Source: Acidobacteriota bacterium (GTDB lineage Bacteria; Acidobacteriota; UBA6911; RPQK01; JADFOI01). Taken from it: a stretch of 64,000 nt of DNA. The translations under genes and the position numbers were made by a program. Under the pieces are notes generated by a model. That model did not search any database. It saw only the letters and a program-made list of their open reading frames with translations, and was not told where the DNA came from. This document shows positions 1 through 64,000 of this stretch, piece after piece. Each line of letters begins with the position of its first letter. The stretch's first letter is position 1. The stretch is taken from the NCBI GenBank assembly GCA_965218935.1, contig CBDCMH010000004.1:103965-167964 (forward strand), in the 5' to 3' direction.

Positions 1-233
1 GGATTTATTCATATGTTCGATGAGCCTGGGACTGCGGCCAGGCTCGGCATCTTCGTAGATAGCCCCACATCCGGGACAAATCAGGTGTCCCTCCGCTTTC
101 AGGTGAGCGATTGTATTCTTGAACTGCTCGCCGCACTTGAGGCAGCGAAACCGCATCTCCTGCGGGCCAAGAAAATCCTTCACGCTCTCTGAGCCACCAT
201 CAGTTGACTGACTCTCAGGTTTTTGCTTTGGCA
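1..233 (-). CDS. Small zinc-ribbon protein, 5' partial (start at 233, continues past window edge)
   Basis: Reverse-strand translation from ATG at 231-233 gives MPKQKPESQSTDGGSESVKDFLGPQEMRFRCLKCGEQFKNTIAHLKAEGHLICPGCGAIYEDAEPG. It contains two CxxC pairs (CLKC...CPGC) and no stop before position 1. Not in the ORF track because it is truncated. Confidence 0.4.
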
Positions 234-380
234 TTCTTCCCTCCTGGGCGCACTTCGCCCTTGCTTATGTCGGGTGGAAAAAGTAGGATGGAGGAACTGA
301 ATTCGATCCTATTTCCCCACAGGGACACCTGGCAGGGTGTCCCTTTCAGTTTTCGATTATAACACTCTGCTTAGCTATTC

Positions 381-878
381 TTACTCGATCACTTCAATAT
401 GAGCGGTGTACGTGCCACATCCAGAACACCTCCAATCTCGCACCCATTCTGGCTCGATGGAAAGCGATTTTACGGATTGCGTGGAAGTGCAGACGCCACG
501 GTAAGTGCCGTCTGTCTCCGTGGCGCCTAACTCCACATCATAAAAATCCAGCTCGAACGTCTCTTTCTGGTTGTCCGAGCAAACCACAACTGCAGTCAAC
601 GTTAAATGCTGGAACGATAAGCTTATTGCCTCTACCTTCACGTTCAACTCCAAGTCGTCAGCATAGTCAAAGTAGAACTCGTAATCGACAAGGATGTCCG
701 CTCCGTCAGTAAGGGGGTCGTAAGGACGGCAAGACAGGGCCCGCTCTGGATAGGCGGTATCATCGGTTACGGGGGCGGGACTGGAGGTCTCCGTGCAAAT
801 CCACGTTCTCCCTTCGAAAGATTTAGCGGCTGCTAAGCCCGGCCAGAGCAAGATCAAAATCAGGACGATTCTTTTCAT
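381..878 (-). CDS. Secreted hypothetical protein with N-terminal signal peptide
   Basis: 165 aa ORF. N-terminus MKRIVLILILLWPGLAAAKS is a classical Sec signal peptide. It is Cys-rich and acidic, with no recognisable family motif. Confidence 0.5.
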   Translation of the reverse strand: MKRIVLILILLWPGLAAAKSFEGRTWICTETSSPAPVTDDTAYPERALSCRPYDPLTDGADILVDYEFYFDYADDLELNVKVEAISLSFQHLTLTAVVVCSDNQKETFELDFYDVELGATETDGTYRGVCTSTQSVKSLSIEPEWVRDWRCSGCGTYTAHIEVIE

Positions 879-1151
879 GGTTGTCCTCCTTTGGTCCTGT
901 GTCGGAGAAAAAGGGGAAGCCTTTGGAGTAGAATACCCCTAGACCCGCCGATCCTCCAACACAGGACGGTTGGTTTAGAGCCCGTTGAGTGTTTCTAGCA
1001 CTCGGCGGGCTCACCCTACGGAGGCTAGATGCTATATCAAGCGGCCTCCGGGGGTAAGTCTACCAGATTTCCAGTCCTCGTCCACACCAAAAGGTGTTTG
1101 CTCCTCCGTTTGATCCGTCAAGCTATCTTTGTAATTCCCTATTTTTTCCCA

Positions 1152-1757
1152 CTAGCGGTACCTCGAAACGTAAGATGCAGCCTGAAAAGATCTCTGCCAG
1201 CCCTGAGGAGTGGTGTAACGAATGATAATGGTTATCTGCTTGAGGTCAGGATAGGGGTTACTGCCCGCATCCAAAACCGGGTCAACCTGGATCTGACGTT
1301 CGAAATTGGTCAGAGTGCGGTTGATGTCATCACCGTTTCCCAGCAGCCCATCCGGACCGGGCAGGAGAAGCGTCTCCACAGCACCATCGTCAGCAGTGCC
1401 GATCAGACCGTCATTTCCGCTCAGCTTGAGAGGCTGAAAACCATCTGAAAAGATACCACCATCGTTGATCGTTTCAATATCGGCAAACGAGACCTGAGTA
1501 TTTCGAGCCGTGTAGACGCTCTCCAGGGTTTCGCGCACCTTCTGCTTGGCGATCAGCTCCTCCTGAACCAGGAACATGGTGACCACACTCTGGCTGAAAA
1601 GGGCCAGCAGACTCACCAATCCAATCACCGATACCAACATGGCCATCATGACCTCGAGTAAGCTGTACCCGGATTCTGCAGCCACTTTGGCCGTCAAACC
1701 CTGGTCAGCAGCTCCGGATCGAAGATGCCGTATTGTGTGTTTTCTAAGCAGTTTCAA
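1152..1757 (-). CDS. Type IV pilin-like / pseudopilin protein (prepilin-type N-terminal methylation domain)
   Basis: N-terminal ...AESG|YSLLEVMMAMLVSVIGLVSLLALF has a Gly before a hydrophobic helix with Glu at +5, typical of PilD-processed pilins and T2SS pseudopilins. The leader is unusually long, so the true start may be an internal non-ATG codon. Confidence 0.55.
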   Translation of the reverse strand: MKLLRKHTIRHLRSGAADQGLTAKVAAESGYSLLEVMMAMLVSVIGLVSLLALFSQSVVTMFLVQEELIAKQKVRETLESVYTARNTQVSFADIETINDGGIFSDGFQPLKLSGNDGLIGTADDGAVETLLLPGPDGLLGNGDDINRTLTNFERQIQVDPVLDAGSNPYPDLKQITIIIRYTTPQGWQRSFQAASYVSRYR

Positions 1758-2065
1758 AATCTATCCCTGATGCCCACTCTCCAAAGTTGTGACTATTATA
1801 CCCGGGAGTGTCAAGTTTGCCACAGGCTTTTGATGCACCGGGCAGACCGGCACTTCGTTTGCTCTTCTGTTCACGGGTATTGCGAGTTGTAGTCCGCCGC
1901 CTTACGTGCACGCTCCATGCCACTCTTGCCTGACATAGCCCTGAACCCGTAATGTTTCCCCATCAGAAGTTATAACTCCCTGTCAATAAAGGACTAATGA
2001 CATCAAGGAAAGACTCGACGGTGGGTTCTTGTCCTGCTCTACGTCACCAATCTGGCCCAGAGCCA

Positions 2066-3835
2066 CCCCTTTTTTGTTCACACGAGTTTACAGCTCATCG
2101 GGTTTCTGACCCAAAGAGATGAAAGAAAAGTCTAACCCAGACAATGAGTTAACAGGGTTTGAAAGGCTTCTTGGTCGGACCGTAAACAGGCGTTACCACT
2201 TTCTCCCACAACTCGACATGGAACCCAGGTGTTCACTTCTGTCCCCATCTGCTCCCATCTGCTGGAGATCCCATGAACAAAAGGGTACAGCCCTTGAGAC
2301 CCATTCCTGCCCAGCACCGGGATCTAGCAGTCCGTGGTGAAAGTCGAGGATAAGGGGTCACACAGCGACACTAGAGTGACCCCATGGCAATGGGGAAAAA
2401 GAAACGTCGACAGCAAGAAGACCTGTGGGTCGCCACCAGTGAGCTGCCCCGCACCGCCGGCCATCCCATCTACGAAAGACTGAATGGCCTTTTCAACGAA
2501 CACGGCTTTGACGACTTCGTGGAGGGACTGTGTGCGAAGTTCTATGCAGACAAGATGGGGCGACCGAGCCTGGCTCCGGGAGTGTACTTTCGGCTGCTGC
2601 TGGTGGGGTATTTCGAAGGGATCGGATCGGAACGAGGAATAGCCTGGAGAGCAGCTGATTCTCTGGCACTGCGAGAGTTTCTGGGATTGAAACTGAGCGA
2701 GTCGCCGTCTGATCACTCCACGATCTCCCGAACCCGACGACTGATCGATGTGGCTACCCACGAAGCAGTCTTTGACTGGGTACTGAAGCGGATCGGGGCG
2801 AGCGGCCTGCTGCGGGGCAAGACGATCGGCATCGATGCCACTACGCTGGAAGCGAATGCAGCGCTGCGCAGCATCGTGCGCCGGGACAGCGAGCAGGGGT
2901 ATGAAGAGTTTTTGATGGAGCTGGCGAAAGCCTCCGGGATTGAGACGCCGCGACGGGAAGATCTGGCCAAACTGGACCGCAAGCGCACGGGCAAAGGATC
3001 GAACCGGGTTTGGAAGCACCCGCATGATGCGGATGCGCGAATTACCAGAATGAAGGACGGGCGGACGCACCTGGCGCACAAGGCGGAGCATGCAGTGGAT
3101 CTGGAGACCGGAGCGATTGTCTCGGTGACGGTACAGGGAGCCGATCGAGGGGACACGCAGACCATGGTGAAGACCCTGACGGAAGCGGCCGAGAAGGTGG
3201 AACAAGCGCTGCCGGAGGGACGAGGCATCGAAGAGGTGGTGGCCGACAAGGGGTATCACAGCACGCAGCGGATGGTGGACCTGGATGCGGTGGGACTGCG
3301 CAGCTATGTGAGCGAACCGAGGCGAGGGAAGCGACGCTGGCGAGGAGACCGGCAGGGGCAGGAAGCGGTGTATGCGAATCGGCGGCGCATCCGGGGAGAG
3401 CGAGGGCAGCGGCTGCTGCGGCAACGAGGAGAGCAGCTGGAGCGACCCTGTGCGCATCTGTACGGGAGCGGAGGGATGAGACGGATGCATGTACGGGGAC
3501 ATGAGAATGTGTTGAAGCGACTGCTGATCCAGGTGAGCGCCTTCAATCTGGGGATGCTGATGCGTCAGAGCCTGGGTGTGGGAACGCCGCGGGGTCTGCA
3601 GGGGCGGATTTGCGCCCTGATGCTACTGATTTTGTCGCTGTTCAAGCGTCTTAAGGGCCTGTTCGGACTGATTCCGGCTGCTTGGCCCGAAAAACCCAAC
3701 TCAGCGATCCCTTCGCTGCTTCCACCGGTGGGTACCACCTGAGCTCAGAAAATGTACTTCCACCACGGGCTGCTAGCCCTCCAAGGAGTGTCCCCGGGAG
3801 TTTACAAGTGTCAACGCGTGTTAACTCAAAAAATA
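2066..3835. mobile_element. IS5/IS1182-family-like insertion sequence (approximate boundaries)
   Basis: Single 452-aa transposase ORF. An imperfect terminal inverted repeat lies at 2066-2090 (TTTTTTGTTCACACGAGTTTACA) and 3810-3835 (reverse complement TTTTTTGAGTTAACACGCGTTGACA). Element length of ~1.77 kb fits the IS1182 group. Boundaries are inferred by eye. Confidence 0.45.
2384..3742 (+). CDS. IS5/IS1182-family DDE transposase
   Basis: The N-terminal region ...PIYERLNGLFNEHGFDDFVEGLCAKFYADKMGRPSLAPGVYFRLLLVGYFEGIGSERGIAW... matches the conserved transposase-InsH N-terminal domain (DUF772) of IS5/IS1182 transposases. It has a basic C-terminus, and the long antisense ORF is typical of GC-rich IS elements. 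A perfect 8-bp-stem palindrome GGGGTCAC...GTGACCCC lies immediately upstream of the ATG (2352-2382). Confidence 0.7.
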   Translation: MAMGKKKRRQQEDLWVATSELPRTAGHPIYERLNGLFNEHGFDDFVEGLCAKFYADKMGRPSLAPGVYFRLLLVGYFEGIGSERGIAWRAADSLALREFLGLKLSESPSDHSTISRTRRLIDVATHEAVFDWVLKRIGASGLLRGKTIGIDATTLEANAALRSIVRRDSEQGYEEFLMELAKASGIETPRREDLAKLDRKRTGKGSNRVWKHPHDADARITRMKDGRTHLAHKAEHAVDLETGAIVSVTVQGADRGDTQTMVKTLTEAAEKVEQALPEGRGIEEVVADKGYHSTQRMVDLDAVGLRSYVSEPRRGKRRWRGDRQGQEAVYANRRRIRGERGQRLLRQRGEQLERPCAHLYGSGGMRRMHVRGHENVLKRLLIQVSAFNLGMLMRQSLGVGTPRGLQGRICALMLLILSLFKRLKGLFGLIPAAWPEKPNSAIPSLLPPVGTT

Positions 3836-3996
3836 CCTTCCGGCCGGACCAAGATTCCCTTATGTAGTGCTTCAATAAAGTAAACACACAACATACAGTT
3901 GTGGAAAACTGGCACGCGATTTGCTTTATACACCCCGATCCAAAGTGCTGAACTACATCAGCACCAACCCGCAGTAACCAACATGGAGGTTAACGA

Positions 3997-4407
3997 ATGA
4001 AAAGAACAGGTGCGGCAATCTTTACTCTGGCGATGACTTTGATTCTTCTCAGCAGCCTGGGCAACGGTGTGAGCTGGGCTCACGGAAAGAACAAGTATAA
4101 GAAGGTTCGAGTTCGTGACGTGGTCCTCCTGGACTGTAAAGTCGATAAGACTGTTAGCTCTTTCGACAGCACGGATCCTGAGATAGCTGCGGAACTAACT
4201 GGTTTGCCTTCTGATTCTTGTGCCGTTGCGGTGGCGTTTCTCCTGAACCATGGTTTCAAGATAGGATCCACTCTTGTTACGGAAGGGCTCGACGAGTTTT
4301 TTCTTCCGACATCCTTTGTATGTTACACGACGGTGAGGACCAAAACCGTGCGTGTCCCGGTGCAGAACAATGATGTCAAAGATGACGACGATGACGATGA
4401 CAACTAA
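3997..4407 (+). CDS. Small secreted protein with C-terminal poly-Asp tail
   Basis: Signal peptide MKRTGAAIFTLAMTLILLSSLGNGVSWAHG, 136 aa, ending ...NNDVKDDDDDDDN*. Preceded by a low-GC promoter-like region and an RBS (ggaggttaacgaATG). Confidence 0.5.
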   Translation: MKRTGAAIFTLAMTLILLSSLGNGVSWAHGKNKYKKVRVRDVVLLDCKVDKTVSSFDSTDPEIAAELTGLPSDSCAVAVAFLLNHGFKIGSTLVTEGLDEFFLPTSFVCYTTVRTKTVRVPVQNNDVKDDDDDDDN

Positions 4408-4568
4408 CGAAGAGTAATATCTCACTGAAGGGGATAAGAACTGATTGTAGTCTAGCGGAGGCGGCACGAAAGTGCTGCCTTTTTGCTTTTAGAATCACGG
4501 GAGCACGCTTTGCGCGCGGGCTGCGGGATGCGGTTCCGAGTGGAATTCCAAGCGACCCAGTGATATAA

Positions 4569-5162
4569 GTGGGGACCAATATGAGCCAGAAGAAGCTGAT
4601 TGTGGCCGTAACGGGAGCCACGGGGACCATTTTCGGGGTTCGTCTTCTGGAGTTGTTGCAGGGCTCTGAGGTGGAAACTCACCTGGTGCTGAGCAAATGG
4701 GCCAGGCGCACGCTCCTTTACGAGACCAAGTATACGCTGGAGCAGGTCCAGGAAATGGCCACAGAGGTCTATCCGCTTCAGGATCAGGGAGCAGCCCTTT
4801 CCAGCGGATCCTTCGTAACCAGTGGAATGGTTGTCATACCGTGCAGCATGAGAACGCTTTCCGCCATCGCGCAGGGGGCGGGGGACAACCTGATTCATCG
4901 AGCCGCCGATGTGATCCTGAAGGAGCGCCGCAAACTGGTTCTGGTAGCGCGCGAATCCCCTTTCAATCAGATTCATCTGGAGAACATGCTGAAGCTGGCG
5001 CGAATGGGGAGCATTATCCTGCCACCTGTACCTGCTTTCTATAACCACCCCCGAGACATCGACGACATCGTCAATCATATTGCCGGCCGAGTGCTGGACC
5101 AGTTTGAAATTCATCTGGATGTGGTGAGCCGCTGGCACGGTATGGTCTCTTCGGTGCAGTAA
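4569..5162 (+). CDS. ubiX: Flavin prenyltransferase UbiX/Pad1 family
   Basis: LIVAVTGATGTIFGVRLLELL ... GMVVIPCSMRTLSAIAQGAGDNLIHRAADVILKERRKLVLVARESP matches the UbiX flavoprotein fold and conserved motifs (SGMVVxPCSxxTLSxIAxG). 197 aa is the usual size. Confidence 0.85.
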   Translation: MGTNMSQKKLIVAVTGATGTIFGVRLLELLQGSEVETHLVLSKWARRTLLYETKYTLEQVQEMATEVYPLQDQGAALSSGSFVTSGMVVIPCSMRTLSAIAQGAGDNLIHRAADVILKERRKLVLVARESPFNQIHLENMLKLARMGSIILPPVPAFYNHPRDIDDIVNHIAGRVLDQFEIHLDVVSRWHGMVSSVQ

Positions 5163-5175
5163 ACCTCATTCCTTT

Positions 5176-5210
5176 CGGATTCGGCACCTGAGGTGCCTCC
5201 CACATTCCGG
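5176..5210. repeat. REP-like hairpin element, family 1 copy (GGCACC-TGA-GGTGCC core)
   Basis: cggattcGGCACCtgaGGTGCCTCCCACATTCCGG sits immediately after the ubiX stop. It recurs at 22503, 56812-56958 and 60565. Confidence 0.7.
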
Positions 5211-5261
5211 ATGTTCTTGCTCGAAAATCCCTTCGGCTCTGTGTGTTCCTCGTAGTCCGGG

Positions 5262-8200
5262 CTAGAAGGTATATCTCATTCCCAGCTGCAGTTGACGGGA
5301 AGAACTTGTGGTCGAAAAGATGGTGGCCGCATTTCCCACCGGGATTCCATTGCCAAGGCAGGCGGAATCAGGCGGATCCACTAAGCAGGGGGCATTGAGG
5401 TCGTTGAAGACAATCACTCCACCGCCGGCTCCCCGGTTTTGAGGATGAGAGAAGTTGGCTTGATTGAGAAGATTGAAAACCTCCAACCGGAACTGCAAAC
5501 TGTGCTGCTCACTCAACCGGACACTTCGGGTAACGCTGACATCGAGTGTGGCAAAACCGGGGCCGATGAGGGTATTACGACCCAGCGTTCCCAGATGTCC
5601 TTCGTCCTGAAGAATAAAGGAGGAGACATCAAAGTATTTGTCGGGTCCGCCCAGCACAGGACTGTTGTCAGCACCCGGCACCAGGTCGGGACGGTGGCCT
5701 TCGCGCACGCGGTTGTTGACAATGTCGAAGGAGACGTTGGCTGTGAAAGGGTAGCCGCCCGAAAGAGTCAGGATGCCGGCTGTCTGCCAGTCGTTGAGCA
5801 GGATCCCGGCCACACTCGTTCGGCGAAAACTCAGGGGTAAATCCCAGGTGTACTGGAGGACGGCATGGTGAGCGATGTGGAAATTGGAAAGACCCCGATC
5901 GATGCTTCTGTCAAAGTAATGGGTTGCCTCAGGAAGGCTGTTGGTGAATTCTCGACGATAAGCCGAGGCGTCGTCCAAGGAACGGCCGTAGGTGTAATTG
6001 AACAAAAACTGGAAACCCGACTCCCAGCGCCGTGTGAGACCAATCTGCAGGGAGTTGTAGGCTGAGTTGGCATCGGTGGAGGTCAGGCGAACCGCATCCA
6101 GATCCGTATTCGGCCGGGCAGCCGGCCTGGTTCCCCAGAAAAGCCGCCCATCTGGATCAACGGACTGCGGAGCCGGGATATTGATGTCTCCCACCCGGGG
6201 TAGGTGCACTCCCCGGGAGCCGAAATATCCGACCCGGAGGACCAAATTCTGGCCCAGCGCCTGCTCCAGCACGATGTGATATCGCATCATATAGGGAGTC
6301 GATAATTCGAATTCGATGGGGTCCTGGCGCGGGTTTCCAGCCCCTCCTCCACCCTGTGGATCAGGATATTGAGGAGGAGGCCGAAAAATGGTTCGCACCG
6401 TCGTAAAGGGACTCTGGATCCTCACCCGGTAGCCAAAGATGTTTTCCCGGATGGGCTCATAAAAGATCCCGAAGCCGGTGCGCAAGACGGTGGGTTGGGT
6501 TCCACCGAAGTTCCAGGCCAATCCTACCCGAGGAGCGAAGTTCAAATGGGAGGGATTCTCAAAGAGAGGATCTCCGACCGTAGGAGCAGGATCCGTGATC
6601 TTCCGAAGGTTAGAGATCCCATCTTGCCTTTCGGTGGGCACCGTAAACCACTCGTAGCGAAGACCGTAACTGAGAGTCAGGGCGGGGCTCCAGCGATATT
6701 GATCGTGGATAAAAAGAGCAAACAGGTTCTGACGGTACTCTCTGTGTGAATCGGCATCCGCGTCGGCACTGATAAAACGCTGGGGGGCGTTGGTGAGGAA
6801 ATCCTCCAGATTTTCATAGACCAGCAGCCCGTCAAAGAAAAAATTGTAGTCGCCGGCACTGCGGTGGTACTTCCAGTCAAACCCCCATCGAAGATCGTGA
6901 CTTCCGGAAGAAAACTGAAAGGTGTCACTGAACTGATACTGGCCAAAAGGGAAATTCACGTCAGCGGTGTCGGTGCCGAAGCTGGTGAGACCGCGTATGT
7001 TAATTCGTCCCATATTCGGACGTCCCGGGATCAGAGGCGGAGCTGCCGCCAACTCCGGTGTGCTGGCTACGCTTTCACTCGTGTAGGCCCCTCGATTGTA
7101 GGCAAACTGAGCGGTGTGCAAGAGCCGCGAGGAAAACAGATGAGTCTCCTCGACGGTGAGATATTGATTGCGGGAGCTGAGGTCACTATCAAACCCCTCA
7201 ATACTGACCTCAAAGGGAGCCAGCTTCTTACTGTCATGAAAGGTGTAGCGCAGGAACAGAGAATCGCTTGATCCCAGTTGAAAGTCCGTCCGTGTATTGA
7301 AATGCTGGTCGTCGGTGGGCACTTGCTGCTGGAAAACATGCTCGGCAGTGCCATCTCCGAAGTCCTGCCCAAGAGCCCGGGGATAGAGATTCAAAATGGG
7401 TTTGATATCGTCTGCCACGGTGACTGGACCGGTGGGCAACATCCCCTCCCGAGCCGCATCGTTTGGAACCGTGTTGGAAAGAGTCAAGCCCAGGCGCTCT
7501 CGCAGACCTTCATAGCTAAAGAAAAAAGTGTTTTCTTCTCCAGGCAACGGCCCGCCAATGGAACCCCCGTACTGTTGGCGGGTTAAGGAAGGGGGGTCGC
7601 TCCGCTCCAAAGGGTTGGAAGGATCCCGGTCAAAGAAGTTGCGGGCATCCAAAGCGCTGTTTCGAAAGTACCCATAAAGAGACCCGTGCCAATCGCGTGT
7701 TCCCCGGCGTGTAATCACGTTGACGGTAGCACCGCCACTTCCCCCTATATAAGCGGGGTAGGCATCATTGAGAACCTCAAATTCCTGCACGGCATCCATC
7801 CCCGGCAGTAATCCTGAAACTCCACCGGGAGTGGTCTTAAGAATGGGGTGTTGAATATCGGTCCCATCCAGCGAATACTCGGTGCCTCTGGCACCGTTGC
7901 CACTGATCTCTGGAGTCGTCCCGTTTAGTGCCCGGATGTCCTTGGCCCGCACCGGGATCATTCCCGGGGCCAGCAGAGCCAGACTGTCCAGGCTGCGGCC
8001 GTTGTTGGGAAGCGAGGAGAAGGATACCTCGTTCACGATGGTGCTCAAGTGAGGACTGGAAAGATCCAGCGGCGCTGCCTCACCAATGACGGTAATGGAC
8101 TGTTCGGCATCCTGAACCTCCAATGTCAGATCCAGCGTAATGGCCTGCCCGGCGCTCAAGGAGAGATTCTTTCCCTCAACCGACTGAAACCCCCCATAAG

Positions 8201-8438
8201 AGGCGGAAATCTCATAGTTTCCCGAGGAAAGCCTCAAGAATGCGTAGCGGCCCTCTTCATCTGTGAGAGCCGAGTGGATGCGCCCACTCTCTTGATCATG
8301 TGCCTCTAGCACCACACCTGGGATCACGGCCCCCGAGGCATCGCGAATCTGGCCCGATATTTGGGCAGCGGGCGACTGGGCCAAGATTGAAGGTATGGAT
8401 AAAAGGAGAACCAAACCGGAGAGAATCCAATTTCTCAT
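5262..8438 (-). CDS. TonB-dependent outer-membrane receptor with N-terminal carboxypeptidase-regulatory-like (CarbopepD_reg) domain
   Basis: 1058 aa. Signal peptide, then ISGQIRDASGAVIPGVVLEAHDQESGRIHSALTDEEGRYAFLRLSSGNYEISASYGGF (CarbopepD_reg fold), followed by a plug and barrel. Ends ...LQLGMRYTF with a terminal aromatic residue typical of OM beta-barrels. This architecture is common in Acidobacteria. Confidence 0.8.
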   Translation of the reverse strand: MRNWILSGLVLLLSIPSILAQSPAAQISGQIRDASGAVIPGVVLEAHDQESGRIHSALTDEEGRYAFLRLSSGNYEISASYGGFQSVEGKNLSLSAGQAITLDLTLEVQDAEQSITVIGEAAPLDLSSPHLSTIVNEVSFSSLPNNGRSLDSLALLAPGMIPVRAKDIRALNGTTPEISGNGARGTEYSLDGTDIQHPILKTTPGGVSGLLPGMDAVQEFEVLNDAYPAYIGGSGGATVNVITRRGTRDWHGSLYGYFRNSALDARNFFDRDPSNPLERSDPPSLTRQQYGGSIGGPLPGEENTFFFSYEGLRERLGLTLSNTVPNDAAREGMLPTGPVTVADDIKPILNLYPRALGQDFGDGTAEHVFQQQVPTDDQHFNTRTDFQLGSSDSLFLRYTFHDSKKLAPFEVSIEGFDSDLSSRNQYLTVEETHLFSSRLLHTAQFAYNRGAYTSESVASTPELAAAPPLIPGRPNMGRINIRGLTSFGTDTADVNFPFGQYQFSDTFQFSSGSHDLRWGFDWKYHRSAGDYNFFFDGLLVYENLEDFLTNAPQRFISADADADSHREYRQNLFALFIHDQYRWSPALTLSYGLRYEWFTVPTERQDGISNLRKITDPAPTVGDPLFENPSHLNFAPRVGLAWNFGGTQPTVLRTGFGIFYEPIRENIFGYRVRIQSPFTTVRTIFRPPPQYPDPQGGGGAGNPRQDPIEFELSTPYMMRYHIVLEQALGQNLVLRVGYFGSRGVHLPRVGDINIPAPQSVDPDGRLFWGTRPAARPNTDLDAVRLTSTDANSAYNSLQIGLTRRWESGFQFLFNYTYGRSLDDASAYRREFTNSLPEATHYFDRSIDRGLSNFHIAHHAVLQYTWDLPLSFRRTSVAGILLNDWQTAGILTLSGGYPFTANVSFDIVNNRVREGHRPDLVPGADNSPVLGGPDKYFDVSSFILQDEGHLGTLGRNTLIGPGFATLDVSVTRSVRLSEQHSLQFRLEVFNLLNQANFSHPQNRGAGGGVIVFNDLNAPCLVDPPDSACLGNGIPVGNAATIFSTTSSSRQLQLGMRYTF

Positions 8439-8560
8439 AATATCCCTCTTTCGCCCTTGGAGGGCGCTCGTCGAGAACAGGTCGCGGTATCTTACAGAAC
8501 ACCTAATTACCCCGTCAATGAAGAAATGGTGAATGGCTCCAAATTGAAAGAATTAAAAGA

Positions 8561-9451
8561 GTGATATATTGGTGCCCAGTGAAACCCTCTTTACCAATAG
8601 CCTCAGTGGGTATTTTGACTCTTGTACTGCTCAGCTCCGGGGCCCGTTGCCTGGCTCAGGAGCAGCAAACACCCCAGGCCCTGATGGGCTGGGAAGTCTT
8701 GATGGGAGCAAAACTCCGACTCGTCGAGCTTCCGTCAACGGCAGCGCCAACACTTCCGGCCTGGCCGACTCACGGTCACAGGAATCCTGATGGTCACTCG
8801 ATTTCTTCCTCGAGTGACTCGGAACAGATGGTCACAGAGAGGATGAAACAGAGTCTTGAGGGTGCCATTCAGATCGCGAACGACTATCTCCCCCAAGATG
8901 TGCAGGGAAATTTTCAGCTCTGGATTTTCGAGAACATTCCCTATGCGGCCAAGACCGTGAATCCTCAGCTGATCCTCTCTGCTGAGGTGTTGAGCCCTGA
9001 AAATGGGGAGCGATTACCCTTTGTCATCGCTCATGAGATTCATCATCTTGCCTTGATGCGAATTGGATTCTCGAAATCCCATGCTTCAGTTCAAACCCGT
9101 ATCCTGGCCGGACTCCTCACCGAAGGCATTGCCACGTGGCTTTCTCTTTCATCCGGATTGTTTCCGGAATTGGATCAGATCATTCAGGAACCTCAACAAC
9201 TCAGAGCTTCCTTTGGCCAGGTTCGACATGCCCTCAACCGCTCAGCCGGGGATGTCCAGGCCCATACAGATGACCTCTATCGCCAGAATAAGTGGGGCTA
9301 CTATGTGGGCTGTTGGATGATCCAGCAAATCGAGGAACGGTTTGGCAGAGAAGCCTGGCTTGGACTACTCAACAAGTCTCCTGAAGAGGCTGCTCAGGAA
9401 CTGGTGACTCTTTATCTGCGCACCAACCCTCCCTCCGAATACCGTTTCTAG
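8561..9451 (+). CDS. Secreted putative zinc-dependent peptidase (HEXXH motif)
   Basis: Signal peptide, then ...LPFVIAHEIHHLALMRIGF contains an HExxH zinc-binding motif. 296 aa. Family assignment beyond the motif is inference. Confidence 0.5.
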   Translation: MIYWCPVKPSLPIASVGILTLVLLSSGARCLAQEQQTPQALMGWEVLMGAKLRLVELPSTAAPTLPAWPTHGHRNPDGHSISSSSDSEQMVTERMKQSLEGAIQIANDYLPQDVQGNFQLWIFENIPYAAKTVNPQLILSAEVLSPENGERLPFVIAHEIHHLALMRIGFSKSHASVQTRILAGLLTEGIATWLSLSSGLFPELDQIIQEPQQLRASFGQVRHALNRSAGDVQAHTDDLYRQNKWGYYVGCWMIQQIEERFGREAWLGLLNKSPEEAAQELVTLYLRTNPPSEYRF

Positions 9452-9507
9452 CCCGTACTATTCATAAACTGTCTGCTGCAGCGACGACAGCCTATGAATA
9501 ATCCGGG
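9452..9507. repeat. Family-2 intergenic motif, palindromic full copy (ACTATTCATAAACTGTCTGCTGCAG ... CTATGAATAATCCGG)
   Basis: cccgtACTATTCATAAACTGTCTGCTGCAGcgacgacagCCTATGAATAATCCGGg lies directly after the stop of the peptidase gene and is convergent with the TPR gene. The left arm matches copies at 30174, 32975, 39151, and the right arm matches 46118. Confidence 0.7.
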
Positions 9508-10749
9508 CTAATTCTCAGAGTCTGATTCTTCTTCAACTGCGCGGAGTAATTCGATCAGGGAACTCACCTGTTCCGCATCAGGTGCATCTGGAACCAGTTC
9601 AAGATAGCGGGTGAAACTGTCGATGGAACGCTGGGTCTCGGACTGGCGAAAGAAGAGATTCCCGCGATATTTGTAGGGGTCGGCCAACTGTGCGTCCAGC
9701 TCCGTGGCTCGATCCAACTCCTTGAGGGCACGGTTGGAATCCCCCTGAAGAACCAGCAACGCGCCCAGGTTACTGTGGCACTCAGCAAAGTTGTCATCCA
9801 GCTTCACCGCCTCCTCCAGTGCCCCCAGCGCCGCCGTTTCGTCGCCCAACCGGAGATGAGAGAGCCCAAGAATGTTCCGAACCTGGGCTGAGGTGGGATC
9901 GACCTGCACCGCTCGCCGAGCAACCTGCAAGGCCTCCGCGCTCTGGTCCTGCCGCAAATGTAAGGCAGCCAACTCCACATAGGAAGCAATAAAATCGGGG
10001 TTGCTTGCGACGGCCTCCTCCAAGGCTTGCCGTGCCGACTCCTGATCCCCGCCGCGAAGATCGAGCATTCCCAAATTGTGCCGCGCCGGCGCAAAGTTAC
10101 TATCTATTTGCAGAGCCGCCAGCAATTCCTTCCTTGCCCGATCCAACTGGCCAAGCCGGCTCAAGGTAAATCCCAAGTTGTTATAGGCATCAACGTAACC
10201 CGGCCGCACCTGTTTGGCCTTCATAAAAAACTCAGAGGATAGATGGTATTCGCCCCGTCTGTGGTAGACGATTCCCAGTGTGTTGTAGGCCTCCGGGATA
10301 TTGGGATCCAACTCAATAGCTCTCTGCAGATGGACAATGGCTCTGCGATAGAATTGCGTGACATTCATCCGGCGGCCCTGGCGGGCATAGGCGGTGCCCA
10401 AATTGGAATGGGCAATAGCAAAATCCTGGTGGAGATCCAAGGCTTCTTGGTAGGCCTCCATGGCCCTCCCGTAGTCCGCCTTCTCGAAGTAAACCGTGCC
10501 CAGGTTGTTGTAGGCCTCGGCAAACTGCCCATCCAGCTTCAATGCCTGTCGATATTCATCTATAGCCTCGTTCATCTCTCCATCGCGTTGGAAGTTGGCT
10601 CCCCGGAGAAAATGGAGGATGGCACGTATTTCCAGGGATGCCTGAAGGCTGCTTGCGGCTGCCACCGAGGGCGCCGGGGTACCCCAAGCAGTAAGGGAAG
10701 GCCACAACCCACAAAAGATAAGCAGTTTCAAGAAAAAGCGAATTGGCAT
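9508..10749 (-). CDS. Secreted TPR-repeat protein
   Basis: Multiple 34-aa TPR units (AEAYNNLGTVYFEKADYGRAMEAYQEALDL..., repeated about 9 times). Likely start MPIRFFLKLLIFCGLWPSLTAWG (signal peptide) at 10749, with an RBS upstream. The track start at 10776 is an in-frame upstream alternative. Confidence 0.75.
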   Translation of the reverse strand: MPIRFFLKLLIFCGLWPSLTAWGTPAPSVAAASSLQASLEIRAILHFLRGANFQRDGEMNEAIDEYRQALKLDGQFAEAYNNLGTVYFEKADYGRAMEAYQEALDLHQDFAIAHSNLGTAYARQGRRMNVTQFYRRAIVHLQRAIELDPNIPEAYNTLGIVYHRRGEYHLSSEFFMKAKQVRPGYVDAYNNLGFTLSRLGQLDRARKELLAALQIDSNFAPARHNLGMLDLRGGDQESARQALEEAVASNPDFIASYVELAALHLRQDQSAEALQVARRAVQVDPTSAQVRNILGLSHLRLGDETAALGALEEAVKLDDNFAECHSNLGALLVLQGDSNRALKELDRATELDAQLADPYKYRGNLFFRQSETQRSIDSFTRYLELVPDAPDAEQVSSLIELLRAVEEESDSEN

Positions 10750-10873
10750 AAAATCCTCTCTTCCTGCCAAGTGCAATTCGAGCTAGCTTTGTATGACTCC
10801 CCGCCTCCCTTTCAGCGTCGGGAAGCTTGGCTGCTCCATGTTAAACCTTTCATAAGGGTTAAGACAACCCCGA

Positions 10874-12374
10874 ATTGCCTCATCAAAAATCTATTCGAAA
10901 TGGATACGTTGCCTCATTAAAAAATCTATTCGAAATTGCCTGGCCCTGAGCAGGGGAATAGAAGTGTCCTCCATGAAGGAATGGAGGGCACCAATGAGGT
11001 TAACGATGGCAGAAAAGCGTGTATTGATCAAAAGTTTTGCCCCCCGCTACCGGAAGAAGGGCAAGAAGGTGAAGGGGGAAGTGTTGACGGAGTTTACCCA
11101 AATGACGGGCTACAACCGCTGCTATGGAGCCTATCTGCTTCGCCACCAGGGCAAGCGGATCCGGTTGAGCCCCAAGCTGGTGGCGGTAGGGGATATCGGC
11201 AAGAGAGTACGGCGAGAGCGGGCCCGCAAATACGACCAGAAAGTTCTAAAGGCGCTGACGATGATCTGGGAGATACTGGACTATTTGTGTGGCAAACGTC
11301 TGGTCGCGATTTTGCCGGAAGTGGTACCCATTTTACAAAGACATGGGGAACTGAAAGTGGATGCCAGCACCCATGAGCGGTTGATGCAGATCAGCGCCGC
11401 CACCATCGATCGGCTGCTGGAGCCCGAAAGGTGCAAGCACCGTCTCAAAGGACGATCCGGAACCAAGCCGGGAACGCTGCTCAAACACCAGATTCCGATC
11501 AAGCGTTTCGCCGACTGGCAGGAGGATCGCCCCGGTTTTGTGGAAGTGGACCTGGTGGGCCATGAGGGAGGCCAGGGTCGGGGGGACTACCTTCAAACCC
11601 TGGATGTGACGGACGTGTACACGGGCTGGACAGAGGTCCGAGCGGTGCGCAATAAGGCCCAGGTGTGGGTCCTGGAAGCGATGAAGCTGCTTCAGAAGCG
11701 CTCGCCCTTCCCTTGGCTGGGGATGGCTTCGGACAACGGCAGCGAGTTCATCAACAAGCACTTGATTCGTTTTTGTGAGCAGGAAAAGATCAGCTTCAGC
11801 CGAACCCGCCCCTCGCGCAAGAATGACAACCCTTATGTGGAGCAGAAAAACTATTCGGTGGTTCGGCGGGCCGTGGGTTATGCTCGCTACGAGGGAGAGC
11901 GAGAACAGGAGCTGGTGAACGAGTTGTACGATCGGCTGCGACTGCAGATCAACTTTTTCAAGCCGGTCATGAAGATGGTGGCCAAGCAACGTCGAGGGTC
12001 TCGGATCTGGAAAAAGTATGATGTGCCGAAAACTCCCTACCGGAGGATCTGCGAGTCCCCTGAGGTGGCGGACAAGATCAAGCGGGAACTGGCCCGAGAG
12101 TATGAGAAGCTCAATCCGGCCCAGCTGGCACGGCAGATCGGCTGGCTTCAGAATTGCCTTTTGCTCAAACCGACTCCTGAGCAGAAGAAACGATGGGAAG
12201 CGGGCTGGATGTGAAAATCTTTCTCTTGCTGCAGGCTGCGGGTGTTGGGCAAGGGGTTGCCACTCCTCTGGTTGGTGCTTTTTACCACCACTTTTTGCAA
12301 TCCCTTTCGGATAGATTCTTAGTGAGGCAACGAATACCCTTTGGAATAGATTTTTACGTGAGGCAACGGGCCCC
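10874..12374. mobile_element. ~1.5 kb IS element, copy 1 (single rve/DDE transposase; doubled terminal repeats)
   Basis: Sequence 10874-12374 is essentially identical to 39989-41479. The left end carries two direct 24-bp copies of GCCTCAT(C/T)AAAAA(A)TCTATTCGAAAT. The right end carries two copies of the reverse-complement motif (GGATAGATTCTTAGTGAGGC, GGAATAGATTTTTACGTGAGGC). The boundary was defined by where the two copies diverge from their flanks. Confidence 0.8.
10964..12214 (+). CDS. DDE transposase (integrase core / rve superfamily), IS copy 1
   Basis: 416 aa. N-terminal HTH-like region, then a catalytic core with ...FVEVDLVGHEGG...DVTDVYTGW...MASDNGSEFINKHLIRFCEQEKISFSRTRPSRKNDNPYVEQKNYSVVRR. 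The DNGSEF motif and the K/R-D-N-x-x-x-E pattern match the retroviral-integrase-type DDE fold. Confidence 0.8.
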   Translation: MSSMKEWRAPMRLTMAEKRVLIKSFAPRYRKKGKKVKGEVLTEFTQMTGYNRCYGAYLLRHQGKRIRLSPKLVAVGDIGKRVRRERARKYDQKVLKALTMIWEILDYLCGKRLVAILPEVVPILQRHGELKVDASTHERLMQISAATIDRLLEPERCKHRLKGRSGTKPGTLLKHQIPIKRFADWQEDRPGFVEVDLVGHEGGQGRGDYLQTLDVTDVYTGWTEVRAVRNKAQVWVLEAMKLLQKRSPFPWLGMASDNGSEFINKHLIRFCEQEKISFSRTRPSRKNDNPYVEQKNYSVVRRAVGYARYEGEREQELVNELYDRLRLQINFFKPVMKMVAKQRRGSRIWKKYDVPKTPYRRICESPEVADKIKRELAREYEKLNPAQLARQIGWLQNCLLLKPTPEQKKRWEAGWM

Positions 12375-12473
12375 TTTTTCTCTGCCAGACAACAGGTGAA
12401 AGACCCCCCGACTATTCAGAAATCGAACCAGCGGGTATAGTGAGTCGGTGTTGAACAAACCGAGGAGGAACTC

Positions 12474-12947
12474 ATGAAGGACCTGAAGGCCAAGGATATC
12501 ATGAACACGGATGTACTCTCTGTCAGGGATGATATGACCGTTCAGGAATTGGCCAGTTTTTTGACCGAAAGAGAAATCTTGGGGGCACCGGTAGTGGACT
12601 CGGAAGGGGAAGTCGTGGGTGTGGTGTCCTGTACGGATATCGTCCAAAGTACCACCACAGAGGCCAACATCCTCCTGGAAAAATCCACCCCAGGATTTTA
12701 TGAGCACGGTTGGGAGGACAAACTCGATCCGGACGAAATGGTGAGGATGCACGTTGAAGAAAATGAGTCCGTGCCGGTGAGGGAAATCATGACCCCAACC
12801 ATCTACACCGTTCCGGAGGATACGTCTCTCTCTGAAATTGCCAAGGCTATGGTGGCCGGCCGAATCCACAGACTTCTTGTGACTCGAGGCTCTCGACTGG
12901 TGGGGATTATTACCACCCTGGACATGTTGAAGATTTTCTTCAAATAG
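12474..12947 (+). CDS. CBS-domain pair protein
   Basis: 157 aa with two CBS motifs (DIMNTDVLSVRDDMTVQELASFL...GAPVVDSEGEVVGVVSCTDIV and REIMTPTIYTVPEDTSLSEIAKAMVAGRIHRLLVTRGSRLVGIITTLDMLK). Confidence 0.8.
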   Translation: MKDLKAKDIMNTDVLSVRDDMTVQELASFLTEREILGAPVVDSEGEVVGVVSCTDIVQSTTTEANILLEKSTPGFYEHGWEDKLDPDEMVRMHVEENESVPVREIMTPTIYTVPEDTSLSEIAKAMVAGRIHRLLVTRGSRLVGIITTLDMLKIFFK

Positions 12948-13169
12948 AATTCAGTAGCTCATGCTCCATCCCCTTCCTGGTCATGCACTCGAGTAACCAT
13001 CTTCTGCAAACTCTTGAGCCATCGGAGAGGCCATCCTCTACTATGCACAGCACACTATGCCTCTGGAAGTCTGCCTCTGAAAGAGGGCCTACTGGAGCTA
13101 ATGGAGCAACTGGAGGAGAAGGGTCTGGACGTGCTCAAACCCTACAAAACCGGCAACCTGGCCCGGCGC

Positions 13170-14290
13170 TTACTTAAAACGAACAAAAGCGACTTTGAGC
13201 CGGCGTGTTTGAGCCTGGGCCTTCTTCCACTGCACGAGGATGGGGCTCTGGTAGTTCCCTTGCACGATAGAGCCCGTCCCATCCCGGCCCTGCTGGGAGA
13301 CCAGAAGGCTCAGCGATCGCTTCAATCCCAGGAAGCGCGCAGCGGGTACGGCTTGGACCTTGTTGATGATGCGTTCCAAGAGTGACTCGCTCAGTCCCAG
13401 GGCGTCCAGGAACTCATTGACCACCTGTACCAAGTCGTACTCTGCGTAGTTCTTGGCTTTGGCGGGGATGGCCCTGGGATCGCGGAGCATATGCCTACCC
13501 TTTTCGGCCATGAATCGAAAGGGGTTGCGCAGCACCTCCGCCAAATCGTGCGTCATCAGCAGCGTTTCGTATTCATTGACGGTAAGACCGGCATGACGCT
13601 CGTTCGGTGCCAGAGAGATGTCAATCCGGCCATTGACGATCTCATAGTGTTCCAGCAGTTCGTGGAGCTGATCAAACAAGCCGAGACGGGTATCTTTGAG
13701 GTTTACCGAGTCCACGGGATGGCGGGAGAGTGGTATCCCCACCACCGTCTTGTCCACCAGTTCCTCCTCAGTGTAGCCAATCACCGTGGTTTGACGTTGG
13801 CGACTGGTGTCACTGTAGATGCCGTCCAAATCGACAAAGTAAACCGGAGTTTTCGGGGAGTTATGATAAGTCACACAATTTCTCAGGCCCGATCCAATGA
13901 AAGTCAGATGAGAATCAGCATTTCGTGGCTCCCCACGGCGCTGCTCCTCGCTCAGCTCGCTGCGTAGATGGAGTTGATCATGCTGATAGTTGGCTTCGGG
14001 TGGAAACAGCTTCTGGAAAGACTGCACAAAAGCGTGGAGGGAATCGCGACTATGTTCAGCCGCCGGCAGAAGCTCTGGTCGAAGTAGCCAGCCGTTGTGT
14101 GGTAAGAGTAATAAAAGGCTTTTTGAAAGCGCGACAGGATATCGCCAAACTGCTCAGTGATGCGCTCGCTCACATTGATAATATCTACACGGGCCTGCGG
14201 GGTGAGCTCCAGGGTGATCTCTGTTCTCGGGAATACCATCACTAACCTTGCGTCGTTCAGGAGCTTAGGCTCAGCTCCAAAGAAAGTCAA
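13170..14290 (-). pseudogene. YjbQ/UPF0047-family gene (secondary thiamine-phosphate synthase-like) with apparent -1 frameshift and a possible second tandem YjbQ-like domain
   Basis: Frame A (14290-13952) reads ...EITLELTPQARVDIINVSERI...YYSYHTTAGYFDQS, matching the YjbQ N-half (HTSAS-LTLNEN motif). An overlapping frame (from ~14065) reads RDSLHAFVQSFQKLFPPEANYQHD...GEPRNADSHL, matching the YjbQ C-half (RHDMERFF...PDNGNYEHD...MPSHIK). The frames switch in a GC-rich run near 14040-14060. Downstream in the same frame a second HAGLTVNEYE...NYAEYD segment resembles a repeat of the domain. The C-terminal extent is uncertain. Confidence 0.45.
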
Positions 14291-14323
14291 AGAGTCGACA
14301 CCTCTCTATTATATCTTTTTGAG

Positions 14324-15817
14324 GTGAAAAAGGCTGTCAGCATCCTCTTGTCAAAAGGACCGGGTTCAAAAGAAATCCTCATGGTCAAGCGCGAGTCCCG
14401 CCTTCCCTTTTTGGGGGGATACCTCGCCTTTCCGACGGGCACCCTGGAAAAAGAAGATCATGAAACGGCACGCGCACATCTTTCCTTCCATGGTGACGCA
14501 GCAGAGGACTTCCCCGCCTTTGTAGCCGCGGCCGCTCGTGAGCTGTTCGAAGAAACCGGGGTTTGGCTGGCTCGCGGGACCCTTCTGTCCCGGGACAAGC
14601 TGCGGGACTACCGAAGCCAGATTCTCGACCATCAGATTCGCTTCTCCGAGGTTTTGAAACGGGAAAATCAACGGCTGGACAGCAAAGACTTTACACCGAT
14701 GTTCCCCATCACCACTCCCCAGTCCATCCTCAGACATTACGATACCTGGTTCCTGCATTGTCACATTCGGGCTGAAGACGAGATGGAAATCTGGCCCGGA
14801 GAGGTGGAGGAGGGCTACTTCATCACTCCCGAAGAAGTCCTGGAACGCTGGCGGCAAGGAACGGTGTTGATTGCTCCTCCCCTGCCCCTCCTTCTTCATG
14901 AGCTGGCCCCTCGCCACTGCGAAAGCTTTCTTCCAGAGGCGCGTCAGCTGGGCGAATCGTTGAATCGGGGCAAACTGCAACAGATTTATTTCACCCCGGG
15001 AGTGCTGCTGGCGCCCCTCAGGACTCCGACCAAACCCCCTGCTACCCACACCAACGCCTACCTGGTGGGGGACCAAAAACTCTATCTGATCGACCCGGCC
15101 ACTCCCCACTCTTCCGAACAAGAGAAGCTCTGGGAACTGCTGGATGAACTCCTGGCCCAGGGAAAGAGCCTTGAAGGGATCCTTTTGACCCACCATCATC
15201 CCGACCACGTGGGCGCCGTCATCGAGTGTCAACGGCGTTATCAACTTCCTCTTTACGCCCATCAACTGACCTCCCAGTATCTCCCCGATATCGATTTTTC
15301 AGGATCCCTGGAACACGGACAGGAGTTGGACCTGGGTCTTTCGCCCGACGCCCGACCCGACTGGAAATTGCGCGTCTACCATCTTCCTGGACACGCTCCG
15401 GGTCATCTTGTCTTTCAGGAAACTCGCTACCAGGCGGTGATCGCCGGTGATCTCATTTCGACTCTTTCTTCCATGCTCATCGATCCGACGGATGGTCACC
15501 TGGGCACCTACATCGAGTCTCTTCACTTTTTGGAGTCGGTAACGAACGGACATCTTTATCCGAGTCATGGCCCACCTGCCCGGGAGGGTCGAAGAGTTGT
15601 CCATAAAGCCCTGGACCATCGCTACAAACGAAAACAGCAAATTCTCGGGACGCTGGACACCCACCCACAAACTCTCGAAAAGCTGGTGAACGACATTTAC
15701 GCGAAGTTCGATCAAAGAACGAAAAAACTGGCCCGGCGCTCTCTACACTCGAGCCTCATTCAACTGATCGAGGAGGGGGAGGCCGAGGAAACAGAACAAG
15801 GCTACCGCCGAAAGTAG
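14324..15817 (+). CDS. NUDIX hydrolase - MBL-fold metallo-hydrolase fusion protein
   Basis: The N-terminus has a Nudix box (GGYLAFPTG...AAARELFEETGVW, REx2EExGU). The C-terminal half has the MBL signature LLTHHHPDHVGA (HxHxDH) plus downstream His/Asp ligands (LPGHAPGH). Confidence 0.75.
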   Translation: MKKAVSILLSKGPGSKEILMVKRESRLPFLGGYLAFPTGTLEKEDHETARAHLSFHGDAAEDFPAFVAAAARELFEETGVWLARGTLLSRDKLRDYRSQILDHQIRFSEVLKRENQRLDSKDFTPMFPITTPQSILRHYDTWFLHCHIRAEDEMEIWPGEVEEGYFITPEEVLERWRQGTVLIAPPLPLLLHELAPRHCESFLPEARQLGESLNRGKLQQIYFTPGVLLAPLRTPTKPPATHTNAYLVGDQKLYLIDPATPHSSEQEKLWELLDELLAQGKSLEGILLTHHHPDHVGAVIECQRRYQLPLYAHQLTSQYLPDIDFSGSLEHGQELDLGLSPDARPDWKLRVYHLPGHAPGHLVFQETRYQAVIAGDLISTLSSMLIDPTDGHLGTYIESLHFLESVTNGHLYPSHGPPAREGRRVVHKALDHRYKRKQQILGTLDTHPQTLEKLVNDIYAKFDQRTKKLARRSLHSSLIQLIEEGEAEETEQGYRRK

Positions 15818-15827
15818 CAAAGAACAC

Positions 15828-18800
15828 ATGTCTTCTGATTGGGTACTGGCGCCATCGTTTCCTGAACTCCTGGATCCCCTGCTGGAGAAGCTGCGACAAT
15901 GTTGTCTGGACGATCCTTTGGCGCCCAAGTGGATCGTGGTCCCCACTTCAACGGCCGCCAATCACCTTCGCCTCAAACTGGGACAAGAGGTCGAGGAAGC
16001 GGTCTGGGCAGGCGTGCGCCTGATCCCACTCACCTACTTTCTGCGACGGCTCGGGGAAGCCGCCGAGCCCGCTTCCCATCAACGCTGGGGGCCGGCTCTG
16101 GATCTCCTTCTCTTCGAACTTGTCGAGCAGCTCCCTGTGAGTTCCCCGCTGTCACGGCTGCAGCACATGCCCAGTGGTTACCGTCTGCTCCGCCCCACCT
16201 TTTTGGATCTGGCAGATGGAGGCTTTGGCCTCGATCAGTTGGACATTGTGGAGGAGCTGGCAAAGGAACCCGATTTGGCTCCTCTGGAACAGCAAACCCT
16301 CCAGCTTTATGGGGCCTGGATCCGAGTGTTGGCTCAGCAAGATCGGGGTTGGGAACCCCTGGCACATCAGCGGATCCCCGAGTGGATCATGGAAGTCGAT
16401 ACACAAACCCTCATGGCTGCTCTAGCCTGCGAGAGCGGACAGACTCCACAGGTGTTCGTGTATGGTTTTTACGGCTTCACCGATGTCAACGCTCAGGTCA
16501 TCGCGGCCCTGGGAAGACGGATTGATCTGACCCTCTTCTATCCCTTTGTGAAAAAGGGAAAGAAGGCACACCCTGCATTCTCCTTCGGCCAGCCTGTTCT
16601 GGAGGATCTCAAGGTTCGGTTGGGCACAGCGCTCACGGTCGAACCCGACTCTGCGGGAGTCGACGAACAGGAGGGTTCCCCCGAGAGCATCCGCTTTTTC
16701 CTCCCCACCTTTCCTGAAGGGAAAGTTCCAGACCAACCCCCTTTCCTTACCTTCCAATATGCCTCGGGAATCCGGGCCGAAGTCCTCTCAGCAGCCCTTC
16801 GCGTGCGTCGGTGGATGGACGATCCGGAGCATCCGATTCCTGCCGCGGAGATCATGGTGGTGGCACCGGACAGCGCACCCTATTTCGATTCGATGCGAGA
16901 GGTTTTCGCTGCCTTCGCCATCCCTCTTCGCACGGTCGACGTTCCTGTGGGACTGAGTCCCGGCGGCCGCCCCTTACGCATGCTGGCCCGCATCTGGGAG
17001 GACCAGGCTTCAGCTGAGTGGCTTCTGGCTTACTTGCGGGACTATCCGGTGGCGGCTGCTCGAGGGATCAACCTGGACGAATTCGAACGGAAAGTCCGCC
17101 AATTAGGGGTTTGGGGAGATAGCAGCTGGAACGCTCTCCTTCCTCCCGAGCCCAACCACCCTCAGGTCCGGGAGAGCTATCTTCCCAGCTTCACCAGCCA
17201 GGAGAAGGCACTGGTCCAGGAAATTCTGGATCTGTGGGGAAGGGGTTCGAGGACTCAGGAGCGCACCTTCACGCCGAAGCGAGCTGCTCATTTTCTGAAC
17301 AAGCTCCGGGAAAGGTGGCTCCATGAACCCACCCTTTTGGACCCCTTGGTGGAAGCCCTCCAGTTCATGGAATCGTACCGCCCAGACCTGCCCATTAAAG
17401 AGTCGATGCTCCGGGAAATGCTCCTCCAGGTTGTCGACGATCTGGTGCAGAGCGATCCCCTGGACCGCCCCGGCGTCCTTTTCGTGCCTTCCATGCGAGC
17501 CCGCAGCCTGACCTCAAGAGCGACCGTCCTGTTGGGACTGGCCTCGGGAACCTGGCCTCCGCGTATCGAGGAGGATCCCCTTTTCTCCGACGCTTCACGG
17601 AGACGTCTGATGAGCAAAGCCCGCGACGTGGGACATCTGCTGCCGGTCAAGTCCCAGGTCAGCGAGGAAATGTCAATGCTCTTCTTTCTGTTGAACACCT
17701 CAGCCGAGCAGGTTCATTGGGTGATTCCGGAAAGTGACGATACGGGGCGAAGCGTGGCCCCTACCCCCTGGGTGCAGCGCTACATTCAACGCTGGGGCGG
17801 CGAACAGACCGAAACGGCGTGGAGCCGCATTCCCCGTGGACCGGCCCAGCAGGGAGAAGATCTCCTCAAACTGGACTCACAGGGCGGCTCCTTTCTTCCC
17901 CCTGATTTTCTGGTCCTCCTTCATCCCGACAGAACGAGCCTCCTCTCCGGGGAGATCCCTTACCCTTACCTTCTTCAAGCAAGAGAATTGAGGGGTCGAG
18001 AGCTGGACTGGAATGGACATATTCCGTCAGCCGCCCTGCCCGCAGGAAGGGAAGGAGAGCGAGTCAACGTGACCGATCTTGAGGTCCTGGCCAAATGTCC
18101 TTACCGTTTTTATGCGGACCGGTCAATGAAATGGAAACCTTTGATCGCCCTTCAATTTGTAGACGAAATGAATCCACTGGATTGGGGAAGTCTGGTTCAC
18201 AGTTTCCTGGAACACCTGATCGAGCCCGCACTCGGCCCGAAAACTTCCATGAAGGAAATCGCCGAATCCCTGTTGCGCTCTGAAGCAAAGGAGCTGGGTC
18301 AGGCTGCCAGGGAGTTTTTTGCCCGATTATCCCAGCGATTGGAAGTGCTGCCTCCTGTGTTTCGCCAGGCAGCGCTGAACAGACTGGAAAAGACGATCCA
18401 GGACTATCTGCAAGAGGTGGTGAAACACGGCCCTGAGGAAGATGTTCCGATGGACCTCGAATTCAAGAAGAGAGTTCCTTTTCCAGGTCTGGAAGAACTT
18501 CTGATTTCAGGACAGATGGACCGCATTGACCAACAGGATGGCCAGTTGCACATCTATGACTACAAGAGCGGCTCAGCACCCTATCCGAAACAGCTGGAGC
18601 GGGACGTTTCCCTGGGATATCGGGTGCAGTCCATCCTCTATCCCTGGATTTTCCATCACCCGAAAACGGAGTCTGAGACGGGATTCTCTTTTGTCTTTTT
18701 GGGGGATTCTCCCCCCAAGGAAATGCCGGTGAAGACCCAACCGGTGGTTGAGGAGTTCCTGCAGCCACTGGCCGAAATTCTCCAGAAGGGAATGTACTTG

Positions 18801-18977
18801 CCCACTCCAACCCAGACCCTGAAATTGAATGACATCGAGGGGGCCCATTCCTGCCACTATTGTGAATTCCTCTCTCTTTGCCGCCGCTTTGATCGAGGCG
18901 CCCATGATCGCTATTCCAGTTTCCTGAAGAGCCAGCTTCCCGCTCGCCTGAAGGCCATGAAGGAAAATCATCCATGA
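15828..18977 (+). CDS. addB: AddB/RexB-type helicase-nuclease subunit B (PD-(D/E)XK nuclease with C-terminal Fe-S cysteines)
   Basis: 1049 aa, immediately upstream of and overlapping the AddA-like gene by 4 bp. C-terminal RecB-type nuclease motif GQMDRIDQQDGQLHIYDYKSG and cysteine cluster ...CHYCEFLSLC. No canonical N-terminal Walker A (the equivalent region reads KWIVVPTSTAANHLRL). Confidence 0.65.
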   Translation: MSSDWVLAPSFPELLDPLLEKLRQCCLDDPLAPKWIVVPTSTAANHLRLKLGQEVEEAVWAGVRLIPLTYFLRRLGEAAEPASHQRWGPALDLLLFELVEQLPVSSPLSRLQHMPSGYRLLRPTFLDLADGGFGLDQLDIVEELAKEPDLAPLEQQTLQLYGAWIRVLAQQDRGWEPLAHQRIPEWIMEVDTQTLMAALACESGQTPQVFVYGFYGFTDVNAQVIAALGRRIDLTLFYPFVKKGKKAHPAFSFGQPVLEDLKVRLGTALTVEPDSAGVDEQEGSPESIRFFLPTFPEGKVPDQPPFLTFQYASGIRAEVLSAALRVRRWMDDPEHPIPAAEIMVVAPDSAPYFDSMREVFAAFAIPLRTVDVPVGLSPGGRPLRMLARIWEDQASAEWLLAYLRDYPVAAARGINLDEFERKVRQLGVWGDSSWNALLPPEPNHPQVRESYLPSFTSQEKALVQEILDLWGRGSRTQERTFTPKRAAHFLNKLRERWLHEPTLLDPLVEALQFMESYRPDLPIKESMLREMLLQVVDDLVQSDPLDRPGVLFVPSMRARSLTSRATVLLGLASGTWPPRIEEDPLFSDASRRRLMSKARDVGHLLPVKSQVSEEMSMLFFLLNTSAEQVHWVIPESDDTGRSVAPTPWVQRYIQRWGGEQTETAWSRIPRGPAQQGEDLLKLDSQGGSFLPPDFLVLLHPDRTSLLSGEIPYPYLLQARELRGRELDWNGHIPSAALPAGREGERVNVTDLEVLAKCPYRFYADRSMKWKPLIALQFVDEMNPLDWGSLVHSFLEHLIEPALGPKTSMKEIAESLLRSEAKELGQAAREFFARLSQRLEVLPPVFRQAALNRLEKTIQDYLQEVVKHGPEEDVPMDLEFKKRVPFPGLEELLISGQMDRIDQQDGQLHIYDYKSGSAPYPKQLERDVSLGYRVQSILYPWIFHHPKTESETGFSFVFLGDSPPKEMPVKTQPVVEEFLQPLAEILQKGMYLPTPTQTLKLNDIEGAHSCHYCEFLSLCRRFDRGAHDRYSSFLKSQLPARLKAMKENHP

Positions 18978-21900
18978 GCACACGGCCGTCTGCCCCACTT
19001 TCCGACGCAGCCGCTCGCAGGGAGGCGATGACGACTCCTCATCACGCCTTTGTGTGGGCGAGTGCGGGTACCGGAAAGACTCATACCCTGGCATTGCGAG
19101 CGCTTTACCTCCTCTTGAATGCCCCCTTTCTCTCTCCACAGGAGGGCGACGGGCAGGGCCCTGCGGGCGAGATCGGTTCCCTTTACAGCGCTCCCTCGCG
19201 GCAGGAACGTCTGAAGTCCGCCCGGGCCATCATTGGTTCCCTGATCCTCACCACTTTCACGCGCAAAGCCGCTGCCGAAATGCAGACCCGACTTTACCGC
19301 TACCTGGAGAGTGTCACTGCGGCCCAAACTCCTTCCCATCTGGAAACTGAAGATCCGCTGTTTTACGAGATCATTCAGACGGTTTTGAACAATCTGGAAT
19401 CGGGGCAAAACATGCCCTTGTTCGCCGGGCTGGGTGGGGAGGAATCCTTCCATCGTCTTCAGGCCGGAGCCCAGGCGTTATACGAACAGGCTGGGGAACT
19501 GCAAATCTCCACCATCCACAGCTTCGCAGCCTCCATCCTTCGCCGCCATCCCCTCCAGGCGGGGATTCCGCCAACGTCCCGTTTCGCCAGGGAAGACGAA
19601 GACGATCTACTCGGGTTAGAAGATCAGGTCCTGGAGCGCTGGTGGCAACGAAAGGTCTTGTCCGACCCTCAGCTGCAGAAAGAACTGGCCCAGCTGCTCA
19701 CAGTGGTGCCGGTCAGACACATCCGTGAGTGGCTGACGTACAGCTATCAGTCTCCCTGGATGGCCAAAGAATCTGAAGCTCTTCCCCTGGAGGGCGAAAA
19801 GGAGATACAGAAACTGGTCGATGCAGGCCATGCCCTGGTCCAATCCCTGTCCAGAGGGGGAGGCTCCAGAATTGAAGGAAACCGCGACCGGTTGGATCAG
19901 ATACTCCAGGGCATCACATCCCGTCAAAAAGGAGCCTTCAGGGAGCTGTGCGACTTCATCCTGCGAACCAAGCGGGACTTATTCCTGCATGACAAGATTA
20001 CGAAAACAGTCCGCCGCGCGATCGAGGGCCTTGCCCCCGAACATTTGTGCTACTTCCAATCCTGGACCGCTTTCTATATCCCCGCACTCCGCATCTGCCT
20101 GGCTCAGGAGTTTGCACCCATCTGGGCGGTCTGGACCCGGTTCCTGGGGCGCTTCGTCGACTGGGCCGAGGAAGCCGCTATGCGAGAGCTGGGTCTGATT
20201 ACCTTCGACGAGATGATTCGTCTGGCGGTCAGACTGCTCGAGCAGCACCCTTCCATCCGCCGGGCCGAACAGGCGAAGCTTCGAGCCTTGCTCGTGGATG
20301 AGTTCCAGGATACGGATCCGGACCAGCTTCGGCTCTTCAAGGCCCTGCTGAAGCATGACCCCGACGACCCACATGAGGTCCTCGGTTTCTTCGTGGGAGA
20401 CACGAAACAATCCATCTACCGCTTCCGCAGCGCCGATGTTCCCTCTATCGATGATTTTTGCCGCCGCTATGAAAGTCATACGGGATGCCAATTGAAACAG
20501 ACCGAGTTTCGTCTCAAGACCAGCTTTCGGAGCGTGAAAGCGGTAACCCGATTTGTAAATCACTTCTTCGAAAAAGAACTGACGCTGGCAAGCAAAGATG
20601 AAGCACTGGTTCCTTTTCGAACTGATGAGGAAGTCCTTCCGGAATGGATTTTTACCGACACCGACGGCGAAGGGAGGAATTTCAACGTCGATCAGGGGCG
20701 AAGCTACGCAGCGGCCCAAACCCTGGAGATGATCCAGGAGTACCTGGAGAGTTCCGCTTCGGAAAAGCCTCCCTATAAAGATATCCTGGTTCTGGTGAGA
20801 GACTGGCGGCAGGTTGATGCTCTCCTGCCGGTTCTTCAGAATGCCGGAATTCCCGTCATCAGCAGCGGCGCCAAGACCTTCTATCGCCAACCGGAGGTCC
20901 TGGATCTGTTGAATCTGCTTATCGCGCTCCTTCATCCTCAGGATAAACTGGCCACAGCGGCCGTCCTGCGAGGTCCTCTTCTCTATCTTTCCGATCCACA
21001 GCTCCACGACCTGCTGAAGGAAATTCCTCCTGAGCGGCTGTTTCACTCGCAACAGCCTCTTCCTGAATCTCTTCCTGAGGAAGTCCGAGCTCGGATCAAG
21101 CATCTGCGAAAACTGGCCGCAGGACGCCTCGAGTCAACGCTGGCGGAATGGCTGGGGGAAGTCCGAGCCTTCATCCCCACGGCTCTCTACACCCAACCTG
21201 GGGACTGGGAGGGAAGACCTTTGGTCCGAATCGGTCGGGTGTTTGAGAATTTTAAGGAGGCCATGGAGATGACCGTGATTCCGCCGCTGGTCTGGCTGTT
21301 GAAGCAGCGCACCCGGGCTGCGGAAACCGGCCGGTGGGACAGTGACAACCCGGGAGAAGATATTACGGTCGCTACCGAAAACGTTGAGGCGGTACGGGTG
21401 ATGACCATTCACAAAGCCAAAGGACTGGAAGGACGCTTTACTATCGTCTATGGGTGGAGTTCAGTTCTCTCCGACTTGGGAGATTCACCCGCAAAGTGGA
21501 AAAATCCGGAGGTGCTCAGCCTGACGGATGACAAGGGTCAAAAAGTGCAGGCCTTTTCCCTTCAATGGGGCCCACTCAAGATCGTCTCCTCATCCTATTC
21601 GGAAGCGTTGGAGGAGGAGCGCAAAGGCGTCCGGGCTGAGGCCGAACGCCTGGCCTACGTGGCCGTCACCCGTGCCCGTGATCGCATGGCCCTCTTGTGT
21701 CCCAGATCGAAGCACCGTCCTTTTCCGGATAGAATCCAGGACTTCATCGGCTCGGCCCGGCAGAAGATTTTGGCTGGGTCGGGTAGTGGGCATGCTGATA
21801 TTTGTAACGGCCATCTGCGTTTCATCCATCGGCCCGGTTTTGAAATCACCCCTCCCGAAGTGCCCTCTCCCTCGGTGAGCCTTCAGGAGGACGTTTATCA

Positions 21901-22495
21901 ATCTCTTTGGAAACAGCGCTACCTGGAATTCAAGTCACACCATCCTCCACTCCTTCGCCATCCTTCCGATCCAGAACACCGGGAGGAAGGGGAGGTCCGA
22001 GAAGATCATCAATATCCCGGAAAGGTGGACCGGGAAACCGGTCTGCTGGCCGGCCGTTTGGTACACATCTATCTCGAGCGTTATCTTCTCCAAGACGCTT
22101 TCGAGCCAGAAAACCTCTCCGCCTGTCTGAGGGAGATTCCAGGAGAGACTTCCGATTCAAGGTTAAAGCAAGGGGTGGAGAAAGTGTTGAGTGAGTTTTA
22201 CTCGGGGAAGCTGGTGGACCCCTCGGGACGACCCTATCGGGAACGAGTCCAAAGGGCACACGTTCTGGGACGTGAAATACCCGTCTATCTCCAGGACGAG
22301 GGTCAAGCGTGGCATGGCATCATCGATCTGGTTTTGGAGGAGGAGGAGATCATCCGGGCCATCGACTATAAAACGACAACTCAACAGGATCCCCTTCCAG
22401 AAGCTTATACACAACAGCAGCGCATCTACAGCGAAGCTCTGCGGCGCCTCTTCCCCGACCAGGATGTCGCCTTTGAATTCTGGTGGCTGAGGTAG
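18974..22495 (+). CDS. addA: AddA/RexA-type ATP-dependent helicase-nuclease subunit A (UvrD-like SF1 helicase + RecB nuclease domain)
   Basis: Walker A AFVWASAGTGKTHTL, helicase motif II LLVDEFQDTDPDQ, motif III KQSIYRFRSAD, and C-terminal PD-(D/E)XK motif GIIDLVLEEEEIIRAIDYKTT. 1173 aa. Confidence 0.8.
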   Translation: MSTRPSAPLSDAAARREAMTTPHHAFVWASAGTGKTHTLALRALYLLLNAPFLSPQEGDGQGPAGEIGSLYSAPSRQERLKSARAIIGSLILTTFTRKAAAEMQTRLYRYLESVTAAQTPSHLETEDPLFYEIIQTVLNNLESGQNMPLFAGLGGEESFHRLQAGAQALYEQAGELQISTIHSFAASILRRHPLQAGIPPTSRFAREDEDDLLGLEDQVLERWWQRKVLSDPQLQKELAQLLTVVPVRHIREWLTYSYQSPWMAKESEALPLEGEKEIQKLVDAGHALVQSLSRGGGSRIEGNRDRLDQILQGITSRQKGAFRELCDFILRTKRDLFLHDKITKTVRRAIEGLAPEHLCYFQSWTAFYIPALRICLAQEFAPIWAVWTRFLGRFVDWAEEAAMRELGLITFDEMIRLAVRLLEQHPSIRRAEQAKLRALLVDEFQDTDPDQLRLFKALLKHDPDDPHEVLGFFVGDTKQSIYRFRSADVPSIDDFCRRYESHTGCQLKQTEFRLKTSFRSVKAVTRFVNHFFEKELTLASKDEALVPFRTDEEVLPEWIFTDTDGEGRNFNVDQGRSYAAAQTLEMIQEYLESSASEKPPYKDILVLVRDWRQVDALLPVLQNAGIPVISSGAKTFYRQPEVLDLLNLLIALLHPQDKLATAAVLRGPLLYLSDPQLHDLLKEIPPERLFHSQQPLPESLPEEVRARIKHLRKLAAGRLESTLAEWLGEVRAFIPTALYTQPGDWEGRPLVRIGRVFENFKEAMEMTVIPPLVWLLKQRTRAAETGRWDSDNPGEDITVATENVEAVRVMTIHKAKGLEGRFTIVYGWSSVLSDLGDSPAKWKNPEVLSLTDDKGQKVQAFSLQWGPLKIVSSSYSEALEEERKGVRAEAERLAYVAVTRARDRMALLCPRSKHRPFPDRIQDFIGSARQKILAGSGSGHADICNGHLRFIHRPGFEITPPEVPSPSVSLQEDVYQSLWKQRYLEFKSHHPPLLRHPSDPEHREEGEVREDHQYPGKVDRETGLLAGRLVHIYLERYLLQDAFEPENLSACLREIPGETSDSRLKQGVEKVLSEFYSGKLVDPSGRPYRERVQRAHVLGREIPVYLQDEGQAWHGIIDLVLEEEEIIRAIDYKTTTQQDPLPEAYTQQQRIYSEALRRLFPDQDVAFEFWWLR

Positions 22496-22502
22496 CTCGT
22501 TA

Positions 22503-22538
22503 CCGGATTCGGCACCTGAGGTGCCTCCTACACTCCGG
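22503..22538. repeat. REP-like hairpin element, family 1 copy
   Basis: ccggattcGGCACCtgaGGTGCCTCCTACACTCCGG lies immediately after the addA stop. Confidence 0.7.
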
Positions 22539-22687
22539 AGGTCTGCAGCAAACCTAGAACTATGAAGCCGAACGGCTCTGTCCCTAAAGCAGCTTCCAAC
22601 TTCCTTGTCTCCCGTCTTCTTCTTCATGGTGTATGATGTAGCCGTTACATGGGTACACACACAGACCCTTGAAAAGGAGAGAAGCAC

Positions 22688-23176
22688 ATGCCCAGCAAGA
22701 AAATTGAGAGTGCTCTGAACCAGCAGATCCAGAGCGAGTTTTACTCAGCTTACCTTTATCTTTCGATGTCCGCCTACTGCCAAGAACTCCATCTAGGGGG
22801 GTTTGCACACTGGCTGCAGACCCAGAGCAAGGAAGAAATAGGCCATGCGATGAGGCTCTATAACTCCCTGAACAACCGTGGTGGCAGGGTGATCCTCCGG
22901 GCCATCGACCGACCTCCCGAGAGCTTCAAGTCACCCCGCCGCATGTTCGAGCAGATTCTCAAACACGAACAGGAGATCACCAAGGCAATCCACAAACTCT
23001 ACAAACTCGCTCAAGACGAGAAGGATTACGCCACCGAGGTGGAACTGCAGTGGTTCATCAATGAGCAGGTCGAGGAAGAGAAAACCACCGGCGATATTCT
23101 GCAACAACTCACCCTGGTAGGAGATCAACCAGCCACCTTGCTCATGATGGATCACCACCTGGGCTCCCGGCAGTAG
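22688..23176 (+). CDS. ftn: Non-heme ferritin (Ftn)
   Basis: ALNQQIQSEFYSAYLYLSMSAYC...EEIGHAMRLYNSL... carries ferroxidase-centre Glu/His residues in the pattern of bacterial ferritin. 162 aa. Confidence 0.8.
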   Translation: MPSKKIESALNQQIQSEFYSAYLYLSMSAYCQELHLGGFAHWLQTQSKEEIGHAMRLYNSLNNRGGRVILRAIDRPPESFKSPRRMFEQILKHEQEITKAIHKLYKLAQDEKDYATEVELQWFINEQVEEEKTTGDILQQLTLVGDQPATLLMMDHHLGSRQ

Positions 23177-23216
23177 CGAGCTGCGCCCGCAGAGAATAGA
23201 AAATAGAGAAAAACTG

Positions 23217-26200
23217 TCAGTTGTCAGTTGTCAGCGGATCATCTCGCCCTACCCTTTGAGGATCCGATCCGACTTCGATCCGCTCGGCTTCCCGGGGTAC
23301 ATGCTGGTAGGCCGAGCTACCGAACTTGAAAAAGAGGGAGGGCAAGACCACCATGTTCAAAAGGGTGGAACTGAGCAGGCCGCCCAGAATGACCACCGCC
23401 ACCGGGTAGAGGATTTCCTTACCGGCAACCCCCCGAGACAGGGCCAGAGGAACAAGAGCGAGTGCCGTGGTCAGCGCGGTCATCATCACCGGGACCAATC
23501 GCTCAAGGGTACCGCGGACAATCATTTTCTTGTCGAAGCTCTCTCCCTCATAGCGCATGAGGTGCAGATAGTGGGAGATCATCATGATCCCGTTTCTGGC
23601 GGAAATTCCCAAAAGGGTTATGAATCCCACCAGCGAGGCCACCGACAAAATGCCGTCCGTGAGGAAAATGGCGGCAACGGCTCCGATGAAACTCAAAGGC
23701 AGGGTGAGCATGATCTGAAGGGCAAGGCCCACTCGCTGGAAATGGGAGTAGAGGAGAACAAATATGGCAGTGAGGGAAATAATGGACAGCAGCAGAATTA
23801 AACGTGTAGCCTCGACCTGACTCTCGAACTGACCTCCATAGCTGACAAAATAGCCCTGCGGAAAGTCCACCTGGGCAGTCACCTTGTCACGAATCTCCTC
23901 CACCACGCTCCCCAGATCCCGTCCCGCTACATTGCACTGGACCACGATGCGCCGCAGTCCGTTTTCTCTCAGAATCTGGTTGGGGCCCGTCCTGGTTTCG
24001 ATGGAGGCCAACTGGGCCAGCGGAATGCTCCCACCGGCGGGAAGATTCACCAAAACATCGTCGAAAAACTCCAGGTTGTCCCGCCAGAAATGATCCAGAC
24101 GGAGAAAAACATCGAAGCTGCGCTGCTCTTCCAGAACCTGGGTGATGACCCTTCCATTGAGCGCTGTCTCCAGTGCCTCGGTAATCTCCCCCACCCCCAG
24201 GCCATAACGTGCCGCTTGGGTCCGATTCACCTGGATACGCACCTGTGGAATGGGGACCTGCGCTTCAATATAGAGATCCCTGACCCCTCCTACACCACCC
24301 ATGACCTGCTCGACCTCTTCAGCCAGAGGGCGCAAGACCGTCAGGTCTTCACCAAAAATCTTGACCGCGATCTCGGCAAAGGTCCCTGAGAGCAGATGAT
24401 CGATCCGGTGAGAAATGGGTTGACCCACGTTGACACTGATGTTCGGAATCTGATCCAGCCTCTCACGGATCTCCGCCTCAATTTCTTCCTTGGGACGACC
24501 CTCCTGCAAGGTCACGTCAATTTCGCTGTAATGGACCCCTTCGGCATGCTCATCCAGTTCCGCGCGCCCCGTGCGACGGCCTGTCGAGACGACTTCTTCC
24601 ACTTCCAGGAGAAGTTGCTCCGCCCGGGAGCCGATGTCATCCGATCGAGGAAGTGAAGTACCCGGGTCGGCGATTACGTTAATGGTGTAGCTTCCCTCAT
24701 TAAAGCCGGGAAGAAAGGTCCGGCCCATCAATGGGATAAAGGAGAGGGAGAGGAGTACCAGGAAGGCAGCCCCAATAATAATCTTCCCGGGGTGCTCCAG
24801 GGTAACCTCCAAAAGTAGGGCCTGCCCCCGCTTGAGCTGTCGTACCAGCCAACCATCTTCCCTTCGCTCCAGGAGCTTGGAGCGGCCCAGGAAGTAGTAG
24901 CAAAGCACTGGCGTGAGGGTCAATGAGACCAGAAGCGAGGCCAGGATGGAGACCACGTAGGCGATACCCAAAGGGGTGAAAAGCCGCCCTTCCACTCCAC
25001 TCAAAAAGAAAAGGGGCAAGAAGACCAAAATCACGATGAGGGTGGCGAAGACAATGGAATTTCGAATCTCGCTCGAGGCCCGAAAAACAACGGTCAAAGC
25101 CGACTCGGGTCGGGACCTCCGGCGATTCTCACGCAGTCTCCGGAAGACGTTTTCGACATCCACGATGGCATCGTCCACCAGCTCACCGATGGCAATGGCC
25201 AACCCTCCCAGCATCATGGTGTTGATGGTGATTCCGAAGAATTTCATCACCACCGCGGTGATCAAGAAGGAGAGCGGGATAGCGGTCAGGGTGATGGCTG
25301 TGGTCCGGAAGTTCAACAGAAAGAGCAACAGAACGATAAGGACCAGTACAAAAGCATGCCAAAGCGCCTCAAACACGTTGTCGACAGCCGTTTGAATAAA
25401 ATCGGCCTGGCGAAAAACGGCCGGATCCACCACCACACCTTCCGGCAGGCCGGTCCGAATTTCCTCCAGAGCCGCCTCCACCTCCTTGGTCAGGACCAAG
25501 GTATTCACGTCCGGCTGCTTGGTGATCTGCATAATGACCGAATGCTGCCCGTTGTAGGCGGACTCCCCTCGCTTGATCTGAGGACCAAACTGAACCCGGG
25601 CGATATCCCGAACATAAACGGGAACCGATCCGCGTACGGCGACGACCGTGTTTCTCAGATCATCCAGTGTTTCGATCCGGCCCATATTCCGGATCAGGAA
25701 CTCCTGGCCTCCCCGATTGAGAAACCCTCCCGAGGTGGCGGAATTGGAGAAGCCGATGGCCGTCTCCACCTCCGCCAGACTGATGGAGAAATCTCTCATT
25801 CTTTGGGGGTTCACCAAAACCTGATACTGCCGCACCCCGCCTCCCATGTTGACCACCTGAGCCACTCCCGGTATGGCCAAAATCCGAGGGCGGATGGTCC
25901 AATCGGCCAGCGTCCGAAGTTCCAGATCAGAAACGCTTTCCTCTTCAGCCCGCATGCTGATGAGATGAATCCCTCCCATAATGGAGCTGATAGGTCCCAT
26001 CACGGGAACGACTTCGGGCGGAAGCTGAGCCGATGCCAGCTGCAGCCTCTCGTTGACAATCTGTCGGGCGATGTAAATATTCGTATCCCAACCAAATTCA
26101 ACCCAGATGATGGAAAGCCCCGGTGCCGATTGCGAGCGCACTCGCTCCACATTGGTGGCTCCATTGAGAAGGGTTTCCAAAGGAAAGGTGACGAGGCGCT

Positions 26201-26384
26201 CCACCTCTTCGGGTGCCAGACCATGGGACTCGGTCATGACCGTCACCATGGGACGATTAATATCCGGCAGCACATCGATCGGCAGATTGACACTCACGTA
26301 GATTCCGTAAACCACCAGGAAGGCGGATGCGGCAACGATCAGGAGCCGATTTTGAAGCGAGAAACGGATGATGGCATTTAACAT
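23217..26384 (-). CDS. Heavy-metal efflux RND transporter permease (CusA/CzcA family)
   Basis: 1055 aa. MLNAIIRFSLQNRLLIVAASAFLVVYG...DVLPDINRPMVTVMTESHGLAPEEVERLVTFPLE is the conserved HME-RND N-terminus. It has 12 predicted TM segments and two large periplasmic loops. Confidence 0.85.
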   Translation of the reverse strand: MLNAIIRFSLQNRLLIVAASAFLVVYGIYVSVNLPIDVLPDINRPMVTVMTESHGLAPEEVERLVTFPLETLLNGATNVERVRSQSAPGLSIIWVEFGWDTNIYIARQIVNERLQLASAQLPPEVVPVMGPISSIMGGIHLISMRAEEESVSDLELRTLADWTIRPRILAIPGVAQVVNMGGGVRQYQVLVNPQRMRDFSISLAEVETAIGFSNSATSGGFLNRGGQEFLIRNMGRIETLDDLRNTVVAVRGSVPVYVRDIARVQFGPQIKRGESAYNGQHSVIMQITKQPDVNTLVLTKEVEAALEEIRTGLPEGVVVDPAVFRQADFIQTAVDNVFEALWHAFVLVLIVLLLFLLNFRTTAITLTAIPLSFLITAVVMKFFGITINTMMLGGLAIAIGELVDDAIVDVENVFRRLRENRRRSRPESALTVVFRASSEIRNSIVFATLIVILVFLPLFFLSGVEGRLFTPLGIAYVVSILASLLVSLTLTPVLCYYFLGRSKLLERREDGWLVRQLKRGQALLLEVTLEHPGKIIIGAAFLVLLSLSFIPLMGRTFLPGFNEGSYTINVIADPGTSLPRSDDIGSRAEQLLLEVEEVVSTGRRTGRAELDEHAEGVHYSEIDVTLQEGRPKEEIEAEIRERLDQIPNISVNVGQPISHRIDHLLSGTFAEIAVKIFGEDLTVLRPLAEEVEQVMGGVGGVRDLYIEAQVPIPQVRIQVNRTQAARYGLGVGEITEALETALNGRVITQVLEEQRSFDVFLRLDHFWRDNLEFFDDVLVNLPAGGSIPLAQLASIETRTGPNQILRENGLRRIVVQCNVAGRDLGSVVEEIRDKVTAQVDFPQGYFVSYGGQFESQVEATRLILLLSIISLTAIFVLLYSHFQRVGLALQIMLTLPLSFIGAVAAIFLTDGILSVASLVGFITLLGISARNGIMMISHYLHLMRYEGESFDKKMIVRGTLERLVPVMMTALTTALALVPLALSRGVAGKEILYPVAVVILGGLLSSTLLNMVVLPSLFFKFGSSAYQHVPREAERIEVGSDPQRVGRDDPLTTDN

Positions 26385-26457
26385 GTCACTTCTGAGTCGA
26401 CAGCACTCAATGAGTGGGGTCTAGAACGAGTGGTTTTACCCTGAGCTGAAAATCTTA

Positions 26458-27000
26458 TCAACCCATAAAAGCGAGGAATAGGTGCATCCCGCGGTGGACC
26501 GCCCGGATGACTGCCTGGGCGCTGACTGGATTCCCCACCAGCCGGAAGTCCTTCTCCACATCCCAGTGATCGGATGGCTTCTTCCCTTCCATCTGTGCCA
26601 GGAAGGCTTCGGACTCCAATTCCTTGTCGTCCATATTTTCCATGATGAGAACCTTCCTGACGGAGCCATCCAGATTGTAACCCACAGCCATATCGACCCA
26701 GTCTTCGGCACCCCTGGCGTCCACCATCAACACTGCACCGATCGACTGCATCTTACCGGTCTGGGGGTCTTTGGCAACGGCCACAAAGACGGTCAGTTCC
26801 TTGTCTGTTTCCTGAACCTCATCTCCTGAAGCTTTTTCTACCTGAAGGAGTTGCTGAGGGGTTAGCGACTTCTTGCGGCTGACGAAATTTTCGGCTTCGG
26901 GAAAGAATTTTTTCAAAGTCTCCTGCGTCAGTGCGTCGTCATGACCCCAAGCGGGAACGGTCACGAACAAAGTCAGGGAAAGCAAAAGCAGTTTTTTCAT
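26458..27000 (-). CDS. Secreted hypothetical protein (possible FMN-binding-like periplasmic domain), directly upstream of the RND pump gene
   Basis: Signal peptide MKKLLLLSLTLFVTVPAWG, 180 aa, with a 73-bp gap to the CusA/CzcA start on the same strand. Weak resemblance only (…PVSAQAVIRAVHRGM) to FMN_bind domains. Confidence 0.4.
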   Translation of the reverse strand: MKKLLLLSLTLFVTVPAWGHDDALTQETLKKFFPEAENFVSRKKSLTPQQLLQVEKASGDEVQETDKELTVFVAVAKDPQTGKMQSIGAVLMVDARGAEDWVDMAVGYNLDGSVRKVLIMENMDDKELESEAFLAQMEGKKPSDHWDVEKDFRLVGNPVSAQAVIRAVHRGMHLFLAFMG

Positions 27001-27288
27001 AGCATGGCCCCTTTTCCTAATCAGAGATGTCTTGAGGACATTTTAGTTGTTCCGATGAAGGTATCTTACAGCCATTCTCTCGCAAACGAAACAAGGAAAT
27101 CCTGAATCCTGGGGACGTCCCTCCCGTTTACCTATCGTTGTCCGCCGTGATGGATTCATCCTCACAATGGACCAGGCAACCGAGAGGACTCCCCTCTGCT
27201 ATGGGTTCCTCGTCACCGGGTTTGCTGCGCTGGCGATTTTTTAAATTGACCCGTCCTCGGTTGCCCTCTACAATAGCAGCCTTCTCCC

Positions 27289-28308
27289 GTGAAAAGTATG
27301 ACCAAAGAGGAAACATTAAGGCTTCTTAAAGAGATCGAAGCAGAGATCAACCGAGTCATCATCGGACAGGAGGAGATGGTTCGCAACCTCCTGGTGGGTC
27401 TCTTCACCGAGATCCCCTATTCTTTTAAAAAGGACGCTTCCGAGAACGGTCATCGCGGTGGCTGTGCGCATGTTCTTTTGGAAGGGGTACCGGGAGTAGC
27501 TAAGACACTGGCCGTGGTGGCTATCTCCAGTGTGGTGCACGCCAAGTTTCAGCGCATTCAGCTCACTCCCGATCTTTTGCCGGCAGACATTGTGGGGACG
27601 CGCATTTTTGACCCGGCCAAGGGAACCTTCGGTGTTGAACACGGGCCCATATTCACCAATATCTTACTGGCGGATGAGATCAATCGAGCGACCCCAAAGA
27701 CCCAAAGCGCCCTGCTGGAAGCCATGCAGGAGCGTCAGGTCACATTGGGAGATAGCACCTTCAAGCTGGATGATCCCTTTTGGGTCCTGGCAACTCAGAA
27801 TCCCGTTGAGCAAGAGGGAGTGTACATTTTGCCAGAGGCTCAAAAAGACCGGTTTTCCATGATGCTGCGAGTCGGCTACCCCAAGCATGAAGATGAGTTC
27901 ACCATGCTGAAAACCGAGATGGGCCAAATCGAGCTGACGCCCCTGATCCAACCCGAAGCCATCATTAAGATCCGCGAATTGGTCCGGGAAACCTATGTGG
28001 ACGACCGGTTGAGAGAATACGTGGTTCGGCTGGGAAGGGCGACTCGGGATCCGGAAGCTTTCGGAGTCAAGGATATCCGGGCGGCAGTTACAGTAGGGAT
28101 CTCACCGCGAGCGTACCACCATCTCCTTTCCCTTGCCAAAACCGTGGCCTTTTTCCATGAGCGAGACTACGTGATGCCAGCGGATGTGAAGGAGATTGCC
28201 ATTCCGGCACTCCGTCATCGGATTATTCGAAGCGTTCAGGCAGAGGCCGCCAAACTGTCCACAGACGAGATCCTTTCAAAGATCCTTGAAGCCGTTCCCA
28301 TTCCTTGA
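27289..28308 (+). CDS. MoxR-family AAA+ ATPase
   Basis: Walker A HVLLEGVPGVAKT, Walker B ILLADEINRA, sensor region TQNPVEQEGVYILPEAQKDRF, 339 aa. It has an unusual ~17-aa insertion (EIPYSFKKDASENGHRGGCA) just before the P-loop. Confidence 0.85.
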   Translation: MKSMTKEETLRLLKEIEAEINRVIIGQEEMVRNLLVGLFTEIPYSFKKDASENGHRGGCAHVLLEGVPGVAKTLAVVAISSVVHAKFQRIQLTPDLLPADIVGTRIFDPAKGTFGVEHGPIFTNILLADEINRATPKTQSALLEAMQERQVTLGDSTFKLDDPFWVLATQNPVEQEGVYILPEAQKDRFSMMLRVGYPKHEDEFTMLKTEMGQIELTPLIQPEAIIKIRELVRETYVDDRLREYVVRLGRATRDPEAFGVKDIRAAVTVGISPRAYHHLLSLAKTVAFFHERDYVMPADVKEIAIPALRHRIIRSVQAEAAKLSTDEILSKILEAVPIP

Positions 28309-28507
28309 TTTCCCGGTTCGGTGCTCTGGCTGGATGATTCACTTCATGAAGTGTGCGCAAGCGCCAAACCCAGCCTGTCTGCTGTCGAACAGCCCCAAAA
28401 GGACAAATCGTGGAATTCCTCTATCCCTGGATGATACATTGCTTGCTTTCGTGTATAATCTATATAAATTAGGTAACCGTTCAACCGATAAGGAGCAGCG
28501 AGAAACA

Positions 28508-30109
28508 ATGGTGAAGATGGCAAAGAACTTTCTGTATCTTTTCGGGGTACCCCTGCTTTTTGGCTCCATGACGGCTCAGTCACACGATGAGGAAGTGGAG
28601 GATTACTTCAAAAAGTGGCTCGACGAAGATGTGATCTATACCATCACCGATGAGGAAAAGACGGTTTTCAACAAGCTTCAGACCGCCGAAGAGAAGGAAA
28701 GATTCATCGAGCAATTCTGGACTCGGCGTGATCCCACCCCAAGAACCAGTTACAACGAACTCAAGGAAGAACATTACCGGCGGGTCCAATATGCCAATGA
28801 GCGCTTTGCATCAGGTATTCCGGGTTGGAAAACAGATCGGGGAATGATCTATATCAAGTATGGTGAACCCGATCGCATTGAAGCTCATCCCAGCGGGGGC
28901 CATTATGAACGACCTTACTGGGAAGGCGGTGGGTCCACCAGCACCTATCCTTTCGAACAGTGGGAGTACCGGTACCTCGAAGGAGTCGGGCAGGATGTAG
29001 AGATTGAATTTGTAGACGACACCCTAACCGGGGAGTACCGACTTACAATCAACCCCTGGGACAAGGATGCGTTGTTGCGGATGCCCGGTGGCGGATTGAC
29101 GACTGCGGAAGCGGAGGGAAGGGCGAATCGCGTTGATCGAGTCCGGCCCTTGACCAATCCCATGCCCGGCCATAATCCGCTCCTGATTGGCTATGGCAGA
29201 ACCAAGGATCAACCCTTTGAGAAATTGGCTCTTCTGACCAACCTGCAGAGGCCGCCCAGCATCGACTTTGCAGATTTCCGACGTCCCGAGGTCATCACTA
29301 ACATTCGCTATGAGCTGCTGCCATTTGAGGTGGAAGTCAACCACTTCCCTGTAGATGAGAACAATTACCTGGTTCCCGTGACTCTAATGATCCCTGACAA
29401 ATACCTCGATTACGTGGCGGAGGGTGATGTCTATCGCTCCGTCATTGACGTCTATGGTCAAGTCAGCGCAGTCAACGGGCGGGTTCTCAACGTTTTTGAG
29501 GAAACCATCGGAAGTACAAAAGACACCCGGGGGTCAATAGAGAATGCCGACCAGAAATCGATCTATCAAAGATCCATGCAGCTGGCACCCGGCCGCTATA
29601 AGTTGGAAATCATCATTCACGACGCCAACAGTGAAAAGGTAGGAACCAAGAGTCTTGGCGTTATCCTGCCCAATGTATCCAAAGAAACCCTGACCATCAG
29701 CTCAGTGGTGCTGGCCGACCGTATCGACTTTGACGCTGCAGTGGAGCAGGCCAGTCCGTTTGGGCCAGCCAAGGTGTTTCCGAACGTCTCTGGAGTTTTT
29801 CAGCAAGATCAGGCTCTTCTCATCTTCTTTCAACTCTCGAATTTCGAGATTGATACTGCTTCCCAATCAGGCTATTTGCTGAGTATGGCGGGCATTGTCA
29901 GGGATTCCCAGACGGTGACCAGCCAACAGCTGAAGATCGACAATATGAATGCTGAAAACCGAGAGCGGCTTCATTTGGTTCACAGATTCGACTTGTCGGG
30001 CCTGAAGTCGGGTGAATACGAAGTGACCCTTGAGGTTCAGGATCAGATTTCCAATCAGCTTCTGCAACGCCGGATACCGTTCCGAATTGCAGCTTTAACT
30101 TCCAATTGA
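28508..30109 (+). CDS. GWxTD-domain-like secreted protein (start re-set to internal ATG with RBS)
   Basis: The track ORF begins at 28196, overlapping moxR. A good RBS (aaggagcag) and ATG at 28508 give MVKMAKNFLYLFGVPLLFGSMTAQS, a signal peptide. N-terminal region YFKKWLDEDVIYTITDEEKTVFNKLQTAEEKERFIEQFWTRRDPTP, then GWKTDRGMIYIKYGEPD, matches the GWxTD family common in Acidobacteria and Bacteroidetes. Confidence 0.6.
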   Translation: MVKMAKNFLYLFGVPLLFGSMTAQSHDEEVEDYFKKWLDEDVIYTITDEEKTVFNKLQTAEEKERFIEQFWTRRDPTPRTSYNELKEEHYRRVQYANERFASGIPGWKTDRGMIYIKYGEPDRIEAHPSGGHYERPYWEGGGSTSTYPFEQWEYRYLEGVGQDVEIEFVDDTLTGEYRLTINPWDKDALLRMPGGGLTTAEAEGRANRVDRVRPLTNPMPGHNPLLIGYGRTKDQPFEKLALLTNLQRPPSIDFADFRRPEVITNIRYELLPFEVEVNHFPVDENNYLVPVTLMIPDKYLDYVAEGDVYRSVIDVYGQVSAVNGRVLNVFEETIGSTKDTRGSIENADQKSIYQRSMQLAPGRYKLEIIIHDANSEKVGTKSLGVILPNVSKETLTISSVVLADRIDFDAAVEQASPFGPAKVFPNVSGVFQQDQALLIFFQLSNFEIDTASQSGYLLSMAGIVRDSQTVTSQQLKIDNMNAENRERLHLVHRFDLSGLKSGEYEVTLEVQDQISNQLLQRRIPFRIAALTSN

Positions 30110-30173
30110 ACCCTCTGTGCTCCCTTGAGCATTAGTGCCTCGCTTGCTTTATCGTTGCCAACAACGGAATCTA

Positions 30174-30214
30174 GCCCGGGTTATGCATAGATTCTGTACT
30201 GCAGTAACGAAAGC
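30174..30214. repeat. Family-2 intergenic motif copy
   Basis: cccggGTTATGCATAGATTCTGTACTGCAGTAACGAAAGCG. It sits inside a possible MITE-like unit flanked by inverted GAGCATTAGTG / CACTAATGCTC at 30126-30140 and 30283-30297. Confidence 0.6.
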
Positions 30215-30373
30215 GCCGCGGTGATTGATCCGCTTCGACAACGCCTGGAAGAGTTCGAAGATATGCACAGGACCCGTCACCAGCATGCTCACTAATGCTT
30301 AGTGTATACTCGCCCATTGATGCACCGAGGTAAACGACCCTTCACTTCTTCCGTTAGAATCGGAGTGCACTAG

Positions 30374-31582
30374 TTGACGGGCCTTCTAACCGGGATTCGC
30401 GTACTCGACCTGACCACCAATATGGCGGGGCCTTATGCCACCATGATCCTGGCCGATCTGGGTGCTGATGTCATTCAAGTCGAACACCCGGAAGAGGGTA
30501 ATCCGATGCGGGCTATGGGTCCCCACAAAGGTGAATGGGGAGCCTACCTCGTAGCCGTCAACCGAGGGAAGCGCTCGCTGGCCCTGGATGTTTCCCAGCC
30601 TGAGGGGCGCGACCTCATTCTCCGTCTGGTCAAGGGGTGTGATGTCCTGGTGGAAAACTTCGTGGGCTGGAAGGCGACCAAATTGGGTTTGGATGAGAAT
30701 GCTGTTCGGGCAGCACGGCCCGATATCCTGTACGTGTCCCTGTCCAGCTATGGTTCACGCGGTCCCGATCACGAGAAGTCCGGTCATGATGCGCTCTTAC
30801 AGGCACGCACCGGGATCCTCAGTGTAACGGGTGGGTCGGATCATCCATCCATACAGGTTGGAGTTCCGATTCTGGACATGGGCAGCGGAGTGTGGACGGC
30901 TCTGGGAATCATGGCAGGATTGCTCGAGCGTCAACGCTCGGGACAGGGGCAAAAAATCGAGGGTTCGCTGTTTCAGACCGGCGTGACCTGGATGACCTAC
31001 CCCTTGATCTGTCGTCAGTTTACGGGCCAGGATCCAGCGCCACAGGGGACGAGTCATCCCGAATTGGCTCCCTATGGCGATTTTCCAACCGCCGATGGTA
31101 GACTCTTGATCGGCGTATCCACGGATCGTCTCTTTGCTCGCTTGTGTATGGCCCTCGACCACATTGAGTGGACCAAGGATTCGCGCTTCGCCACCAACCG
31201 CGACCGACTTGAGAACCGTGAACAACTGCGTGAGGAAATGGCATCGGTCTTAAAAGAATCTCCCACAGAGGAATGGTTGAAAAGGTTCGATGAGTATGGG
31301 GTCCCTGTCAGTCCAGTGCAGGCGGTGGGCGAATTGCTCAACGATGCCCAGCTGGCAGCCATGGAGCAGCTTCAGGACATCGATCTACCCAACGTAGAAG
31401 AACCCACAGTGCGTTTGCCTCGCTTGCCGGTTGAGTTCTCCCTGGGCCCTAACGATATCGCTGGCCCTCCCCCGCAGCTGGGTCAGCACGGTCGCGAAAT
31501 ATTGACTGAAATCGGGCTTAGCGCCGGGGAAATGGACCGTTTGGCTCTTCGGGGAGTCATCCGAATCGCCCCAGATGGATAA
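30374..31582 (+). CDS. CoA-transferase family III (CaiB/BaiF) protein
   Basis: GIRVLDLTTNMAGPYATMILADLGADVIQVE... is the canonical CaiB/BaiF N-terminus. TTG start, 402 aa. Confidence 0.8.
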   Translation: MTGLLTGIRVLDLTTNMAGPYATMILADLGADVIQVEHPEEGNPMRAMGPHKGEWGAYLVAVNRGKRSLALDVSQPEGRDLILRLVKGCDVLVENFVGWKATKLGLDENAVRAARPDILYVSLSSYGSRGPDHEKSGHDALLQARTGILSVTGGSDHPSIQVGVPILDMGSGVWTALGIMAGLLERQRSGQGQKIEGSLFQTGVTWMTYPLICRQFTGQDPAPQGTSHPELAPYGDFPTADGRLLIGVSTDRLFARLCMALDHIEWTKDSRFATNRDRLENREQLREEMASVLKESPTEEWLKRFDEYGVPVSPVQAVGELLNDAQLAAMEQLQDIDLPNVEEPTVRLPRLPVEFSLGPNDIAGPPPQLGQHGREILTEIGLSAGEMDRLALRGVIRIAPDG

Positions 31583-32942
31583 AGATCAACCCTTCGAATC
31601 AGAGGTCAAAAGAATGATGAACTATTTTACGAATTTGGGTTTTCAAAGGAAGTTCACCTGCTTTTTACCGGTTCTGATCTCTGCGATCCTTCCGCTGAGT
31701 GGGCAGCAGAATCTGACGCTTCAAGAGGCTTCGGCTCAAGCCCGGAACAATCAGCTTTACCAGGCCCGGCTGGAGCAGGTGGAAGTGCGGAGAGGTCGGT
31801 TGGAACAGGCGGGGAAAAAACTCAATCCTCGGTTGGAGTCGAACTTTGAAACTGGAGCCATTTCGGGAGACAACGACGACTACAAGATTTCACTGGTTTT
31901 CTCACAGACCTGGGAGCGGGGAGGTCCAAGAGCATTACGCCAGCAGATGGCTCAACACGAATTGGACCATGCCGTTTTGGAAGCGGAACATCATTTGAGG
32001 ACTTTGACGTCCGAGATTCGTCTTGCCTATCTGGACTTGCTGCGACTTCAAAAACGGGTTTCTCTCCTGGAGGGTTACAGCGAGGGAGTGAATCAGCTTC
32101 TCCAATTTGATCGGGTACGGGTGCAGGAAGGCGAAATTCCTTCTGTCAATGCCGAATACCTGCTCACCGAGTGGACCCGACTGGCCGCTCAAAAAGGGCA
32201 GCTCGAGACCCAACGTCAACTGGCTCAGTATCGACTGAACATTCTCATGGGAGCACCGGTTGAGGCTGAACATGTGGTGGTCGAGGAGGAGACACAGGAG
32301 GCGCCACTGCCTGCCCTGGATCAGATCCTGAGCTTTGCGCTGAAGGCCCGGATCGACTTGAAAAACATCCGCAGTTCCATCGAACACGCCGATCTTCAAC
32401 TCAGTATGGAGAACGCAGTAGGCAAGAGGGATTGGGAATGGGGCCTGGGATACCAGTACGGCAGGGACACCCTGCAAAGTGATGACTTCCTTCCACCGAG
32501 CATCATCGAATCCGTAGATTCCACCTCCCATCGCCTCAAACTGAACCTCACTATTCCCCTTCCCACCGGGGACAACAATTCTGGAAATCTGGCCGCAGCC
32601 ATAGCGGCCAAGAGAGTCGCAGAGAGAGAACTGGCTCATGCAGAATCCGTCATCCGCAGCGAAGCCTTGTCCGTCTACCAGGAGTACCAGTTCAGTCAAC
32701 AAAGAGGCGAACTGTATCGACAAACCCTGGTGCCCAAGCTGCAGGAGAGCGCGCAAAACATGAAAGCAGCTTATCAGTTGACCGGAAGAGACGTCACAAT
32801 ATGGCTGGGCATCCAAAGAGAGCTTATGGAGGCGGCTTCACAAGGTTTGGAAGCCGATTTCCAATTGAGAGCATCCGTGGTAAAATTGGAGCAAGCTGTG
32901 GGCGGCTCGCTTGAAGAAGTGATGCAATCATCCTCTCCATAG
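31575..32942 (+). CDS. TolC-family outer membrane efflux protein (CzcC/CusC-like)
   Basis: Signal peptide, then an LTLQEASAQARNNQLYQARLEQ... coiled-coil repeat pattern of outer-membrane efflux proteins. 455 aa. The true start may be an internal Met (~31614). Confidence 0.7.
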   Translation: MDKDQPFESEVKRMMNYFTNLGFQRKFTCFLPVLISAILPLSGQQNLTLQEASAQARNNQLYQARLEQVEVRRGRLEQAGKKLNPRLESNFETGAISGDNDDYKISLVFSQTWERGGPRALRQQMAQHELDHAVLEAEHHLRTLTSEIRLAYLDLLRLQKRVSLLEGYSEGVNQLLQFDRVRVQEGEIPSVNAEYLLTEWTRLAAQKGQLETQRQLAQYRLNILMGAPVEAEHVVVEEETQEAPLPALDQILSFALKARIDLKNIRSSIEHADLQLSMENAVGKRDWEWGLGYQYGRDTLQSDDFLPPSIIESVDSTSHRLKLNLTIPLPTGDNNSGNLAAAIAAKRVAERELAHAESVIRSEALSVYQEYQFSQQRGELYRQTLVPKLQESAQNMKAAYQLTGRDVTIWLGIQRELMEAASQGLEADFQLRASVVKLEQAVGGSLEEVMQSSSP

Positions 32943-32974
32943 GAGGATTTTCCTTCACCCTGTCTGCCTACCAG

Positions 32975-33014
32975 CCGGGACTATGCATAAATTGTCTACT
33001 GCAGTGCGGCAATC
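32975..33014. repeat. Family-2 intergenic motif copy
   Basis: ccggGACTATGCATAAATTGTCTACTGCAGTGCGGCAATC, about 30 nt after the TolC-like stop. Confidence 0.7.
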
Positions 33015-33123
33015 ATCCACGCTGACTGCGCGACCCGCAAGCGGGTACCCCCTTCCTTGGGCTCCTCGGCGTTGGTCGTTTTTCCCTTTGAGGAACCTCT
33101 AAATTGAAGGAACGTCTAAGAAG

Positions 33124-34692
33124 ATGGTGAGAGAAAGACTACTTATACCCTTTTTTCTTCTCAGTTTTATGGCAACCTGGACTCCGGTCTGGGCCCATGA
33201 GGGAGTGATCCACGCAGACGGAGTCGAAGTGCATTACCGATTGGAAACCCTCCTAGTAGGCCCGGACCAGCGCTTCCGGGTGACCCTGGCCCATCTGCCC
33301 GATGCCCCTCTGACCGGCCAGAATGTGCAGTTCTTGGTTCGTCTGGAAGAGATCCTGACCGAAGCTGATCCTCTACTGGGTGGGAAGACCCCCCTGATGC
33401 CGGAGTTCTTCCAGGTCAAGTTAGAAGGGGAGGGGGGATCGAGCCTCCCTCTGGAAGTCCAACAGGAGGACGGAGAAGCGGGTGTTTTCCGCTTCGATCA
33501 TGTTTTTGCTCGGTCGGGAGAATGGAAACTCTTCTTTGAGTTTGAAGACGCGAATAAACTCAAGGGAAGCGGAGAGTTGATCATTCCGCTGGGGGCAGCA
33601 CCGGTCAATTGGCCCCTGCTGCTGTTTCAGGGCATGATTATTTTGACCTCCCTGGGCCTGGTGATCCAGCGCTTTAAATCTCCTGCCGGGAGATCTTCGG
33701 TGCTCTTCGCCGTCATTGTCCTATCCATCGGGGCGACCGCCCTGCTCCTGGCAAACATTTCTTGGCCTTCCACCGATCTGGGGACCTTGGAAGTCGAAGC
33801 ACTCTTGGCTCCTCCCGAGGAATCTCCCGGGGTGGAAGATTGGGTCCGGACACCTGAGAAGCACCTTGAAGAGCCCAAGTTCGTCTCTGAGGCTCGAATG
33901 TTCGTGGGGACGGTTCGGCACGCCACCAATCGAATTATCCAGGTACGCAGTCCTTTGCCGGGAACGGCCGTTTTCAAAAATGGAGTTCCCCAGATCGGAG
34001 ACCGGGTAAAATCGGGTCAGGTCCTGGGGAGCATCCAAAACCAGTTTATCGTGCACGACTATTCTCATCTCCTGAATCAGCGCTGGGAGATCATGAAGGT
34101 GATTATGGAGGCCAGCGAAAAACAGGTGCAGGCCGAAGCGGCCTACCAGAGAGCGGCAAGCCTTTTGGATCTGGGCGTCATTTCGCGTCGCGAATTTGAG
34201 CTGAAGGAAGTGGAGTTCAACCAAGCCGACACGACGCTCAAGAAGACCCAGGAACGTCTCAGGTTACACGATACCCAGCTCCGAAGGAGGGATCTGCACG
34301 AAACCCAACTTCTTTCCCCCATCAGCGGATACATCAGCCGCGCCACTTATTCAGCAGGACAGGTGATCTACGAAGACGATCCGATTTTTGAGATCGTCGA
34401 CCCTTCGGTAGTGTGGGTGGAGGTCTTTGCACTCCCGCAAGACATTGCACAAATGGGAGTTGAGTCAGAGGTCACTTTGCATTCCACTGTTTTAAAGCAA
34501 ACCTTCCGGGGGCAACTGGTAGAAGTCAGACCCGATGTGGAGGCCGAATCCAAGGCCCTCCGTGTGCTCTACGAGGTCAAGAATCCCGATCTTTGGCTCA
34601 AACCGGGAATGCTGTTGGATGTCTATCCAGCCGCTGAGGATAAAGAAACGCAACAGGCATCCCAACGAAGCAACGTAGAGGCGGGCAACTGA
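33124..34692 (+). CDS. Efflux RND periplasmic adaptor (membrane fusion protein) with extra N-terminal His-rich periplasmic domain and two TM segments
   Basis: C-terminal half has MFP barrel/hairpin motifs (IQVRSPLPGTAVFKNGVPQIGDRVKSGQVLGSI...SPISGYISRATYSAGQVIYEDDPIFEIVDPSVVWVEVFALPQD). The N-terminal ~150 aa (WAHEGVIHADGVEVHY...) is a separate beta-rich domain, followed by TM helices (WPLLLFQGMIILTSLGLVI; VLFAVIVLSIGATALLL). Confidence 0.65.
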   Translation: MVRERLLIPFFLLSFMATWTPVWAHEGVIHADGVEVHYRLETLLVGPDQRFRVTLAHLPDAPLTGQNVQFLVRLEEILTEADPLLGGKTPLMPEFFQVKLEGEGGSSLPLEVQQEDGEAGVFRFDHVFARSGEWKLFFEFEDANKLKGSGELIIPLGAAPVNWPLLLFQGMIILTSLGLVIQRFKSPAGRSSVLFAVIVLSIGATALLLANISWPSTDLGTLEVEALLAPPEESPGVEDWVRTPEKHLEEPKFVSEARMFVGTVRHATNRIIQVRSPLPGTAVFKNGVPQIGDRVKSGQVLGSIQNQFIVHDYSHLLNQRWEIMKVIMEASEKQVQAEAAYQRAASLLDLGVISRREFELKEVEFNQADTTLKKTQERLRLHDTQLRRRDLHETQLLSPISGYISRATYSAGQVIYEDDPIFEIVDPSVVWVEVFALPQDIAQMGVESEVTLHSTVLKQTFRGQLVEVRPDVEAESKALRVLYEVKNPDLWLKPGMLLDVYPAAEDKETQQASQRSNVEAGN

Positions 34693-35600
34693 TGAGGGAG
34701 TCTGATCCTGTTTTGAGTTACTTGTTAGTTGGGCTCTTGGCGATGGGATTGATTATGCCTCTTAGCACAGGCCAGGGGTGGGCTCAAGACCAGGAAGAGA
34801 TGAGGTCTGGAGAAATCAACTTCACCCCCCGCGGACAGACGCTAAGATTTCAGGGAGAGATTATTCCCCGACCTGATCTGACGGTTGAAGTGGTGGCCTC
34901 CATGTGGGGGAAAATTTATCTGGAAGAGGGAGTCTATGAGGGGGCCAAGGTCGAAAAAGATCAACCTCTGGCGCGCACGGTTTTAGAGCTTCCTGCTGTG
35001 GAGCGGCTCCCCCTGGATGACCGTACCATAGAAATCGAGCAGTATCTGGAAGTTGCCAAAGAAAAGGCCCGCCTGGCCCTGGAGGACTACCAAAGAGCTG
35101 TGGAAATCAGCAAGGAGGATCCTGGATTTGAGGCAGAAAGGGATCGGCGCAAAAAAATCCACCAGAACTCTCTCAAGGAGCTTCAGATCGTCGATCAGCA
35201 GAACACCCGCCAAACGGGCGTCATTGAAAGGCGCGATCCCAGGACCGTCATAGTCAACGCTCCCCTGTCCGGTTACATTGACGAAATCTATTTCGTGCCG
35301 GGTGACATCAACCCCGAGGGCACATTTCGAAAACTCCTGACCATCGTCGATCTTTCCACCGTCTGGGTTCAGGCTGAAATCTATGAAAAAGACCTGCCCG
35401 TTTTCCAGGATGCTCCAGAAGCTCTGATCTCCACGTCGGCTTATCCCGGGGAAACTTTTCGTGCCCGCTTTCAAGCCCTGGGAAGCGAGATCGACCCCCA
35501 GACCCGAACTCTTCCCGTCTACTTCGAGATCCCCAATCCGGAGGGGAAGTTAAAGGTGGGACTGCGCGTCAGCATCCAGCCGATCACCGACAAAAGCTAA
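34692..35600 (+). CDS. Second membrane-fusion-protein-like periplasmic adaptor
   Basis: 302 aa. Signal/anchor, then TVIVNAPLSGYIDEIYFVPGDINPEGTFRKLLTIVDLSTVWVQAEIYEKDLPVF matches the MFP beta-barrel motif. ATGA start/stop overlap with the preceding MFP. Confidence 0.6.
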   Translation: MRESDPVLSYLLVGLLAMGLIMPLSTGQGWAQDQEEMRSGEINFTPRGQTLRFQGEIIPRPDLTVEVVASMWGKIYLEEGVYEGAKVEKDQPLARTVLELPAVERLPLDDRTIEIEQYLEVAKEKARLALEDYQRAVEISKEDPGFEAERDRRKKIHQNSLKELQIVDQQNTRQTGVIERRDPRTVIVNAPLSGYIDEIYFVPGDINPEGTFRKLLTIVDLSTVWVQAEIYEKDLPVFQDAPEALISTSAYPGETFRARFQALGSEIDPQTRTLPVYFEIPNPEGKLKVGLRVSIQPITDKS

Positions 35601-35760
35601 CCCAGGCGGCGGAGATGGCCGCGTCTACTGCGTTGTGCTCGCTCGGCCGTCCTCAACGTACTTCAATGTACGTTTGCGGGGGCCTCTCTTCGCACGCCTT
35701 GTATCCACAGCCATCTCCGCCGCCTGGCAACGATCCGGTCGGAGAAACGTCGGCCCGTCC

Positions 35761-37149
35761 TCATCCACCCTCGGTCATCGACCGGGGGTCCAGAACCTGC
35801 TCCAGTTCCTTCTCGGGCAGGACTTTCTGCTCCGCTGCCACTTCACGTATGGTGCTACCCGTCTCATAAGCCTCCTTGGCAATCTCAGCGGCTTTGTCGT
35901 ATCCGATCTTGGGCGCCAGAGAAGTCACCATGGCCAGAGAGCGCTCAACCATTTCCTCACAACGTTCACGGTTGGCCTTCAGGCCGTCCACACACCGCTC
36001 TCTCAAAACGTCGCATCCATTGCTCATGAGGTGAATCGACTGCAGGAGGTTGTAAACGATAACCGGTTTCATGACGTTCAGTTCGAAACTCCCCGACTGG
36101 CCTCCCAGAGAAATGGTCACATCATTACCGATCACCTGAGCCGCAATCATGGTTACGGCCTCAGGAATGACCGGGTTCACCTTCGCGGGCATGATAGAAC
36201 TTCCCGGCTGAGTGGCAGGAAGAAACAGCTCGCCAATGCCACAGCGCGGCCCGGAGCCCAGCCAGCGAAGGTCGTTGGCGATTTTCAACAAACTGACGGC
36301 AACGGTTTTGAGCATACCGCTGGCTTCTACAGCTGCATCCTTACTGGCCAGTGCCTCAAATTTGTTTTTGGCCTCCTGAAAGGAAACCCCCGTCCACTCT
36401 GAAAGTTTTTCTACCACCCGAGAGGCGAACTCTGGAGGACAGTTGAGGCCAGTTCCCACAGCTGTCCCCCCAATGGCCAGCTCCGAGAGGGCAAACCGCG
36501 CCGACTCCATCCTCCTGATAGCGTGCTCCATCATGGCAGCGTAAGCGGAAAACTCCTGCCCCAGGCGGATGGGAACGGCGTCCTGCAGGTGGGTTCTCCC
36601 AATTTTCACGATCTCGTCAAATTCCTTGGCCTTGGCGTCCAGCGAAGCATGAAGCTGCTTGAGGGCTGGAATCAGTTTCTGATCAATCTCCTCCAGAGCA
36701 GCCACGTGAATGGCGGTGGGAATCACGTCATTGCTGGACTGGCCCATGTTGACGTGGTCGTTAGGATGCACTTCACGGGTGCCAATGGCTCCGCCCCGAA
36801 TCTCGATAGCCCGGTTGGCGATGACTTCATTGGTGTTCATATTGGTGGAAGTGCCCGAGCCGGTCTGGAAGATGTCCACCACAAACTGCTCATCCAGTTT
36901 GGCTTCGATAACCTCATCGGCCGCCTGGAGGATGGAGGCGGCAAGCCCTTCTTCCAGCAGGCCCAATTCCAGATTGGTCTGGGCGGCTGCCTTTTTGATC
37001 AGCCCCATAGCACGAATAAAGGGTCGGGAGAAACGTAAACCACTTATAGGGAAGTTCAGCACGGCGCGCTGGGTTTGCGCACCATAATAGCTGTTGGCAG
37101 GAACCTGCATCTCTCCCATGGAATCTTTCTCAATTCTTTGCTCACTCAT
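35761..37149 (-). CDS. aspA: Aspartate ammonia-lyase / class II fumarase family enzyme (AspA-like)
   Basis: MSEQRIEKDSMGEMQVPANSYYGAQTQRAVLNFPISG...; signature GSSIMPAKVNPVIPEAV. The SS-loop with A-K-VNP-V-IPE favours aspartase over FumC (which has GKVNPTQCEA). 462 aa. Confidence 0.7.
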   Translation of the reverse strand: MSEQRIEKDSMGEMQVPANSYYGAQTQRAVLNFPISGLRFSRPFIRAMGLIKKAAAQTNLELGLLEEGLAASILQAADEVIEAKLDEQFVVDIFQTGSGTSTNMNTNEVIANRAIEIRGGAIGTREVHPNDHVNMGQSSNDVIPTAIHVAALEEIDQKLIPALKQLHASLDAKAKEFDEIVKIGRTHLQDAVPIRLGQEFSAYAAMMEHAIRRMESARFALSELAIGGTAVGTGLNCPPEFASRVVEKLSEWTGVSFQEAKNKFEALASKDAAVEASGMLKTVAVSLLKIANDLRWLGSGPRCGIGELFLPATQPGSSIMPAKVNPVIPEAVTMIAAQVIGNDVTISLGGQSGSFELNVMKPVIVYNLLQSIHLMSNGCDVLRERCVDGLKANRERCEEMVERSLAMVTSLAPKIGYDKAAEIAKEAYETGSTIREVAAEQKVLPEKELEQVLDPRSMTEGG

Positions 37150-37375
37150 GTATGTCCTCCACTGGTTTCGGAAATTTCACAGAAGAAGAATAAGACAAAA
37201 CCAGTGGATTGGAAAGAATGTTCCATCTTGGTAGTCTTCAACTTTCGGCTTGCTTCAAGGCTCCGAGCGAGTATCATCACCAGCAAATAAACGTATAGCA
37301 CAAGAATGTTCCTAGGTTCAGGCGTGTGGCCTCTTTTAAAGGGAGGGGGGATGCTCTTGCAATCAGGAGCTTGCA

Positions 37376-39142
37376 ATGAAAGGATTGGGCTTCGTGTCGG
37401 TCAAGCGGTGGGTTCAGGCGGGAATCAGCGGAGCGATCCTGATGGGGATCACGGCCGGGCTACTGGGTCACGCCACCTTGCTGCGCACGGTGCCTCCGGC
37501 CAACTCGCGGTTGGAGCGGGCTCCCCCAAGGGTGGAACTCCATTTTAGTGAAGGGATTGAGGAGATTTTCAATGGCGTGCAGATACTCAACCGCAATGGG
37601 TTGCCCGTGCACAACCTCCAGGCCACGCTGTCCCGGAACCGGCAAGAACTGTCGGTGGCACTCAAGAACGACACTCCCAACGGAATCTATACCGTCTCCT
37701 GGCGAGCCACTTCCTCGGACGGGCACCAAGTTGGGGGCAACTTCGGCTTCTCGGTGGGAGAGGAATTTCAGGCTTCGGGGATGGTTGCAGGCCAGCCCGA
37801 GATCGGAGAAAACTGGCCGGGCTTCTCCATGGCGCTCACCCGATGGCTCTACTTTCTGACGTTGATGGTTTTCGTGGGAGGATTTACCTTTGGCGCCATC
37901 ATCCTGGTGCCGGTGATCAAGCACCCCGAGTTGGAGATCCCGGCCGAAGTCTTGGCTGCGGTGCGGCGGCCCTTTCTCCGTTTCTTCCTGTGGAGTTGGG
38001 TGGTGCTTTTGGTGACAGCCCTTTTCAATTTACTTTTCAAGGCCGCGGCCATGGCCGACTCCACCTTGCTTGGGGCCGCAAGCGGGGACATCCTGAGGGC
38101 CGTGATCTCCTCGAGTCAATACGGGAGAATGTGGGCTCTGGGCGTCGTGGTCACCCTGGTCTCCGGAATTCTGTTCTGGCTGTATGGGTACATGTGGACG
38201 GCTCCCCAGGATATTTCCAAAAGTGCACTCTTGCTGTACCTGGGGACCGCGCTGGGAGCGGTTCTCTTTTTCACGGTTTCCAATTCAGGACACGCCGCAG
38301 CGGTCACCGAGTGGAGAGCCGTGGCTTTGAGCAGCGATGTGCTTCACCTTATGGCCACGGCCATCTGGGTGGGCGGACTGATTCATCTGGTGCGGTTGAT
38401 GCGATCGCTCTCGGCGGCCGAGCCGCCCCTGCGGGCTCAATTGCTGGGTGAGGTGGTTCCCCGCTTCTCTCGGATGACACAATTCTGTGTCTTGACCATC
38501 GTGCTCACCGGTGCCTATACCACCTGGATTCACATCCCCTCCTGGTCCTCATTTGTGACCACCTGGTACGGCTGGACGCTTCTGACCAAGATCCTCCTGG
38601 TCCTTCCGCTTCTGGCCATCGGAGCGGTGAACCTGCTGGTGATCAAGCCCCAACTGGGAAAAAGTCTCATTGAGCAGGGCGAGAAAGCTTTGGAAGCCAG
38701 CTTTGGCATATTGCAGCGTTTTCGTCCTCTGGTTCAGGCCGAAGTGGTCCTGGGTGTGGTCATCTTGTTGGTGGTTACGGTCTTAACCAACCTGTCTCCG
38801 GCTGCCACGGCGGCCTCCGGCGGACCCTCTCTGGTTTCCAACCGGAGCGACTTTGACATCACCCTGCAGATCGAGCCCAACCAGATCGGACACAATCAAG
38901 TCCAGGTACGGGTCAAGGACCAGGAAGGAAACTCGGTAGATCTGGAAAACGTTCTCCTGGATGTGATGATGACCGACATGGATATGCCCTGGCAGCGGCT
39001 CGAAGCCAGCCTCCAGGAGGACGGTTCTTATCGAACAGAGGCCGTTTTAGGCATGGCAGGCAATTGGAGGGTTAACGTTCGCGTGATGAAGAAGGGCTCC
39101 TCCCGGCAGCAAACCGCCGTTTTCGATGACTATCTGCCCTAG
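37376..39142 (+). CDS. CopC-CopD fusion copper resistance/uptake protein with C-terminal YtkA-like domain (YcnJ-like)
   Basis: N-terminal CopC fold starting GHATLLRTVPPANSRLERAPPRVELHFSEGI...TVSWRATSSDGHQVGGNFGFSV, then 8 TM helices (CopD), then a ~100-aa periplasmic beta domain. 588 aa. Confidence 0.8.
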   Translation: MKGLGFVSVKRWVQAGISGAILMGITAGLLGHATLLRTVPPANSRLERAPPRVELHFSEGIEEIFNGVQILNRNGLPVHNLQATLSRNRQELSVALKNDTPNGIYTVSWRATSSDGHQVGGNFGFSVGEEFQASGMVAGQPEIGENWPGFSMALTRWLYFLTLMVFVGGFTFGAIILVPVIKHPELEIPAEVLAAVRRPFLRFFLWSWVVLLVTALFNLLFKAAAMADSTLLGAASGDILRAVISSSQYGRMWALGVVVTLVSGILFWLYGYMWTAPQDISKSALLLYLGTALGAVLFFTVSNSGHAAAVTEWRAVALSSDVLHLMATAIWVGGLIHLVRLMRSLSAAEPPLRAQLLGEVVPRFSRMTQFCVLTIVLTGAYTTWIHIPSWSSFVTTWYGWTLLTKILLVLPLLAIGAVNLLVIKPQLGKSLIEQGEKALEASFGILQRFRPLVQAEVVLGVVILLVVTVLTNLSPAATAASGGPSLVSNRSDFDITLQIEPNQIGHNQVQVRVKDQEGNSVDLENVLLDVMMTDMDMPWQRLEASLQEDGSYRTEAVLGMAGNWRVNVRVMKKGSSRQQTAVFDDYLP

Positions 39143-39150
39143 GGCCGTAG

Positions 39151-39190
39151 CCGGGACTATTCATAAATTCTCTACTGCAGCAGCGAAACC
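39151..39190. repeat. Family-2 intergenic motif copy
   Basis: ccggGACTATTCATAAATTCTCTACTGCAGCAGCGAAACC, 9 nt after the CopCD stop. Flanked by GCCGGGA...TCCCGGC long-range complementarity. Confidence 0.7.
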
Positions 39191-39332
39191 ATCCGCCCTG
39201 ACTAATCCCGGCTTTGCCGTGCTGTCGTGGGAACGTGACAGAGCTGCCAGACTTCGGTTTGGGAGGTGCGCCCACAAATCTCTGTTTGTCAACGGGTTAT
39301 AGGGCGCACGGCTGTGCGCCCCTACAGGGAGC

Positions 39333-39923
39333 TTAGGCGCCGTTGTGGCCGTTTTTCCGATTGATGATCAGCACCAAACCTGCCCCGACCAGACCTCCAA
39401 GAAGCCCGCTCAGCCCCAGGTAGAAGGCCAGATTGGGGCCTCCCTCTTCTTCAACCAGCGTCAGTGCCACAGCGGGTTTTTCCGTACCTTCTTCATTGCG
39501 ATCTTCCACCCAGGCCACCACACTTCCGTCAGAATACGTCTGGTAGGCCTTGATCTGCTGCAGTCCCGTCAGCTTGGGCAGGGTGATGATCAGGTTGAAC
39601 TGGATAAAGGAGTAGCCGGGAGCCTCAGCTCCTGACCAGGTGACGCTCTTAATCCAGTCATCCTCGTCCCTTTCAATGCTCACATCCCAGAGTGGGTCCA
39701 GTTCCACCCGGTCCACCTGACCTCCCGCTTCCTTCCATTCCGGTGGAATGAGGATCTTCAACTCTACCGTTGGGATGTCCTTCTCAACCGGTGCTCTGAC
39801 GGCAAAGGAAACATGGTTCGTTCCGGAGATGCCCCGTCTTGGCGCCAGCCCCACATGGGCAAAGGCCTGGGCAGCAAAAAACGCTCCTATGGCCAACAAA
39901 CAAGTGAAAAGTCTTAATCTCAT
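39333..39923 (-). CDS. YcnI-like (DUF1775) copper-binding periplasmic protein with C-terminal membrane anchor
   Basis: Signal peptide ...AQAFA|HVGLAPRRG places a His at the mature N-terminus as in YcnI/DUF1775. C-terminal TM segment LSGLLGGLVGAGLVLIINRK. Convergent with the CopCD gene. Confidence 0.65.
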   Translation of the reverse strand: MRLRLFTCLLAIGAFFAAQAFAHVGLAPRRGISGTNHVSFAVRAPVEKDIPTVELKILIPPEWKEAGGQVDRVELDPLWDVSIERDEDDWIKSVTWSGAEAPGYSFIQFNLIITLPKLTGLQQIKAYQTYSDGSVVAWVEDRNEEGTEKPAVALTLVEEEGGPNLAFYLGLSGLLGGLVGAGLVLIINRKNGHNGA

Positions 39924-39988
39924 TTTGGTCCCCTGGTGATTCCTGAACCCGATTATATGCCGACGAACCCATTACCCGCAACAAGGCG

Positions 39989-41479
39989 AATTGCCTCATC
40001 AAAAATCTATTCGAAATGGATACGTTGCCTCATTAAAAAATCTATTCGAAATTGCCTGGCCCTGAGCAGGGGAATAGAAGTGTCCTCCATGAAGGAATGG
40101 AGGGCACCAATGAGGTTAACGATGGCAGAAAAGCGTGTATTGATCAAAAGTTTTGTCCCCCGCTACCGGAAGAAGGGCAAGAAGGTGAAGGGGGAAGTGT
40201 TGACGGAGTTTACCCAAATGACGGGCTACAACCGCTGCTATGGAGCCTATCTGCTTCGCCACCAGGGCAAGCGGATCCGGTTGAGCCCCAAGCTGGTGGC
40301 GGTAGGGGATATCGGCAAGAGAGTACGGCGAGAGCGGGCCCGCAAATACGACCAGAAAGTTCTAAAGGCGCTGACGATGATCTGGGAGATACTGGACTAT
40401 TTGTGTGGCAAACGTCTGGTCGCGATTTTGCCGGAAGTGGTACCCATTTTACAAAGACATGGGGAACTGAAAGTGGATGCCAGCACCCATGAGCGGTTGA
40501 TGCAGATCAGCGCCGCCACCATCGATCGGCTGCTGGAGCCCGAAAGGTGCAAGCACCGTCTCAAAGGACGATCCGGAACCAAGCCGGGAACGCTGCTCAA
40601 ACACCAGATTCCGATCAAGCGTTTCGCCGACTGGCAGGAGGATCGCCCCGGTTTTGTGGAAGTGGACCTGGTGGGCCATGAGGGAGGCCAGGGTCGGGGG
40701 GACTACCTTCAAACCCTGGATGTGACGGACGTGTACACGGGCTGGACAGAGGTCCGAGCGGTGCGCAATAAGGCCCAGGTGTGGGTCCTGGAAGCGATGA
40801 AGCTGCTTCAGAAGCGCTCGCCCTTCCCTTGGCTGGGGATGGCTTCGGACAACGGCAGCGAGTTCATCAACAAGCACTTGATTCGTTTTTGTGAGCAGGA
40901 AAAGATCAGCTTCAGCCGAACCCGCCCCTCGCGCAAGAATGACAACCCTTATGTGGAGCAGAAAAACTATTCGGTGGTTCGGCGGGCCGTGGGTTATGCT
41001 CGCTACGAGGGAGAGCGAGAACAGGAGCTGGTGAACGAGTTGTACGATCGGCTGCGACTGCAGATCAACTTTTTCAAGCCGGTCATGAAGATGGTGGCCA
41101 AGCAACGTCGAGGGTCTCGGATCTGGAAAAAGTATGATGTGCCGAAAACTCCCTACCGGAGGATCTGCGAGTCCCCTGAGGTGGCGGACAAGATCAAGCG
41201 GGAACTGGCCCGAGAGTATGAGAAGCTCAATCCGGCCCAGCTGGCACGGCAGATCGGCTGGCTTCAGAATTGCCTTTTGCTCAAACCGACTCCTGAGCAG
41301 AAGAAACGATGGGAAGCGGGCTGGATGTGAAAATCTTTCTCTTGCTGCAGGCTGCGGGTGTTGGGCAAGGGGTTGCCACTCCTCTGGTTGGTGCTTTTTA
41401 CCACCACTTTTTGCAATCCCTTTCGGATAGATTCTTAGTGAGGCAACGAATACCCTTTGGAATAGATTTTTACGTGAGG
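39989..41479. mobile_element. ~1.5 kb IS element, copy 2 (same family and orientation as copy 1)
   Basis: Near-identical to 10874-12374, with at least one nucleotide difference (GCC vs GTC, giving A vs V in the transposase). Same doubled terminal repeats. Confidence 0.8.
40080..41330 (+). CDS. DDE transposase (rve superfamily), IS copy 2
   Basis: Same 416-aa protein as 10964-12214 except SFAPRY to SFVPRY. The track ORF 39936 start is an upstream in-frame read-through; the ATG at 40080 corresponds to copy 1. Confidence 0.8.
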   Translation: MSSMKEWRAPMRLTMAEKRVLIKSFVPRYRKKGKKVKGEVLTEFTQMTGYNRCYGAYLLRHQGKRIRLSPKLVAVGDIGKRVRRERARKYDQKVLKALTMIWEILDYLCGKRLVAILPEVVPILQRHGELKVDASTHERLMQISAATIDRLLEPERCKHRLKGRSGTKPGTLLKHQIPIKRFADWQEDRPGFVEVDLVGHEGGQGRGDYLQTLDVTDVYTGWTEVRAVRNKAQVWVLEAMKLLQKRSPFPWLGMASDNGSEFINKHLIRFCEQEKISFSRTRPSRKNDNPYVEQKNYSVVRRAVGYARYEGEREQELVNELYDRLRLQINFFKPVMKMVAKQRRGSRIWKKYDVPKTPYRRICESPEVADKIKRELAREYEKLNPAQLARQIGWLQNCLLLKPTPEQKKRWEAGWM

Positions 41480-41518
41480 CAACGGGCAAGTAGCCATGAT
41501 AGAGTACCGATCGCGTAT

Positions 41519-42082
41519 ATGAGACCGATAAGAAGCAGCTCCCTGAGAAGAAGAATACTCCTTGGTGTCTTTCTTTTTTTTCTGAGTGCTCCAAAGGCCC
41601 GGATGGAGTCACAGGAAACCGACGTTCCCACCCTGACCCTTTCTTTTGAGAAAACCATCGGGCAGGTCGGCCAGGAGGTTTCCCTGCCCCTCAAGATCAC
41701 CTCCTTCACCCCTATAAAAGAGCCGTTCAAGATTATTCTTCGTTTTCCACCCAGCAAGCTGGAATACACCAAGCTGGGTATCGGTCAGGGGCCACGCAAA
41801 GCGGGTTGGAAGCTCGAATCTGAGCTGAAAAAAGCTCCTATCGCCTTTGATATGCACTTTCTGGAGATTCTGGCTGAGCCGGGGGAGGGGGACTTTCTCC
41901 CCGAAGGCGGTGTGCTGGCTTTTGCTTACTTTAGGATCCTGGAAGCGGATGTGGATCATGTGATCGAACTCTCTCCCAGTATCAAACAACTCGGAGAAGC
42001 GCCTCTAGAAGGGAAAACGGAACCCGCCCAAATCACCGCCCTCCCGGCAGGAACTTTTGCCTGCTTCTTTTATATGCACTGA
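41519..42082 (+). CDS. Hypothetical secreted protein immediately downstream of IS copy 2
   Basis: The track ORF 41309-42082 starts inside the IS. Just past the IS end, the ATG at 41519 gives MRPIRSSSLRRRILLGVFLFFLSAPKA (signal peptide). 187 aa with a protein-like composition. Confidence 0.45.
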   Translation: MRPIRSSSLRRRILLGVFLFFLSAPKARMESQETDVPTLTLSFEKTIGQVGQEVSLPLKITSFTPIKEPFKIILRFPPSKLEYTKLGIGQGPRKAGWKLESELKKAPIAFDMHFLEILAEPGEGDFLPEGGVLAFAYFRILEADVDHVIELSPSIKQLGEAPLEGKTEPAQITALPAGTFACFFYMH

Positions 42083-42229
42083 AGCCTGCAAGAAAACGCC
42101 GCCCTTCTGTCCCCTTTGAGCCGTTCGTTTATGATCTGTTGTGGTTTCTACTGATGACCCGTACCAAGCGCTCCAACCTCAGGCACAGCGAGCCCGAATG
42201 CACAAGCACACGACAGGAGAACACACGAA

Positions 42230-44218
42230 TCACTGCAGAAAGGGCTGACCGATGTGCTCGACCTGAGCATCGGTGAAACTGTAAGCCGGCCCCACCGCAG
42301 GTATTCCAAAGTCCTGGGCCAGGGACTCCTGCAGCACCACGATATCCCCCCCCAACAGGGTCATCAGCGGGCGGATTTTCAAAATGTCATCCACATCAAT
42401 GGTGAAGTAGTCGCGATCGATGATCAGCATATCGGCGAATTTCCCCACTTCCAGCGACCCAATCTTATCCGGCTTCCTGACATAGTCTGCTGCCCAGGAG
42501 GTCCACATTTTCAGGGCGTGCACTCGATTGATGCGCTCATCCGGCTGCCACACCTTTCCATTGTACTTGCGAGTAATAGCCTGCCACAGCTGGTAAAAGG
42601 GAGGCTCCATTCCCGGCCCCACGCTGCCTTCTGAGGGTCGGTCAAAGGCTCCTCCGCCGTAATGCTGTCCCACCACCTTCACACCCGATTGGATCCAGGT
42701 ACGGAAGGGTAAAATAAAGGACTCGATTTGGGGGCCATAGTCGGCAATCCAGTCAGGAGCTTCATTGATGCGGCTGGGTCCACAGCTCAGGATGATTCCA
42801 TACTCTTTCAATTTCTCGAGAATATCGGGCTGCTTCCCCACCAGAGTGCAATGCTCGGTCGTCATCCCCATCGCGCGAATCTCCTCCATGGATATCCCAG
42901 TATCGGCCCGGGCCCGATCGATCATCCTGAAATAGGCTCGGGCGGCTTCGCTGCCGACCATGTGCACCCCGGCCAACCGCCAACCCGACTTGAAGGCATT
43001 TTCCAGTGTGTCCCACATCAGATCACCCGGCTTGGGACAGACTTCCCGCGACTTGATGTGGGCCGGAGCCTGGGTATCGGGTCCCGTGCACGACTCAGGG
43101 TACATCGAATCCCAGCGTTCGGAAGCCACCCCATCAATCCAAAAGTAATCGTCTCCGATCCCCTGCAGGACGCCCGTTCGCCGATACATCTGTCGGGTCT
43201 GCTGAGGATCGGTAGGCATCCGGTGCACTTCATAGTGGGCGGCCAAGCGAAGAGGCATCTGTCCAAGACCGGCCAGTGTGGCATACCCACTCATGACCTT
43301 TGGGAAAGGAATACGGGTAGACAGGGTGGTCACTCCGATCGAGGAGAACTCTTCCCCGGTGAGCTTCAAGGCTTGGGCCAGAGTGTTCAAGGGCAGGCTC
43401 TGAAGAAAGAGTTCCCACGTGATGACAGACATCTCCTGGCTGCCCACCCAGCCGATGCCGGGAATGTCTTCGCCGATGGTATCCCCGTGCATGGTCTCCT
43501 GGATGGAAGCCGAGTATCCCGGCAGGAAGTCATTCAAGGCTTCCAGAGCTTGGGAATTGACCCAACCTCTAATGCCAGGTCTCACCAGAAGAGGATTCTC
43601 AGGTGTCCACAGATCCAGTGTCCTGCGCTCGGTCAGACGTCGCGTAAACGCCCAGAAACTGGCTTCACTGGGTGCTTCGGGATGACCTGAAATACTCAGA
43701 ACCACCCACTGGCCCGGATTGGCCTGGCGGACCGCCTCCTGGATCTTCTCTCGCATGAGGGCCTGAGTTTTTTCCAGGTCCCGCTCCGCCTGCATCGAGA
43801 CCACAATCCCATTGGGGGGATACTTGAAGCCTAACCGGTCCAGATAGCGGGTGGCCTCACCGTAGATGTGCATATGGGGTTCAATGATTCCAGGAATCAG
43901 GGTGCGTCCCTTCAAATCGAGGACACTGGTGTCGGGTCCCGCCAGGGCCCTGATTTCCCCACTGGTCCCCAGCTTGATAATCGTGTCTCCCTTGACCGCG
44001 ACGGCCTGGTAGACCCTTCCCACACTGCTGGAGGTGGACTTATCATCCATGCTCACTACCTTGCCGTTGACCAGCACCGTGTCGGCGTACCCGTGCTGGG
44101 CCACCTCAGGGGGAATTTGCTGGGCATGCAGCGGGGAGCTGAGCAAAATCAGCAGCGCCAGGCTACATGCGCTGCTGCAATGGTAGAGGATCGATCTCGT
44201 TTTGCCGGTTAAATTCAT
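42230..44218 (-). CDS. Secreted amidohydrolase-family metal-dependent hydrolase
   Basis: LIPGIIEPHMHIYGEATRY is the metal-binding HxH motif of the amidohydrolase superfamily, with downstream His/Asp ligands. Start re-set to MNLTGKTRSILYHCSSACSLALLILLSSPLHAQQ (signal peptide). The track start at 44404 would translate the AT-rich repeat region. Confidence 0.7.
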   Translation of the reverse strand: MNLTGKTRSILYHCSSACSLALLILLSSPLHAQQIPPEVAQHGYADTVLVNGKVVSMDDKSTSSSVGRVYQAVAVKGDTIIKLGTSGEIRALAGPDTSVLDLKGRTLIPGIIEPHMHIYGEATRYLDRLGFKYPPNGIVVSMQAERDLEKTQALMREKIQEAVRQANPGQWVVLSISGHPEAPSEASFWAFTRRLTERRTLDLWTPENPLLVRPGIRGWVNSQALEALNDFLPGYSASIQETMHGDTIGEDIPGIGWVGSQEMSVITWELFLQSLPLNTLAQALKLTGEEFSSIGVTTLSTRIPFPKVMSGYATLAGLGQMPLRLAAHYEVHRMPTDPQQTRQMYRRTGVLQGIGDDYFWIDGVASERWDSMYPESCTGPDTQAPAHIKSREVCPKPGDLMWDTLENAFKSGWRLAGVHMVGSEAARAYFRMIDRARADTGISMEEIRAMGMTTEHCTLVGKQPDILEKLKEYGIILSCGPSRINEAPDWIADYGPQIESFILPFRTWIQSGVKVVGQHYGGGAFDRPSEGSVGPGMEPPFYQLWQAITRKYNGKVWQPDERINRVHALKMWTSWAADYVRKPDKIGSLEVGKFADMLIIDRDYFTIDVDDILKIRPLMTLLGGDIVVLQESLAQDFGIPAVGPAYSFTDAQVEHIGQPFLQ

Positions 44219-44368
44219 AGGGTTTCGGCTGGACCAAAAAACCGGAGTGTTCCCGGATTTCAGTCTGCCCCTCCTTCTCTTAACAAAGACCTCGTCTTCG
44301 GAGCCATGTGCTGCTCCATATCTTATCGGAGAAGATGGGAAGGAGAAAGCAGAGGTTTGAAATAAGTT

Positions 44369-44486
44369 ACAAATCTCAAATTTCAAACTCCAAATCACAA
44401 ACAAAATTCGGTTTGAAACAGTTCATAAGACCAAACTCAGAGGTTTTGAATTTGGAATTTGTGATTTGTAATTTGTTTCTGATTTG
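44369..44486. repeat. AT-rich strand-asymmetric inverted repeat (CAAAT-unit run, then complementary ATTTG-unit run)
   Basis: 44369-44406 acaaatctcaaatttcaaactccaaatcacaaacaaaa (almost only A/C). 44443-44486 ttttgaatttggaatttgtgatttgtaatttgtttctgatttgt (almost only T/G). It lies between the MFS stop and the amidohydrolase start, in an otherwise ~60% GC context. Confidence 0.7.
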
Positions 44487-44498
44487 TCATTTACTCCG

Positions 44499-46047
44499 TC
44501 ACTTCCTCCGTGCGTGCTGTTGAGCCGATCCCGCCGGGACCAGAAAGGCCGAAGCCAGAGCCAGAAGAGAAAAAATGAAACCGACAAAAAACACATCCTG
44601 CAAAGCCGTACCCAGAAGACCTTGTAACTTGGGTAAAAGAGTCGAGGAGATCTGAGCGCGGTTCAGGGGGTTCACGATGGCATCCGGGTGGCGGGCAACA
44701 TAAGCAATCTGTTCAGTCTGTTCTGTCTCTTCCATAGCCGACAGTCCGGACATCATCTGGCCTGCCATGACGGCTCCCATGATGGCGATACCGATGGAAG
44801 CCCCAATGCTCCGAAAGAACTGGGTTGCCGAAGTGGCAATCCCCAGGGAGCTGCGAGGGAACCGGCTCTGAACGGCAATGAGCATGGAGACCATGCTCAG
44901 TCCCATTCCCACGCCCATGAGAACCAACACCATCGCTAACTCCAGAGGAGAGACCTGGACGGTGACCCGGCTGAGCAGGAAAAACCCGATGCTCAGGGAA
45001 ACCATACCCGTGATGACCGTTCTCCGGTACCCCACAATGAGAATCAAACGCCCTCCTACAATGGAGAAAACCACCCACCCCAGCATCAGCGGGGTGATGG
45101 CCCATCCAGCCTCGGTTGCCCCTGTGCCCTGCACCCCCTGGACAAAGAGGGGGATAAAAGAAATCGCTCCGAAGAGGGCCATGCCACTAAATAAACCATT
45201 GAGTGCGGCGGCGGAAAAAATCCGATCGTTAAAAAGGTGTAAGGGCAAGATGGGGTCGACGGTTTTTCTTTGCTGGAAAATAAATAGGACCAAGAGAATT
45301 CCCGCTGTGACCAGGGTCAGATACTGTCCCGGGCTTGGCTCACCGCCTCTGAGTTGATCCAGACTGATGAGAAGGAGGGAAAGAGAAACGATCAAAACCA
45401 GGACTCCCACGTAGTCCACCCGGCTGGCGCGGCGGGTCCTGGGTTCAACCAGTGCCAGAGCAATGATGGCCCCGGCCAAGAGGCCAAAGGGAAAATTGAG
45501 AAAAAACACCCATCGCCAGGAAAAGTGGTCGGTAATGAGTCCCCCCAGCAGGGGCCCGACGATACTGCTGAGTCCCCAGACACCGCTGAACCAGCCCTGC
45601 ATGCGGGCACGACGCTCCAGAGAGTAGATGTCCCCGATAATGGTCATTCCCAGGGGGAGCAGGGCTCCCGCCCCTAAACCCTGAATGGCTCGAAAGGCGA
45701 TCAGTTGCACCATCGACTGACTCAGACCGCAAAGAACCGAACCGCCGACAAACAATCCGATGCCGGCGATATAAAATAGGCGTCGCCCATAGTAATCGGA
45801 AAGACGTCCCCAAAGCGGAACAGTCACGGTGGCCGTCAGGAAGTAGATCGAGTACACCCAACTGTAAAGCTCAAGTCCTCCGAGACTTGAAATGACGGTG
45901 GGCATGGCCGTCACCACCGCTGTCGCCTCCAAAGCGCTGAGGAAGAGTCCCATCATGACCCCTGAGGTAATCCAGGCTCTCCGCTGCGGCGTCAACTTCA
46001 ATGGGCCCAACAACTCCTCTAGATTTGTGGGTGTGTCTGATAACATG
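44499..46047 (-). CDS. MFS transporter, DHA2-like (14-TMS drug:H+ antiporter family)
   Basis: 14 hydrophobic segments. Conserved MFS motifs GRLSDYYGRRLFYIAGIGLF (motif A) and LCGLSQSMVQLIAFRAIQGLGAG. Likely start MLSDTPTNLEELLGPL at ~46047. Confidence 0.8.
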
Positions 46048-46117
46048 GAGACGGGATTATAGCAGGGCCACGGGAAGGCCGTAACTTGCCCGATCTGACT
46101 GGAGCATGGTAGGCTGG

Positions 46118-46143
46118 CCGGATTATTCATAGGTTTGTCCCGG
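46118..46143. repeat. Family-2 motif, partial inverted copy
   Basis: CCGGATTATTCATAGGtttgtcccgg equals the reverse complement of the right arm of the 9452-9507 copy. It lies in the 51-bp divergent region between the MFS and bioB genes. Confidence 0.55.
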
Positions 46144-46181
46144 CTTCAACCGGGCAACGCTCACTTTGGAACAACTCGATA

Positions 46182-47162
46182 GTGTCCCCTCTTAGATCAA
46201 ACCCGGACAATCTCATTCGTCACGATTGGAGTGATGAGCAGATCCAGGCTATCCACGATTTACCCCTTCCGGATTTGCTGTTTCAGGCCCAGTTGGAACA
46301 CCGCCGCTACCACGATCCTCAGAAAGTGCAGCTTTGCACCCTGTTGAGCATCAAGACCGGCGGCTGTCCAGAGGACTGCAGCTATTGCCCCCAGAGTGCC
46401 TATTACGATAGCGGCGTCCCTTCACAAGATTTACTGGATATAGAACAGGTCTTGGAAGCTGCCCGCCAGGCCCGGGGTCACGGTTCGACACGTTTTTGCA
46501 TGGGCGCTGCCTGGAGAGAGGTCCGCCAGGGTGCTGAATTCGAGCGTGTATTGGAGATGGTTCGGCAGGTCCGTGAACTGGGAATGGAGGTGTGTTGCAC
46601 TCTGGGAATGCTGAACTCCGAACAGGCCCATCGCCTGGCTGAAGCGGGACTAACCGCTTACAACCACAACCTGGATACCGGCCCCGATTACTATGACCAA
46701 ATCATTACCACTCGCACCTATGAGGACCGCCTCCAGACACTCGCTTATGTCCGTGAGGCGGGCGTGACGGTCTGTTGTGGAGGAATTCTGGGGATGGGCG
46801 AAAGCTCACAGGATCGGATCGCTCTTTTACGGGTTCTTTCTCACCTGAATCCCCATCCGGAAAGCGTTCCCATCAACTCTCTGGTTCGGGTCAAGGGAAC
46901 TCCTTTGGGTGATCGCTCCCCGGTGGATCCCATCGAGATTGTCCGTATGATCGCCACGGCACGGATCGTCATGCCCAAAAGCCGAGTCCGACTGAGTGCA
47001 GGGCGCACCGAAATGTCGGTGGAGACTCAAGCCCTCTGCTTTGTGGCAGGAGCCAATTCCATTTTTAGCGGCGAGAAACTCCTTACCACTCCCAATCCGG
47101 ACCTCTACCACGACCGTTCGCTACTGGATAAACTGGGGCTCTCGCCACTTGAAGGGTCATGA
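46182..47162 (+). CDS. bioB: Biotin synthase
   Basis: Radical-SAM CxxxCxxC ([13 protein letters not shown]), YNHNLDT motif, and [2Fe-2S] cysteines (CCTLG...CCGGIL). Confidence 0.9.
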
Positions 47163-48316
47163 AGGTTCTTCTGCAGGAACTGGAGGGGGAGCTGGAGAAG
47201 ATCCGGACCCAGAACCTCTACCGCCGGTTGGCCGATCCCCAAGGTCTCGACTTTTGCTCCAATGACTACTTGGGACTCTCCCAGGACCCCAAATTTCGAG
47301 CCGCTATCCTGGAGAAGCTCGAGGAAGCCACCGGGCTGGACTCGGTGTCCTCACCCGCCTCCAGGCTGCTGCGCGGGAATACCTCCCGGCATCGAGCCCT
47401 GGAGCAAAGACTCTCCCTTTATAAAGGGACGGAAGCGGCACTGATTTTCCCAACCGGATACCAGACCAACATCGGGGTGTTGACGGCGCTGATGGGGAGC
47501 CAGGATCGAGTTCTTTCCGATGCCCAAAACCATGCCAGCATTATCGACGGATTGCGTTTGAGTGGGTGTCAGAAGGTGGTTTTCCCCCACCTCGATGAAG
47601 AAGCTGTGGAAGACGCCCTGAGTCGGTCTCATCGGGAAGGAAAAACTTTTCTGGTTACCGAATCCCTTTTCAGTATGGACGGAGATGTCGCTCCCCTGGA
47701 AACCTATGCTGAACTGGTGGAGAAGCATGGGGCCTACTTAATTGTGGACGACGCCCATGCGGTGGGTGTTTTCGGCAATGAGAAGGGGTCGGGTCTGACC
47801 GAACGCTTCGGCGTAGAGAAACGGGCCCTGGCCATCGTGTCCACCTTCGGGAAAGCCTTTGGCCTCTTTGGTGCTTTTGTGGCGGGGCCTCAGATCGTCA
47901 TCGATTACCTGATCAACCGCTGCCGCCCATTCATATTCACCACGGCCGTCCCTCCTCTTCTTCTTTATGGCGTGGAGGCAGCTCTTGATCTGCTAGGTGC
48001 CGAGCCCGAGCGGCGAAAGCGCGTGTGTCTGCTGGCCGATCGGCTGCGCCAGCGGTTCGAAGAGACAGGGCTGGATACTCTAAAGAGCGCCGGCCCCATT
48101 GTCCCCGTAGTGTTGGGAGAAAGTGAGCGGGCACTGGCGGTGGCAGAACGGCTCCAGAAGAAAGGTTTTGACGTGCGTGCCATCCGCCCTCCCACCGTAG
48201 CCCCGGGCACCTCCCGGCTGAGAATCTCTGTCCATGCCGATCACACAGATCAGCAAATAGACCAGTTGGCCCAAGCCGTGGTGGAGGCGATCAAGAGCAC
48301 TAAGGGTCGGCAATGA
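47159..48316 (+). CDS. bioF: 8-amino-7-oxononanoate synthase
   Basis: PLP-dependent alpha-oxoamine synthase. Lysine motif STFGKAFG, and [12 protein letters not shown]. 4-bp overlap with bioB. Confidence 0.85.
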
Positions 48317-48999
48317 GCCTGGTCGTTGTGGGAACGGGAACCGAAATCGGCAAAACCATCACCTGTGCGGTGTTGTTGTCTCGTTACGCCGGGATTTCCA
48401 AGCTAGCCTATTGGAAGCCCATTGCCACCGGTTCGGCCGAGCCCAGAGACACCCAGGTGATCGAGCGCCTGTGTGGCCCTGAGGTGGAGATCCTTCAAGA
48501 GCTCTACCTTTTTGAACCGCCTGTCTCCCCTCATCTGGCCGCTCGACTGGCCAATAAAAAGATCCATCCAGAAAGAGTGTTGAAAGCACTGGAGACCTAC
48601 CAGCAGGAAGATAGCAAACGCACTTTGATCATCGAGGGCATTGGAGGTTTACTGGTACCCTTAACCGAAGACGGTTATCTGCTGGCAACTCTTCTCAAAG
48701 AGATGGCCCTTCCCTGTCTGCTGGTGGCCTCCAGTATCCTGGGAACGATTAATCACACCCTTCTGACCCTTGAGGCCATGCGCTCCCGAAACTTGAAGGT
48801 GGTGGGAGTGGTGCTTAATGGACCGCCGAATCACGAGAATCGCCTGGCCATCGAAGAATTCGGAAGCGTCCAGGTCATTAGCGAAATTGAGCCCATCGGG
48901 TCATTATCATCGAAAAGCGTGCTTCAGATCTCCCGTGGATTCGACCGCAAGGCTTTGCTAGAGTCGTATTTGCAAAAGGTGGGGGAATCCGGAGACTAA
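48313..48999 (+). CDS. bioD: Dethiobiotin synthetase
   Basis: P-loop GTGTEIGKT at the N-terminus, 228 aa. Overlaps bioF and bioA. Confidence 0.85.
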   Translation: MSLVVVGTGTEIGKTITCAVLLSRYAGISKLAYWKPIATGSAEPRDTQVIERLCGPEVEILQELYLFEPPVSPHLAARLANKKIHPERVLKALETYQQEDSKRTLIIEGIGGLLVPLTEDGYLLATLLKEMALPCLLVASSILGTINHTLLTLEAMRSRNLKVVGVVLNGPPNHENRLAIEEFGSVQVISEIEPIGSLSSKSVLQISRGFDRKALLESYLQKVGESGD

Positions 49000-50351
49000 T
49001 GGGTGAAATGAGTTCACAGGAAACTGACTCAAAAGACCTGAGTGCTCTCTGGGTGGAGCAGGACCGGCGCTATGTTTGGCATCCTTACACTCAAATGCTC
49101 ACCGCGCCCAAGGCCATCCCGGTCGAAAGGGCAGAAGGGGTTTACCTTTACACTTCCGACGGGCAGCGGATCCTGGATGGTATCTCTTCCTGGTGGGTCA
49201 ACATTCATGGCCACAATCATCCCCGTTTGAATCGGGCTTTGCAGGAACAGGCTGACCGTTTCGCCCAAGTGATCTTCGCCGGCTTCACTCACGAACCGGC
49301 CGTGCGCCTGGCCGCCGAGCTGGTCCAGCGAACAGCCCCCAGTCTGACCCGCGTCTTCTTCTCCGACGATGGTTCCACGGCAGTAGAAGTGGCACTGAAG
49401 ATGGCCTATCAGTGCTGGAGGAACCGAGGTGAATCCAAGAGAAATCTCTTTGTGGCCTTCGAGCACGCCTACCACGGAGATACCTTTGGAGCCATGGCAG
49501 CGGGCGGCGTCGAGGTCTTTCACTCAGAATACAGCGGCCTCTTCTTTGAAGTTCGGCGGGCCCGGGTACCCGGTGGTTCCCAGCCCAGGGGAGCAGATTC
49601 CCAAGAAAAGTCTCAGCCAGCGGCTGAAGAGCTGGAGGAGATCCTTGAAGAGGAGGGGCCCCGGGTGGCAGCCGTGATCATGGAACCGATGGTTCAGGCC
49701 GCCGGTGGGATGATCGTGTGGCCGATCGATTTTTTGCGCCATGTACGAGAGGTGACGCAACACCACGGCATCCCGCTCATCGCCGATGAAGTGTTCACGG
49801 GATTTGGACGAACCGGAAAGATGTTCGCCTGCCAACACGGTCCTATTGAACCCGACATCCTGTGCCTTTCCAAAGCCTTAACGGGTGGATATCTGCCCCT
49901 GGCAGCTACCCTGGCCAGTGAAGAGATCTATCAATCCTTTTTGAGCGAGGACCGGCGGAAAACCTTTTTTCACGGCCACTCTTATACCGGCAACGCCCTG
50001 GCTTGCGCAGTGGCATTGGAAAGTCTGGCCGTCCTGGAGGAAACAAAAAGTCTTGATCGGGTCATGGAATTGGAGGGGCTCTTCATCGAGCGGTTGGAGC
50101 CGCTGCAATCTCTTCCAGTCGTGGAGGAAGTTCGGGGGATGGGGGCACTCGGAGTCGTGGAACTGTCGACCCAGAGGGAAAGTGGGTACCTGGACGAGAG
50201 GGGCCCGAGGTTGGCTCAAGCTTTTCTGGAACGAGGAATTCTCCTGCGTCCTCTTGGAAATGTCCTCTATTTTCTCCCTCCCTATGTGATCACGGATGAA
50301 GAAGTCCACTCGGTTTTCGATGCCATTGAAGAGGTTCTGGGGGATTCGTGA
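48999..50351 (+). CDS. bioA: Adenosylmethionine-8-amino-7-oxononanoate aminotransferase
   Basis: Class-III aminotransferase. IADEVFTGFGRTGKMFA carries the PLP-lysine region; WHPYTQM N-terminus. 450 aa. Confidence 0.85.
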   Translation: MGEMSSQETDSKDLSALWVEQDRRYVWHPYTQMLTAPKAIPVERAEGVYLYTSDGQRILDGISSWWVNIHGHNHPRLNRALQEQADRFAQVIFAGFTHEPAVRLAAELVQRTAPSLTRVFFSDDGSTAVEVALKMAYQCWRNRGESKRNLFVAFEHAYHGDTFGAMAAGGVEVFHSEYSGLFFEVRRARVPGGSQPRGADSQEKSQPAAEELEEILEEEGPRVAAVIMEPMVQAAGGMIVWPIDFLRHVREVTQHHGIPLIADEVFTGFGRTGKMFACQHGPIEPDILCLSKALTGGYLPLAATLASEEIYQSFLSEDRRKTFFHGHSYTGNALACAVALESLAVLEETKSLDRVMELEGLFIERLEPLQSLPVVEEVRGMGALGVVELSTQRESGYLDERGPRLAQAFLERGILLRPLGNVLYFLPPYVITDEEVHSVFDAIEEVLGDS

Positions 50352-50380
50352 GCGTGCCAGAACCTGACCAGCTGACCACA

Positions 50381-50430
50381 GCCGGCAGACCCGGCTGAAA
50401 TCCCAAATTCAAACCTGGAAGCGTTCGAAG
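50381..50430. repeat. Family-3 element: CAGCCGG-CAGA-CCGGCTG hairpin followed by CAAATTCAAAC AT-rich tail
   Basis: gctgaccaCAGCCGGcagacCCGGCTGaaatcccaaattcaaacctgg lies 30 nt after the bioA stop. Similar units at 62437 and partially at 53120; related AT-rich motif at 44369. Confidence 0.65.
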
Positions 50431-50484
50431 CAGGCTTTCTTTCTTTCTATTTCTATTTTCTGCGAGCAGAGCGAGCGCGGGCAC

Positions 50485-50542
50485 TTGACACTTCAAGGCG
50501 TAGCGCTATACTTCGAATTGAAATTGGTTTTCAATTTCAATT
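50485..50542 (+). promoter_or_regulatory. Near-consensus sigma70-type promoter (TTGACA-16-TATACT) followed by a 12-bp-arm palindromic operator candidate
   Basis: TTGACA at 50485-50490, 16-nt spacer, TATACT at 50507-50512. Immediately downstream is cGAATTGAAATTGgttttCAATTTCAATTag (50512-50542). RBS agggagg and GTG/ATG start of the TonB receptor follow. Confidence 0.5.
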
Positions 50543-50548
50543 AGGGAG

Positions 50549-53050
50549 GTGAACGATGACATCAGCGAGGTACAGAGGGTTTCTCTTGTGATCTTCTGTT
50601 TCCTGATTTTATCCTTAATCGCACCCACTGCCGAAGCCTCATCCCTCGATGGCAACGGTTCCATTGCAGGGCGAGTCCTCGACTCGGGAGGCGGAATCAT
50701 CCAGCAAGTCACGGTCACCTTGAGAAACCAGGAGACGGGCGTAGAACAAAGCACGAGCACCGATCCAGTGGGCGCTTTTCGATTTGAGGACCTGCCCTCT
50801 GCTCCCTACTATCTGAGTACCGAAAAGAAAAACTTTCAGAGCGCCGTCCAGGAGATTCTGTTATCTCCCAGCCAGAACCCTACGATTGATCTCACCTTGA
50901 AGATTGATTCACAAGCGATTATCCGAGAGCGGGTGATGGTGATCGGGGAAGCCTCCGGGGTGGGCGAGATACCCGGTTCCGCCCATTACATCAACCAGGA
51001 ACAATTGGAGAGTCAGCAACTGGCTTACGATGACATCCATCAGATCCTGCACCAGGTTCCGGGCGTGAACATCCAGGAAGAAGACGGCTATGGTCTTCGT
51101 CCCAATATTGGCATGAGGGGAACAGGCGCTGAGCGAAGCTCCAAGATCACACTCATGGAGGACGGAGTTCTTATCGCCCCCGCCCCTTACGCCGCACCTG
51201 CAGCCTACTACTTCCCGGTCACAGGACGCATGGATGCCATTGAGGTACGCAAGGGCTCCAGTCAGATCAAGTATGGTCCGAGAACCAATGGGGGTGCTCT
51301 CAATCTGATTTCCACCGGCATACCCGGAGACTTTAGCCTCAACGGTGATTTGGCCCTGGGGGTCGACAACTCCCGAAAGCTTCATCTGAACCTGGGCGAC
51401 TCCTACAAGCATTTGGCCTGGGTTGCAGAAACCTACCAGATGGCCACCAACGGATTTAAAGAACTCGATGACGGAGGCAATACGGGTTTTGACATCAACG
51501 ATTACCTGGCCAAGTTCCGATTCCACAGCGATGGCAGTGCCCGCATTTACCAGGAACTGGAGATCAAGCTGGGCAAGACCCAACAGCTCTCGGATGAGAC
51601 CTACCTGGGCCTGACGGATACCGACTTCGAAGACAACCCATTGCGACGCTATCGGGGATCACAGCAGGACGTCTTTCAATCGGATCACGAGCAATACCAG
51701 GCCCGTTACTTCATCGTGCCGGCAAGCAACGTTGACGTGACAGCCATCCTTTACCGAAACAACTTTCAGCGCAACTGGTACAAGCTGCAGAGCGTGTCGG
51801 GAACAGACATCACCCACATCTTTGATGATCCGGAGGCCCATTCAGCTGAACTGGCCATGGCCAAGGGCGCCGACAGCGATCCTGATGCCCTGGCCGTGCG
51901 GGCCAACAATCGCGAGTATTATTCACAGGGAATTCAGACCATCCTGGGATGGCAGAGGGACCGGGGAGATACCCAGAACAGGTTCGAGCTTGGCTTTCGC
52001 TATCACAAGGATGAGGAAGACCGGTTTCAGCATGAAGACGGATTCCAGATGCGAAGCGGCGCTATGGTCCTGACCACCAGAGGAGCTCCCGGCAGCCAAT
52101 CCAACCGTATCAGCGGCGCCACGGCCTGGGCTCTTTTCATCCAGGACAAGATTGAGCGAGGGAAATGGACTCTCAGTCCCGGTTTAAGGTACGAGAACAT
52201 CGATCTTTCCAGGACCGACTTTTCTACAAGTGATCCGGAGCGGCTGTCGCCCACCGGAATCCGCAGAAGCAGCGTGGAGGTCTTTGTTCCCGGTTTCGGC
52301 GTCAATTTCCAGGTCACTCCAGCCTTGAGTCTCTTCGGCGGGCTCCATAAGGGCTTCGCTCCACCGGGGCCGGGTTCCAGCCAAGAGACCAAGGCCGAGG
52401 AAAGTCTGAATTATGAATTCGGACTACGCATACACAGTCGACCTCTCAGCTTGGAGGTAGCGGCTTTCGTCAACGACTACGACAATTTGCTGGGTGCCGA
52501 TACGCTGGCTGCTGGAGGTAGCGGCGAGGGGGATCTTTTCAATGGTGGCGAAGTCCTGGTCATGGGACTGGAGGCATCCGGATCTTCTGACTTGGGTGAG
52601 AGGTTCGGTTTGAGCTTCCGCGTTCCTGCCCATTTTGCCTACACCTTCACCCATGGCGAGTTTAGGAACAGCTTTGAGAGTGACTTCGAACCCTGGGACA
52701 GGGTGATGGTCGGAGACGAACTCCCTTATCTTCCCAGGCATCAGTTCAATGCCCGTCTCGGTTTGGAAAAAGCGCGCTGGCGGCTCACCGTGGAGGCCAA
52801 TGCCATCAGCCAGATGCGCACCAGGGCCGGCCAAGGTCCGATTCCCCGCTTGGAAGCCACCCATAGCTATCTCGTCTCCAACCTCTCCGGTGAATACGAC
52901 TTGACGGTCGAGAAGAGGGGCGTCTCTCTTTTCCTTTCCGTACGCAACCTGACCGATCAGGCCTACATCGTGGCTCGCCGTCCCGCCGGGGCCCGTCCTG
53001 GATTGCCGCGCACCTTTATGGGCGGCGTCAAATTTCGATTGGGGCACTGA
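50549..53050 (+). CDS. TonB-dependent receptor with N-terminal CarbopepD_reg-like domain
   Basis: 833 aa. Signal peptide, then IAGRVLDSGGGIIQQVTVTLRNQETGVEQSTSTDPVGAFRFEDLPSAPYYLSTEKKNFQS (CarbopepD_reg), then plug and barrel. The true start is probably a few codons downstream (…VIFCFLILSLIAPTAEA). Confidence 0.8.
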   Translation: MNDDISEVQRVSLVIFCFLILSLIAPTAEASSLDGNGSIAGRVLDSGGGIIQQVTVTLRNQETGVEQSTSTDPVGAFRFEDLPSAPYYLSTEKKNFQSAVQEILLSPSQNPTIDLTLKIDSQAIIRERVMVIGEASGVGEIPGSAHYINQEQLESQQLAYDDIHQILHQVPGVNIQEEDGYGLRPNIGMRGTGAERSSKITLMEDGVLIAPAPYAAPAAYYFPVTGRMDAIEVRKGSSQIKYGPRTNGGALNLISTGIPGDFSLNGDLALGVDNSRKLHLNLGDSYKHLAWVAETYQMATNGFKELDDGGNTGFDINDYLAKFRFHSDGSARIYQELEIKLGKTQQLSDETYLGLTDTDFEDNPLRRYRGSQQDVFQSDHEQYQARYFIVPASNVDVTAILYRNNFQRNWYKLQSVSGTDITHIFDDPEAHSAELAMAKGADSDPDALAVRANNREYYSQGIQTILGWQRDRGDTQNRFELGFRYHKDEEDRFQHEDGFQMRSGAMVLTTRGAPGSQSNRISGATAWALFIQDKIERGKWTLSPGLRYENIDLSRTDFSTSDPERLSPTGIRRSSVEVFVPGFGVNFQVTPALSLFGGLHKGFAPPGPGSSQETKAEESLNYEFGLRIHSRPLSLEVAAFVNDYDNLLGADTLAAGGSGEGDLFNGGEVLVMGLEASGSSDLGERFGLSFRVPAHFAYTFTHGEFRNSFESDFEPWDRVMVGDELPYLPRHQFNARLGLEKARWRLTVEANAISQMRTRAGQGPIPRLEATHSYLVSNLSGEYDLTVEKRGVSLFLSVRNLTDQAYIVARRPAGARPGLPRTFMGGVKFRLGH

Positions 53051-53077
53051 CCGCTGACAAGCTGACAGCCGTCAGCG
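53050..53077 (+). terminator. Stem-loop immediately after the TonB receptor stop
   Basis: CCGCTGACaagctgacagccGTCAGCGG (8-bp stem), followed by an A-rich rather than T-rich tract, so intrinsic-terminator function is uncertain. Confidence 0.35.
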
Positions 53078-53228
53078 GAAATTCAAAATTCAAAACCAAT
53101 TCCAAATCGAACTTGAAACTGGGAACCACAGCCGGCAGATCGCAAACCGCAGACCCCAGACCAACGAACACCTGACAGTTGACAAATCCCCGCCTTCTTT
53201 TCCAAAAGGACGACAGCACGAACTAAAC

Positions 53229-54599
53229 TCAGTTTTGAGCCGCCAAGAGACTTGTGGGAATGACACCGTCGGGTGCCTCGAAGGGGATTTCCAATAGTTC
53301 GGAAATCAATGGGGCCAGATCTGCCATTCCCATGCTGGAGACGATTGCACCGGAGCGAAAACCTATTCCCCAGCCGACAAATCCCGTGTGAACCTGGGGG
53401 AGGTCCGGAAAGTGCCCGTGGTTTCCTCCTTCTGCCTCTCTTACGGCGGGGGGCCTGAAAGAGGCGCTAAAACTGGTGCCGGGAAGTGCCGACAGGGCCA
53501 AGGGAACCGCCGGGTCGGCACCGATACGATCCAGTTCGTCGCGCTCAATCATCCGGAACAGACGCTGGGTGTCGCCGGGCAATCGGGCCAAGAGAGCCCG
53601 CACTTCCGAGACAGCTTCTTGATCTTCAGGATCGCGCAGATGCAGGAAAACTGAGCCGCCCGTCCTGTGAAAAGCAGCACGCCAATCACCTCGATCGCGC
53701 TGCGCCTCCATCATTCCAGCCTCAACCAGCCAGACGTTGGGCGCCACCAGCGTATCGACGTCCACAAATCCATGATCTCCTGTCACGATAAACGCAGTTC
53801 GGCTCTGGATGCCGGACCGTTGGGCTGCTTCCACAACATATCGGACCGCTCGGTCCACTGTAGCGACAGCACGCCGGACCATGGGAGCATCACGTCCAGA
53901 TTCGTGCTGGAAGTGATCCACCGCAATCAGGTGCACCGTCAACAGGGCGGGACGATATTGCTCCAGCAAATACGCGGCAGCGACTCCAATGCGATCATCC
54001 CGCAGCAGCCGATCTTCGAAGTCCGAATCCGTGAACGGGCCAGTCGCCTCTCGCTCCACTTCTGCAAAGAGTTCAAGGGGCCGGGTAGCCGATCGGATGG
54101 CGTCAAGCGCAGGAACATCCCGTTCCAGAGACCAAAACTCCGGGATATTCCAAGCGATGGGTGCACCGACGCTGACCGGCCACCCAAGGCTGGCGCTCTT
54201 GAGGCCAGCTTCTCGTACAGCATCCCAGAGAGTAGGCACACGGATGGCCGACGCGTGCCAATACCAGCGTCCGGTTTGTCCTTCCGGTTCAAAGGGCGTG
54301 TTGTAGTAGATGCCGTGTCTTCTGGGGATGGCACCGGTGATCATCGTGGTATGGGAAGGATAGGTCACGGAGGGAAAGACTCCTCGTACTGCCCTGGCTT
54401 GAGCCCCCTCCTGAGCCAACTGCTGAATCATTGGAGCCGGCCAGGTTGTGTCCTGATAGAAGTCTGGTCGAAATCCGTCGATGGAAATGAGAACAACATG
54501 GTCTGGATGCCGGCTGTCGGCACAGGCCAGCGAAAGCACCAGGCCGAAGAGCACCCCTGTAATCCTGGCGACGAGGGACAAGTTTTCGAAGCACCTCAA
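53229..54599 (-). CDS. Alkaline-phosphatase-superfamily nucleotide pyrophosphatase/phosphodiesterase (ENPP-like), secreted
   Basis: HVVLISIDGFRPDFY...FPSVTYPSHTTMITG matches the type-I phosphodiesterase/nucleotide pyrophosphatase metal-ligand pattern. 456 aa with a signal peptide. Confidence 0.75.
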   Translation of the reverse strand: MRCFENLSLVARITGVLFGLVLSLACADSRHPDHVVLISIDGFRPDFYQDTTWPAPMIQQLAQEGAQARAVRGVFPSVTYPSHTTMITGAIPRRHGIYYNTPFEPEGQTGRWYWHASAIRVPTLWDAVREAGLKSASLGWPVSVGAPIAWNIPEFWSLERDVPALDAIRSATRPLELFAEVEREATGPFTDSDFEDRLLRDDRIGVAAAYLLEQYRPALLTVHLIAVDHFQHESGRDAPMVRRAVATVDRAVRYVVEAAQRSGIQSRTAFIVTGDHGFVDVDTLVAPNVWLVEAGMMEAQRDRGDWRAAFHRTGGSVFLHLRDPEDQEAVSEVRALLARLPGDTQRLFRMIERDELDRIGADPAVPLALSALPGTSFSASFRPPAVREAEGGNHGHFPDLPQVHTGFVGWGIGFRSGAIVSSMGMADLAPLISELLEIPFEAPDGVIPTSLLAAQN

Positions 54600-54942
54600 T
54601 CCTATGAGTCTCCTCCTGATTCCATCAACTCGTGCAAGAACTTAGCACACCTGAAACCCTAGTGTCTCGTCACCAAGTGACGAAAGCACTGACCTGCTCC
54701 TGGAAGGACGTTGAGTCGCTGCGCTAGGGTTGTTACAAATATCCTTGTCGTTCTCTCAGGTTCTCTGTAATAATGGAGCGACGTTACTTGCTCTTACCCT
54801 TTGAAGGAGGTTTCGGTGCTAGAACCCTACACCGCTTTGCGCCTTCCGAGCACTAGTTTTTGTGTTCGGACTCAGGAAGATATTCAGAAGAATTTGGATC
54901 TGATTTGTGCTTACATCTGCGGGCAGCTGAGGTACTGGACTT

Positions 54943-55284
54943 ATGAAATGGAACGAAGACTGGCTTAAGGCGAATCGACCATCTGCATCCCAACACCCCA
55001 AAAGATACACTTTTTGGCCCCGGGGTCGGGGCCGGCTGATTTTTGGGTATTTCATTTTCATCACCCTCTTGGATTACGTTGCTTTGACCCTCTTTGGCGG
55101 ACGACCCACTCTGATAGCGGGCATGCCCCTGCTGATCTGGATCACGGTGATTTTCGCTGCACTGACGATTGCCGGGATACTCGGATTCGATTCCCGGACA
55201 GGGAATCAGGACTCCCCTCCTGTGGAAACCATCCCACAGGCTGAGGAGAACGAGTTGAAGAGCAACCGTGAACTTCCCTCCTGA
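54943..55284 (+). CDS. DUF4212-like small membrane protein (accessory subunit of sodium:solute symporter)
   Basis: 113 aa, two TM helices (LIFGYFIFITLLDYVALTLFG; LLIWITVIFAALTIAGILGF). Overlaps the start of the downstream SSS transporter by 17 nt, as is typical for this pair. Confidence 0.6.
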   Translation: MKWNEDWLKANRPSASQHPKRYTFWPRGRGRLIFGYFIFITLLDYVALTLFGGRPTLIAGMPLLIWITVIFAALTIAGILGFDSRTGNQDSPPVETIPQAEENELKSNRELPS

Positions 55285-56797
55285 AATTCGCCAACTGGTC
55301 CTCTCCAACTACCCCTTGATTATCGCGACTCTGGTCGCCTACTTTGTCGTCTTTGCTCTCATTTCCTGGGCGGCAAAGCGAAAACTGGCCAAGGACGTGG
55401 GTGATTACGTGGTGGCCTCCCGGAATCTGGGATGGGTGGTGGTGACCTTCACCATGTATGCCTCGGTTCTCAGTGGAGTTGGGATGGCAGGAATACCCAG
55501 CACCATCTACACCATTGGCGTGCCCTTCGTCATTACCGCTCTGACGGGTATCACCATCTCAACAGCCCTCCTATGGTATTTCGGGCCCCGCATCTGGGTG
55601 CTGGGAAAGGAATATAGCTTTACCACACCGGGTGATTTGCTGGGAGAGTATTACCAAAGCGATATCGTCCGAATCTACACCGTGATCGCCAGCGTGCTTT
55701 ACAACATCGCTTATATTGTGGCCCAGCTTCTGGCTGGAGGGATCCTCCTGAGTGTTCTGTCCGGGAATGTCATTTCCTTGAGTGCAGGACTCTGGATGAT
55801 CACCATTATTGTGATGATCCATGTGGCGCTGGCAGGTCTGCGGGGTATTGCCTGGCTGGATTTTTTCAATGGCGCATTGATTCTCCTTTTGCTCTTTTTA
55901 TTCGGCGTGATCATCATGGCTGCCGCGGGAGGACCAGGCAATGTCGTGGCCGGACTGGGTGGAATCAGAGACAGGTTCATCGTCATTCCAGGAATGATCG
56001 GTATCTTTTCTCCATCCCGCATCTATGGGGTCGCGATCGGCTTGAGTATCGGAGCCATCGTTCTCTCCCCCTCAGCCTGGATCCGCATGTATTCTGCCCG
56101 CAGTCGATCACACTTTGCCAAGATCGGCGTTTTGATGCTTATCCTGTGGCTCATTTCCCACGTGATCGGGACCTACCTGATCGGGACCTATGGTCGAGTC
56201 CTGTTTCCCGATGCCGAAAATCCAGACTTCGTCTCTTCTCTTCTCGCCTTCGGGGTCCTGCCCGTCTTTATTGCCACGCTGTTCTTGATCGCGGTCCTGG
56301 CCGCGATTATATCTACCACCGACACTTATCTTCACACTCTGACGGCGACTGTTGTTCGAGACTGTGTCCGCACTCTGTTTTGGCCAAAGATGAGCGATGC
56401 TCAAGAATTCCGACTCAATCGTACCGTCGTCATTGGGGCTGCAGCGATCTGTATTATACTGGCTTTGCTGAATCCTGTTCTCATCACACCATTGGCCATC
56501 TTTGCAGGAGGGATTACGGTCCAGCTTCTCCCTCCGCTGGTGGGTGCCGTCACCTGGTCCCGCGCCTCGACAGAAGCTGCCCTGGTCGCTCCTGCCGTCG
56601 GCATCCTGTTGACTTTAAAGTGGGAGATGGGGATTTTTCCGGGGATTCTTCCCCCTCCGCTTGCGCCTGCGTTGCCTGGACTGGCGGTTGCATTCTTCAT
56701 CAACGTCTTCTTATTCATCGTGATCAGTTACCTCACCAAACCTCAGCCTCCCGAGCAGGTCGAAAAGTTCCACGGGCTCCTGGCAAAAAAATTGTAG
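55268..56797 (+). CDS. Sodium:solute symporter family (SSS) transporter
   Basis: 509 aa, ~13 TM segments. The N-terminal region ...DYVVASRNLGWVVVTFTMYASVLSGVGMAGIPSTIY is characteristic of SSF permeases. Confidence 0.8.
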   Translation: MNFPPEIRQLVLSNYPLIIATLVAYFVVFALISWAAKRKLAKDVGDYVVASRNLGWVVVTFTMYASVLSGVGMAGIPSTIYTIGVPFVITALTGITISTALLWYFGPRIWVLGKEYSFTTPGDLLGEYYQSDIVRIYTVIASVLYNIAYIVAQLLAGGILLSVLSGNVISLSAGLWMITIIVMIHVALAGLRGIAWLDFFNGALILLLLFLFGVIIMAAAGGPGNVVAGLGGIRDRFIVIPGMIGIFSPSRIYGVAIGLSIGAIVLSPSAWIRMYSARSRSHFAKIGVLMLILWLISHVIGTYLIGTYGRVLFPDAENPDFVSSLLAFGVLPVFIATLFLIAVLAAIISTTDTYLHTLTATVVRDCVRTLFWPKMSDAQEFRLNRTVVIGAAAICIILALLNPVLITPLAIFAGGITVQLLPPLVGAVTWSRASTEAALVAPAVGILLTLKWEMGIFPGILPPPLAPALPGLAVAFFINVFLFIVISYLTKPQPPEQVEKFHGLLAKKL

Positions 56798-56811
56798 CCA
56801 GCCGGTAAGAC

Positions 56812-56958
56812 TCCGGAACGTAGGAGACACCTGGTGTAGTGGCCGCTCTCAGAGCGGCCTTCTGGAATGTAGGAGGCACCTCAGGTGCCGAACGGCCACA
56901 AAACACCCCCGGATTTTCGGATTCGGCACCTGAGGTGCCTCCTACATTCCGGAGGTGT
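56812..56958. repeat. Compound REP-like cluster (family 1): degenerate copy, GGCCGCTC-TCAG-AGCGGCC hairpin, and an inverted pair of GGCACCTSAGGTGCC units
   Basis: ccggaacgtaggagacacctggtgt ... GGCCGCTCtcagAGCGGCC ... ggaatgtaggaGGCACCtcaGGTGCCgaa ... ggattcGGCACCtgaGGTGCCTCCTACATTCCGGagg. Located after the SSS stop and convergent with the PhoU-like gene. Confidence 0.75.
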
Positions 56959-57006
56959 CGGTGTGTAAAGAATGTCCTGGCACAACCCGTTAACGATATG
57001 CCGGGT

Positions 57007-57690
57007 TCACCGCTCAGACAGGATCTCGTCTTCGTCGAAGTAGTCCACCTTGTGCACCGGCATGACAACGCTGGAGACCACGTTGAGGAGATGTCCTCCA
57101 ATACGCTTATAGTATCGGGTGGCTAGAACAAGTGCGGAGGTCGTACCCGCATCGTATTTCTCCCCTGCGATTCGCTCGATTAGAGCATCGCTCCCCTGGG
57201 CGATTTCCCGTCCTTCGCGGATCAAGTGCAGAGCCCGCTCCGGTTCCAAGGAGGTAAACACCTCCGAGGCTGCCTGAAAAGCTTCCTCGATCCCCTGACG
57301 GTAGGAACGTAACTCCTTGACAATCTCGTCATCGGGCAACGTCTCCGGGGAAAAATCCACCAACTCTAAAATGTTCTTGGCATAGTCGCCCAGGCGCTCA
57401 ACATCCTTGACCAGGCTCATCAAGAGGAGGCAGTAGGGGACGTCCGGAGTGTTTCCCGGAACGGAAAGATGGGCCACCACCTGCTTGCGGATCGCTCGCT
57501 CGAGCTGATTGACCTCGATATCCTGCCTGCGGATCTGATCCCTCTCCTCGGGCATGGCTTTTCTCTCAAAAAAGATGCCTCCCGCGGAGAGTGTCATCTC
57601 ACGGGCCAACTTGAGCATCCGGGCGAAGTTCTCTCCCATTTCAGTAAGCGGGTTCTTGGATCGAAAAATAGTGAGTAATTCACGAAACAT
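57007..57690 (-). CDS. PhoU-domain protein (phosphate transport regulator-like)
   Basis: 227 aa with two PhoU-like helical repeats (…EVNQLERAIRKQVVAHL…; …KDVERLGDYAKNILEL…). Immediately downstream of a Na/Pi cotransporter gene on the same strand. Confidence 0.65.
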   Translation of the reverse strand: MFRELLTIFRSKNPLTEMGENFARMLKLAREMTLSAGGIFFERKAMPEERDQIRRQDIEVNQLERAIRKQVVAHLSVPGNTPDVPYCLLLMSLVKDVERLGDYAKNILELVDFSPETLPDDEIVKELRSYRQGIEEAFQAASEVFTSLEPERALHLIREGREIAQGSDALIERIAGEKYDAGTTSALVLATRYYKRIGGHLLNVVSSVVMPVHKVDYFDEDEILSER

Positions 57691-57704
57691 ATTTACCTCC
57701 TTGG

Positions 57705-58877
57705 CTACTCGAAGAATCTATTCAAGACTACGAGTATCGCGGGGAGACCGTAGAACAGACCTACCACATACAAGAGCGCCCATTTGCGGGACTCAACCGC
57801 TGACTCGGCCAGGGACCTTGCGGCAACCAGGGGCAGGCGCCGGATGAACGGAACCGGGTAGATGAGCGCTATTCCAGACAGGTTAAAGAGTACATGCACC
57901 AGTGCAATCTCTACACCCGCATGAGCGTTCGCCCCCGAAACAGCCAGGGTGGCCAACAGAGCCGTCACTGTGGTGCCTACATTGGCTCCGATGGCCACAG
58001 GAAAGGCCTGTTCAAGCGTCAGCAGCCCTGCGCCTGCCAAGGGTACCAGAAGCGAGGTCGTAATGCTGCTCGATTGTACCATCACCGTTACAGCCGCCCC
58101 CAACAGGATGGATACCAACACGCTTCGCCCCAGGAAGCGAGTGATGAAGACCTCGATGCTCGATTGGGTGGCCGCGCGCATCACCTTCACCAAAAACAGA
58201 AGCGCCCCGAAGATAAAGAGGGCACTCACCAGGACAAGAAGGACCCCCTGTCCTCGTTCGGCCTCGAAGAGTGCCGCGGCAAGGCTCTTTACAGGTACAA
58301 GGCCAGTTTTCAATGCGTCCTTAAGAGGATTCTCATAGGTGATGCCGCCCATTTCTCCAAAAGTCGACGCTAAAGCTACGGCGGTGCGATGGAGATAGCC
58401 CGTGGTGATCTCCACCGGCAAGAGCACCGCTACGGTTATGAAATTGAAAAAGTCATGACAGGTGGCCACAGAGAATGCACGGAGAAATTCCTCCTTGCGG
58501 CCCATGTGAGCCAAGGAAACCACCGTGTTGGTGACCGTGGTGCCGATGTTGGCGCCCATGACCATGGGTACAGCATTGGCTACAGGCAGTGGATTTTCGG
58601 GGGCAGCGACCAGGCCCACAATCATCGCCGTTGTGACGGACGAGCTTTGAACCAGCGTCGTGGCCAGAATACCGACGATCAGCGCCATGAAGGGATTTTC
58701 GGTGGTGGCGAAGAAGGCGTCCAGAAGATCCCGCCCCAGGAGCTTGAAGCCGTCGCCGAGGCCCTGGACTCCCATCAAAAAGATAAAAAGCAAGATCAAC
58801 AGAATGGCGGGTCGCCCCACGGCAGATAACGCTCCCGCCAACTTCGCTCGGTTCCCCGGTGGCAAGATGTCCTTCAT
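57705..58877 (-). CDS. Na+/phosphate cotransporter (NptA / type II Na/Pi cotransporter family)
   Basis: 390 aa. Duplicated QSSS-containing repeats (LVQSSSVTTAMIVGLVAA and MVQSSSITTSLLVPLAGAG) are diagnostic of the NaPi-II family. Confidence 0.8.
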   Translation of the reverse strand: MKDILPPGNRAKLAGALSAVGRPAILLILLFIFLMGVQGLGDGFKLLGRDLLDAFFATTENPFMALIVGILATTLVQSSSVTTAMIVGLVAAPENPLPVANAVPMVMGANIGTTVTNTVVSLAHMGRKEEFLRAFSVATCHDFFNFITVAVLLPVEITTGYLHRTAVALASTFGEMGGITYENPLKDALKTGLVPVKSLAAALFEAERGQGVLLVLVSALFIFGALLFLVKVMRAATQSSIEVFITRFLGRSVLVSILLGAAVTVMVQSSSITTSLLVPLAGAGLLTLEQAFPVAIGANVGTTVTALLATLAVSGANAHAGVEIALVHVLFNLSGIALIYPVPFIRRLPLVAARSLAESAVESRKWALLYVVGLFYGLPAILVVLNRFFE

Positions 58878-58919
58878 GGAATGAACTACAACCTACCCGC
58901 TTCTCGTTGCAACGGGTCC

Positions 58920-60356
58920 CTATTCGATTTCAAAGGCGATGAACCTGAGAGCCTCCTGGCGCTGTACCTGCACGACTACCGGATCGCCGGCTTGCAGCTC
59001 AGCCAACCGGGCACGCAGAGTGGCAAGGCTGGTGATCTCCAGGCCATTGATGGCGTAGATCACATCGCCCGGCAAGAATTCGGCCTGCCAATAGGGAGAG
59101 CTGGGAGAGCGGGCGGCAACCAGTACACCTCCCAGCTTTCTGGGTGGGAAAAGGATCTTGGCGACCTGAGCATCAATGTCGAGTCCCAAAATGCCCAACT
59201 TCGGAACCAGGCTATTCTCGGGCGTGACCATCTCAACAAGATGCCCGAAATCATCTTCTCGCTCGATGACTCGCACTCGAAAGGTCAGTTTTTGGGAACC
59301 CCGCAGCACATCCAAGGTGACCAGGTCGCCGACGCCATGCCCATAGAGGTTCACGTCAAACTGGCGACCGTTCTCCATGACTTTGCCATTCAGAGTCAGG
59401 ATGACATCTCCCACTTTGAGCCCCGTCAAATCGGCGGGCTCCCCGGGCAGGACATCGCCCAGGACCACACCCCATTCCTGAGAAAGACCCAATCCCTCTG
59501 CCAGGGTGGCAGTAATGGTCTGAGCCTTTACTCCAATCTCGCCGCGAGCGACACGGCCCGTGCTACGGATTTGCCTGAAGACATTCTTCGCGATGTTGCT
59601 GGGCACGGCAAACCCAACTCCCTCATTTCCTCCTGACTGGGACACGATAAAAGTATTGATTCCCATCACTTTCCCATTGGCGTCGACCAAGGGTCCTCCG
59701 CTGTTTCCAGGGTTGATGGGAGCATCCGTCTGAACATAGACCACCGGATCTTCCGGCTGGAGCTGCCTTGCCACTGAACTCACCACCCCCAACGTGACCG
59801 AATTCTCCAAACCGAAAGGACTTCCGAAAGCCAGCACCAATTGTCCTTGTTTGAGTTCGTCAGAATCTCCCAGTTCCAGAAAGGGAAGCTCGTCTTCAGG
59901 GATGCTCAACACGGCCAGATCGGTCTCATGATCGATTCCCACGATCTGGGCTTCCACCATTTCTCCTCTAGGTTTGAGAATGGACACTCCTTCAGGTGTA
60001 TCCCGCAACGATCTGGCCAGCAGAACCTGGACACGTCTGGCACCCTGGACCACGTGGGCATTGGTGAGGATGTAACCCTCCGGGTCGAGGATCACACCGG
60101 AGCCTGAACTTTGATCCCGGCTCAACAGGCTGGACTCCGTATTCCCCAGCGCTGTGCTGTATCCTGTGGCAAAGATTTGCACCACCGCTGGGCCCACCTG
60201 CTCCGACAGACTCTCAAATGAGCCGCTGAGCCGAGCTAAAGCGCCCTCGTTCCCCGCTGAGGATTGAGCCCGAACACTTGTCGTGCCCGCCAGCGTCGAA
60301 AGCAGACACCCGGAAAGAGCCAAAACATTCAGAGTACGACTCTTACGAGGCTCCAT
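58920..60356 (-). CDS. htrA: HtrA/DegP-family periplasmic serine protease (trypsin domain + two PDZ domains)
   Basis: Catalytic-triad motifs ILTNAHVV, D..., GNSGGPLV. Signal peptide, 478 aa, two PDZ-like regions. Confidence 0.85.
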   Translation of the reverse strand: MEPRKSRTLNVLALSGCLLSTLAGTTSVRAQSSAGNEGALARLSGSFESLSEQVGPAVVQIFATGYSTALGNTESSLLSRDQSSGSGVILDPEGYILTNAHVVQGARRVQVLLARSLRDTPEGVSILKPRGEMVEAQIVGIDHETDLAVLSIPEDELPFLELGDSDELKQGQLVLAFGSPFGLENSVTLGVVSSVARQLQPEDPVVYVQTDAPINPGNSGGPLVDANGKVMGINTFIVSQSGGNEGVGFAVPSNIAKNVFRQIRSTGRVARGEIGVKAQTITATLAEGLGLSQEWGVVLGDVLPGEPADLTGLKVGDVILTLNGKVMENGRQFDVNLYGHGVGDLVTLDVLRGSQKLTFRVRVIEREDDFGHLVEMVTPENSLVPKLGILGLDIDAQVAKILFPPRKLGGVLVAARSPSSPYWQAEFLPGDVIYAINGLEITSLATLRARLAELQAGDPVVVQVQRQEALRFIAFEIE

Positions 60357-60564
60357 GTATCGTTTCTCCCTTTACCAGATTGCGGAACAAAGATTTCGAT
60401 TGCCGTGTTGAAGCCTCTATTAAAGCACTCCTGGTTGCCAAGAGAAAACTTTTCTTCGGAGAAGGCCGAAAGAAAGAAGGAGAGACTAGAAAAGAGGATG
60501 GAAAGGAGAGATCTGCCGGAGGGGTCAGCCGGTAGGTGACCCGGACCCCATGAGCGGCAAGAAG

Positions 60565-60610
60565 CTCCGGAATGTGGGAGGCACCTGAGGTGCCTCCCAC
60601 ATTCCGGAGG
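60565..60610. repeat. REP-like element, family 1, perfect palindromic copy
   Basis: CTCCGGAATGTGGGAGGCACC-tga-GGTGCCTCCCACATTCCGGAG forms a 21-bp perfect stem with a 3-nt loop. It lies between htrA (5' end) and the STAS gene (3' end). Confidence 0.8.
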
Positions 60611-60670
60611 TCTTCGCAATCCTGACGGTTCCCGGCGAGCCACCGACTCGCCCCCACGTCGTTTCGTTAT

Positions 60671-61009
60671 CTAGGAGAAACTTCCCACGGCAGTCTCCTC
60701 ATCGTCATAGCTATCGAATACGGTGAGCAGTTTCGTGATTGCCAGCAGCTCTCTTATTTTCTTGGTCAAGTGAAGTAATTTGAACTGCCCCCCCTGGTTG
60801 GTGACGGTCGTGTACGAACTGACCAATTCACCGATGCCGGAGCTATCTACATAGCTGACGTCACCAAGATTCAAGAGAATGTCCTTGTTTCCACTGTCCA
60901 GGAGTTCACGAACTGTCTCGCGGATTTCCCGACTCCCCTCGCCGATCGTGACCTTGCCATGGAGCTCAAGGATCGTAACACCGTTCACACTTCGAGTATC
61001 AATTGTCAT
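60671..61009 (-). CDS. STAS-domain anti-sigma-factor antagonist (SpoIIAA/RsbV-like)
   Basis: 112 aa. ...[20 protein letters not shown]... carries the conserved phosphorylatable Ser in the DSSG context. Confidence 0.8.
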
Positions 61010-61484
61010 TTTCCTCTCCTCGCGTTTTATGATTCAATCTTTTTTCCATCCTCAATTCCAGCCCACCTTCAGGGAGAGATTTCCAATCCACCTCATCCAT
61101 AAAGGATCGCACAAAAAAGACTCCTCTCCCGCCGGGCTGAAGCAGATTGTCAGGCTCCAGCGGATCCCGGATTTGCGACTCATCAAAGCCTTCTCCTTCA
61201 TCCTGAACAAAGATCACCAGGCGATCCGGAAGACTTTCGAATCGAACCCCGACTTTCTTGCTCTCATCCGATTTGTTGCCATGTTGAATCGCATTGACGA
61301 CCGATTCTCGGATGGACAAGCCAATCCAATAGCGAGTGTCTTCATCAAACCCCACCATGCGAGTGATCGCATCCGAGACCTCCTGGACGAAGTCCAGATA
61401 ACCGAACTGGCTCCCGAAGGAAATCTCCAGTTCCGCCCCTCTGAGTTGACTGACCTGATCGTCCTCCCTGATTTCCTCGCCCAT
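60999..61484 (-). CDS. Anti-sigma regulatory factor serine kinase (RsbW/SpoIIAB-like HATPase_c)
   Basis: Start re-set to MGEEIRE (61484); the track ORF extends upstream through a TTG. It has N-box [10 protein letters not shown] and G-boxes VQDEGEGF...GGRGVFFV. 11-nt overlap with the STAS gene. Confidence 0.75.
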
Positions 61485-61989
61485 TAAAAGTGGTAAATCA
61501 TAATCAGGATCTCCAAGATTTGTCAACCAGTCTGTCCCTACCCGTTTTCGCCTGTGAAATCGTGCATGGGAGCCTGTGCTCGTGTTATCCAACTCTTCAG
61601 GAGCCTTTTTTGCACACCCGGCAGCCAGCAACATTCTCCACCTGTCAAGTTCTGTTAACACCCTCCCCATCCATCCAGAATCGGCTAATTGCCTACGGCG
61701 GCTAACCTTACCGCTCAATCCCAGAAAATAACCTGTCAGCCCAAGTTGACGTGAACTGAAACGATGAGCCTCCCTGAAGACTCACCAGAATGCCCTCGTA
61801 TTCGGTCAGACCCAAGCCCTGTCAGAGGCTTAGCAGATGCTCCCGGCACCCTGTATTTTCTGGAACGGAAATTGCTTCTTGTCTTGGAGATGTCGCCCGA
61901 GTATTTGGTCCTGGCTATATTGACGGAAAGATTCGGTGCTTGTGGAGGTGATCGAATGGATCGAGCAGTAACATTGAAGGAGAAGATTC

Positions 61990-62433
61990 ATGAGATCCCG
62001 TAACGATGTTGGAAGAGGAATCCACCGGAAAAAGTCCAAAATGCCGCTCCTGATGGCTGGTCTGTTCGTATGCCTGGTGGGAATGATCGTACCCGTTAGC
62101 GCTCAAGGGAGCCGCGGCTTCATTTCTGCCGAGTTTTCCCGTCCGCAACAAGAATGGTCGATTCAGGAAGTAGCCCAGCGCTATGGTGTTACCGAAGCGG
62201 TCGAACTCTCCTTTCAACTTCAGCAGGCAGAAGAAGCCCACCGGGAAATGGAGAAAATTAAGAGAGCTCAACAGCGGGACCGGGAACTTCGGAGCAAGGT
62301 CGCAGAACTGGCCAAGACTTCAATGAAACTCTATCAACGATTCGATAATCCCTCGGAAACCCACGCGGATACTCCTCAACTGGCAAAAAAGTGCGAGGAG
62401 CTGGCCAAGGCCATTAAGAAGCTCTTGCGCTGA
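61990..62433 (+). CDS. Hypothetical secreted alpha-helical protein
   Basis: 147 aa. Signal peptide MPLLMAGLFVCLVGMIVPVSAQG after a basic N-terminal region. Lys/Glu-rich coiled-coil-like C-terminus. Confidence 0.45.
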   Translation: MRSRNDVGRGIHRKKSKMPLLMAGLFVCLVGMIVPVSAQGSRGFISAEFSRPQQEWSIQEVAQRYGVTEAVELSFQLQQAEEAHREMEKIKRAQQRDRELRSKVAELAKTSMKLYQRFDNPSETHADTPQLAKKCEELAKAIKKLLR

Positions 62434-62436
62434 AGT

Positions 62437-62550
62437 GCTGACTGCAGCCGGCAGACCGGCTGAAATTCAAAATCTCAAATTCTAAATTTCAAACCTGACC
62501 TGGAACCTGGAACCCGGAACCTGGAACGCGCGCGAAGCGCGCTCTGGCTC
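62437..62550. repeat. Family-3 element plus tandem heptamer repeats and GC palindrome
   Basis: gctgactgCAGCCGGcagaCCGGCTGaaattcaaaatctcaaattctaaatttcaaacctgaCCTGGAACCTGGAACCCGGAACCTGGAACgCGCGCGaagCGCGCtc. Starts 4 nt after the stop of the 61990 gene. Confidence 0.7.
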
Positions 62551-62685
62551 CTGTCTCCCGTCTTCGCCCTTGCCCACTGTCTCACTGGCAAAGTACAATC
62601 CTCTTTTGGCGAATTCTGACTCTGCGAGTGACCGTTCTGTGACCTGTTCACAGGAATAGAAACGACCCTGGAGGCACTTGTTGAT

Positions 62686-63845
62686 ATGAAAAGTGGGCAA
62701 GACCTCAAGGAGCTGTGTGCTGAAGCCCAGAGGATTCGGGACCGTGGCAAGGGTCGAGTCATCAGCTTTTCCCCAAAGGTCTTTATCCCCCTGACCCGAC
62801 TATCCCCCTGACCCGACTTTGCCGGGATTTCTGCACCTACTGCACTTTCCGGCAGGCTCCTCAGCAGGCGAAACGACTTTACATGACGCCCCAAGAGGTG
62901 CTCGATGTCGCCCGAGCGGGCCAGCGATCAGGCTGTCGGGAAGCTCTGCTTGTCCTGGGAGAAAAACCGGAGCAGCGCTATCCAGAAGCGGGGAGCTGGC
63001 TGCAGGAGAACGGCTATGAGAGCACCCTTGAATACCTGCGAGAGATGTGTGCGCTGGTACTTCGTGAAACAGATCTATATCCGCACAGCAATCCTGGCAC
63101 AATGACTCGAAGTGAGTTAGAGGATCTCAAGGGCCTCAACGTGTCCATGGGGCTGATGCTGGAAAGCACCAGTGCCCGGCTCCATGAGCCTGGCGGCCCT
63201 CACGAGCACGCCCCCAGCAAACTCCCTCAAGTGCGACTTCGAACCCTGGAGCTTGCCGGGGAACTGCGGATCCCTTTTACCACTGGCCTTCTGATTGGCA
63301 TTGGCGAAACGCCTGAAGAGCGAATCGACGCTTTGTTGGCCATCAAAGATCTACAGGATCGTTTTGGCCACATCCAGGAAGTGATCCTTCAGAATTTTCG
63401 CGCCAAGCCTGGAACTGCGATGGAAAAGGCCTCGGAGGCGTCTCATCGTGAAATGCTGGAAACCGTAGCCGCTGCACGCGTTATCCTGGGCTCGGAAATG
63501 AACATCCAGGTGCCGCCCAACCTCTCGTCGCAATACCTGGATTATCTCGAGGCTGGGATCAATGACTGGGGAGGCATCTCGCCAGTGACTATAGACTTCG
63601 TCAACCCCGAGACTGCCTGGCCCAATATCCTTGTACTGAAGCAGGAAATGAACTCTCGCGGGTATGAGCTGCGAGCTCGTTTTCCGGTCTACCCGGAATA
63701 CATCCTGCACAGATCTCAATTTCTGCCTCCATCCCTGCTCAAACGACTTCGCCTGGAGGCTGATTCACAGGGTTACTTTGCGGGAGCGTGGGACACTCCC
63801 TGGTGTCCTGTGCCACCCCATCCACACCGTGAGACACAACCATGA
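62686..63845 (+). pseudogene. cofG: CofG-like radical-SAM enzyme (FO synthase subunit 1 / CofG-CofH-MqnC-MqnE family) interrupted by a 17-bp tandem duplication
   Basis: ATG at 62686 gives MKSGQDLKELCAEAQRIRDRGKGRVISFSPKVFIPLTRLSP*. The main ORF (62883-63845) is out of frame with it and contains GLLIGIGETPEERI and other CofG-like regions. Removing one copy of TATCCCCCTGACCCGAC (62784-62800 = 62801-62817) restores KVFIPLTRL-CRDFCTYCTF, the canonical CxxxCxxC cluster motif. Confidence 0.6.
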
Positions 63846-64000
63846 GAGAGCGTCTTGAGCGTTGCCTGCAAAGTGCCGACAAGAGGATTGCCGACATCCT
63901 GGACCGGTCGCTTCAAGGTCAGGACCTGGTCGAGGAAGAGATCGTTGACCTGTTCGCCGCCAGCGCGGAGGATTTCCGGGCTCTGCTGTCGGCTGCCGAT
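63842..64000 (+). CDS. CofH-like / radical-SAM partner gene, 5' fragment (continues beyond window)
   Basis: ATGA overlap with the upstream stop. MRERLERCLQSADKRIADILDRSLQGQDLVEEEIVDLFAASAEDFRALLSAAD resembles the N-terminal helical region preceding the radical-SAM motif in CofH/MqnC-type proteins. No stop before the window end. Confidence 0.4.
   Translation, partial: MRERLERCLQSADKRIADILDRSLQGQDLVEEEIVDLFAASAEDFRALLSAAD

Follow-up and report, generated by a model that had tools for sequence, protein, structure and literature searches.

The intergenic motif of about 40 nt that recurs near the 3' ends of genes in this stretch of Acidobacteriota DNA is, with high probability, the left terminal inverted repeat (TIR), together with about 25 nt of adjoining subterminal sequence, of a non-autonomous MITE derived from the IS1380 family. 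As such it is parasitic DNA of an ordinary kind; it is neither a regulatory RNA nor a control site, and there is no need to assume a function useful to the host. The original prediction had treated the motif as autonomous; its copies are instead embedded in a larger multi-copy mobile element. Among the candidates that had been put forward, decayed MITE ends proved to be the right one: the motif is the left terminal and subterminal repeat of the element, and most of the copies studied here are truncated relics.

Copies of the motif in the window

The window, that is, the whole stretch of DNA analysed, comprises 64 kb (64,000 nt). Re-reading the sequence and searching it with profiles placed every predicted copy where it had been reported. 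A scan with a 25-mer allowing up to 3 mismatches returned the sites 9457, 32980 and 39156, against 0.00 sites expected from 100 dinucleotide shuffles, and the fourth copy, 30182, emerged at 4 mismatches. The plus-strand copies start at 9450, 30173, 32973 and 39149 and can be aligned without gaps over 32 nt, giving the consensus AGCCsGkryTATkCATArAyTsTsTrCTGCAG. Conservation, which had been put at about 80% identity over about 40 nt, was borne out, with measured pairwise identities of 70-82.5% (mean 77%) over 40 nt. Copies 3 and 4 (32973 and 39149) remain alike beyond this point, with 82% identity over 55 nt. End profiles for nhmmer, trained on 80 foreign full-length copies and run against the window, recovered all four plus-strand sites (E = 1e-15 to 3e-10). 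Copy 1 is palindromic, and its opposite arm (9509-9483, minus strand) was detected with E = 5e-5. The parts of the family, and one related element, are located in the window as follows.

9450-9509, plus strand: complete 60-bp mini-element with both ends (nhmmer E = 2.9e-10 left, 4.9e-5 right); left TIR 9450-9466, right TIR 9493-9509, flanked by T (9449) and A (9510)
30173-30213, plus strand: solo left-type end, a relic (nhmmer left-end profile, E = 1.3e-10)
32973-33072, plus strand: left end followed by internal modules …CATCCACGCTGACTGCGCGACCCGCAAGCGGGTACCCC…GGGCTCCTCGGCGT, truncated (nhmmer E = 1.3e-15)
35602-35727, plus strand: related chimeric element (33 BLAST hits to its internal part)
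39149-39213, plus strand: internally deleted copy (nhmmer E = 8.9e-14)
46118-46135, minus strand: solo right-type terminal repeat remnant CCGGATTATTCATAGGTT (nhmmer right-end profile, E = 7.9e-4)
54665-54687, minus strand: weak right-subterminal relic without terminal repeat (nhmmer, right-end positions 21-43, E = 7.4e-4; also BLAST)

Both arms are present in the window only at 9450-9509. Downstream of 30173-30213, no right end was found by end search, BLAST or nhmmer. The copy at 32973-33072 is covered by 132 BLAST hits from foreign full-length copies and its right end is missing. Copy 4 has kept its left end (39149-39193) intact, and of the right terminus TAATCCCGGCT (39203-39213) is all that remains; the Logan contig L109 terminates within this copy. 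The partial copy predicted at 46118 is indeed present (E = 8e-4), although it resembles the right end, or second arm, of the element and not the first. It is located in the divergent region between the MFS gene and bioB and contains the ATG of the longest MFS ORF (candidate start 46128-46130). The family is decaying in the window, where a single 60-bp mini-element is intact and four to five ends are truncated.

The chimeric element at 35602-35727 carries an internal hairpin module of the family (…CCTCAACGTACTTCAATGTACGTTTGCGGGGGCC…) inside a different inverted repeat of 27 nt, for which no other occurrence was found in the sequences searched. It is predicted to fold into a hairpin of -72 kcal/mol (z = -8.5 against shuffles). 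A second, REP-like repeat family (GGCACCTGAGGTGCC…) is also present in the window.

A dispersed MITE family and its proposed IS1380-family partners

A wider search for the motif had been suggested along with the prediction. It was carried out with TATKCATARAYTNTNTRCTGCAG, a degenerate 23-mer representing the left end, against one representative genome per species, and more than 107 stretches matched. The family is carried by 103 of the 107 loci among the matches listed, 101 of them in Acidobacteriota MAGs, single-cell genomes or an unlabelled bin and two in bins labelled Proteobacteria. The other four of those listed are isolated chance matches in Clostridium, Sphingobacterium, Bacteroidales and Clostridiales. 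The family is spread across a clade of uncultured marine Acidobacteriota; at least ten Acidobacteriota MAGs contain it, and the complete 3.59-Mb chromosome OY760074.1 alone harbors at least 26 loci with at least 32 paired elements. The flanks differ among the copies, which thus occupy unrelated loci, the dispersal typical of a MITE. Sisters of 60 bp, near-identical to copy 1, were found at the unrelated loci L049, L091 and L093. Since the closest copies within OY760074.1 among the matches listed are 96.6% identical, the family is not very young.

At almost every locus among the matches listed the motif extends into the same longer sequence. We searched all of these loci for terminal repeats using the 17-nt core AGCCCGGATTATGCATA with up to 3 mismatches, which gave at least 248 hits falling into two classes. 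In the left-type end (at least 119 hits among the matches listed) the core is followed by AATTCTCTACTGCAGCGACGAAATCATCC, in the right-type end (at least 91) by GGTTCTyGTsACGAAGCGaCGAAAGCGCC. The hits form at least 103 inward-facing pairs among these matches, at least 86 of them left-right. Thus the elements are bounded on both sides by a TIR of 17 nt, AGCCCGGAyTATkCATA, as MITEs are, and this repeat extends imperfectly to about 40 nt.

Among the matches listed, paired elements range from 26 to 295 bp in length, with a mode at 180-215 bp. Complete elements measure 150-265 bp, with shorter derivatives of 26, 60, 90 and 105 bp. Length classes among these matches include a 149-bp subfamily, 60-bp mini-elements (n ≥ 4, including that of the window) and 26-bp palindromes (n ≥ 10) made up solely of the two terminal repeats. 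Inside the elements, GC-rich hairpin modules, e.g. GCGACCCGCAAGCGGGTACCCC, CCTCAACGTACTCAAGAGTACGTTTGCGGGGGCC, GAGCCGCAGGCTTTAGCCTGCGG…, follow one another in variable strings; they are present, absent, duplicated, inverted or swapped from copy to copy. Small size and the lack of coding capacity are again MITE properties. A full copy is predicted to fold into a single long hairpin (-55 kcal/mol, z = -6.9) closed by a left-right stem of about 40 nt. Because the pairing of these ends closes the full copy, the 40-nt motif corresponds to the whole extended left inverted repeat.

The 64-kb window contains no gene for a transposase bounded by these ends, and no autonomous copy appeared as an end pair 0.4-3 kb apart in loci among the matches listed. 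A partner was found via unpaired ends that continue into unique sequence. Two such ends in OY760074.1 run into identical unique sequence, which constitutes an insertion sequence of 1670 bp (L089:2441-4110); a second copy is cut off at L020:1-606. The 464-aa protein encoded at L089 matches PF13701 (E = 7.7e-152) and NCBIfam NF033539, 'IS1380 family transposase', with 399.7 bits at a cutoff of 180, which places it in that family. One end of this insertion sequence, TAGCCCGGATTATTCATAAATTCT, equals the left end of the MITE over 24 nt, and the other end is more diverged. Three further insertion sequences of 1628-1648 bp, at L122, L123 and L124, encode transposases 70-86% identical to that of L089 and terminate on either side in AGCCCGGATTATGCATA or AGCCCGGATTATTCATA (0-1 mismatch relative to the core of the MITE). 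All four IS1380-family insertion sequences (1628-1670 bp, single ORF) share the 17-nt termini of the MITE, and all four are flanked by CTAG on either side, their inverted repeats starting with CC after the CTAG. The sequence at L093:1509-1859 was considered as another full insertion sequence and proved to be a remnant, comprising the same end and transposase residues 414-464.

Autonomous elements with termini matching those of the MITE therefore exist (L089, L122, L123 and L124, and the remnant at L093). Because MITEs and insertion sequences share their ends, an IS1380-type transposase would be expected to bind the terminal repeats and to move the small elements in trans. The window contains an insertion sequence of its own, with an rve transposase and copies at about 10871 and 39987; it was rejected as a partner, its ends being unrelated.

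Insertion sites, mobility and stop codons

To assess mobility, the flanks of every element were compared with all sequences gathered. The 150-bp element L002:4637-4786 is absent at the orthologous site in L082; this empty site is 1 nt shorter than any insertion model predicts. Where L082 has an element of 207 bp, L002 has a bare palindrome of 26 bp, which probably arose by internal deletion between two TATGCATA cores. Being self-reverse-complementary, these cores could act as direct repeats in such a deletion. The 198-bp element L092:3878-4075 is inserted within a different repeat, six further copies of which are uninterrupted. Orthologs of the copy 1 site were identified in metagenomes through relatives of the upstream DUF5700 gene. 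The site in L112 is filled with the 60-bp element as in the window, while L110 (…cgttttTAGttctctgattc…) and L113 (…cgcttcTAAttctctgag…) are without these 60 bp. Judged from pairwise identities of the two flanking segments only, L112 is the most distant of the four (83-85% to the others in the upstream gene), and L110 and L113 are 94.9% identical in the downstream flank. Either a single scarless loss of copy 1 or two separate insertions of one 60-bp subfamily into the same TA would give this distribution. Presence and absence at orthologous sites, as in a MITE, is thus seen for L002/L082, for L092, and for the window and L112 versus L110 and L113. Several insertions are common to different species-level MAGs.

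The target site was analysed using the flanks of 87 complete copies among the matches listed. In these, the element is preceded by T in 79% and followed by A in 62%; one position further out stand Y on the left (80%) and R on the right (74%). The inner AG/CT is conserved like the element itself (90-97%), the outer C/T and A/G in 43-79%. A filled site hence reads YTA[G…C]TAR, as opposed to a single YTAR in the empty site, so that a filled site equals the empty site plus the element plus one extra TA: cTA[GCC…GGC]TAr. In the IS1380 family the inverted repeat is usually counted from CC. The length of the filled site is equally compatible with duplication of TA, with duplication of CTAG, if the repeat is counted in this way, and with blunt insertion at CT|AG. 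A model in which TA forms part of the element and is not duplicated was discarded, as it predicts empty sites 2 nt shorter than those observed. A strict 4-bp duplication is less likely for the small elements, in which the flanking tetranucleotide starts with C in 97% on the right versus 43% on the left among the matches listed; the four insertion-sequence copies, with CTAG on both sides, still allow it. No variable duplication of 2-6 bp at offsets of -3 to +4 was seen beyond TA/TAG/CTAG in the copies among the matches listed.

We propose that the element inserts into the TA of YTAR, preferably CTAG. At 55% GC, such TA sites would be tolerated mainly at TAA or TAG stop codons and between genes. 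The terminal G/C of the element would make insertion into a stop codon harmless, as TA followed by G rebuilds TAG on both strands. This preference for TA in YTAR (CTAG), together with selection against insertions into coding sequence, can account for the position of the copies at gene 3' ends, 4-65 nt from a stop codon, and a 3'-end function is not needed. The proximity to stop codons that had been noted earlier is real, but copy 1 itself supplies two of these stops. The flanking TA and the terminal base of the element form the stop codon TAG, starting with T at 9449, of the ORF 8561-9451, and on the other side CTA (9508-9510) is the TAG stop of the convergent ORF 9508-10776 on the minus strand. 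In the empty relatives L110 and L113 the two convergent genes overlap in CTAA or TTAG, and both genes are intact. The genes flanking copy 1 are a DUF5700 gene and a TPR gene. Among the matches listed, the TAG at the edge of the element is the stop codon of the adjoining gene at 14 of the 49 element ends that border a gene 3' end.

Gene calls in the loci were heuristic and stop-anchored. With these crude calls, elements between co-directional genes among the matches listed lie in the same orientation as the genes in 17 cases and in the opposite orientation in 6 (p = 0.035). All four left ends of the window are on the plus strand. An orientation bias is not predicted for a purely selfish element; the ratio of 17 to 6 could reflect noise or weak selection on orientation.

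Alternative explanations and relation to known elements

An origin as a MITE would be compatible with some copies having been kept as useful to the host, either as a hairpin barrier or as a supplier of stop codons. We consider such a role improbable, though it fares better than the other alternatives. The hairpin of copy 1 (-28 to -36 kcal/mol) is positioned exactly between the two convergent stops that it supplies and is retained in two lineages with flanks only about 83% identical, yet the same site is empty in closer relatives, in which both genes are intact. The sharing of several insertions by different species-level MAGs and the orientation bias of 17 to 6 among the matches listed would likewise fit retention. 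However, most copies in the window are broken, and none displays a T-tract or terminator signature. The absence of a U-tract, already pointed out for the motif, was confirmed by a terminator scan, which gave no terminator overlapping any window copy; scans for sigma-70 promoters and intrinsic terminators at these copies revealed nothing inside the elements. The nearest terminator-like sites are an overlapping pair at 32930-32948, upstream of copy 3, such that the gene preceding this copy has a terminator-like hairpin of its own.

One of the earlier candidates, a structured small RNA or a 3'-UTR element, is very unlikely. In that role the motif would be co-transcribed with the gene upstream and serve as a stabiliser, attenuator or riboregulator. 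The window copies follow directly on stop codons, each on the strand that encodes the preceding gene, which would suit such an RNA, as would the mild orientation bias (17 to 6, p = 0.035, among the matches listed). Very stable hairpins are predicted for complete foreign copies and for copy 1 (-27.8 / -36.2 kcal/mol, z = -6.4 / -7.9 against shuffles). However, three of the four window copies are without the partner arm, and these truncated copies at 30173, 32973 and 39149 fold no better or only marginally better than shuffles (z = +1.6, -0.4 and -2.3), pairing in the copy at 39149-39213 being limited to a terminal 8-bp stem. The hairpin is a DNA inverted repeat common to insertion sequences that bear a transposase. 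All four gene contexts contain elements, divergent promoter regions among them; from copy to copy the internal modules have been exchanged, duplicated, deleted and inverted; and orthologous sites are found both with and without the element. In addition, neither the window nor 18 loci with full elements gave an Rfam 15 match at the gathering threshold.

Equally improbable is a binding site for a host protein, be it a transcription factor or a nucleoid protein, around the TATGCATA palindrome and the adjoining CTGCAG. TATGCATA is a perfect 8-bp palindrome, and no part of the family is better conserved than the 17-nt core. However, inverted pairs of the core delimit a mobile unit, the core also forms the tips of four IS1380-type elements, its placement relative to promoters is inconsistent, and no sigma-70-like promoter overlaps any window copy. 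CTGCAG is left-subterminal only; neither the right end nor the insertion sequences contain it. The proposal of a protein-binding site thus holds in a trivial sense, in that the repeat is presumably bound by the transposase, and fails for a host protein. Least probable of all is a REP/REPIN repeat moved by a RAYT (an IS200/IS605-like tyrosine transposase) and not by a DDE transposase: these genomes are rich in short palindromic repeats, including the REP-like GGCACCTGAGGTGCC… family of the window, and palindromic forms of 26 and 60 bp exist, but the elements have true TIRs identical to the ends of DDE (IS1380) insertion sequences, mostly form units of 150-265 bp, and end in (T)AGCC and not in the GTAG or CGTC heads that, according to PMC3733652, mark the imperfect palindromes (20-40 nt) of two large REP super-families.

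The preferred reading, an IS1380-derived MITE, was compared with known mobile elements. IS1380-family members, such as IS1380 and ISEcp1, are 1.55-2.0 kb long according to the family description in ISfinder, have ends starting with CC and generate direct repeats of 4-5 bp. Our partner insertion sequences resemble them in their transposase, their length of 1628-1670 bp, the single ORF and the initial CC; the 4-bp CTAG on both sides may be either a duplication or a target preference. The window copies differ in that they lack a transposase, are 40-100 bp long and have only the outer 17-24 nt in common with these elements. To our knowledge, a strict CTAG context is not a described property of the IS1380 family.

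With bacterial MITEs such as Correia elements of Neisseria, RUP of Streptococcus pneumoniae, ERIC/IRU of enterobacteria and Nezha of cyanobacteria, the family shares its short, non-coding, multi-copy and intergenic nature, TIRs, long hairpins, filled and empty sites and termini matching those of insertion sequences; Correia elements also target TA. It differs from these in sequence, in host phylum and in its IS1380-type partner. In having constant end modules around a variable number and order of hairpin modules, it is akin to the BOX elements of S. pneumoniae, which are modular composite repeats. We know of no transposase partner with matching ends for BOX, whereas the present family has true TIRs in common with an insertion sequence.

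The piggyBac superfamily of eukaryotic DNA transposons inserts at TTAA, has ends of the form CCC…GGG and excises seamlessly. The present family resembles it in its palindromic tetranucleotide site (CTAG), in starting with CC(C/G)GG and in at least one possible scar-free loss; its target is CTAG/YTAR as opposed to TTAA. These parallels in tetranucleotide context, CC-initial ends and scarless loss are suggestive, although the loss could alternatively have resulted from replication slippage across the hairpin. IS1380 transposases have been described as the prokaryotic outgroup of piggyBac (PMC10813416). A literature search with incomplete coverage retrieved no paper containing the sequence, describing an IS1380-derived MITE, or reporting a MITE family in these Acidobacteriota, and exact-protein look-ups of two window proteins returned no record. 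We raise, tentatively and as the less probable view, that this may be the first described IS1380-derived MITE family, one that would be specific for CTAG (YTAR), rebuild stop codons and leave scarlessly, like a bacterial piggyBac. On such a reading, the preferred orientation behind genes could be due to selection on read-through.

Genome annotation of these marine Acidobacteriota should mask the motif, along with its longer relatives, as repetitive sequence. The elements account for contig breaks, such as that of L109 in copy 4, and may mislead start and stop calls, as two stops (9449-9451 and the end of 9508-10776) and one start (46128-46130) lie inside termini. Biologically the value is modest: the family ties a MITE to the IS1380 family, prokaryotic relatives of piggyBac, and provides a clean natural example of element ends that regenerate stop codons. 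If the piggyBac-like reading were true, stop codons, even overlapping convergent ones, would be sites that such elements can colonise harmlessly.

Occupied TA sites and candidate landing sites

A complete 60-bp mini-MITE, belonging to the small non-coding elements that share termini with IS1380-family insertion sequences, occupies a TA between the convergent DUF5700 and TPR genes of the window (9450-9509). This TA is an insertion hot spot. In three relatives exactly the same TA, between the same genes, is occupied by a different inverted-repeat element of ~95 nt, GGAAGAATTTGGTGCCAGCCCC…GGGGACAGGCCCAGAATTCGTTCC:

L111:3385-3490, ~95-nt element
L120:180-285, ~95-nt element
L121:156-260, ~95-nt element

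A 45-nt repeat, …GTATTCATGGGACGAGACAC, was found at retrieved loci, forming inverted pairs with a spacing of ~200 nt:

L089:2403-2447
L050:1401-1445 and 1644-1676
L002:1610-1654 and 1854-1885
L073:1111-1156 and 1356-1387

It repeatedly adjoins MITE or IS1380 ends directly and may therefore be a further MITE family serving as a preferred landing site.

Insertion polymorphism and assembly breaks

Also present in the window, as two identical copies, is an insertion sequence whose rve-domain transposase scored only weakly against the IS481 and IS3 models, under the cutoffs of both:

10871-~12380, copy 1
10964-12214, transposase ORF, rve domain
10898-10935 and 12340-12377, inverted ends
39987-~41496, copy 2

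Copy 2 is missing from L109, a 3504-bp Logan contig (ERR13605531) from the window's own species, and the insertion is thus polymorphic. The same contig terminates within window copy 4 of the MITE (39149-39213), which shows that the MITE repeats break short-read assemblies.

A terminal-repeat remnant at the MFS start codon

The longest ORF of the MFS transporter (44499-46130, minus strand) begins with an ATG at 46128-46130, within the solo MITE terminal-repeat remnant (46118-46135, minus strand), and a second in-frame ATG (complement of 46104-46106) follows 24 nt downstream. The MFS start as annotated may be a repeat-derived artefact.

Further repeat families

A palindromic repeat family, TTCGGCACCTGAGGTGCCTCCCACATTCCGGA, unrelated to the MITE family, and two further small repeats were also found in the window:

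5173-5214, 22501-22542, 56861-56892, 56915-56956 and 60566-60611, TTCGGCACCTGAGGTGCCTCCCACATTCCGGA family
50512-50537 and 53086-53111, 26-nt inverted repeat flanking ORF 50549-53050 on both sides
50364-50413 and 62430-62479, 50-nt direct repeat (70% identical), after two different genes

Some TTCGGCACCTGAGGTGCCTCCCACATTCCGGA repeats form inverted pairs. The family is also present in the copCD/DUF1775 intergenic region of a relative (L097, ~3075-3105), and one of its repeats is nested within a MITE at L075:1949-2243.

Immediately 3' of the stop codon of ORF 34692-35600 lies a chimeric element:

35602-35727, 126-nt perfect stem, -72 kcal/mol

Here the internal hairpin module of the MITE family is enclosed by a different, 27-nt inverted repeat, which had no other occurrence in the sequence data examined. 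The repeat families appear to swap internal modules.

Follow-up and report, generated by a model that had tools for sequence, protein, structure and literature searches.

The locus raises the question of why an insertion sequence (IS) that encodes a single transposase carries two copies of its end repeat at each terminus, and to which family such an element belongs. The preliminary description of the window (the entire 64,000-nt stretch of Acidobacteriota DNA analysed here) had regarded this end architecture as unusual and the family as unclear.

Two complete copies of the element, designated A and B, were found in the window in the same orientation. They differed at a single base (C at 11040 in copy A, T at 40156 in copy B), a difference that changes Ala16 of the transposase to Val. 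The boundaries were mapped using both copies together with six copies of 85-95% identity from Acidobacteriota metagenome-assembled genomes (MAGs); the resulting limits (Table 1) correct the interval of 10874-12374 reported previously. The termini, 5'-CGAA...CGGG-3', lie 4 nt outside the outer copies of box 1, the first part of the end repeat. They were confirmed by the clean target site duplication (TSD) of a relative, L096, and many short contigs among the survey loci described below end precisely 4 nt outside the outer box 1.

As had been proposed, the element encodes one transposase with an rve (DDE) core. Its start codon is most likely the ATG at 10994, giving a protein of 406 aa, rather than the GTG at 10964 that gave the earlier length of 416 aa. 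The ATG is preceded by GGAGGG five nt upstream, is the start in all of the aligned homologues and is also the start of a database protein (P0001) with 100% identity. The 1500-bp element contains one uninterrupted ORF; the 156 nt that remain beyond its stop codon, up to the right end, are too short for another gene, and no ATPase helper is encoded. A consensus scan in and around the element revealed no sigma-70-type promoter. The element is an intact and probably active IS.

Table 1. Positions in the window of the two IS copies, their end sites, the transposase gene and the left flanks.
Feature	Position	Strand	Details
IS copy A, complete element, 1500 bp	10871..12370	+	Limits are where similarity ends with copy B and six 85-95% relatives
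L1, outer left site	10871..10901	+	Terminal CGAA; box 1 10875-10882; box 2 10888-10900
L2, inner left site	10909..10936	+	Box 1 10909-10916; box 2 10923-10935
Transposase gene, 406 aa, rve (DDE) core	10994..12214	+	D186, D247 (SDNGSEF) and E283 in 406-aa numbering
R2, inner right site, inverted	12302..12330	-	Box 2 12305-12317; box 1 12323-12330
R1, outer right site, inverted	12337..12370	-	Box 2 12340-12352; box 1 12359-12366; CGGG 12367-12370
Copy A left flank	10865..10870	+	CAA 10865-10867, then CCC
IS copy B, complete element	39987..41486	+	L1 39987-40017; L2 40025-40052; ORF 40110-41330
IS copy B right sites	R2 41418-41446; R1 41453-41486
Copy B left flank	39979..39986	+	CAA 39979-39981, then CAAGG

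Each end of the element carries two bipartite repeats of approximately 26-30 bp, consisting of box 1 (TTGCCTCA) followed by box 2 (AATCTATTCGAAA). The two repeats of one end have the same orientation, and those of the opposite end are inverted relative to them; the box coordinates agree with the two direct motif copies, 9 nt apart, and the two inverted copies that had been noted at the left and right ends, respectively. Site L1 has the composition CGAA-TTGCCTCA-TC-AAAAATCTATTCGAAAT and L2 the composition TTGCCTCA-TTA-AAAAATCTATTCGAAAT; the two copies of box 1 are spaced 34 bp apart at the left end (L1-L2) and 36 bp apart at the right end (R1-R2). The combined motif was observed four times, compared to 0.00 times in shuffles of the window, and box 2 alone was observed nine times in the window, eight of them inside the two IS copies, compared to about one in the shuffles. 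A lone match to box 1 (5923) and a lone match to box 2 (57715) were considered as solo ends and rejected, as the partner box was missing.

The ends of related elements were then compared in a survey of 89 loci with 40-95% identity, made up of 80 loci from metagenomes (44-61% identity) plus the copies from MAGs, plasmids and the window. Box 1 was present twice at the left end in 66 of the 70 loci with enough left flank, and twice in inverted orientation at the right end in 54 of the 63 with enough right flank; controls in the wrong orientation or within genes, with at most one mismatch allowed, were close to zero. The modal box 1 spacing was 34 bp on the left (57 loci) and 36 bp on the right (50 loci), identical to that of the window element. 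The named elements had the same layout. In ISLbi1 the left end carries CTGCATCACGTAATAATCTACTCGAAA as the outer and TTGCATCATCTTAAAATCTACTCCAAA as the inner repeat, and the inverted pair lies at the right end; ISBj12 and an element from Mycobacterium riyadhense have two repeats per end with a period of 35-36 bp. Box 1 was conserved throughout the group and box 2 varied by lineage, being AATCTATTCGAAA in the window element and ISLbi1, GATGCGCGCG in actinobacteria and AATTGCTCC in rhizobia.

These data bear on one explanation of the doubling, namely that the terminal inverted repeats were recently duplicated in tandem in this element only, or that the likeness is due to chance. The adjacency of the repeats is the one observation that speaks for such an event, and against it the two-per-end layout, with box 1 spacing mostly within 1-2 bp, extends to relatives with as little as 40% protein identity and to members of the Spirochaetota, Actinomycetota, Pseudomonadota and Acidobacteriota; shuffled sequence gave no matches to the combined motif. 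The probability that we attach to this explanation is negligible, and a private duplication was ruled out by the family survey. Judged by the end sequences, the doubled repeats are a trait of the whole ISLbi1 group and no peculiarity of the window element. The architecture is therefore not unusual in the sense first supposed, as repeats doubled in this way, with the same spacing, recur in the reference elements and in about 90 further relatives.

The two ends are not mirror images of each other. At the left end, 54 of 57 loci had a linker between box 1 and box 2 that was 1-2 nt shorter in the outer than in the inner site, whereas the linkers of the two right sites mostly had the same length; the ends thus combine conservation with asymmetry. 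Two loci, L006 and L010, had a single hybrid left site in which the head of L1 (CGAA+TTGCCTCA) was fused to the sequence that follows L2. This arrangement looks like a deletion of 34-35 bp by recombination between L1 and L2. Despite its single hybrid left site L006 has an intact 405-aa ORF, so that a second left site may be dispensable, at least in part, or the L006 copy may be dead. On an Acidobacteriota chromosome (OY760074.1) one copy (L008, about 1000-1090) was inserted inside the left end of another, truncated copy, after L2, and the right flank of a second copy (L009) adjoined an R2-like remnant at the correct 35-bp phase. The IS thus seems to insert into or beside its own ends.

The group assignment came from the transposase. 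In tblastn searches of plasmids it matched the ISLbi1 transposase of Leptospira biflexa p74 with 41.5% identity at a query coverage of 95% (E 6e-92), a CDS annotated as 'ISNCY-like element ISLbi1 family transposase'; it also matched a CDS annotated as 'ISNCY-like element ISBj12 family transposase' (39.5%) and, over its full length, an 'ISNCY family transposase' in rhizobia. Copies from actinobacteria matched at 45% in tblastn. In the multiple alignment, identities were 42% to the ISLbi1 transposase and 40% to that of ISBj12, and the homologues were collinear from residue 1 to about residue 390, with 69 invariant columns that included D186, D247 and E283. On the basis of this full-length homology to the ISLbi1 and ISBj12 transposases, the window element is assigned to the ISLbi1 group of the ISNCY family. 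With about 40% identity to the named references, it represents a new IS species within this known group, and its host is Acidobacteriota-like. According to their ISfinder description, members of the ISLbi1 group are about 1.4-1.5 kb long and have a single transposase ORF and no passenger genes; with 1500 bp and one 406-aa ORF, the window element fits this size and content. The family that had been left unclear is thus a catalogued one, and its group shares the end repeats in question.

Other families were considered and rejected. The preliminary description had named rve and IS481 among the profiles that the transposase might match. Of these, the rve core was the only Pfam hit (33.8 bits), and the IS481 model, one of only two NCBIfam transposase models to match, lay far below its threshold (NF033577, 44.5 bits against a cut-off of 224); the termini are also CGAA...CGGG and not TG...CA. 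The second model, IS3 (NF033516), was likewise sub-threshold, with 27.9 bits against a cut-off of 160, and the element has one unbroken ORF instead of a frameshifted ORF pair. Membership of the IS21 family was rejected because no istB helper ATPase gene lies downstream of the transposase gene. Multiple direct repeats at each end, by which the IS21 family is recognised, are present in the window element; this likeness is a resemblance in the working of the element and not membership.

To define the target duplication, flanks were scanned for duplications of 3-8 bp at all offsets. The sole signal that stood out was 5 bp at offsets 4/4, and the signals at 3-4 bp were sub-windows of it. Directly outside the 4-nt termini, a 5-bp TSD was perfect in 8 of 44 loci and matched at four of five bases in a further two, compared to 0.2% (perfect) and 1.8% (four of five) in mismatched controls. 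Only about a quarter of the related loci had a clean TSD, although many of these loci are on contigs assembled from short metagenome reads, in which repeats may be joined chimerically. In finished plasmids the TSDs were AGAAG for ISLbi1, CTACC for M. riyadhense and CACCG for Rhodococcus rhodochrous. The 92%-identical relative L096, on a 482-kb contig, reads gtCAA-GAGTG-[CGAA...CGGG]-GAGTG. About 60 nt past the right end of the IS in L096 (about 1960-2080) there is a tandem heptamer, GACAACA, in about 14 copies.

In the window, the earlier statement that neither copy has a clean TSD was correct. Copy A reads CAA-CCC-[IS]-CCCCT, with CCC again at 12371-12373, and this CCC/CCC pair is a remnant of the duplication. 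The right flank of copy B (41487-41491) is CAAGT, which matches CAAGG on the left at four of five bases. The TSDs of the window copies are decayed. One locus on a Marinobacter sp. M3C plasmid (L091) was flanked by CTGGT (left) and ACCGG (right). Instead of forming a direct repeat, ACCGG matches the reverse complement of CTGGT at four of five bases, which may be the trace of an inversion between two copies.

The sequence 5' of the left TSD was also biased. Among 65 loci the three positions were C in 49, A in 51 and A in 57, within a (g)(t)CAA pattern, and CAA likewise lies to the left of the duplications in L003, L093 and L096. The right flanks of the 65 loci showed no counterpart of the left CAA. 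This bias suggests that the ISLbi1 group has an orientation-specific target preference, CAA|N5|.

The flanks also bear on whether copies A and B could move together with the intervening 27.6 kb, as a composite transposon. Copies A and B are nearly identical and share one orientation, and the interval contains RND efflux and CopC/CopD genes, all of which would suit such a transposon; however, the outer flanks do not match (AACCC to the left of copy A, CAAGT to the right of copy B), copy B has its own four-of-five duplication, and the content of the 27.6 kb is mostly of housekeeping type. A composite transposon is very improbable and, given the mismatched outer flanks, was rejected. The interval (window 12371-39986) encodes a UvrD-family helicase and a PD-(D/E)XK nuclease (AddAB-like), an AcrB-type RND pump with OEP and HlyD partners, a MoxR AAA ATPase, a CoA-transferase and a CopC-CopD-YtkA fusion. 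The whole interval would be lost if the direct IS copies recombined.

The structure of the transposase was modelled with AlphaFold (mean pLDDT 77.9). In the model the N-terminal part folds into two helical domains (residues 5-50 and 82-149); there are also an RNase-H-like core and a small beta domain, with helices following at the C-terminus. Its best structural matches were integrase cores, IstA, TnsB and MuA, in line with the earlier remark that the layout recalls IS21, Mu and Tn7 ends. At the level of profiles little was found: Pfam recognised no DNA-binding domain in the N-terminal 180 residues and, even at E = 10, gave nothing for the isolated N-terminal (181 aa) or C-terminal (109 aa) segments, and among PDB sequences a profile search gave nothing beyond marginal matches to integrases (E about 0.7). 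The structural matches have been solved as intasome or transpososome assemblies, several of the matched entries being tetramers. In enzymes of this kind, each DNA end is bound by two or more protomers.

The identity of the element, its site architecture, its termini and the 5-bp duplication, the last clean in relatives and decayed in the window, were shown by the sequence comparisons and are conserved across the group. We consider it very probable that this is an ISLbi1-group IS in which predicted bipartite transposase sites, paired at each end, would serve a four-site transpososome made by a single protein; by analogy with the structural relatives, that assembly from one protein is most likely of the integrase/IS21-like type. 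From the multi-protomer assemblies of these relatives we infer that four transposase protomers would occupy L1, L2, R1 and R2. The two N-terminal helical domains of each protomer would read box 1 and box 2, and the ends would be synapsed in a tetrameric transpososome of the integrase/IstA/TnsB/MuA kind. Of the four, the outer-site protomers would make the cuts, 4 nt beyond box 1, after which the 3' ends would attack the target with a 5-bp stagger, the left end preferentially beside CAA. The lineage-specific box 2 presumably makes each transposase specific for its own ends, and the asymmetry of the ends may account for the oriented use of the CAA target. Counting against this overall explanation are the decayed TSDs of both window copies and the share of only about a quarter of related loci with a clean one, the single hybrid left site of L006, the lack of a Pfam DNA-binding domain in the N-terminal part, the negative sigma-70 scan and termini other than TG...CA.

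Alternatively, the inner repeats L2 and R2 could be regulatory, with transposase bound at L2 repressing its own promoter and the outer sites alone being synapsed, as in a two-protomer IS. The position of L2, 58-85 nt upstream of the start codon, is where a promoter would be expected, but no promoter-like site was found over L2, and the right end, where there is no gene to regulate, nevertheless has an inner site at the fixed 36-bp spacing in the 54 of 63 loci noted above. The intact ORF of L006, beside its single hybrid left site, would be consistent with a regulatory role; the multi-protomer complexes of the structural relatives, several of them tetramers, count against it. Overall, a regulatory role for the inner repeats appears unlikely when compared to the four-site transpososome.

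For the window itself the outcome is a routine IS annotation, with two near-identical direct copies. The survey also yields a usable definition of ISLbi1-group ends, which is not captured by current NCBIfam and Pfam models: two copies of box 1 per end, with a spacing of 34 bp (left) or 36 bp (right), termini 4 nt outside the outer box, a 5-bp TSD and CAA before the left TSD. The earlier suggestion that this might be an under-described IS group was correct in part. The group is already catalogued; however, ISNCY stands for 'not classified yet', and a search of the accessible literature found no description of the end architecture or CAA preference of the ISLbi1 group or ISNCY. The database holds thousands of homologues, mostly labelled 'hypothetical'. 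We raise only tentatively, as a possibility that we would not favour at present, that the ISLbi1 group is a distinct IS family with an ATPase-free, four-site, asymmetric Mu/IS21-like transpososome that inserts in an orientation set by CAA located 5 bp from the left end. The group offers a compact single-protein system in which to ask why integrase-type transposases use two sites per end.

Among the known systems, Mu, Tn7/CAST (TnsB) and the Tn552/Tn402 type, all of them large transposons or phages, rely on an ATPase target selector (MuB, TnsC or TniB), and none of these selectors is encoded in the window element. The IS21 family (IstA/IstB; IS5376 IstA structure 8b4h) has an IstB-like AAA+ helper that is likewise absent, and Pfam and NCBIfam profiles gave no sequence-level match of the transposase to IstA. 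Members of the IS21 family are about 2-2.5 kb in length, compared to 1.5 kb for the window element. The IS481 and IS3 transposases share with it an rve core with DNGSEF and EQKN motifs, but those families have one binding site per end; the window termini are CG...GG, whereas those of IS3, IS481, Mu and integrases are typically TG...CA.

The closest systems are ISLbi1 of Leptospira biflexa and ISBj12 of Bradyrhizobium. ISLbi1 is active, as three new insertions were reported in L. biflexa strain Ames (PMC2229662). Its copy on p74 has no CAA before the TSD, unlike the window copies, and its box 2, ATCTACTCGAAA, is nearly the same as the ATCTATTCGAAA of the window element. The ISBj12 transposase is longer than that of the window element (503 aa), with a longer C-terminus, and its copy on a Bradyrhizobium ottawaense plasmid (L002 574-606 and 2342-2374) carries, beyond the outer box 1 of either end, an additional inverted stretch of about 33 nt, GTTATAGCGCGACAATCAGGATGAGAGCGCGCA; either ISBj12 has longer ends than the rest of the group or this copy sits in a palindromic repeat. 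Both elements have a 5-bp TSD, of which the window copies show decayed forms, and in other respects they resemble the window element: each is about 1.5 kb, encodes one rve/DDE transposase with similarity along its full length, carries two bipartite repeats per end with a 34-36-bp period and a TTGCCTCA-like box 1, and has its termini 4 nt outside box 1.

Follow-up and report, generated by a model that had tools for sequence, protein, structure and literature searches.

What is the perfect hairpin that stands between the htrA and STAS genes towards the end of the window, by which we mean the whole 64-kb stretch of DNA analysed here, and what has put sequences like it into other gaps between genes? 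Our answer, which we hold with considerable confidence, is that four intergenic sites belong to one GT[AG]G-type REP/REPIN family maintained by a cognate class-2 RAYT. The case is built from the sequence and structure of the repeat, from its placement in related genomes, and from a transposase gene that it flanks there.

The repeat and its forms in the window

The core GGCACC-TSA-GGTGCC was searched for with the pattern GGCACCTSAGGTGCC, tolerating up to one mismatch, against a background of dinucleotide shuffles. Five matches were found in the 64-kb window (at 5183, 22511, 56875, 56925 and 60580), all of them exact, where 0.03 are expected by chance and none of 100 shuffles reached five. The longer arm GGTGCCTCCYACATTCCGGA, with up to three mismatches allowed, matched seven times in the window against an expectation of 0.02, and these seven include both arms of the 60566-60608 hairpin and a degenerate arm on the minus strand, which is a decayed unit. 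All copies are intergenic according to ORF calls and Pfam, and they come to four sites and seven arms in the 64 kb (Table 1).

The unit is GTRG-GA-GGCACC-TSA-GGTGCC within CTCCGGAATGTRGGAGGCACCTSAGGTGCC. Written in REP orientation it reads CTCCGGAAT-GTRG-GA-GGCACC-TCA-GGTGCC-GAA, and the pattern used for counting it is GGCACCTSAGGTGCCTCCYAC. Conservation extends over 30-40 nt, with a core stem of 6 bp and a loop of 3 nt. The tetranucleotide GTRG (GTGG or GTAG) lies unpaired directly 5′ of the 6-bp hairpin and forms its 5′ foot, and such a foot is the hallmark of RAYT-linked REPs (PMC3733652, PMC6006769). Every full unit has AATGTRGGAGGCACC; GTGG is the commoner version of the foot, and GTAG is present in four of the seven window arms.

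Three forms occur in the window: singlets, a 95-nt inverted doublet, and a fused doublet with no spacer. In the singlets the far side, (C)CGGATTC, can pair with the tail TCCGG, leaving the GTRG tract in an internal loop. The inverted doublet at site 3 has its GTAG feet pointing outward and a conserved 35-nt spacer. Folded as single-stranded DNA, the fused doublet with its flanks gives -31.3 kcal/mol (z = -10.6); the inverted doublet folds at -42 kcal/mol (z = -10.1), and the two singlets alone fold weakly. Related loci contain sequence like that of site 1 in as many as 142 places.

Table 1. Repeat units, flank modules and other repeated features of the window
Feature	Position	Strand	Sequence or structure	Neighbouring genes
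Site 1, REP singlet	5173-5214	+	TTTCGGATTC-GGCACC-TGA-GGTGCC-TCCCAC-ATTCCGGAT	UbiX-like flavoprotein gene 4569-5162 (+), convergent with TonB-type outer-membrane barrel gene 5262-8438 (-)
Site 2, REP singlet	22501-22542	+	outer stem CCGGA/TCCGG around inner GGCACC/GGTGCC; CYAC (GTRG) tract unpaired	6 nt past stop of AddA-like helicase-nuclease gene (ends 22495); ferritin gene downstream
Degenerate REP arm	56812-56831	-	GGTGTCTCCTACGTTCCGGA, two mismatches	
Second GTAG-tagged hairpin	56836-56859	+	GTAG-T-GGCCGCTC-TCA-GAGCGGCC; GTAG at 56836-56839, hairpin at 56841-56859	
Site 3, REPIN-like inverted doublet	56860-56954		left unit 56860-56889 (-), spacer 56890-56924, right unit 56925-56954 (+)	sodium:solute symporter gene (Pfam SSF; ends 56797), convergent with PhoU gene (ends 57007)
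Site 3, flank module	56955-56987	+	GTGTCGGTGTGTAAAGAATGTCCTGGCACAAC; recurs directly after REP units elsewhere (L005, L047, L097, L016)	
Site 4, left flank module	60517-60564		hairpin GGGTCAGCCGGTAGGTGACCC, then GCGGCAAGAAG; GCGGCAAGAAG prolongs the REP palindrome outward	
Site 4, flagged element	60565-60609		two REP units fused through a shared core; perfect 21-bp stem, 3-nt TGA loop	STAS gene stop at 60671 (-), 61 nt away; htrA start at 60356, 209 nt away
Site 4, right flank module B	60610-60667	+	GTCTTCGCAATCCTGACGGTTCCCGGCGAGCCACCGACTCGCCCCCAC; about 40 similar places in related loci	
Second intergenic repeat family, ~60 nt	9442-9505, 30173-30227, 32973-33052, 39145-39203	+	TAGCCCGGATTATGCATAAATTCTCTACTGCAGCGACGAAATCATCCGG...	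each copy directly 3′ of a plus-strand gene
IS of ~1.5 kb, two near-identical copies	10871-~12385, 39987-~41500		offset between copies 29116 nt	
Low-complexity intergenic tracts	44443-44479, 50364-50413, 53052-53108, 62445-62543		heptad-like	

The preliminary description had reported a perfect-hairpin repeat at four intergenic sites, with a 21-bp perfect stem at 60565-60610, and both points hold, the stem ending at 60609. The copies also lie where it had put them; its limits were too narrow, the repeated sequence reaching over 5164-5221, 22494-22553, 56855-56987 and 60517-60667. Every copy was said to stand 3′ of a gene, and each of the four sites does lie 3′ of at least one; the fourth is downstream of the STAS gene and upstream of htrA. 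The peptide NVGGTSGA, given as a spurious translation of the repeats, occurs in the spurious ORF 60343-60657. An Rfam scan of the whole window at gathering thresholds returned no match, and no paper was matched when the literature was searched in full text for both loop versions of the 15-nt core, consistent with the earlier remark that this is not a described REP family.

Several other repeats were noticed in the same DNA. The second GTAG-tagged hairpin type is found also in two related loci (L034 and L045; L numbers are our handles for loci) and upstream of the RAYT gene in L101, and we take it for a probable REP family distinct from this one and served by a RAYT of its own. The ~60-nt family, which has no match in Rfam, has 33 more copies over the ~1 Mb of loci that were fetched, and these often lie close to a REP doublet, on its upstream side; the first of its four window copies closes with its initial 18 nt repeated in inverted form, which gives it a MITE-like look. 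The ~1.5-kb IS has an integrase-core transposase (rve, PF00665) and inverted repeats of ~38 nt, and its two copies bracket ~27.6 kb of the window, which could make a composite transposon. The low-complexity tracts are common to related MAGs and consist of CTGACAG, GAAATTC/AAATTCA and GGAACCT runs, one of them followed by a GCGCGCGAAGCGCGC hairpin.

Distribution, placement and spacing in related genomes

An exact-pattern scan of a collection with one genome per species gave matches in at least 97 stretches, and nearly all of those listed come from about nine Acidobacteriota MAGs; the motif is not confined to the window. With up to four mismatches allowed, 138 units were counted across the window and 97 fetched stretches. 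In these sampled stretches JADFOI has at least 51 units, CBDUTA at least 42, JACZQQ and JAPYTY at least 11 each, and JAZFTY at least 9. Two complete genomes, OY760074.1 and CBDEGM01, have related variants. The repeats are 88-95% identical between the window and the related loci, while coding DNA is ~70% identical, and at that coding identity the window's species, probably an acidobacterium, is distinct from those of the related loci and has the repeat family in common with them.

Two finds fall outside the phylum. A typical doublet of the acidobacterial family is present on a 2.7-kb contig labelled Candidatus Binatia (L065, JAZFYO010000453.1), and this contig is possibly mis-binned. An isolated perfect hairpin with the same 13-bp stem, TTTGTGGGAGGCACCTCAGGTGCCTCCCACAAA, occurs at L051 4957-4985 and L079 719-745, which are one orthologous site in two actinobacterial MAGs (Actinomyces / Pauljensenia). 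It is without the ATTCCGGAG tail and was taken as coincidental, not as a member of the family.

Genes in the related genomes were placed with a crude non-overlapping ORF map. On this map 113 of the 138 units (82%) lie outside ORF-predicted genes, as do 13% of random positions; overlaps number 25 of 138 (18%) for units against 1705 of 1960 (87%) for random positions, and the overlapping units fall mostly in short or end-overlapping ORFs. Flanking genes could be classified for 80 units and are convergent for 35, tandem for 33 and divergent for 12, against a background, taken over every intergenic region of more than 20 nt, of 23%, 56% and 21% respectively. Of the 32 units placed between tandem genes, 22 are closer to the upstream stop than to the downstream start.

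Such placement would also suit hairpins that are primarily host RNA elements at transcript 3′ ends, acting as factor-independent terminators or exonuclease-blocking stem-loops, with the link to a RAYT incidental. At each of the four sites in the window the repeat is 3′ of a gene, units are over-represented between convergent genes and tend toward upstream stops, the folds are very stable, and a stabilising effect of E. coli REPs on upstream mRNA is known (cited in PMC3733652). However, no T/U tract follows the stems, tails such as GTCTTCGCAA being without a T run; unit orientation is unbiased with respect to transcription (14 in the same direction, 18 opposite); and the 12 divergent units of the 80 classifiable ones are on the promoter side of their neighbours. 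An RNA role also leaves unexplained the doublet spacers, the GTRG foot and the repeat-flanked RAYT found on five contigs. We judge it improbable as the primary explanation, and a secondary RNA-level effect is possible alongside the REP/RAYT explanation. The host-level roles offered in the preliminary description, terminator or mRNA stabiliser, find no support here, and intrinsic termination in particular was rejected as the primary explanation: in a terminator scan of 56500-61200, no hairpin-plus-T-tract site coincides with any copy of the repeat.

Single-arm singlets are the commonest form overall, and the inverted doublet is the dominant organised one, a minus-then-plus pair with its feet outward. 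Start-to-start spacing is 63-66 nt in 16 doublets (that of the window counted) and 111-117 nt in 10. The spacers accordingly come in two classes, ~35 and ~82 nt, which are conserved in sequence and found in both orientations, as is expected of a unit that inserts either way round. The fused hairpin with no spacer is rare, with one other exact case among the sampled stretches (L090 1325-1369).

With arms of 30-40 nt, the doublets resemble short elements bounded by terminal inverted repeats, and an active-looking IS is present in the window in two near-identical copies. The repeats might on these grounds be MITEs, that is, deletion derivatives of a DDE-type IS such as the rve-family IS, moved by way of their terminal inverted repeats. 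Yet the REP arms bear no relation to the inverted repeats of that IS (AAATGGATACGTTGCCTCATT...), no target-site duplications could be recognised where the arms border on further conserved repeat modules, and it is the single-arm singlets that are commonest. The sole protein gene repeatedly bracketed by the repeats is, moreover, that of a Y1 transposase, which needs hairpins and not terminal inverted repeats with target-site duplications. We consider a MITE origin very unlikely.

Conservation continues outward from the units and reaches well past the minimal REP into flank modules, with GTTTGCCACGAGTGGCAAGAAC on one side and TCTTTGCAATCCTGACGG...GGCGAGCCACCGGCTCGCC on the other (site 4, module B, in the window). 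As these modules recur, the clusters are mosaics, much as E. coli BIMEs are. Candidate parts are the 60-nt TAGCCCGGATTATGCATAAATTCTCTACTGCAG... element, the hairpin GTTTGCCACGAGTGGCAAGAAC, the REPIN and the module TCTTTGCAATCCTGACGG...GGCGAGCCACCGGCTCGCC, and the mosaic is ~90% identical across species whose genes are ~70% identical. A bolder reading, tentative and in our view rather doubtful, is that this is the first GT[AG]G class-2 REPtron/REPIN in Acidobacteriota and that its REP makes up only one part of a more extensive conserved mosaic between genes. If that were true, either a composite of ~250-300 nt would move, or the mosaic would have a selected function at the 3′ ends of genes.

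Within the family, the stem variants GGAGCC/GGCTCC, GCGCAC/GTGCGC and GGCGCC/GGCGCC are compensated and keep the tail. Such covariation is sparse because the loci were picked by exact match to the main variant, and these few variants are to be read as suggestive.

The RAYT gene and its flanking repeats

All ORFs of the repeat loci were compared by phmmer with E. coli RayT as the query. One match was found, a partial ORF in JADFOI010000018.1 (E = 1.6e-5). A regular-expression screen of the loci and the window for HUH...Y..NP ORFs returned none; the division of this gene between the neighbouring 8-kb blocks L015 and L023 hid it from that screen. In the 64-kb window itself no RAYT gene was found by the ORF screen or by phmmer, and we assume that a cognate RAYT is present in the window's own organism.

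The reconstructed RAYT ORF of 160 aa carries PDHVHVLV (HUH), HWQEGFYD (WQ) and YIHDNPVRDGLV, with a YIHDNPV motif. It matches Pfam Y1_Tnp (PF01797) with 43.7 bits, and its best match among solved structures is E. coli TnpA-REP (4er8, E = 3.8e-7), aligned across the HUH, WQ and Y motifs. By its motifs and profile matches, the associated protein is classed as a class-2 RAYT / TnpA-REP.

A Y1 HUH transposase with distant similarity to ISDra2-type TnpA structures could also belong to a conventional self-mobile IS200/IS605 element, in which case the repeats would be its ends or miniature derivatives (PATEs) and not part of a domesticated RAYT/REP system. Two equivalog models speak against this: the protein passes NCBIfam REP_Tyr_transpos (NF047646; 97.6 bits, cut-off 80) and fails the NCBIfam IS200 model (NF033573; 30.8 bits, cut-off 55). 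Its WQ and YIHxNP signatures are those of class 2 and not of class 1 (PMC6006769), and no tnpB was found beside the RAYT gene in the RAYT contigs examined. In the sampled loci, with a single RAYT ORF in 631 kb of repeat-bearing sequence, the repeats outnumber the gene by about two orders of magnitude. We hold an IS200/IS605 origin to be very unlikely.

The maintenance of the repeats by a cognate RAYT is favoured by what surrounds the gene. In JADFOI010000018.1 an inverted doublet of the wider-spacing class, its units ~104 nt apart, lies upstream, and downstream there is an inverted unit within a ~70-nt direct repeat that copies the doublet's left half. Homologues 73-99% identical were found in several metagenomes, and repeats adjoin the gene in every contig read. 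The REPtron arrangement is present on five independent contigs (JADFOI010000018.1, L101, L102, L103 and L104), with 76-100% identity among their RAYTs. Repeats stand on both sides of the gene in four of the five. In L102 and L104 a doublet lies on each side, and in L103 the gene is preceded by a half unit, while a doublet follows its stop directly. On L101 the repeats are on one side, the upstream copy being decayed; downstream it has the fused form, near-identical to that of the window but for an additional base in the loop. The loci L103 and L104 are orthologous, the upstream doublet of L104 being reduced to a half unit in L103, a difference consistent with doublets decaying into singlets. 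The earlier suggestion that the repeats are REP/BIME-type elements and RAYT targets is supported by their spread, by their extragenic bias and by these RAYT genes flanked by the motif in related organisms.

More distant RAYTs have other stems beside them. On a 1.9-Mb contig (L100) a RAYT 63% identical has on both sides a different but analogous doublet, with GTAGGAG feet and GCGGCC-type stems, and RAYTs 44-51% identical (L105, L116 and L121) are flanked by GAATGTGGGAGG, after which come GGGGC...GCCCC or GGGAC...GTCCC hairpins and then GA; the GGGGC/GCCCC stem is that of the 48% homologues. A metagenome scan with the RAYT protein found one further close relative, L104, and the window's REP was at none of 79 more distant RAYT loci in that scan. 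The hairpin stem co-diverges with the RAYT protein, the foot being kept in sequence and the stem in structure, a pattern that matches the expectation from published TnpA-REP work (PMC3733652, PMC6006769). Over RAYTs of 44-100% identity the GAATGTGGGAG foot is constant and stem changes are compensated, and such a series could serve to find out what a RAYT reads in its REP.

We propose that a cognate class-2 RAYT (TnpA-REP), a single-strand DNA nuclease-ligase of the HUH/Y1 kind, would generate and maintain the family. For the chemistry of cleavage and mobilisation and for the single-stranded substrate we lean on E. coli TnpA-REP and on work with Pseudomonas REPINs (PMC3733652, PMC6006769, PMC3337134). 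By analogy, the RAYT would recognise the folded hairpin with its GTRG foot on single-stranded DNA, and would cut and rejoin at the hairpin, so spreading doublets into intergenic DNA. Copies would persist mainly downstream of genes because insertion is least harmful there, and singlets and degenerate arms would be decayed doublets. Among the fetched loci with orthologous flanks, no clean case of a filled versus an empty orthologous site was found; orthologous REP clusters differ by indel polymorphism, with both genomes carrying REP material of differing extent.

Comparison with known systems

The family accounts for spurious ORFs such as those that carry NVGGTSGA, and it helps to explain assembly breaks at intergenic repeats in these uncultured Acidobacteriota, where most RAYT-bearing contigs have a length of just 1-3 kb. 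The general understanding of REPs is left unchanged by it, and its closest parallels are well studied.

The E. coli REP/BIME system with RayT (TnpA-REP, YafM; 4er8) is alike in several ways: its palindrome is short and imperfect and has a GTAG-type foot; it stands outside genes and mostly downstream of them; its copies pair in inverted orientation and combine with further conserved motifs into mosaic clusters; and repeats bracket the one gene for a Y1 HUH transposase (the REPtron). In sequence it differs, for the repeat described here bears no relation to it and has a core stem of 6 bp with a loop of 3 nt. In the present family the foot is mostly GTGG and not GTAG, the protein is distantly related, and the host phylum is Acidobacteriota.

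The REPINs of Pseudomonas fluorescens (Bertels and Rainey; PMC3116915, PMC3337134) share an inverted pair of REPs, set apart by a conserved spacer and folding into one long hairpin, singlets that look like decayed doublets, and a repeat conserved across species alongside its RAYT. By this likeness the mobile unit here, too, appears to be the inverted REP doublet. In contrast to the Pseudomonas elements, the present family has two spacer classes (~35 and ~82 nt) as well as a zero-spacer fusion, and its feet point outward.

Members of the GTAG super-family of Di Nocera et al. 2013 (PMC3733652) likewise have an unpaired terminal GT[AG]G, a stem that falls within 5-13 bp, as here, and a short loop; dimers predominate among them, and they lie between convergent or unidirectional ORFs. 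A predominance of GTGG has a precedent in GTAG-20 of Opitutus terrae (PMC3733652). That survey placed GTAG repeats in Proteobacteria, Cyanobacteria, Chloroflexi and the PVC group; what it described from Acidobacteria was limited to RAYT-like genes with long flanking TIRs ('TIRYTs'), with no GTAG REPs (PMC3733652).

The acidobacterial examples of the 2018 survey (Quentin et al., PMC6006769) are in class 3 TnpA-Y1, with ~600 copies in Solibacter usitatus. This class, known from Acidobacteria and Planctomycetes, resembles the present system in its acidobacterial host and in a high-copy hairpin repeat that flanks a Y1 gene. It differs in its YV..EQ-type Y motif, W[TA], CnGA foot and atypical structures (PMC6006769), where the protein described here has YIHDNP and WQ and its repeat a GTRG foot; membership in class 3 was rejected on these characters. 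Set beside all of these, the repeat of the window is an ordinary kind of bacterial selfish repeat whose particular sequence family, in an uncultured lineage, is undescribed, and the classical GT[AG]G REP-RAYT partnership would with it be extended to a phylum that had only atypical RAYT-like systems in the 2013 and 2018 surveys.

Follow-up and report, generated by a model that had tools for sequence, protein, structure and literature searches.

A 17-bp Tandem Duplication Separates the Start of a cofG Gene from Its Radical-SAM Cysteine Motif in an Acidobacteriota Contig

Results and Discussion

Anatomy of the cofG locus

The stretch of Acidobacteriota DNA analyzed here, 64,000 nucleotides in full and referred to below as the window, ends in a cofG gene followed by the first codons of cofH. 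The features of this end of the window, all on the plus strand, are as follows.

62570 to 62599, plus strand: single sigma-70-like promoter match upstream of cofG, weak and consensus-only
62686 to 62811, plus strand: cofG 5' fragment, ATG start, 41 codons and a premature TGA created by the duplication; its N-terminus aligns with CofG homologues
62784 to 62800, plus strand: copy 1 of the 17-mer TATCCCCCTGACCCGAC, nucleotides 99-115 of the open reading frame, codons F33 to L39
62801 to 62817, plus strand: copy 2 of the 17-mer (the extra copy), missing in the related sequences L001-L005 and L090
62818 to 63845, plus strand: cofG 3' remainder, out of frame with the start, holding the CxxxCxxC motif and identical to the intact gene in the sibling sequence L004
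62883 to 63845, plus strand: longest start-codon open reading frame in the 3' frame, 320 aa, without the Fe-S cluster motif; public record P0123
63842 to 64000, plus strand: start of cofH, first 52 codons, the gene being cut at the window end; full length (432 aa) in siblings

An earlier note on this DNA had described two perfect 17-mers placed back to back at 62784 and 62801, and both a direct sequence scan and Tandem Repeats Finder bear this out. Across the 64 kb of the window there are exactly two copies of the 17-mer, arranged head-to-tail, with none elsewhere on either strand. Identity at period 17 extends from 62784 to 62818, that is, over the two copies and one shared T, and it is this T at 62818 that gives the duplication its 1-nt junction overlap. 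Tandem Repeats Finder reports a period of 17, 2.1 copies and 100% matches, with a score of 70 that is the top score in the window. In our own scan, the pair is the sole perfect tandem duplication with a period of 12-60 in the 64 kb; 30 dinucleotide-preserving shuffles produced none, and ~4e-6 are expected analytically.

The consequences for the reading frame are also as the earlier note had set them out. The frame that opens at the ATG at 62686 terminates with ...KVFIPLTRLSP* at 62809-62811, while the radical-SAM cysteine motif, CRDFCTYCTF, is left in a separate frame in which the earliest ATG, GTG or TTG lies at 62883, downstream of the motif. Deletion of one copy of the 17-mer yields a 380-aa open reading frame that reads ...KVFIPLTRLCRDFCTYCTF..., with the CxxxCxxC cysteines at C40, C44 and C47. 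In the record as deposited, the motif is thus not in frame with the N-terminus, and it becomes so only after one 17-mer is removed. The duplicated bases encode F33-L39, which sit directly before these three cysteines and fall within the element FSPKVFIPLT.LCRD.C.YC, which is invariant across eight homologues.

Identity of the gene and its surroundings

The repaired 380-aa protein scores 453.8 bits against the CofG model TIGR03550 (cutoff 213.35) and 427 bits against NF004884 (cutoff 209), and Pfam places a Radical_SAM domain in it. The score with the CofH model is far under its cutoff. MqnC and MqnE were also considered as identities and are ruled out, as both scores fall far under the curated equivalog cutoffs (68.3 bits against 428.1 for MqnC and 59.3 bits against 434.55 for MqnE). 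On the profile scores, the broken gene is predicted to be CofG proper, subunit 1 of FO synthase, so that of the CofG/CofH/MqnC-family label it had been given, the CofG part stands and the MqnC part does not. The nearest named homologues are CofG proteins of Acidobacteria MAGs with 74-77% identity. A protein scan of GTDB-based genome contigs gave a best match of only 66% identity, indicating that this collection holds no close species representative.

At 63842-63845, the tetranucleotide ATGA contains both the start codon of cofH and the stop codon of cofG, which agrees with the coupled arrangement proposed previously. The 52 cofH codons that lie within the window do not differ from those of sibling cofH, and the full-length sibling CofH scores 464.4 bits with TIGR03551 (cutoff 374.1). 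FO, which is the deazaflavin head group of F420 and also serves some photolyases as an antenna pigment, is the joint product of CofG and CofH (PMC8498797). No second CofG/FbiC-like gene was found among the window open reading frames scanned, the only other radical-SAM gene being bioB. The interval 61700-62900 has no Rfam match that would point to a riboswitch or other RNA upstream of cofG. Two short tandem arrays lie upstream of the gene at 62463-62527 (AAATTCAAAATCTC in 2.2 copies and ACCTGGA in 4.3 copies); they are the same in siblings and without an Rfam match.

The remainder of the window has several features of its own. An apparently intact four-gene cluster at 46182-50351, with 4-nt or 1-nt junction overlaps, has a Pfam content that fits bioB-bioF-bioD-bioA, and an AddAB-like helicase-nuclease pair is located at 15828-22495. 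An IS5-like element at 2325-3773 (DDE_Tnp_1/DUF772) encodes a 452-aa transposase and is flanked by CTAG target duplications. The sibling contig has an empty site at this position, and a further IS5-like copy is present in the sibling sequence L005 at 1285-2738, equivalent to window 54723-54727. Presence and absence of this element between near-identical genomes indicate that its transposition is polymorphic. An rve-family IS is present in two copies of 1501 bp that are 99.93% identical (10871-12371 and 39987-41487), and a related copy is found at 8438-9896 of a more distant relative (L003), directly upstream of cofG. A 39-bp intergenic sequence occurs three times with 97% identity (5173-5211, 22504-22542 and 56915-56956) and may be a REP- or terminator-like element.

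Related assemblies carry a single copy

Near-identical sibling contigs were gathered by exact look-up of neighboring proteins. They comprise L004, L087, L092 and L093 from contig ctg835968_16x_l (893 kb) of ENA assembly ERZ25067264, hereafter the sibling contig; L005, L091 and L094 from ENA assembly ERZ25072511; and L006 and L090 from Logan run ERR13605531, with L090 representing an independent Logan assembly. Indels aside, these groups are at least ~99.9% identical to the window. L004, L005 and L090 are all of the siblings that reach the site, and each has a single 17-mer and an intact 380-aa CofG. The more distant relatives L001 and L002 (93% nucleotide identity) and L003 (86%) are also single-copy, such that one 17-mer is seen in 6 of 6 related sequences drawn from five assemblies. 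Beyond the extra 17 bases, the window cofG shows no difference from the intact gene in L004, and the repaired product is an exact match to the public protein P0121.

The broken version, by comparison, is traced to one deposited contig. The 320-aa restart product P0123 is present in NCBI and ENA records, on a 190,916-bp contig, whereas exact look-up of the 320-aa and 41-aa broken products among contigs returned none. A DNA pattern with one or two copies of the 17-mer gave no matches in the genome and metagenome contig collections. The private variants of the window are absent from Logan, and the same holds for the sample from which L004 derives. Judged from these sequence comparisons, the duplication is private to one record and very young.

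These data bear directly on one of the explanations, a reversible on/off switch in which gain and loss of the 17-bp duplication would toggle FO/F420 synthesis (or synthesis of the FO-photolyase antenna) in a mixed ON/OFF population. Slippage could in principle return a perfect tandem duplication exactly to one copy, three assemblies carry an ON allele and one an OFF allele, and duplications that revert within open reading frames are known from S. pneumoniae serotypes 3, 8 and 37 (Waite et al. 2001 and 2003, as relayed in PMC4243769). The cofG site, however, offers no pre-existing repeat tract. The 17-mer is present just twice, with microhomology limited to 1 nt, and in all relatives it occurs once; conservation at the site is that of the coding sequence itself and nothing beyond; and there is no obvious selective logic for toggling a cofactor pathway. 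Variable copy number among related strains, by which phase variation is recognized, is not what we see, as two copies occur in the window only. We regard a switch as very improbable.

Recoding would rescue the deposited sequence without any change to the DNA. A -1 slip on UCC CCC UGA would give ...LTRLSPLTRLCRDFC..., a CofG with a 6-residue insertion, and on paper the elements are present: a P-site tRNA-Pro on CCC, a C before it, and a stop codon in the A site. The site nonetheless lacks a canonical X XXY YYZ heptamer, and the insertion would be placed within an element that does not vary among homologues, immediately ahead of the first cluster cysteine. Moreover, all homologues retrieved as proteins are single-frame; the frameshift being missing in all of them, nothing would have evolved to use recoding. 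This is the least probable of the readings considered, and we give it almost no credence.

Because the lesion is private and the relatives have one copy, there is no case for a conserved repeat tract, a contingency locus or a programmed frameshift. Whichever its origin, the lesion is a single-occasion duplication of 17 bp, with 1 nt of homology at its junction, and no evolved device. Of the three origins that had been proposed for it, a recent duplication and an assembly artefact both remain, while the on/off switch finds no support, given the single copy found in six sequences from five assemblies. A transposon footprint was considered and rejected, since the local insertion sequences give 4-5-bp target duplications (CTAG), not ones of 17-20 bp.

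Five of six small indels between the window and its siblings share a 500-bp lattice

All differences between the window and its siblings were listed over ~58 kb. They amount to ~25 SNPs, ~2:1 non-synonymous to synonymous, and six small indel-type events, which are given below.

E4, window 4535-4557, L093 1726-2083: 356-bp IS fragment in the sibling contig in place of ~21 bp; two-way comparison only
W1, window 14053: one G of GG missing in the window, splitting a 373-aa hypothetical gene (13170-14291, minus strand)
E3, window 46064, L087 7752: 1-bp G difference; two-way comparison only
E2, window 54548, L004 2536-2539: 4 extra bases in the sibling contig; L005 is as the window
E1, window 60047, L004 8039-8078: 20 bp perfectly duplicated in tandem in the sibling contig (1-nt overlap), by which an HtrA-like gene is split
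W2, window 62784-62818: the cofG 17-bp duplication, extra in the window; one copy in L004, L005 and L090

The gene split by W1 is whole in L091 and L092, as well as in 356-aa JGI/NCBI homologues. The 4-bp insertion E2 truncates a phosphodiesterase gene in ctg835968_16x_l, and the HtrA-like gene interrupted by E1 has its full 478 aa both in L005 and in the window. In L004, this HtrA-like gene also has a nonsense SNP and a W-to-R change within 364 bp, showing that private changes cluster in one gene.

The name ctg835968_16x_l presumably follows the metaMDBG naming style. For polishing, metaMDBG divides contigs into 500-nt windows that do not overlap, and a fault in window trimming affected its earlier versions (PMC11392814, PMC13087279). 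On these two grounds, the polishing windows and the contig name, the indels were tested for a 500-bp period. E4, W1, E3, E2 and E1 are found at one phase, 375-397 in sibling coordinates and 47-64 in window coordinates. For these five events the Rayleigh R is 0.995-0.999, the period of 500 is first of the 1941 tested, and the Monte Carlo p is ~1e-5. The four sibling-contig events taken alone give an R of about 0.995-0.998 and a p of about 4e-5 to 3e-4, and W1, which is an event of the window, lies exactly on the sibling lattice (coordinate 460894, phase 394). With five indels at one 500-bp phase, the 20-bp duplication in the sibling contig is very probably a window-stitching artefact, that is, technical.

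The cofG duplication does not follow this pattern. W2 has a window phase of 301 as compared with ~47-64 for the others, placing it ~250 bp away from the lattice defined by the other five indels. Its junction is at most 3 bp from the lattice half-step, for which the chance is ~0.025, and when all six events are included a period of 250 ranks first. We give this half-step fit little weight, as no documented 250-nt offset was found.

Separate observations concern split genes elsewhere in such assemblies. Within the cluster of proteins at least 90% identical to the SSF transporter at window 55268-56797, several ENA members from contigs of 0.14-3.2 Mb are 127-336 aa long as against 509 aa, a hint that genes are commonly split in long-read assemblies of this kind.

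Assembly error or genuine loss of function

The two readings that remain are a consensus or stitching error in a long-read metagenome contig and a genuine mutation. We lean slightly toward the former. In that case, the extra 17 bases would have been introduced while the contig was built or polished, and the organism would carry an intact, working cofG-cofH (FO synthase) operon, as its siblings do. The window contig would presumably have come from a pipeline like that of the sibling contig, with the same kind of error giving rise to the duplication.

Several observations point in this direction. A single assembly has the lesion, the near-identical ones being intact, and a look-alike, the 20-bp duplication that also has a 1-nt overlap, is present on the 500-bp lattice of ctg835968_16x_l. 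In the regions comparable across all three lineages, private frameshifting indels versus private SNPs number 2 versus 5 in the window, 2 versus 6 in the sibling contig, and 0 versus 20 in the L005 lineage; such indels are therefore over-represented in the window and the sibling contig, not in L005, with a hand-calculated hypergeometric probability of ~0.03. Perfect tandem duplications whose length is not a multiple of 3 are rare at large, with one (13 bp, in L034) in 1.27 Mb from 80 unrelated loci, setting aside a simple ATAA repeat and another that is nested within a 33-bp array. Published rates for long-read metagenome assemblies are ~4 indel errors per 100 kb, which could alone explain the two private indels of the window.

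Other data argue against an error. The cofG duplication is the only indel off the 500-bp lattice, and with a lattice common to both contigs it would be located in the middle of a polishing window, the part that a window polisher handles most reliably. The other window genes tested give full-length Pfam matches. Short tandem duplications are, in addition, a classical spontaneous mutation. General frameshift noise in the window was also considered and rejected, given these Pfam matches and the single other private indel, at 14053.

Some of the same observations favor a genuine and very recent loss-of-function allele, in which replication slippage or template switching at 1 nt of microhomology would have duplicated the 17 bp. 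Translation would then stop after 41 codons, and no active CofG would be made, with the frame closed at codon 42, no start codon ahead of the cluster motif, and a 320-aa product that does not contain this motif. FO would be lost together with any dependent F420 or FO-photolyase function, and, were the lesion real, the translationally coupled cofH would probably be under-expressed. Both the deposited sequence and the 320-aa protein called from it (P0123) show the duplication, which is off the lattice that marks the other indels, and the rest of the window is well assembled. There are also signs of weak purifying selection, namely the ~2:1 ratio among private SNPs, the insertion sequences that are polymorphic between siblings, and an HtrA-like gene that is broken in L003 as well (4847-6282, split by a 1-bp deletion at ~5365). 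FO synthase is, furthermore, dispensable in other bacteria; nine fbiC frameshift alleles are reported among >33,000 M. tuberculosis isolates (PMC8484543).

Set against a genuine allele, no second assembly or read set with two copies was found and the private variants of the window are absent from Logan, neither cofG nor the start of cofH shows secondary decay, and the near-identical kind of lesion in the sibling contig looks technical. By our own estimate, made from ~5 private SNPs per 30 kb and typical mutation spectra, only ~0.05-0.1 real tandem duplications of this size are expected in 64 kb. A genuine allele is thus a serious contender that we place somewhat short of an even chance, and an assembly consensus error is the reading that we slightly prefer.

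Implications and comparison with known systems

Both leading readings are ordinary events of already known kinds, and the biological weight of the cofG lesion is small either way. If it is real, it is one more strain-private pseudogene, in a strain unable to make FO or F420. If it is technical, the annotation of the MAG wrongly gives a truncated 320-aa CofG and understates the F420/FO capacity of the organism. The methodological lesson is that small indels in this assembly family cluster on a 500-bp lattice, and frameshifts in such MAGs therefore need a read check before a pseudogene or a switch is called.

Among known systems, simple-sequence-repeat contingency loci share with cofG the principle of on/off control by repeat copy number within a coding region. 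Those loci, however, have long tracts of 1-7-nt units that are conserved across strains, whereas cofG has a single 17-nt duplication. Read as a switch, cofG would be an analogue of pneumococcal capsule phase variation placed on a cofactor pathway. As the cap3A, cap8E and tts duplications are described in the source cited above, they too are perfect, head-to-tail duplications within an open reading frame that abolish the product and could revert; the difference, as far as that account extends, is that at cofG there is no sign of recurrence and the relatives are all single-copy. The fbiC frameshifts of M. tuberculosis (PMC8484543) likewise affect a radical-SAM FO synthase in a dispensable cofactor pathway, but in the present case CofG and CofH are split and the lineage is an uncultured one of Acidobacteriota with no known drug selection. 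The last comparison is with assembler window and consensus errors of the kind associated with racon-like 500-nt polishing in metaMDBG (PMC11392814, PMC13087279). The cofG duplication differs from these in lying ~250 bp off the lattice of the other five indels; it shares with them a lesion confined to one assembly that frameshifts a conserved gene, and it has a counterpart in the 20-bp duplication of the sibling, which sits on the 500-bp lattice with the other anomalies of that contig.
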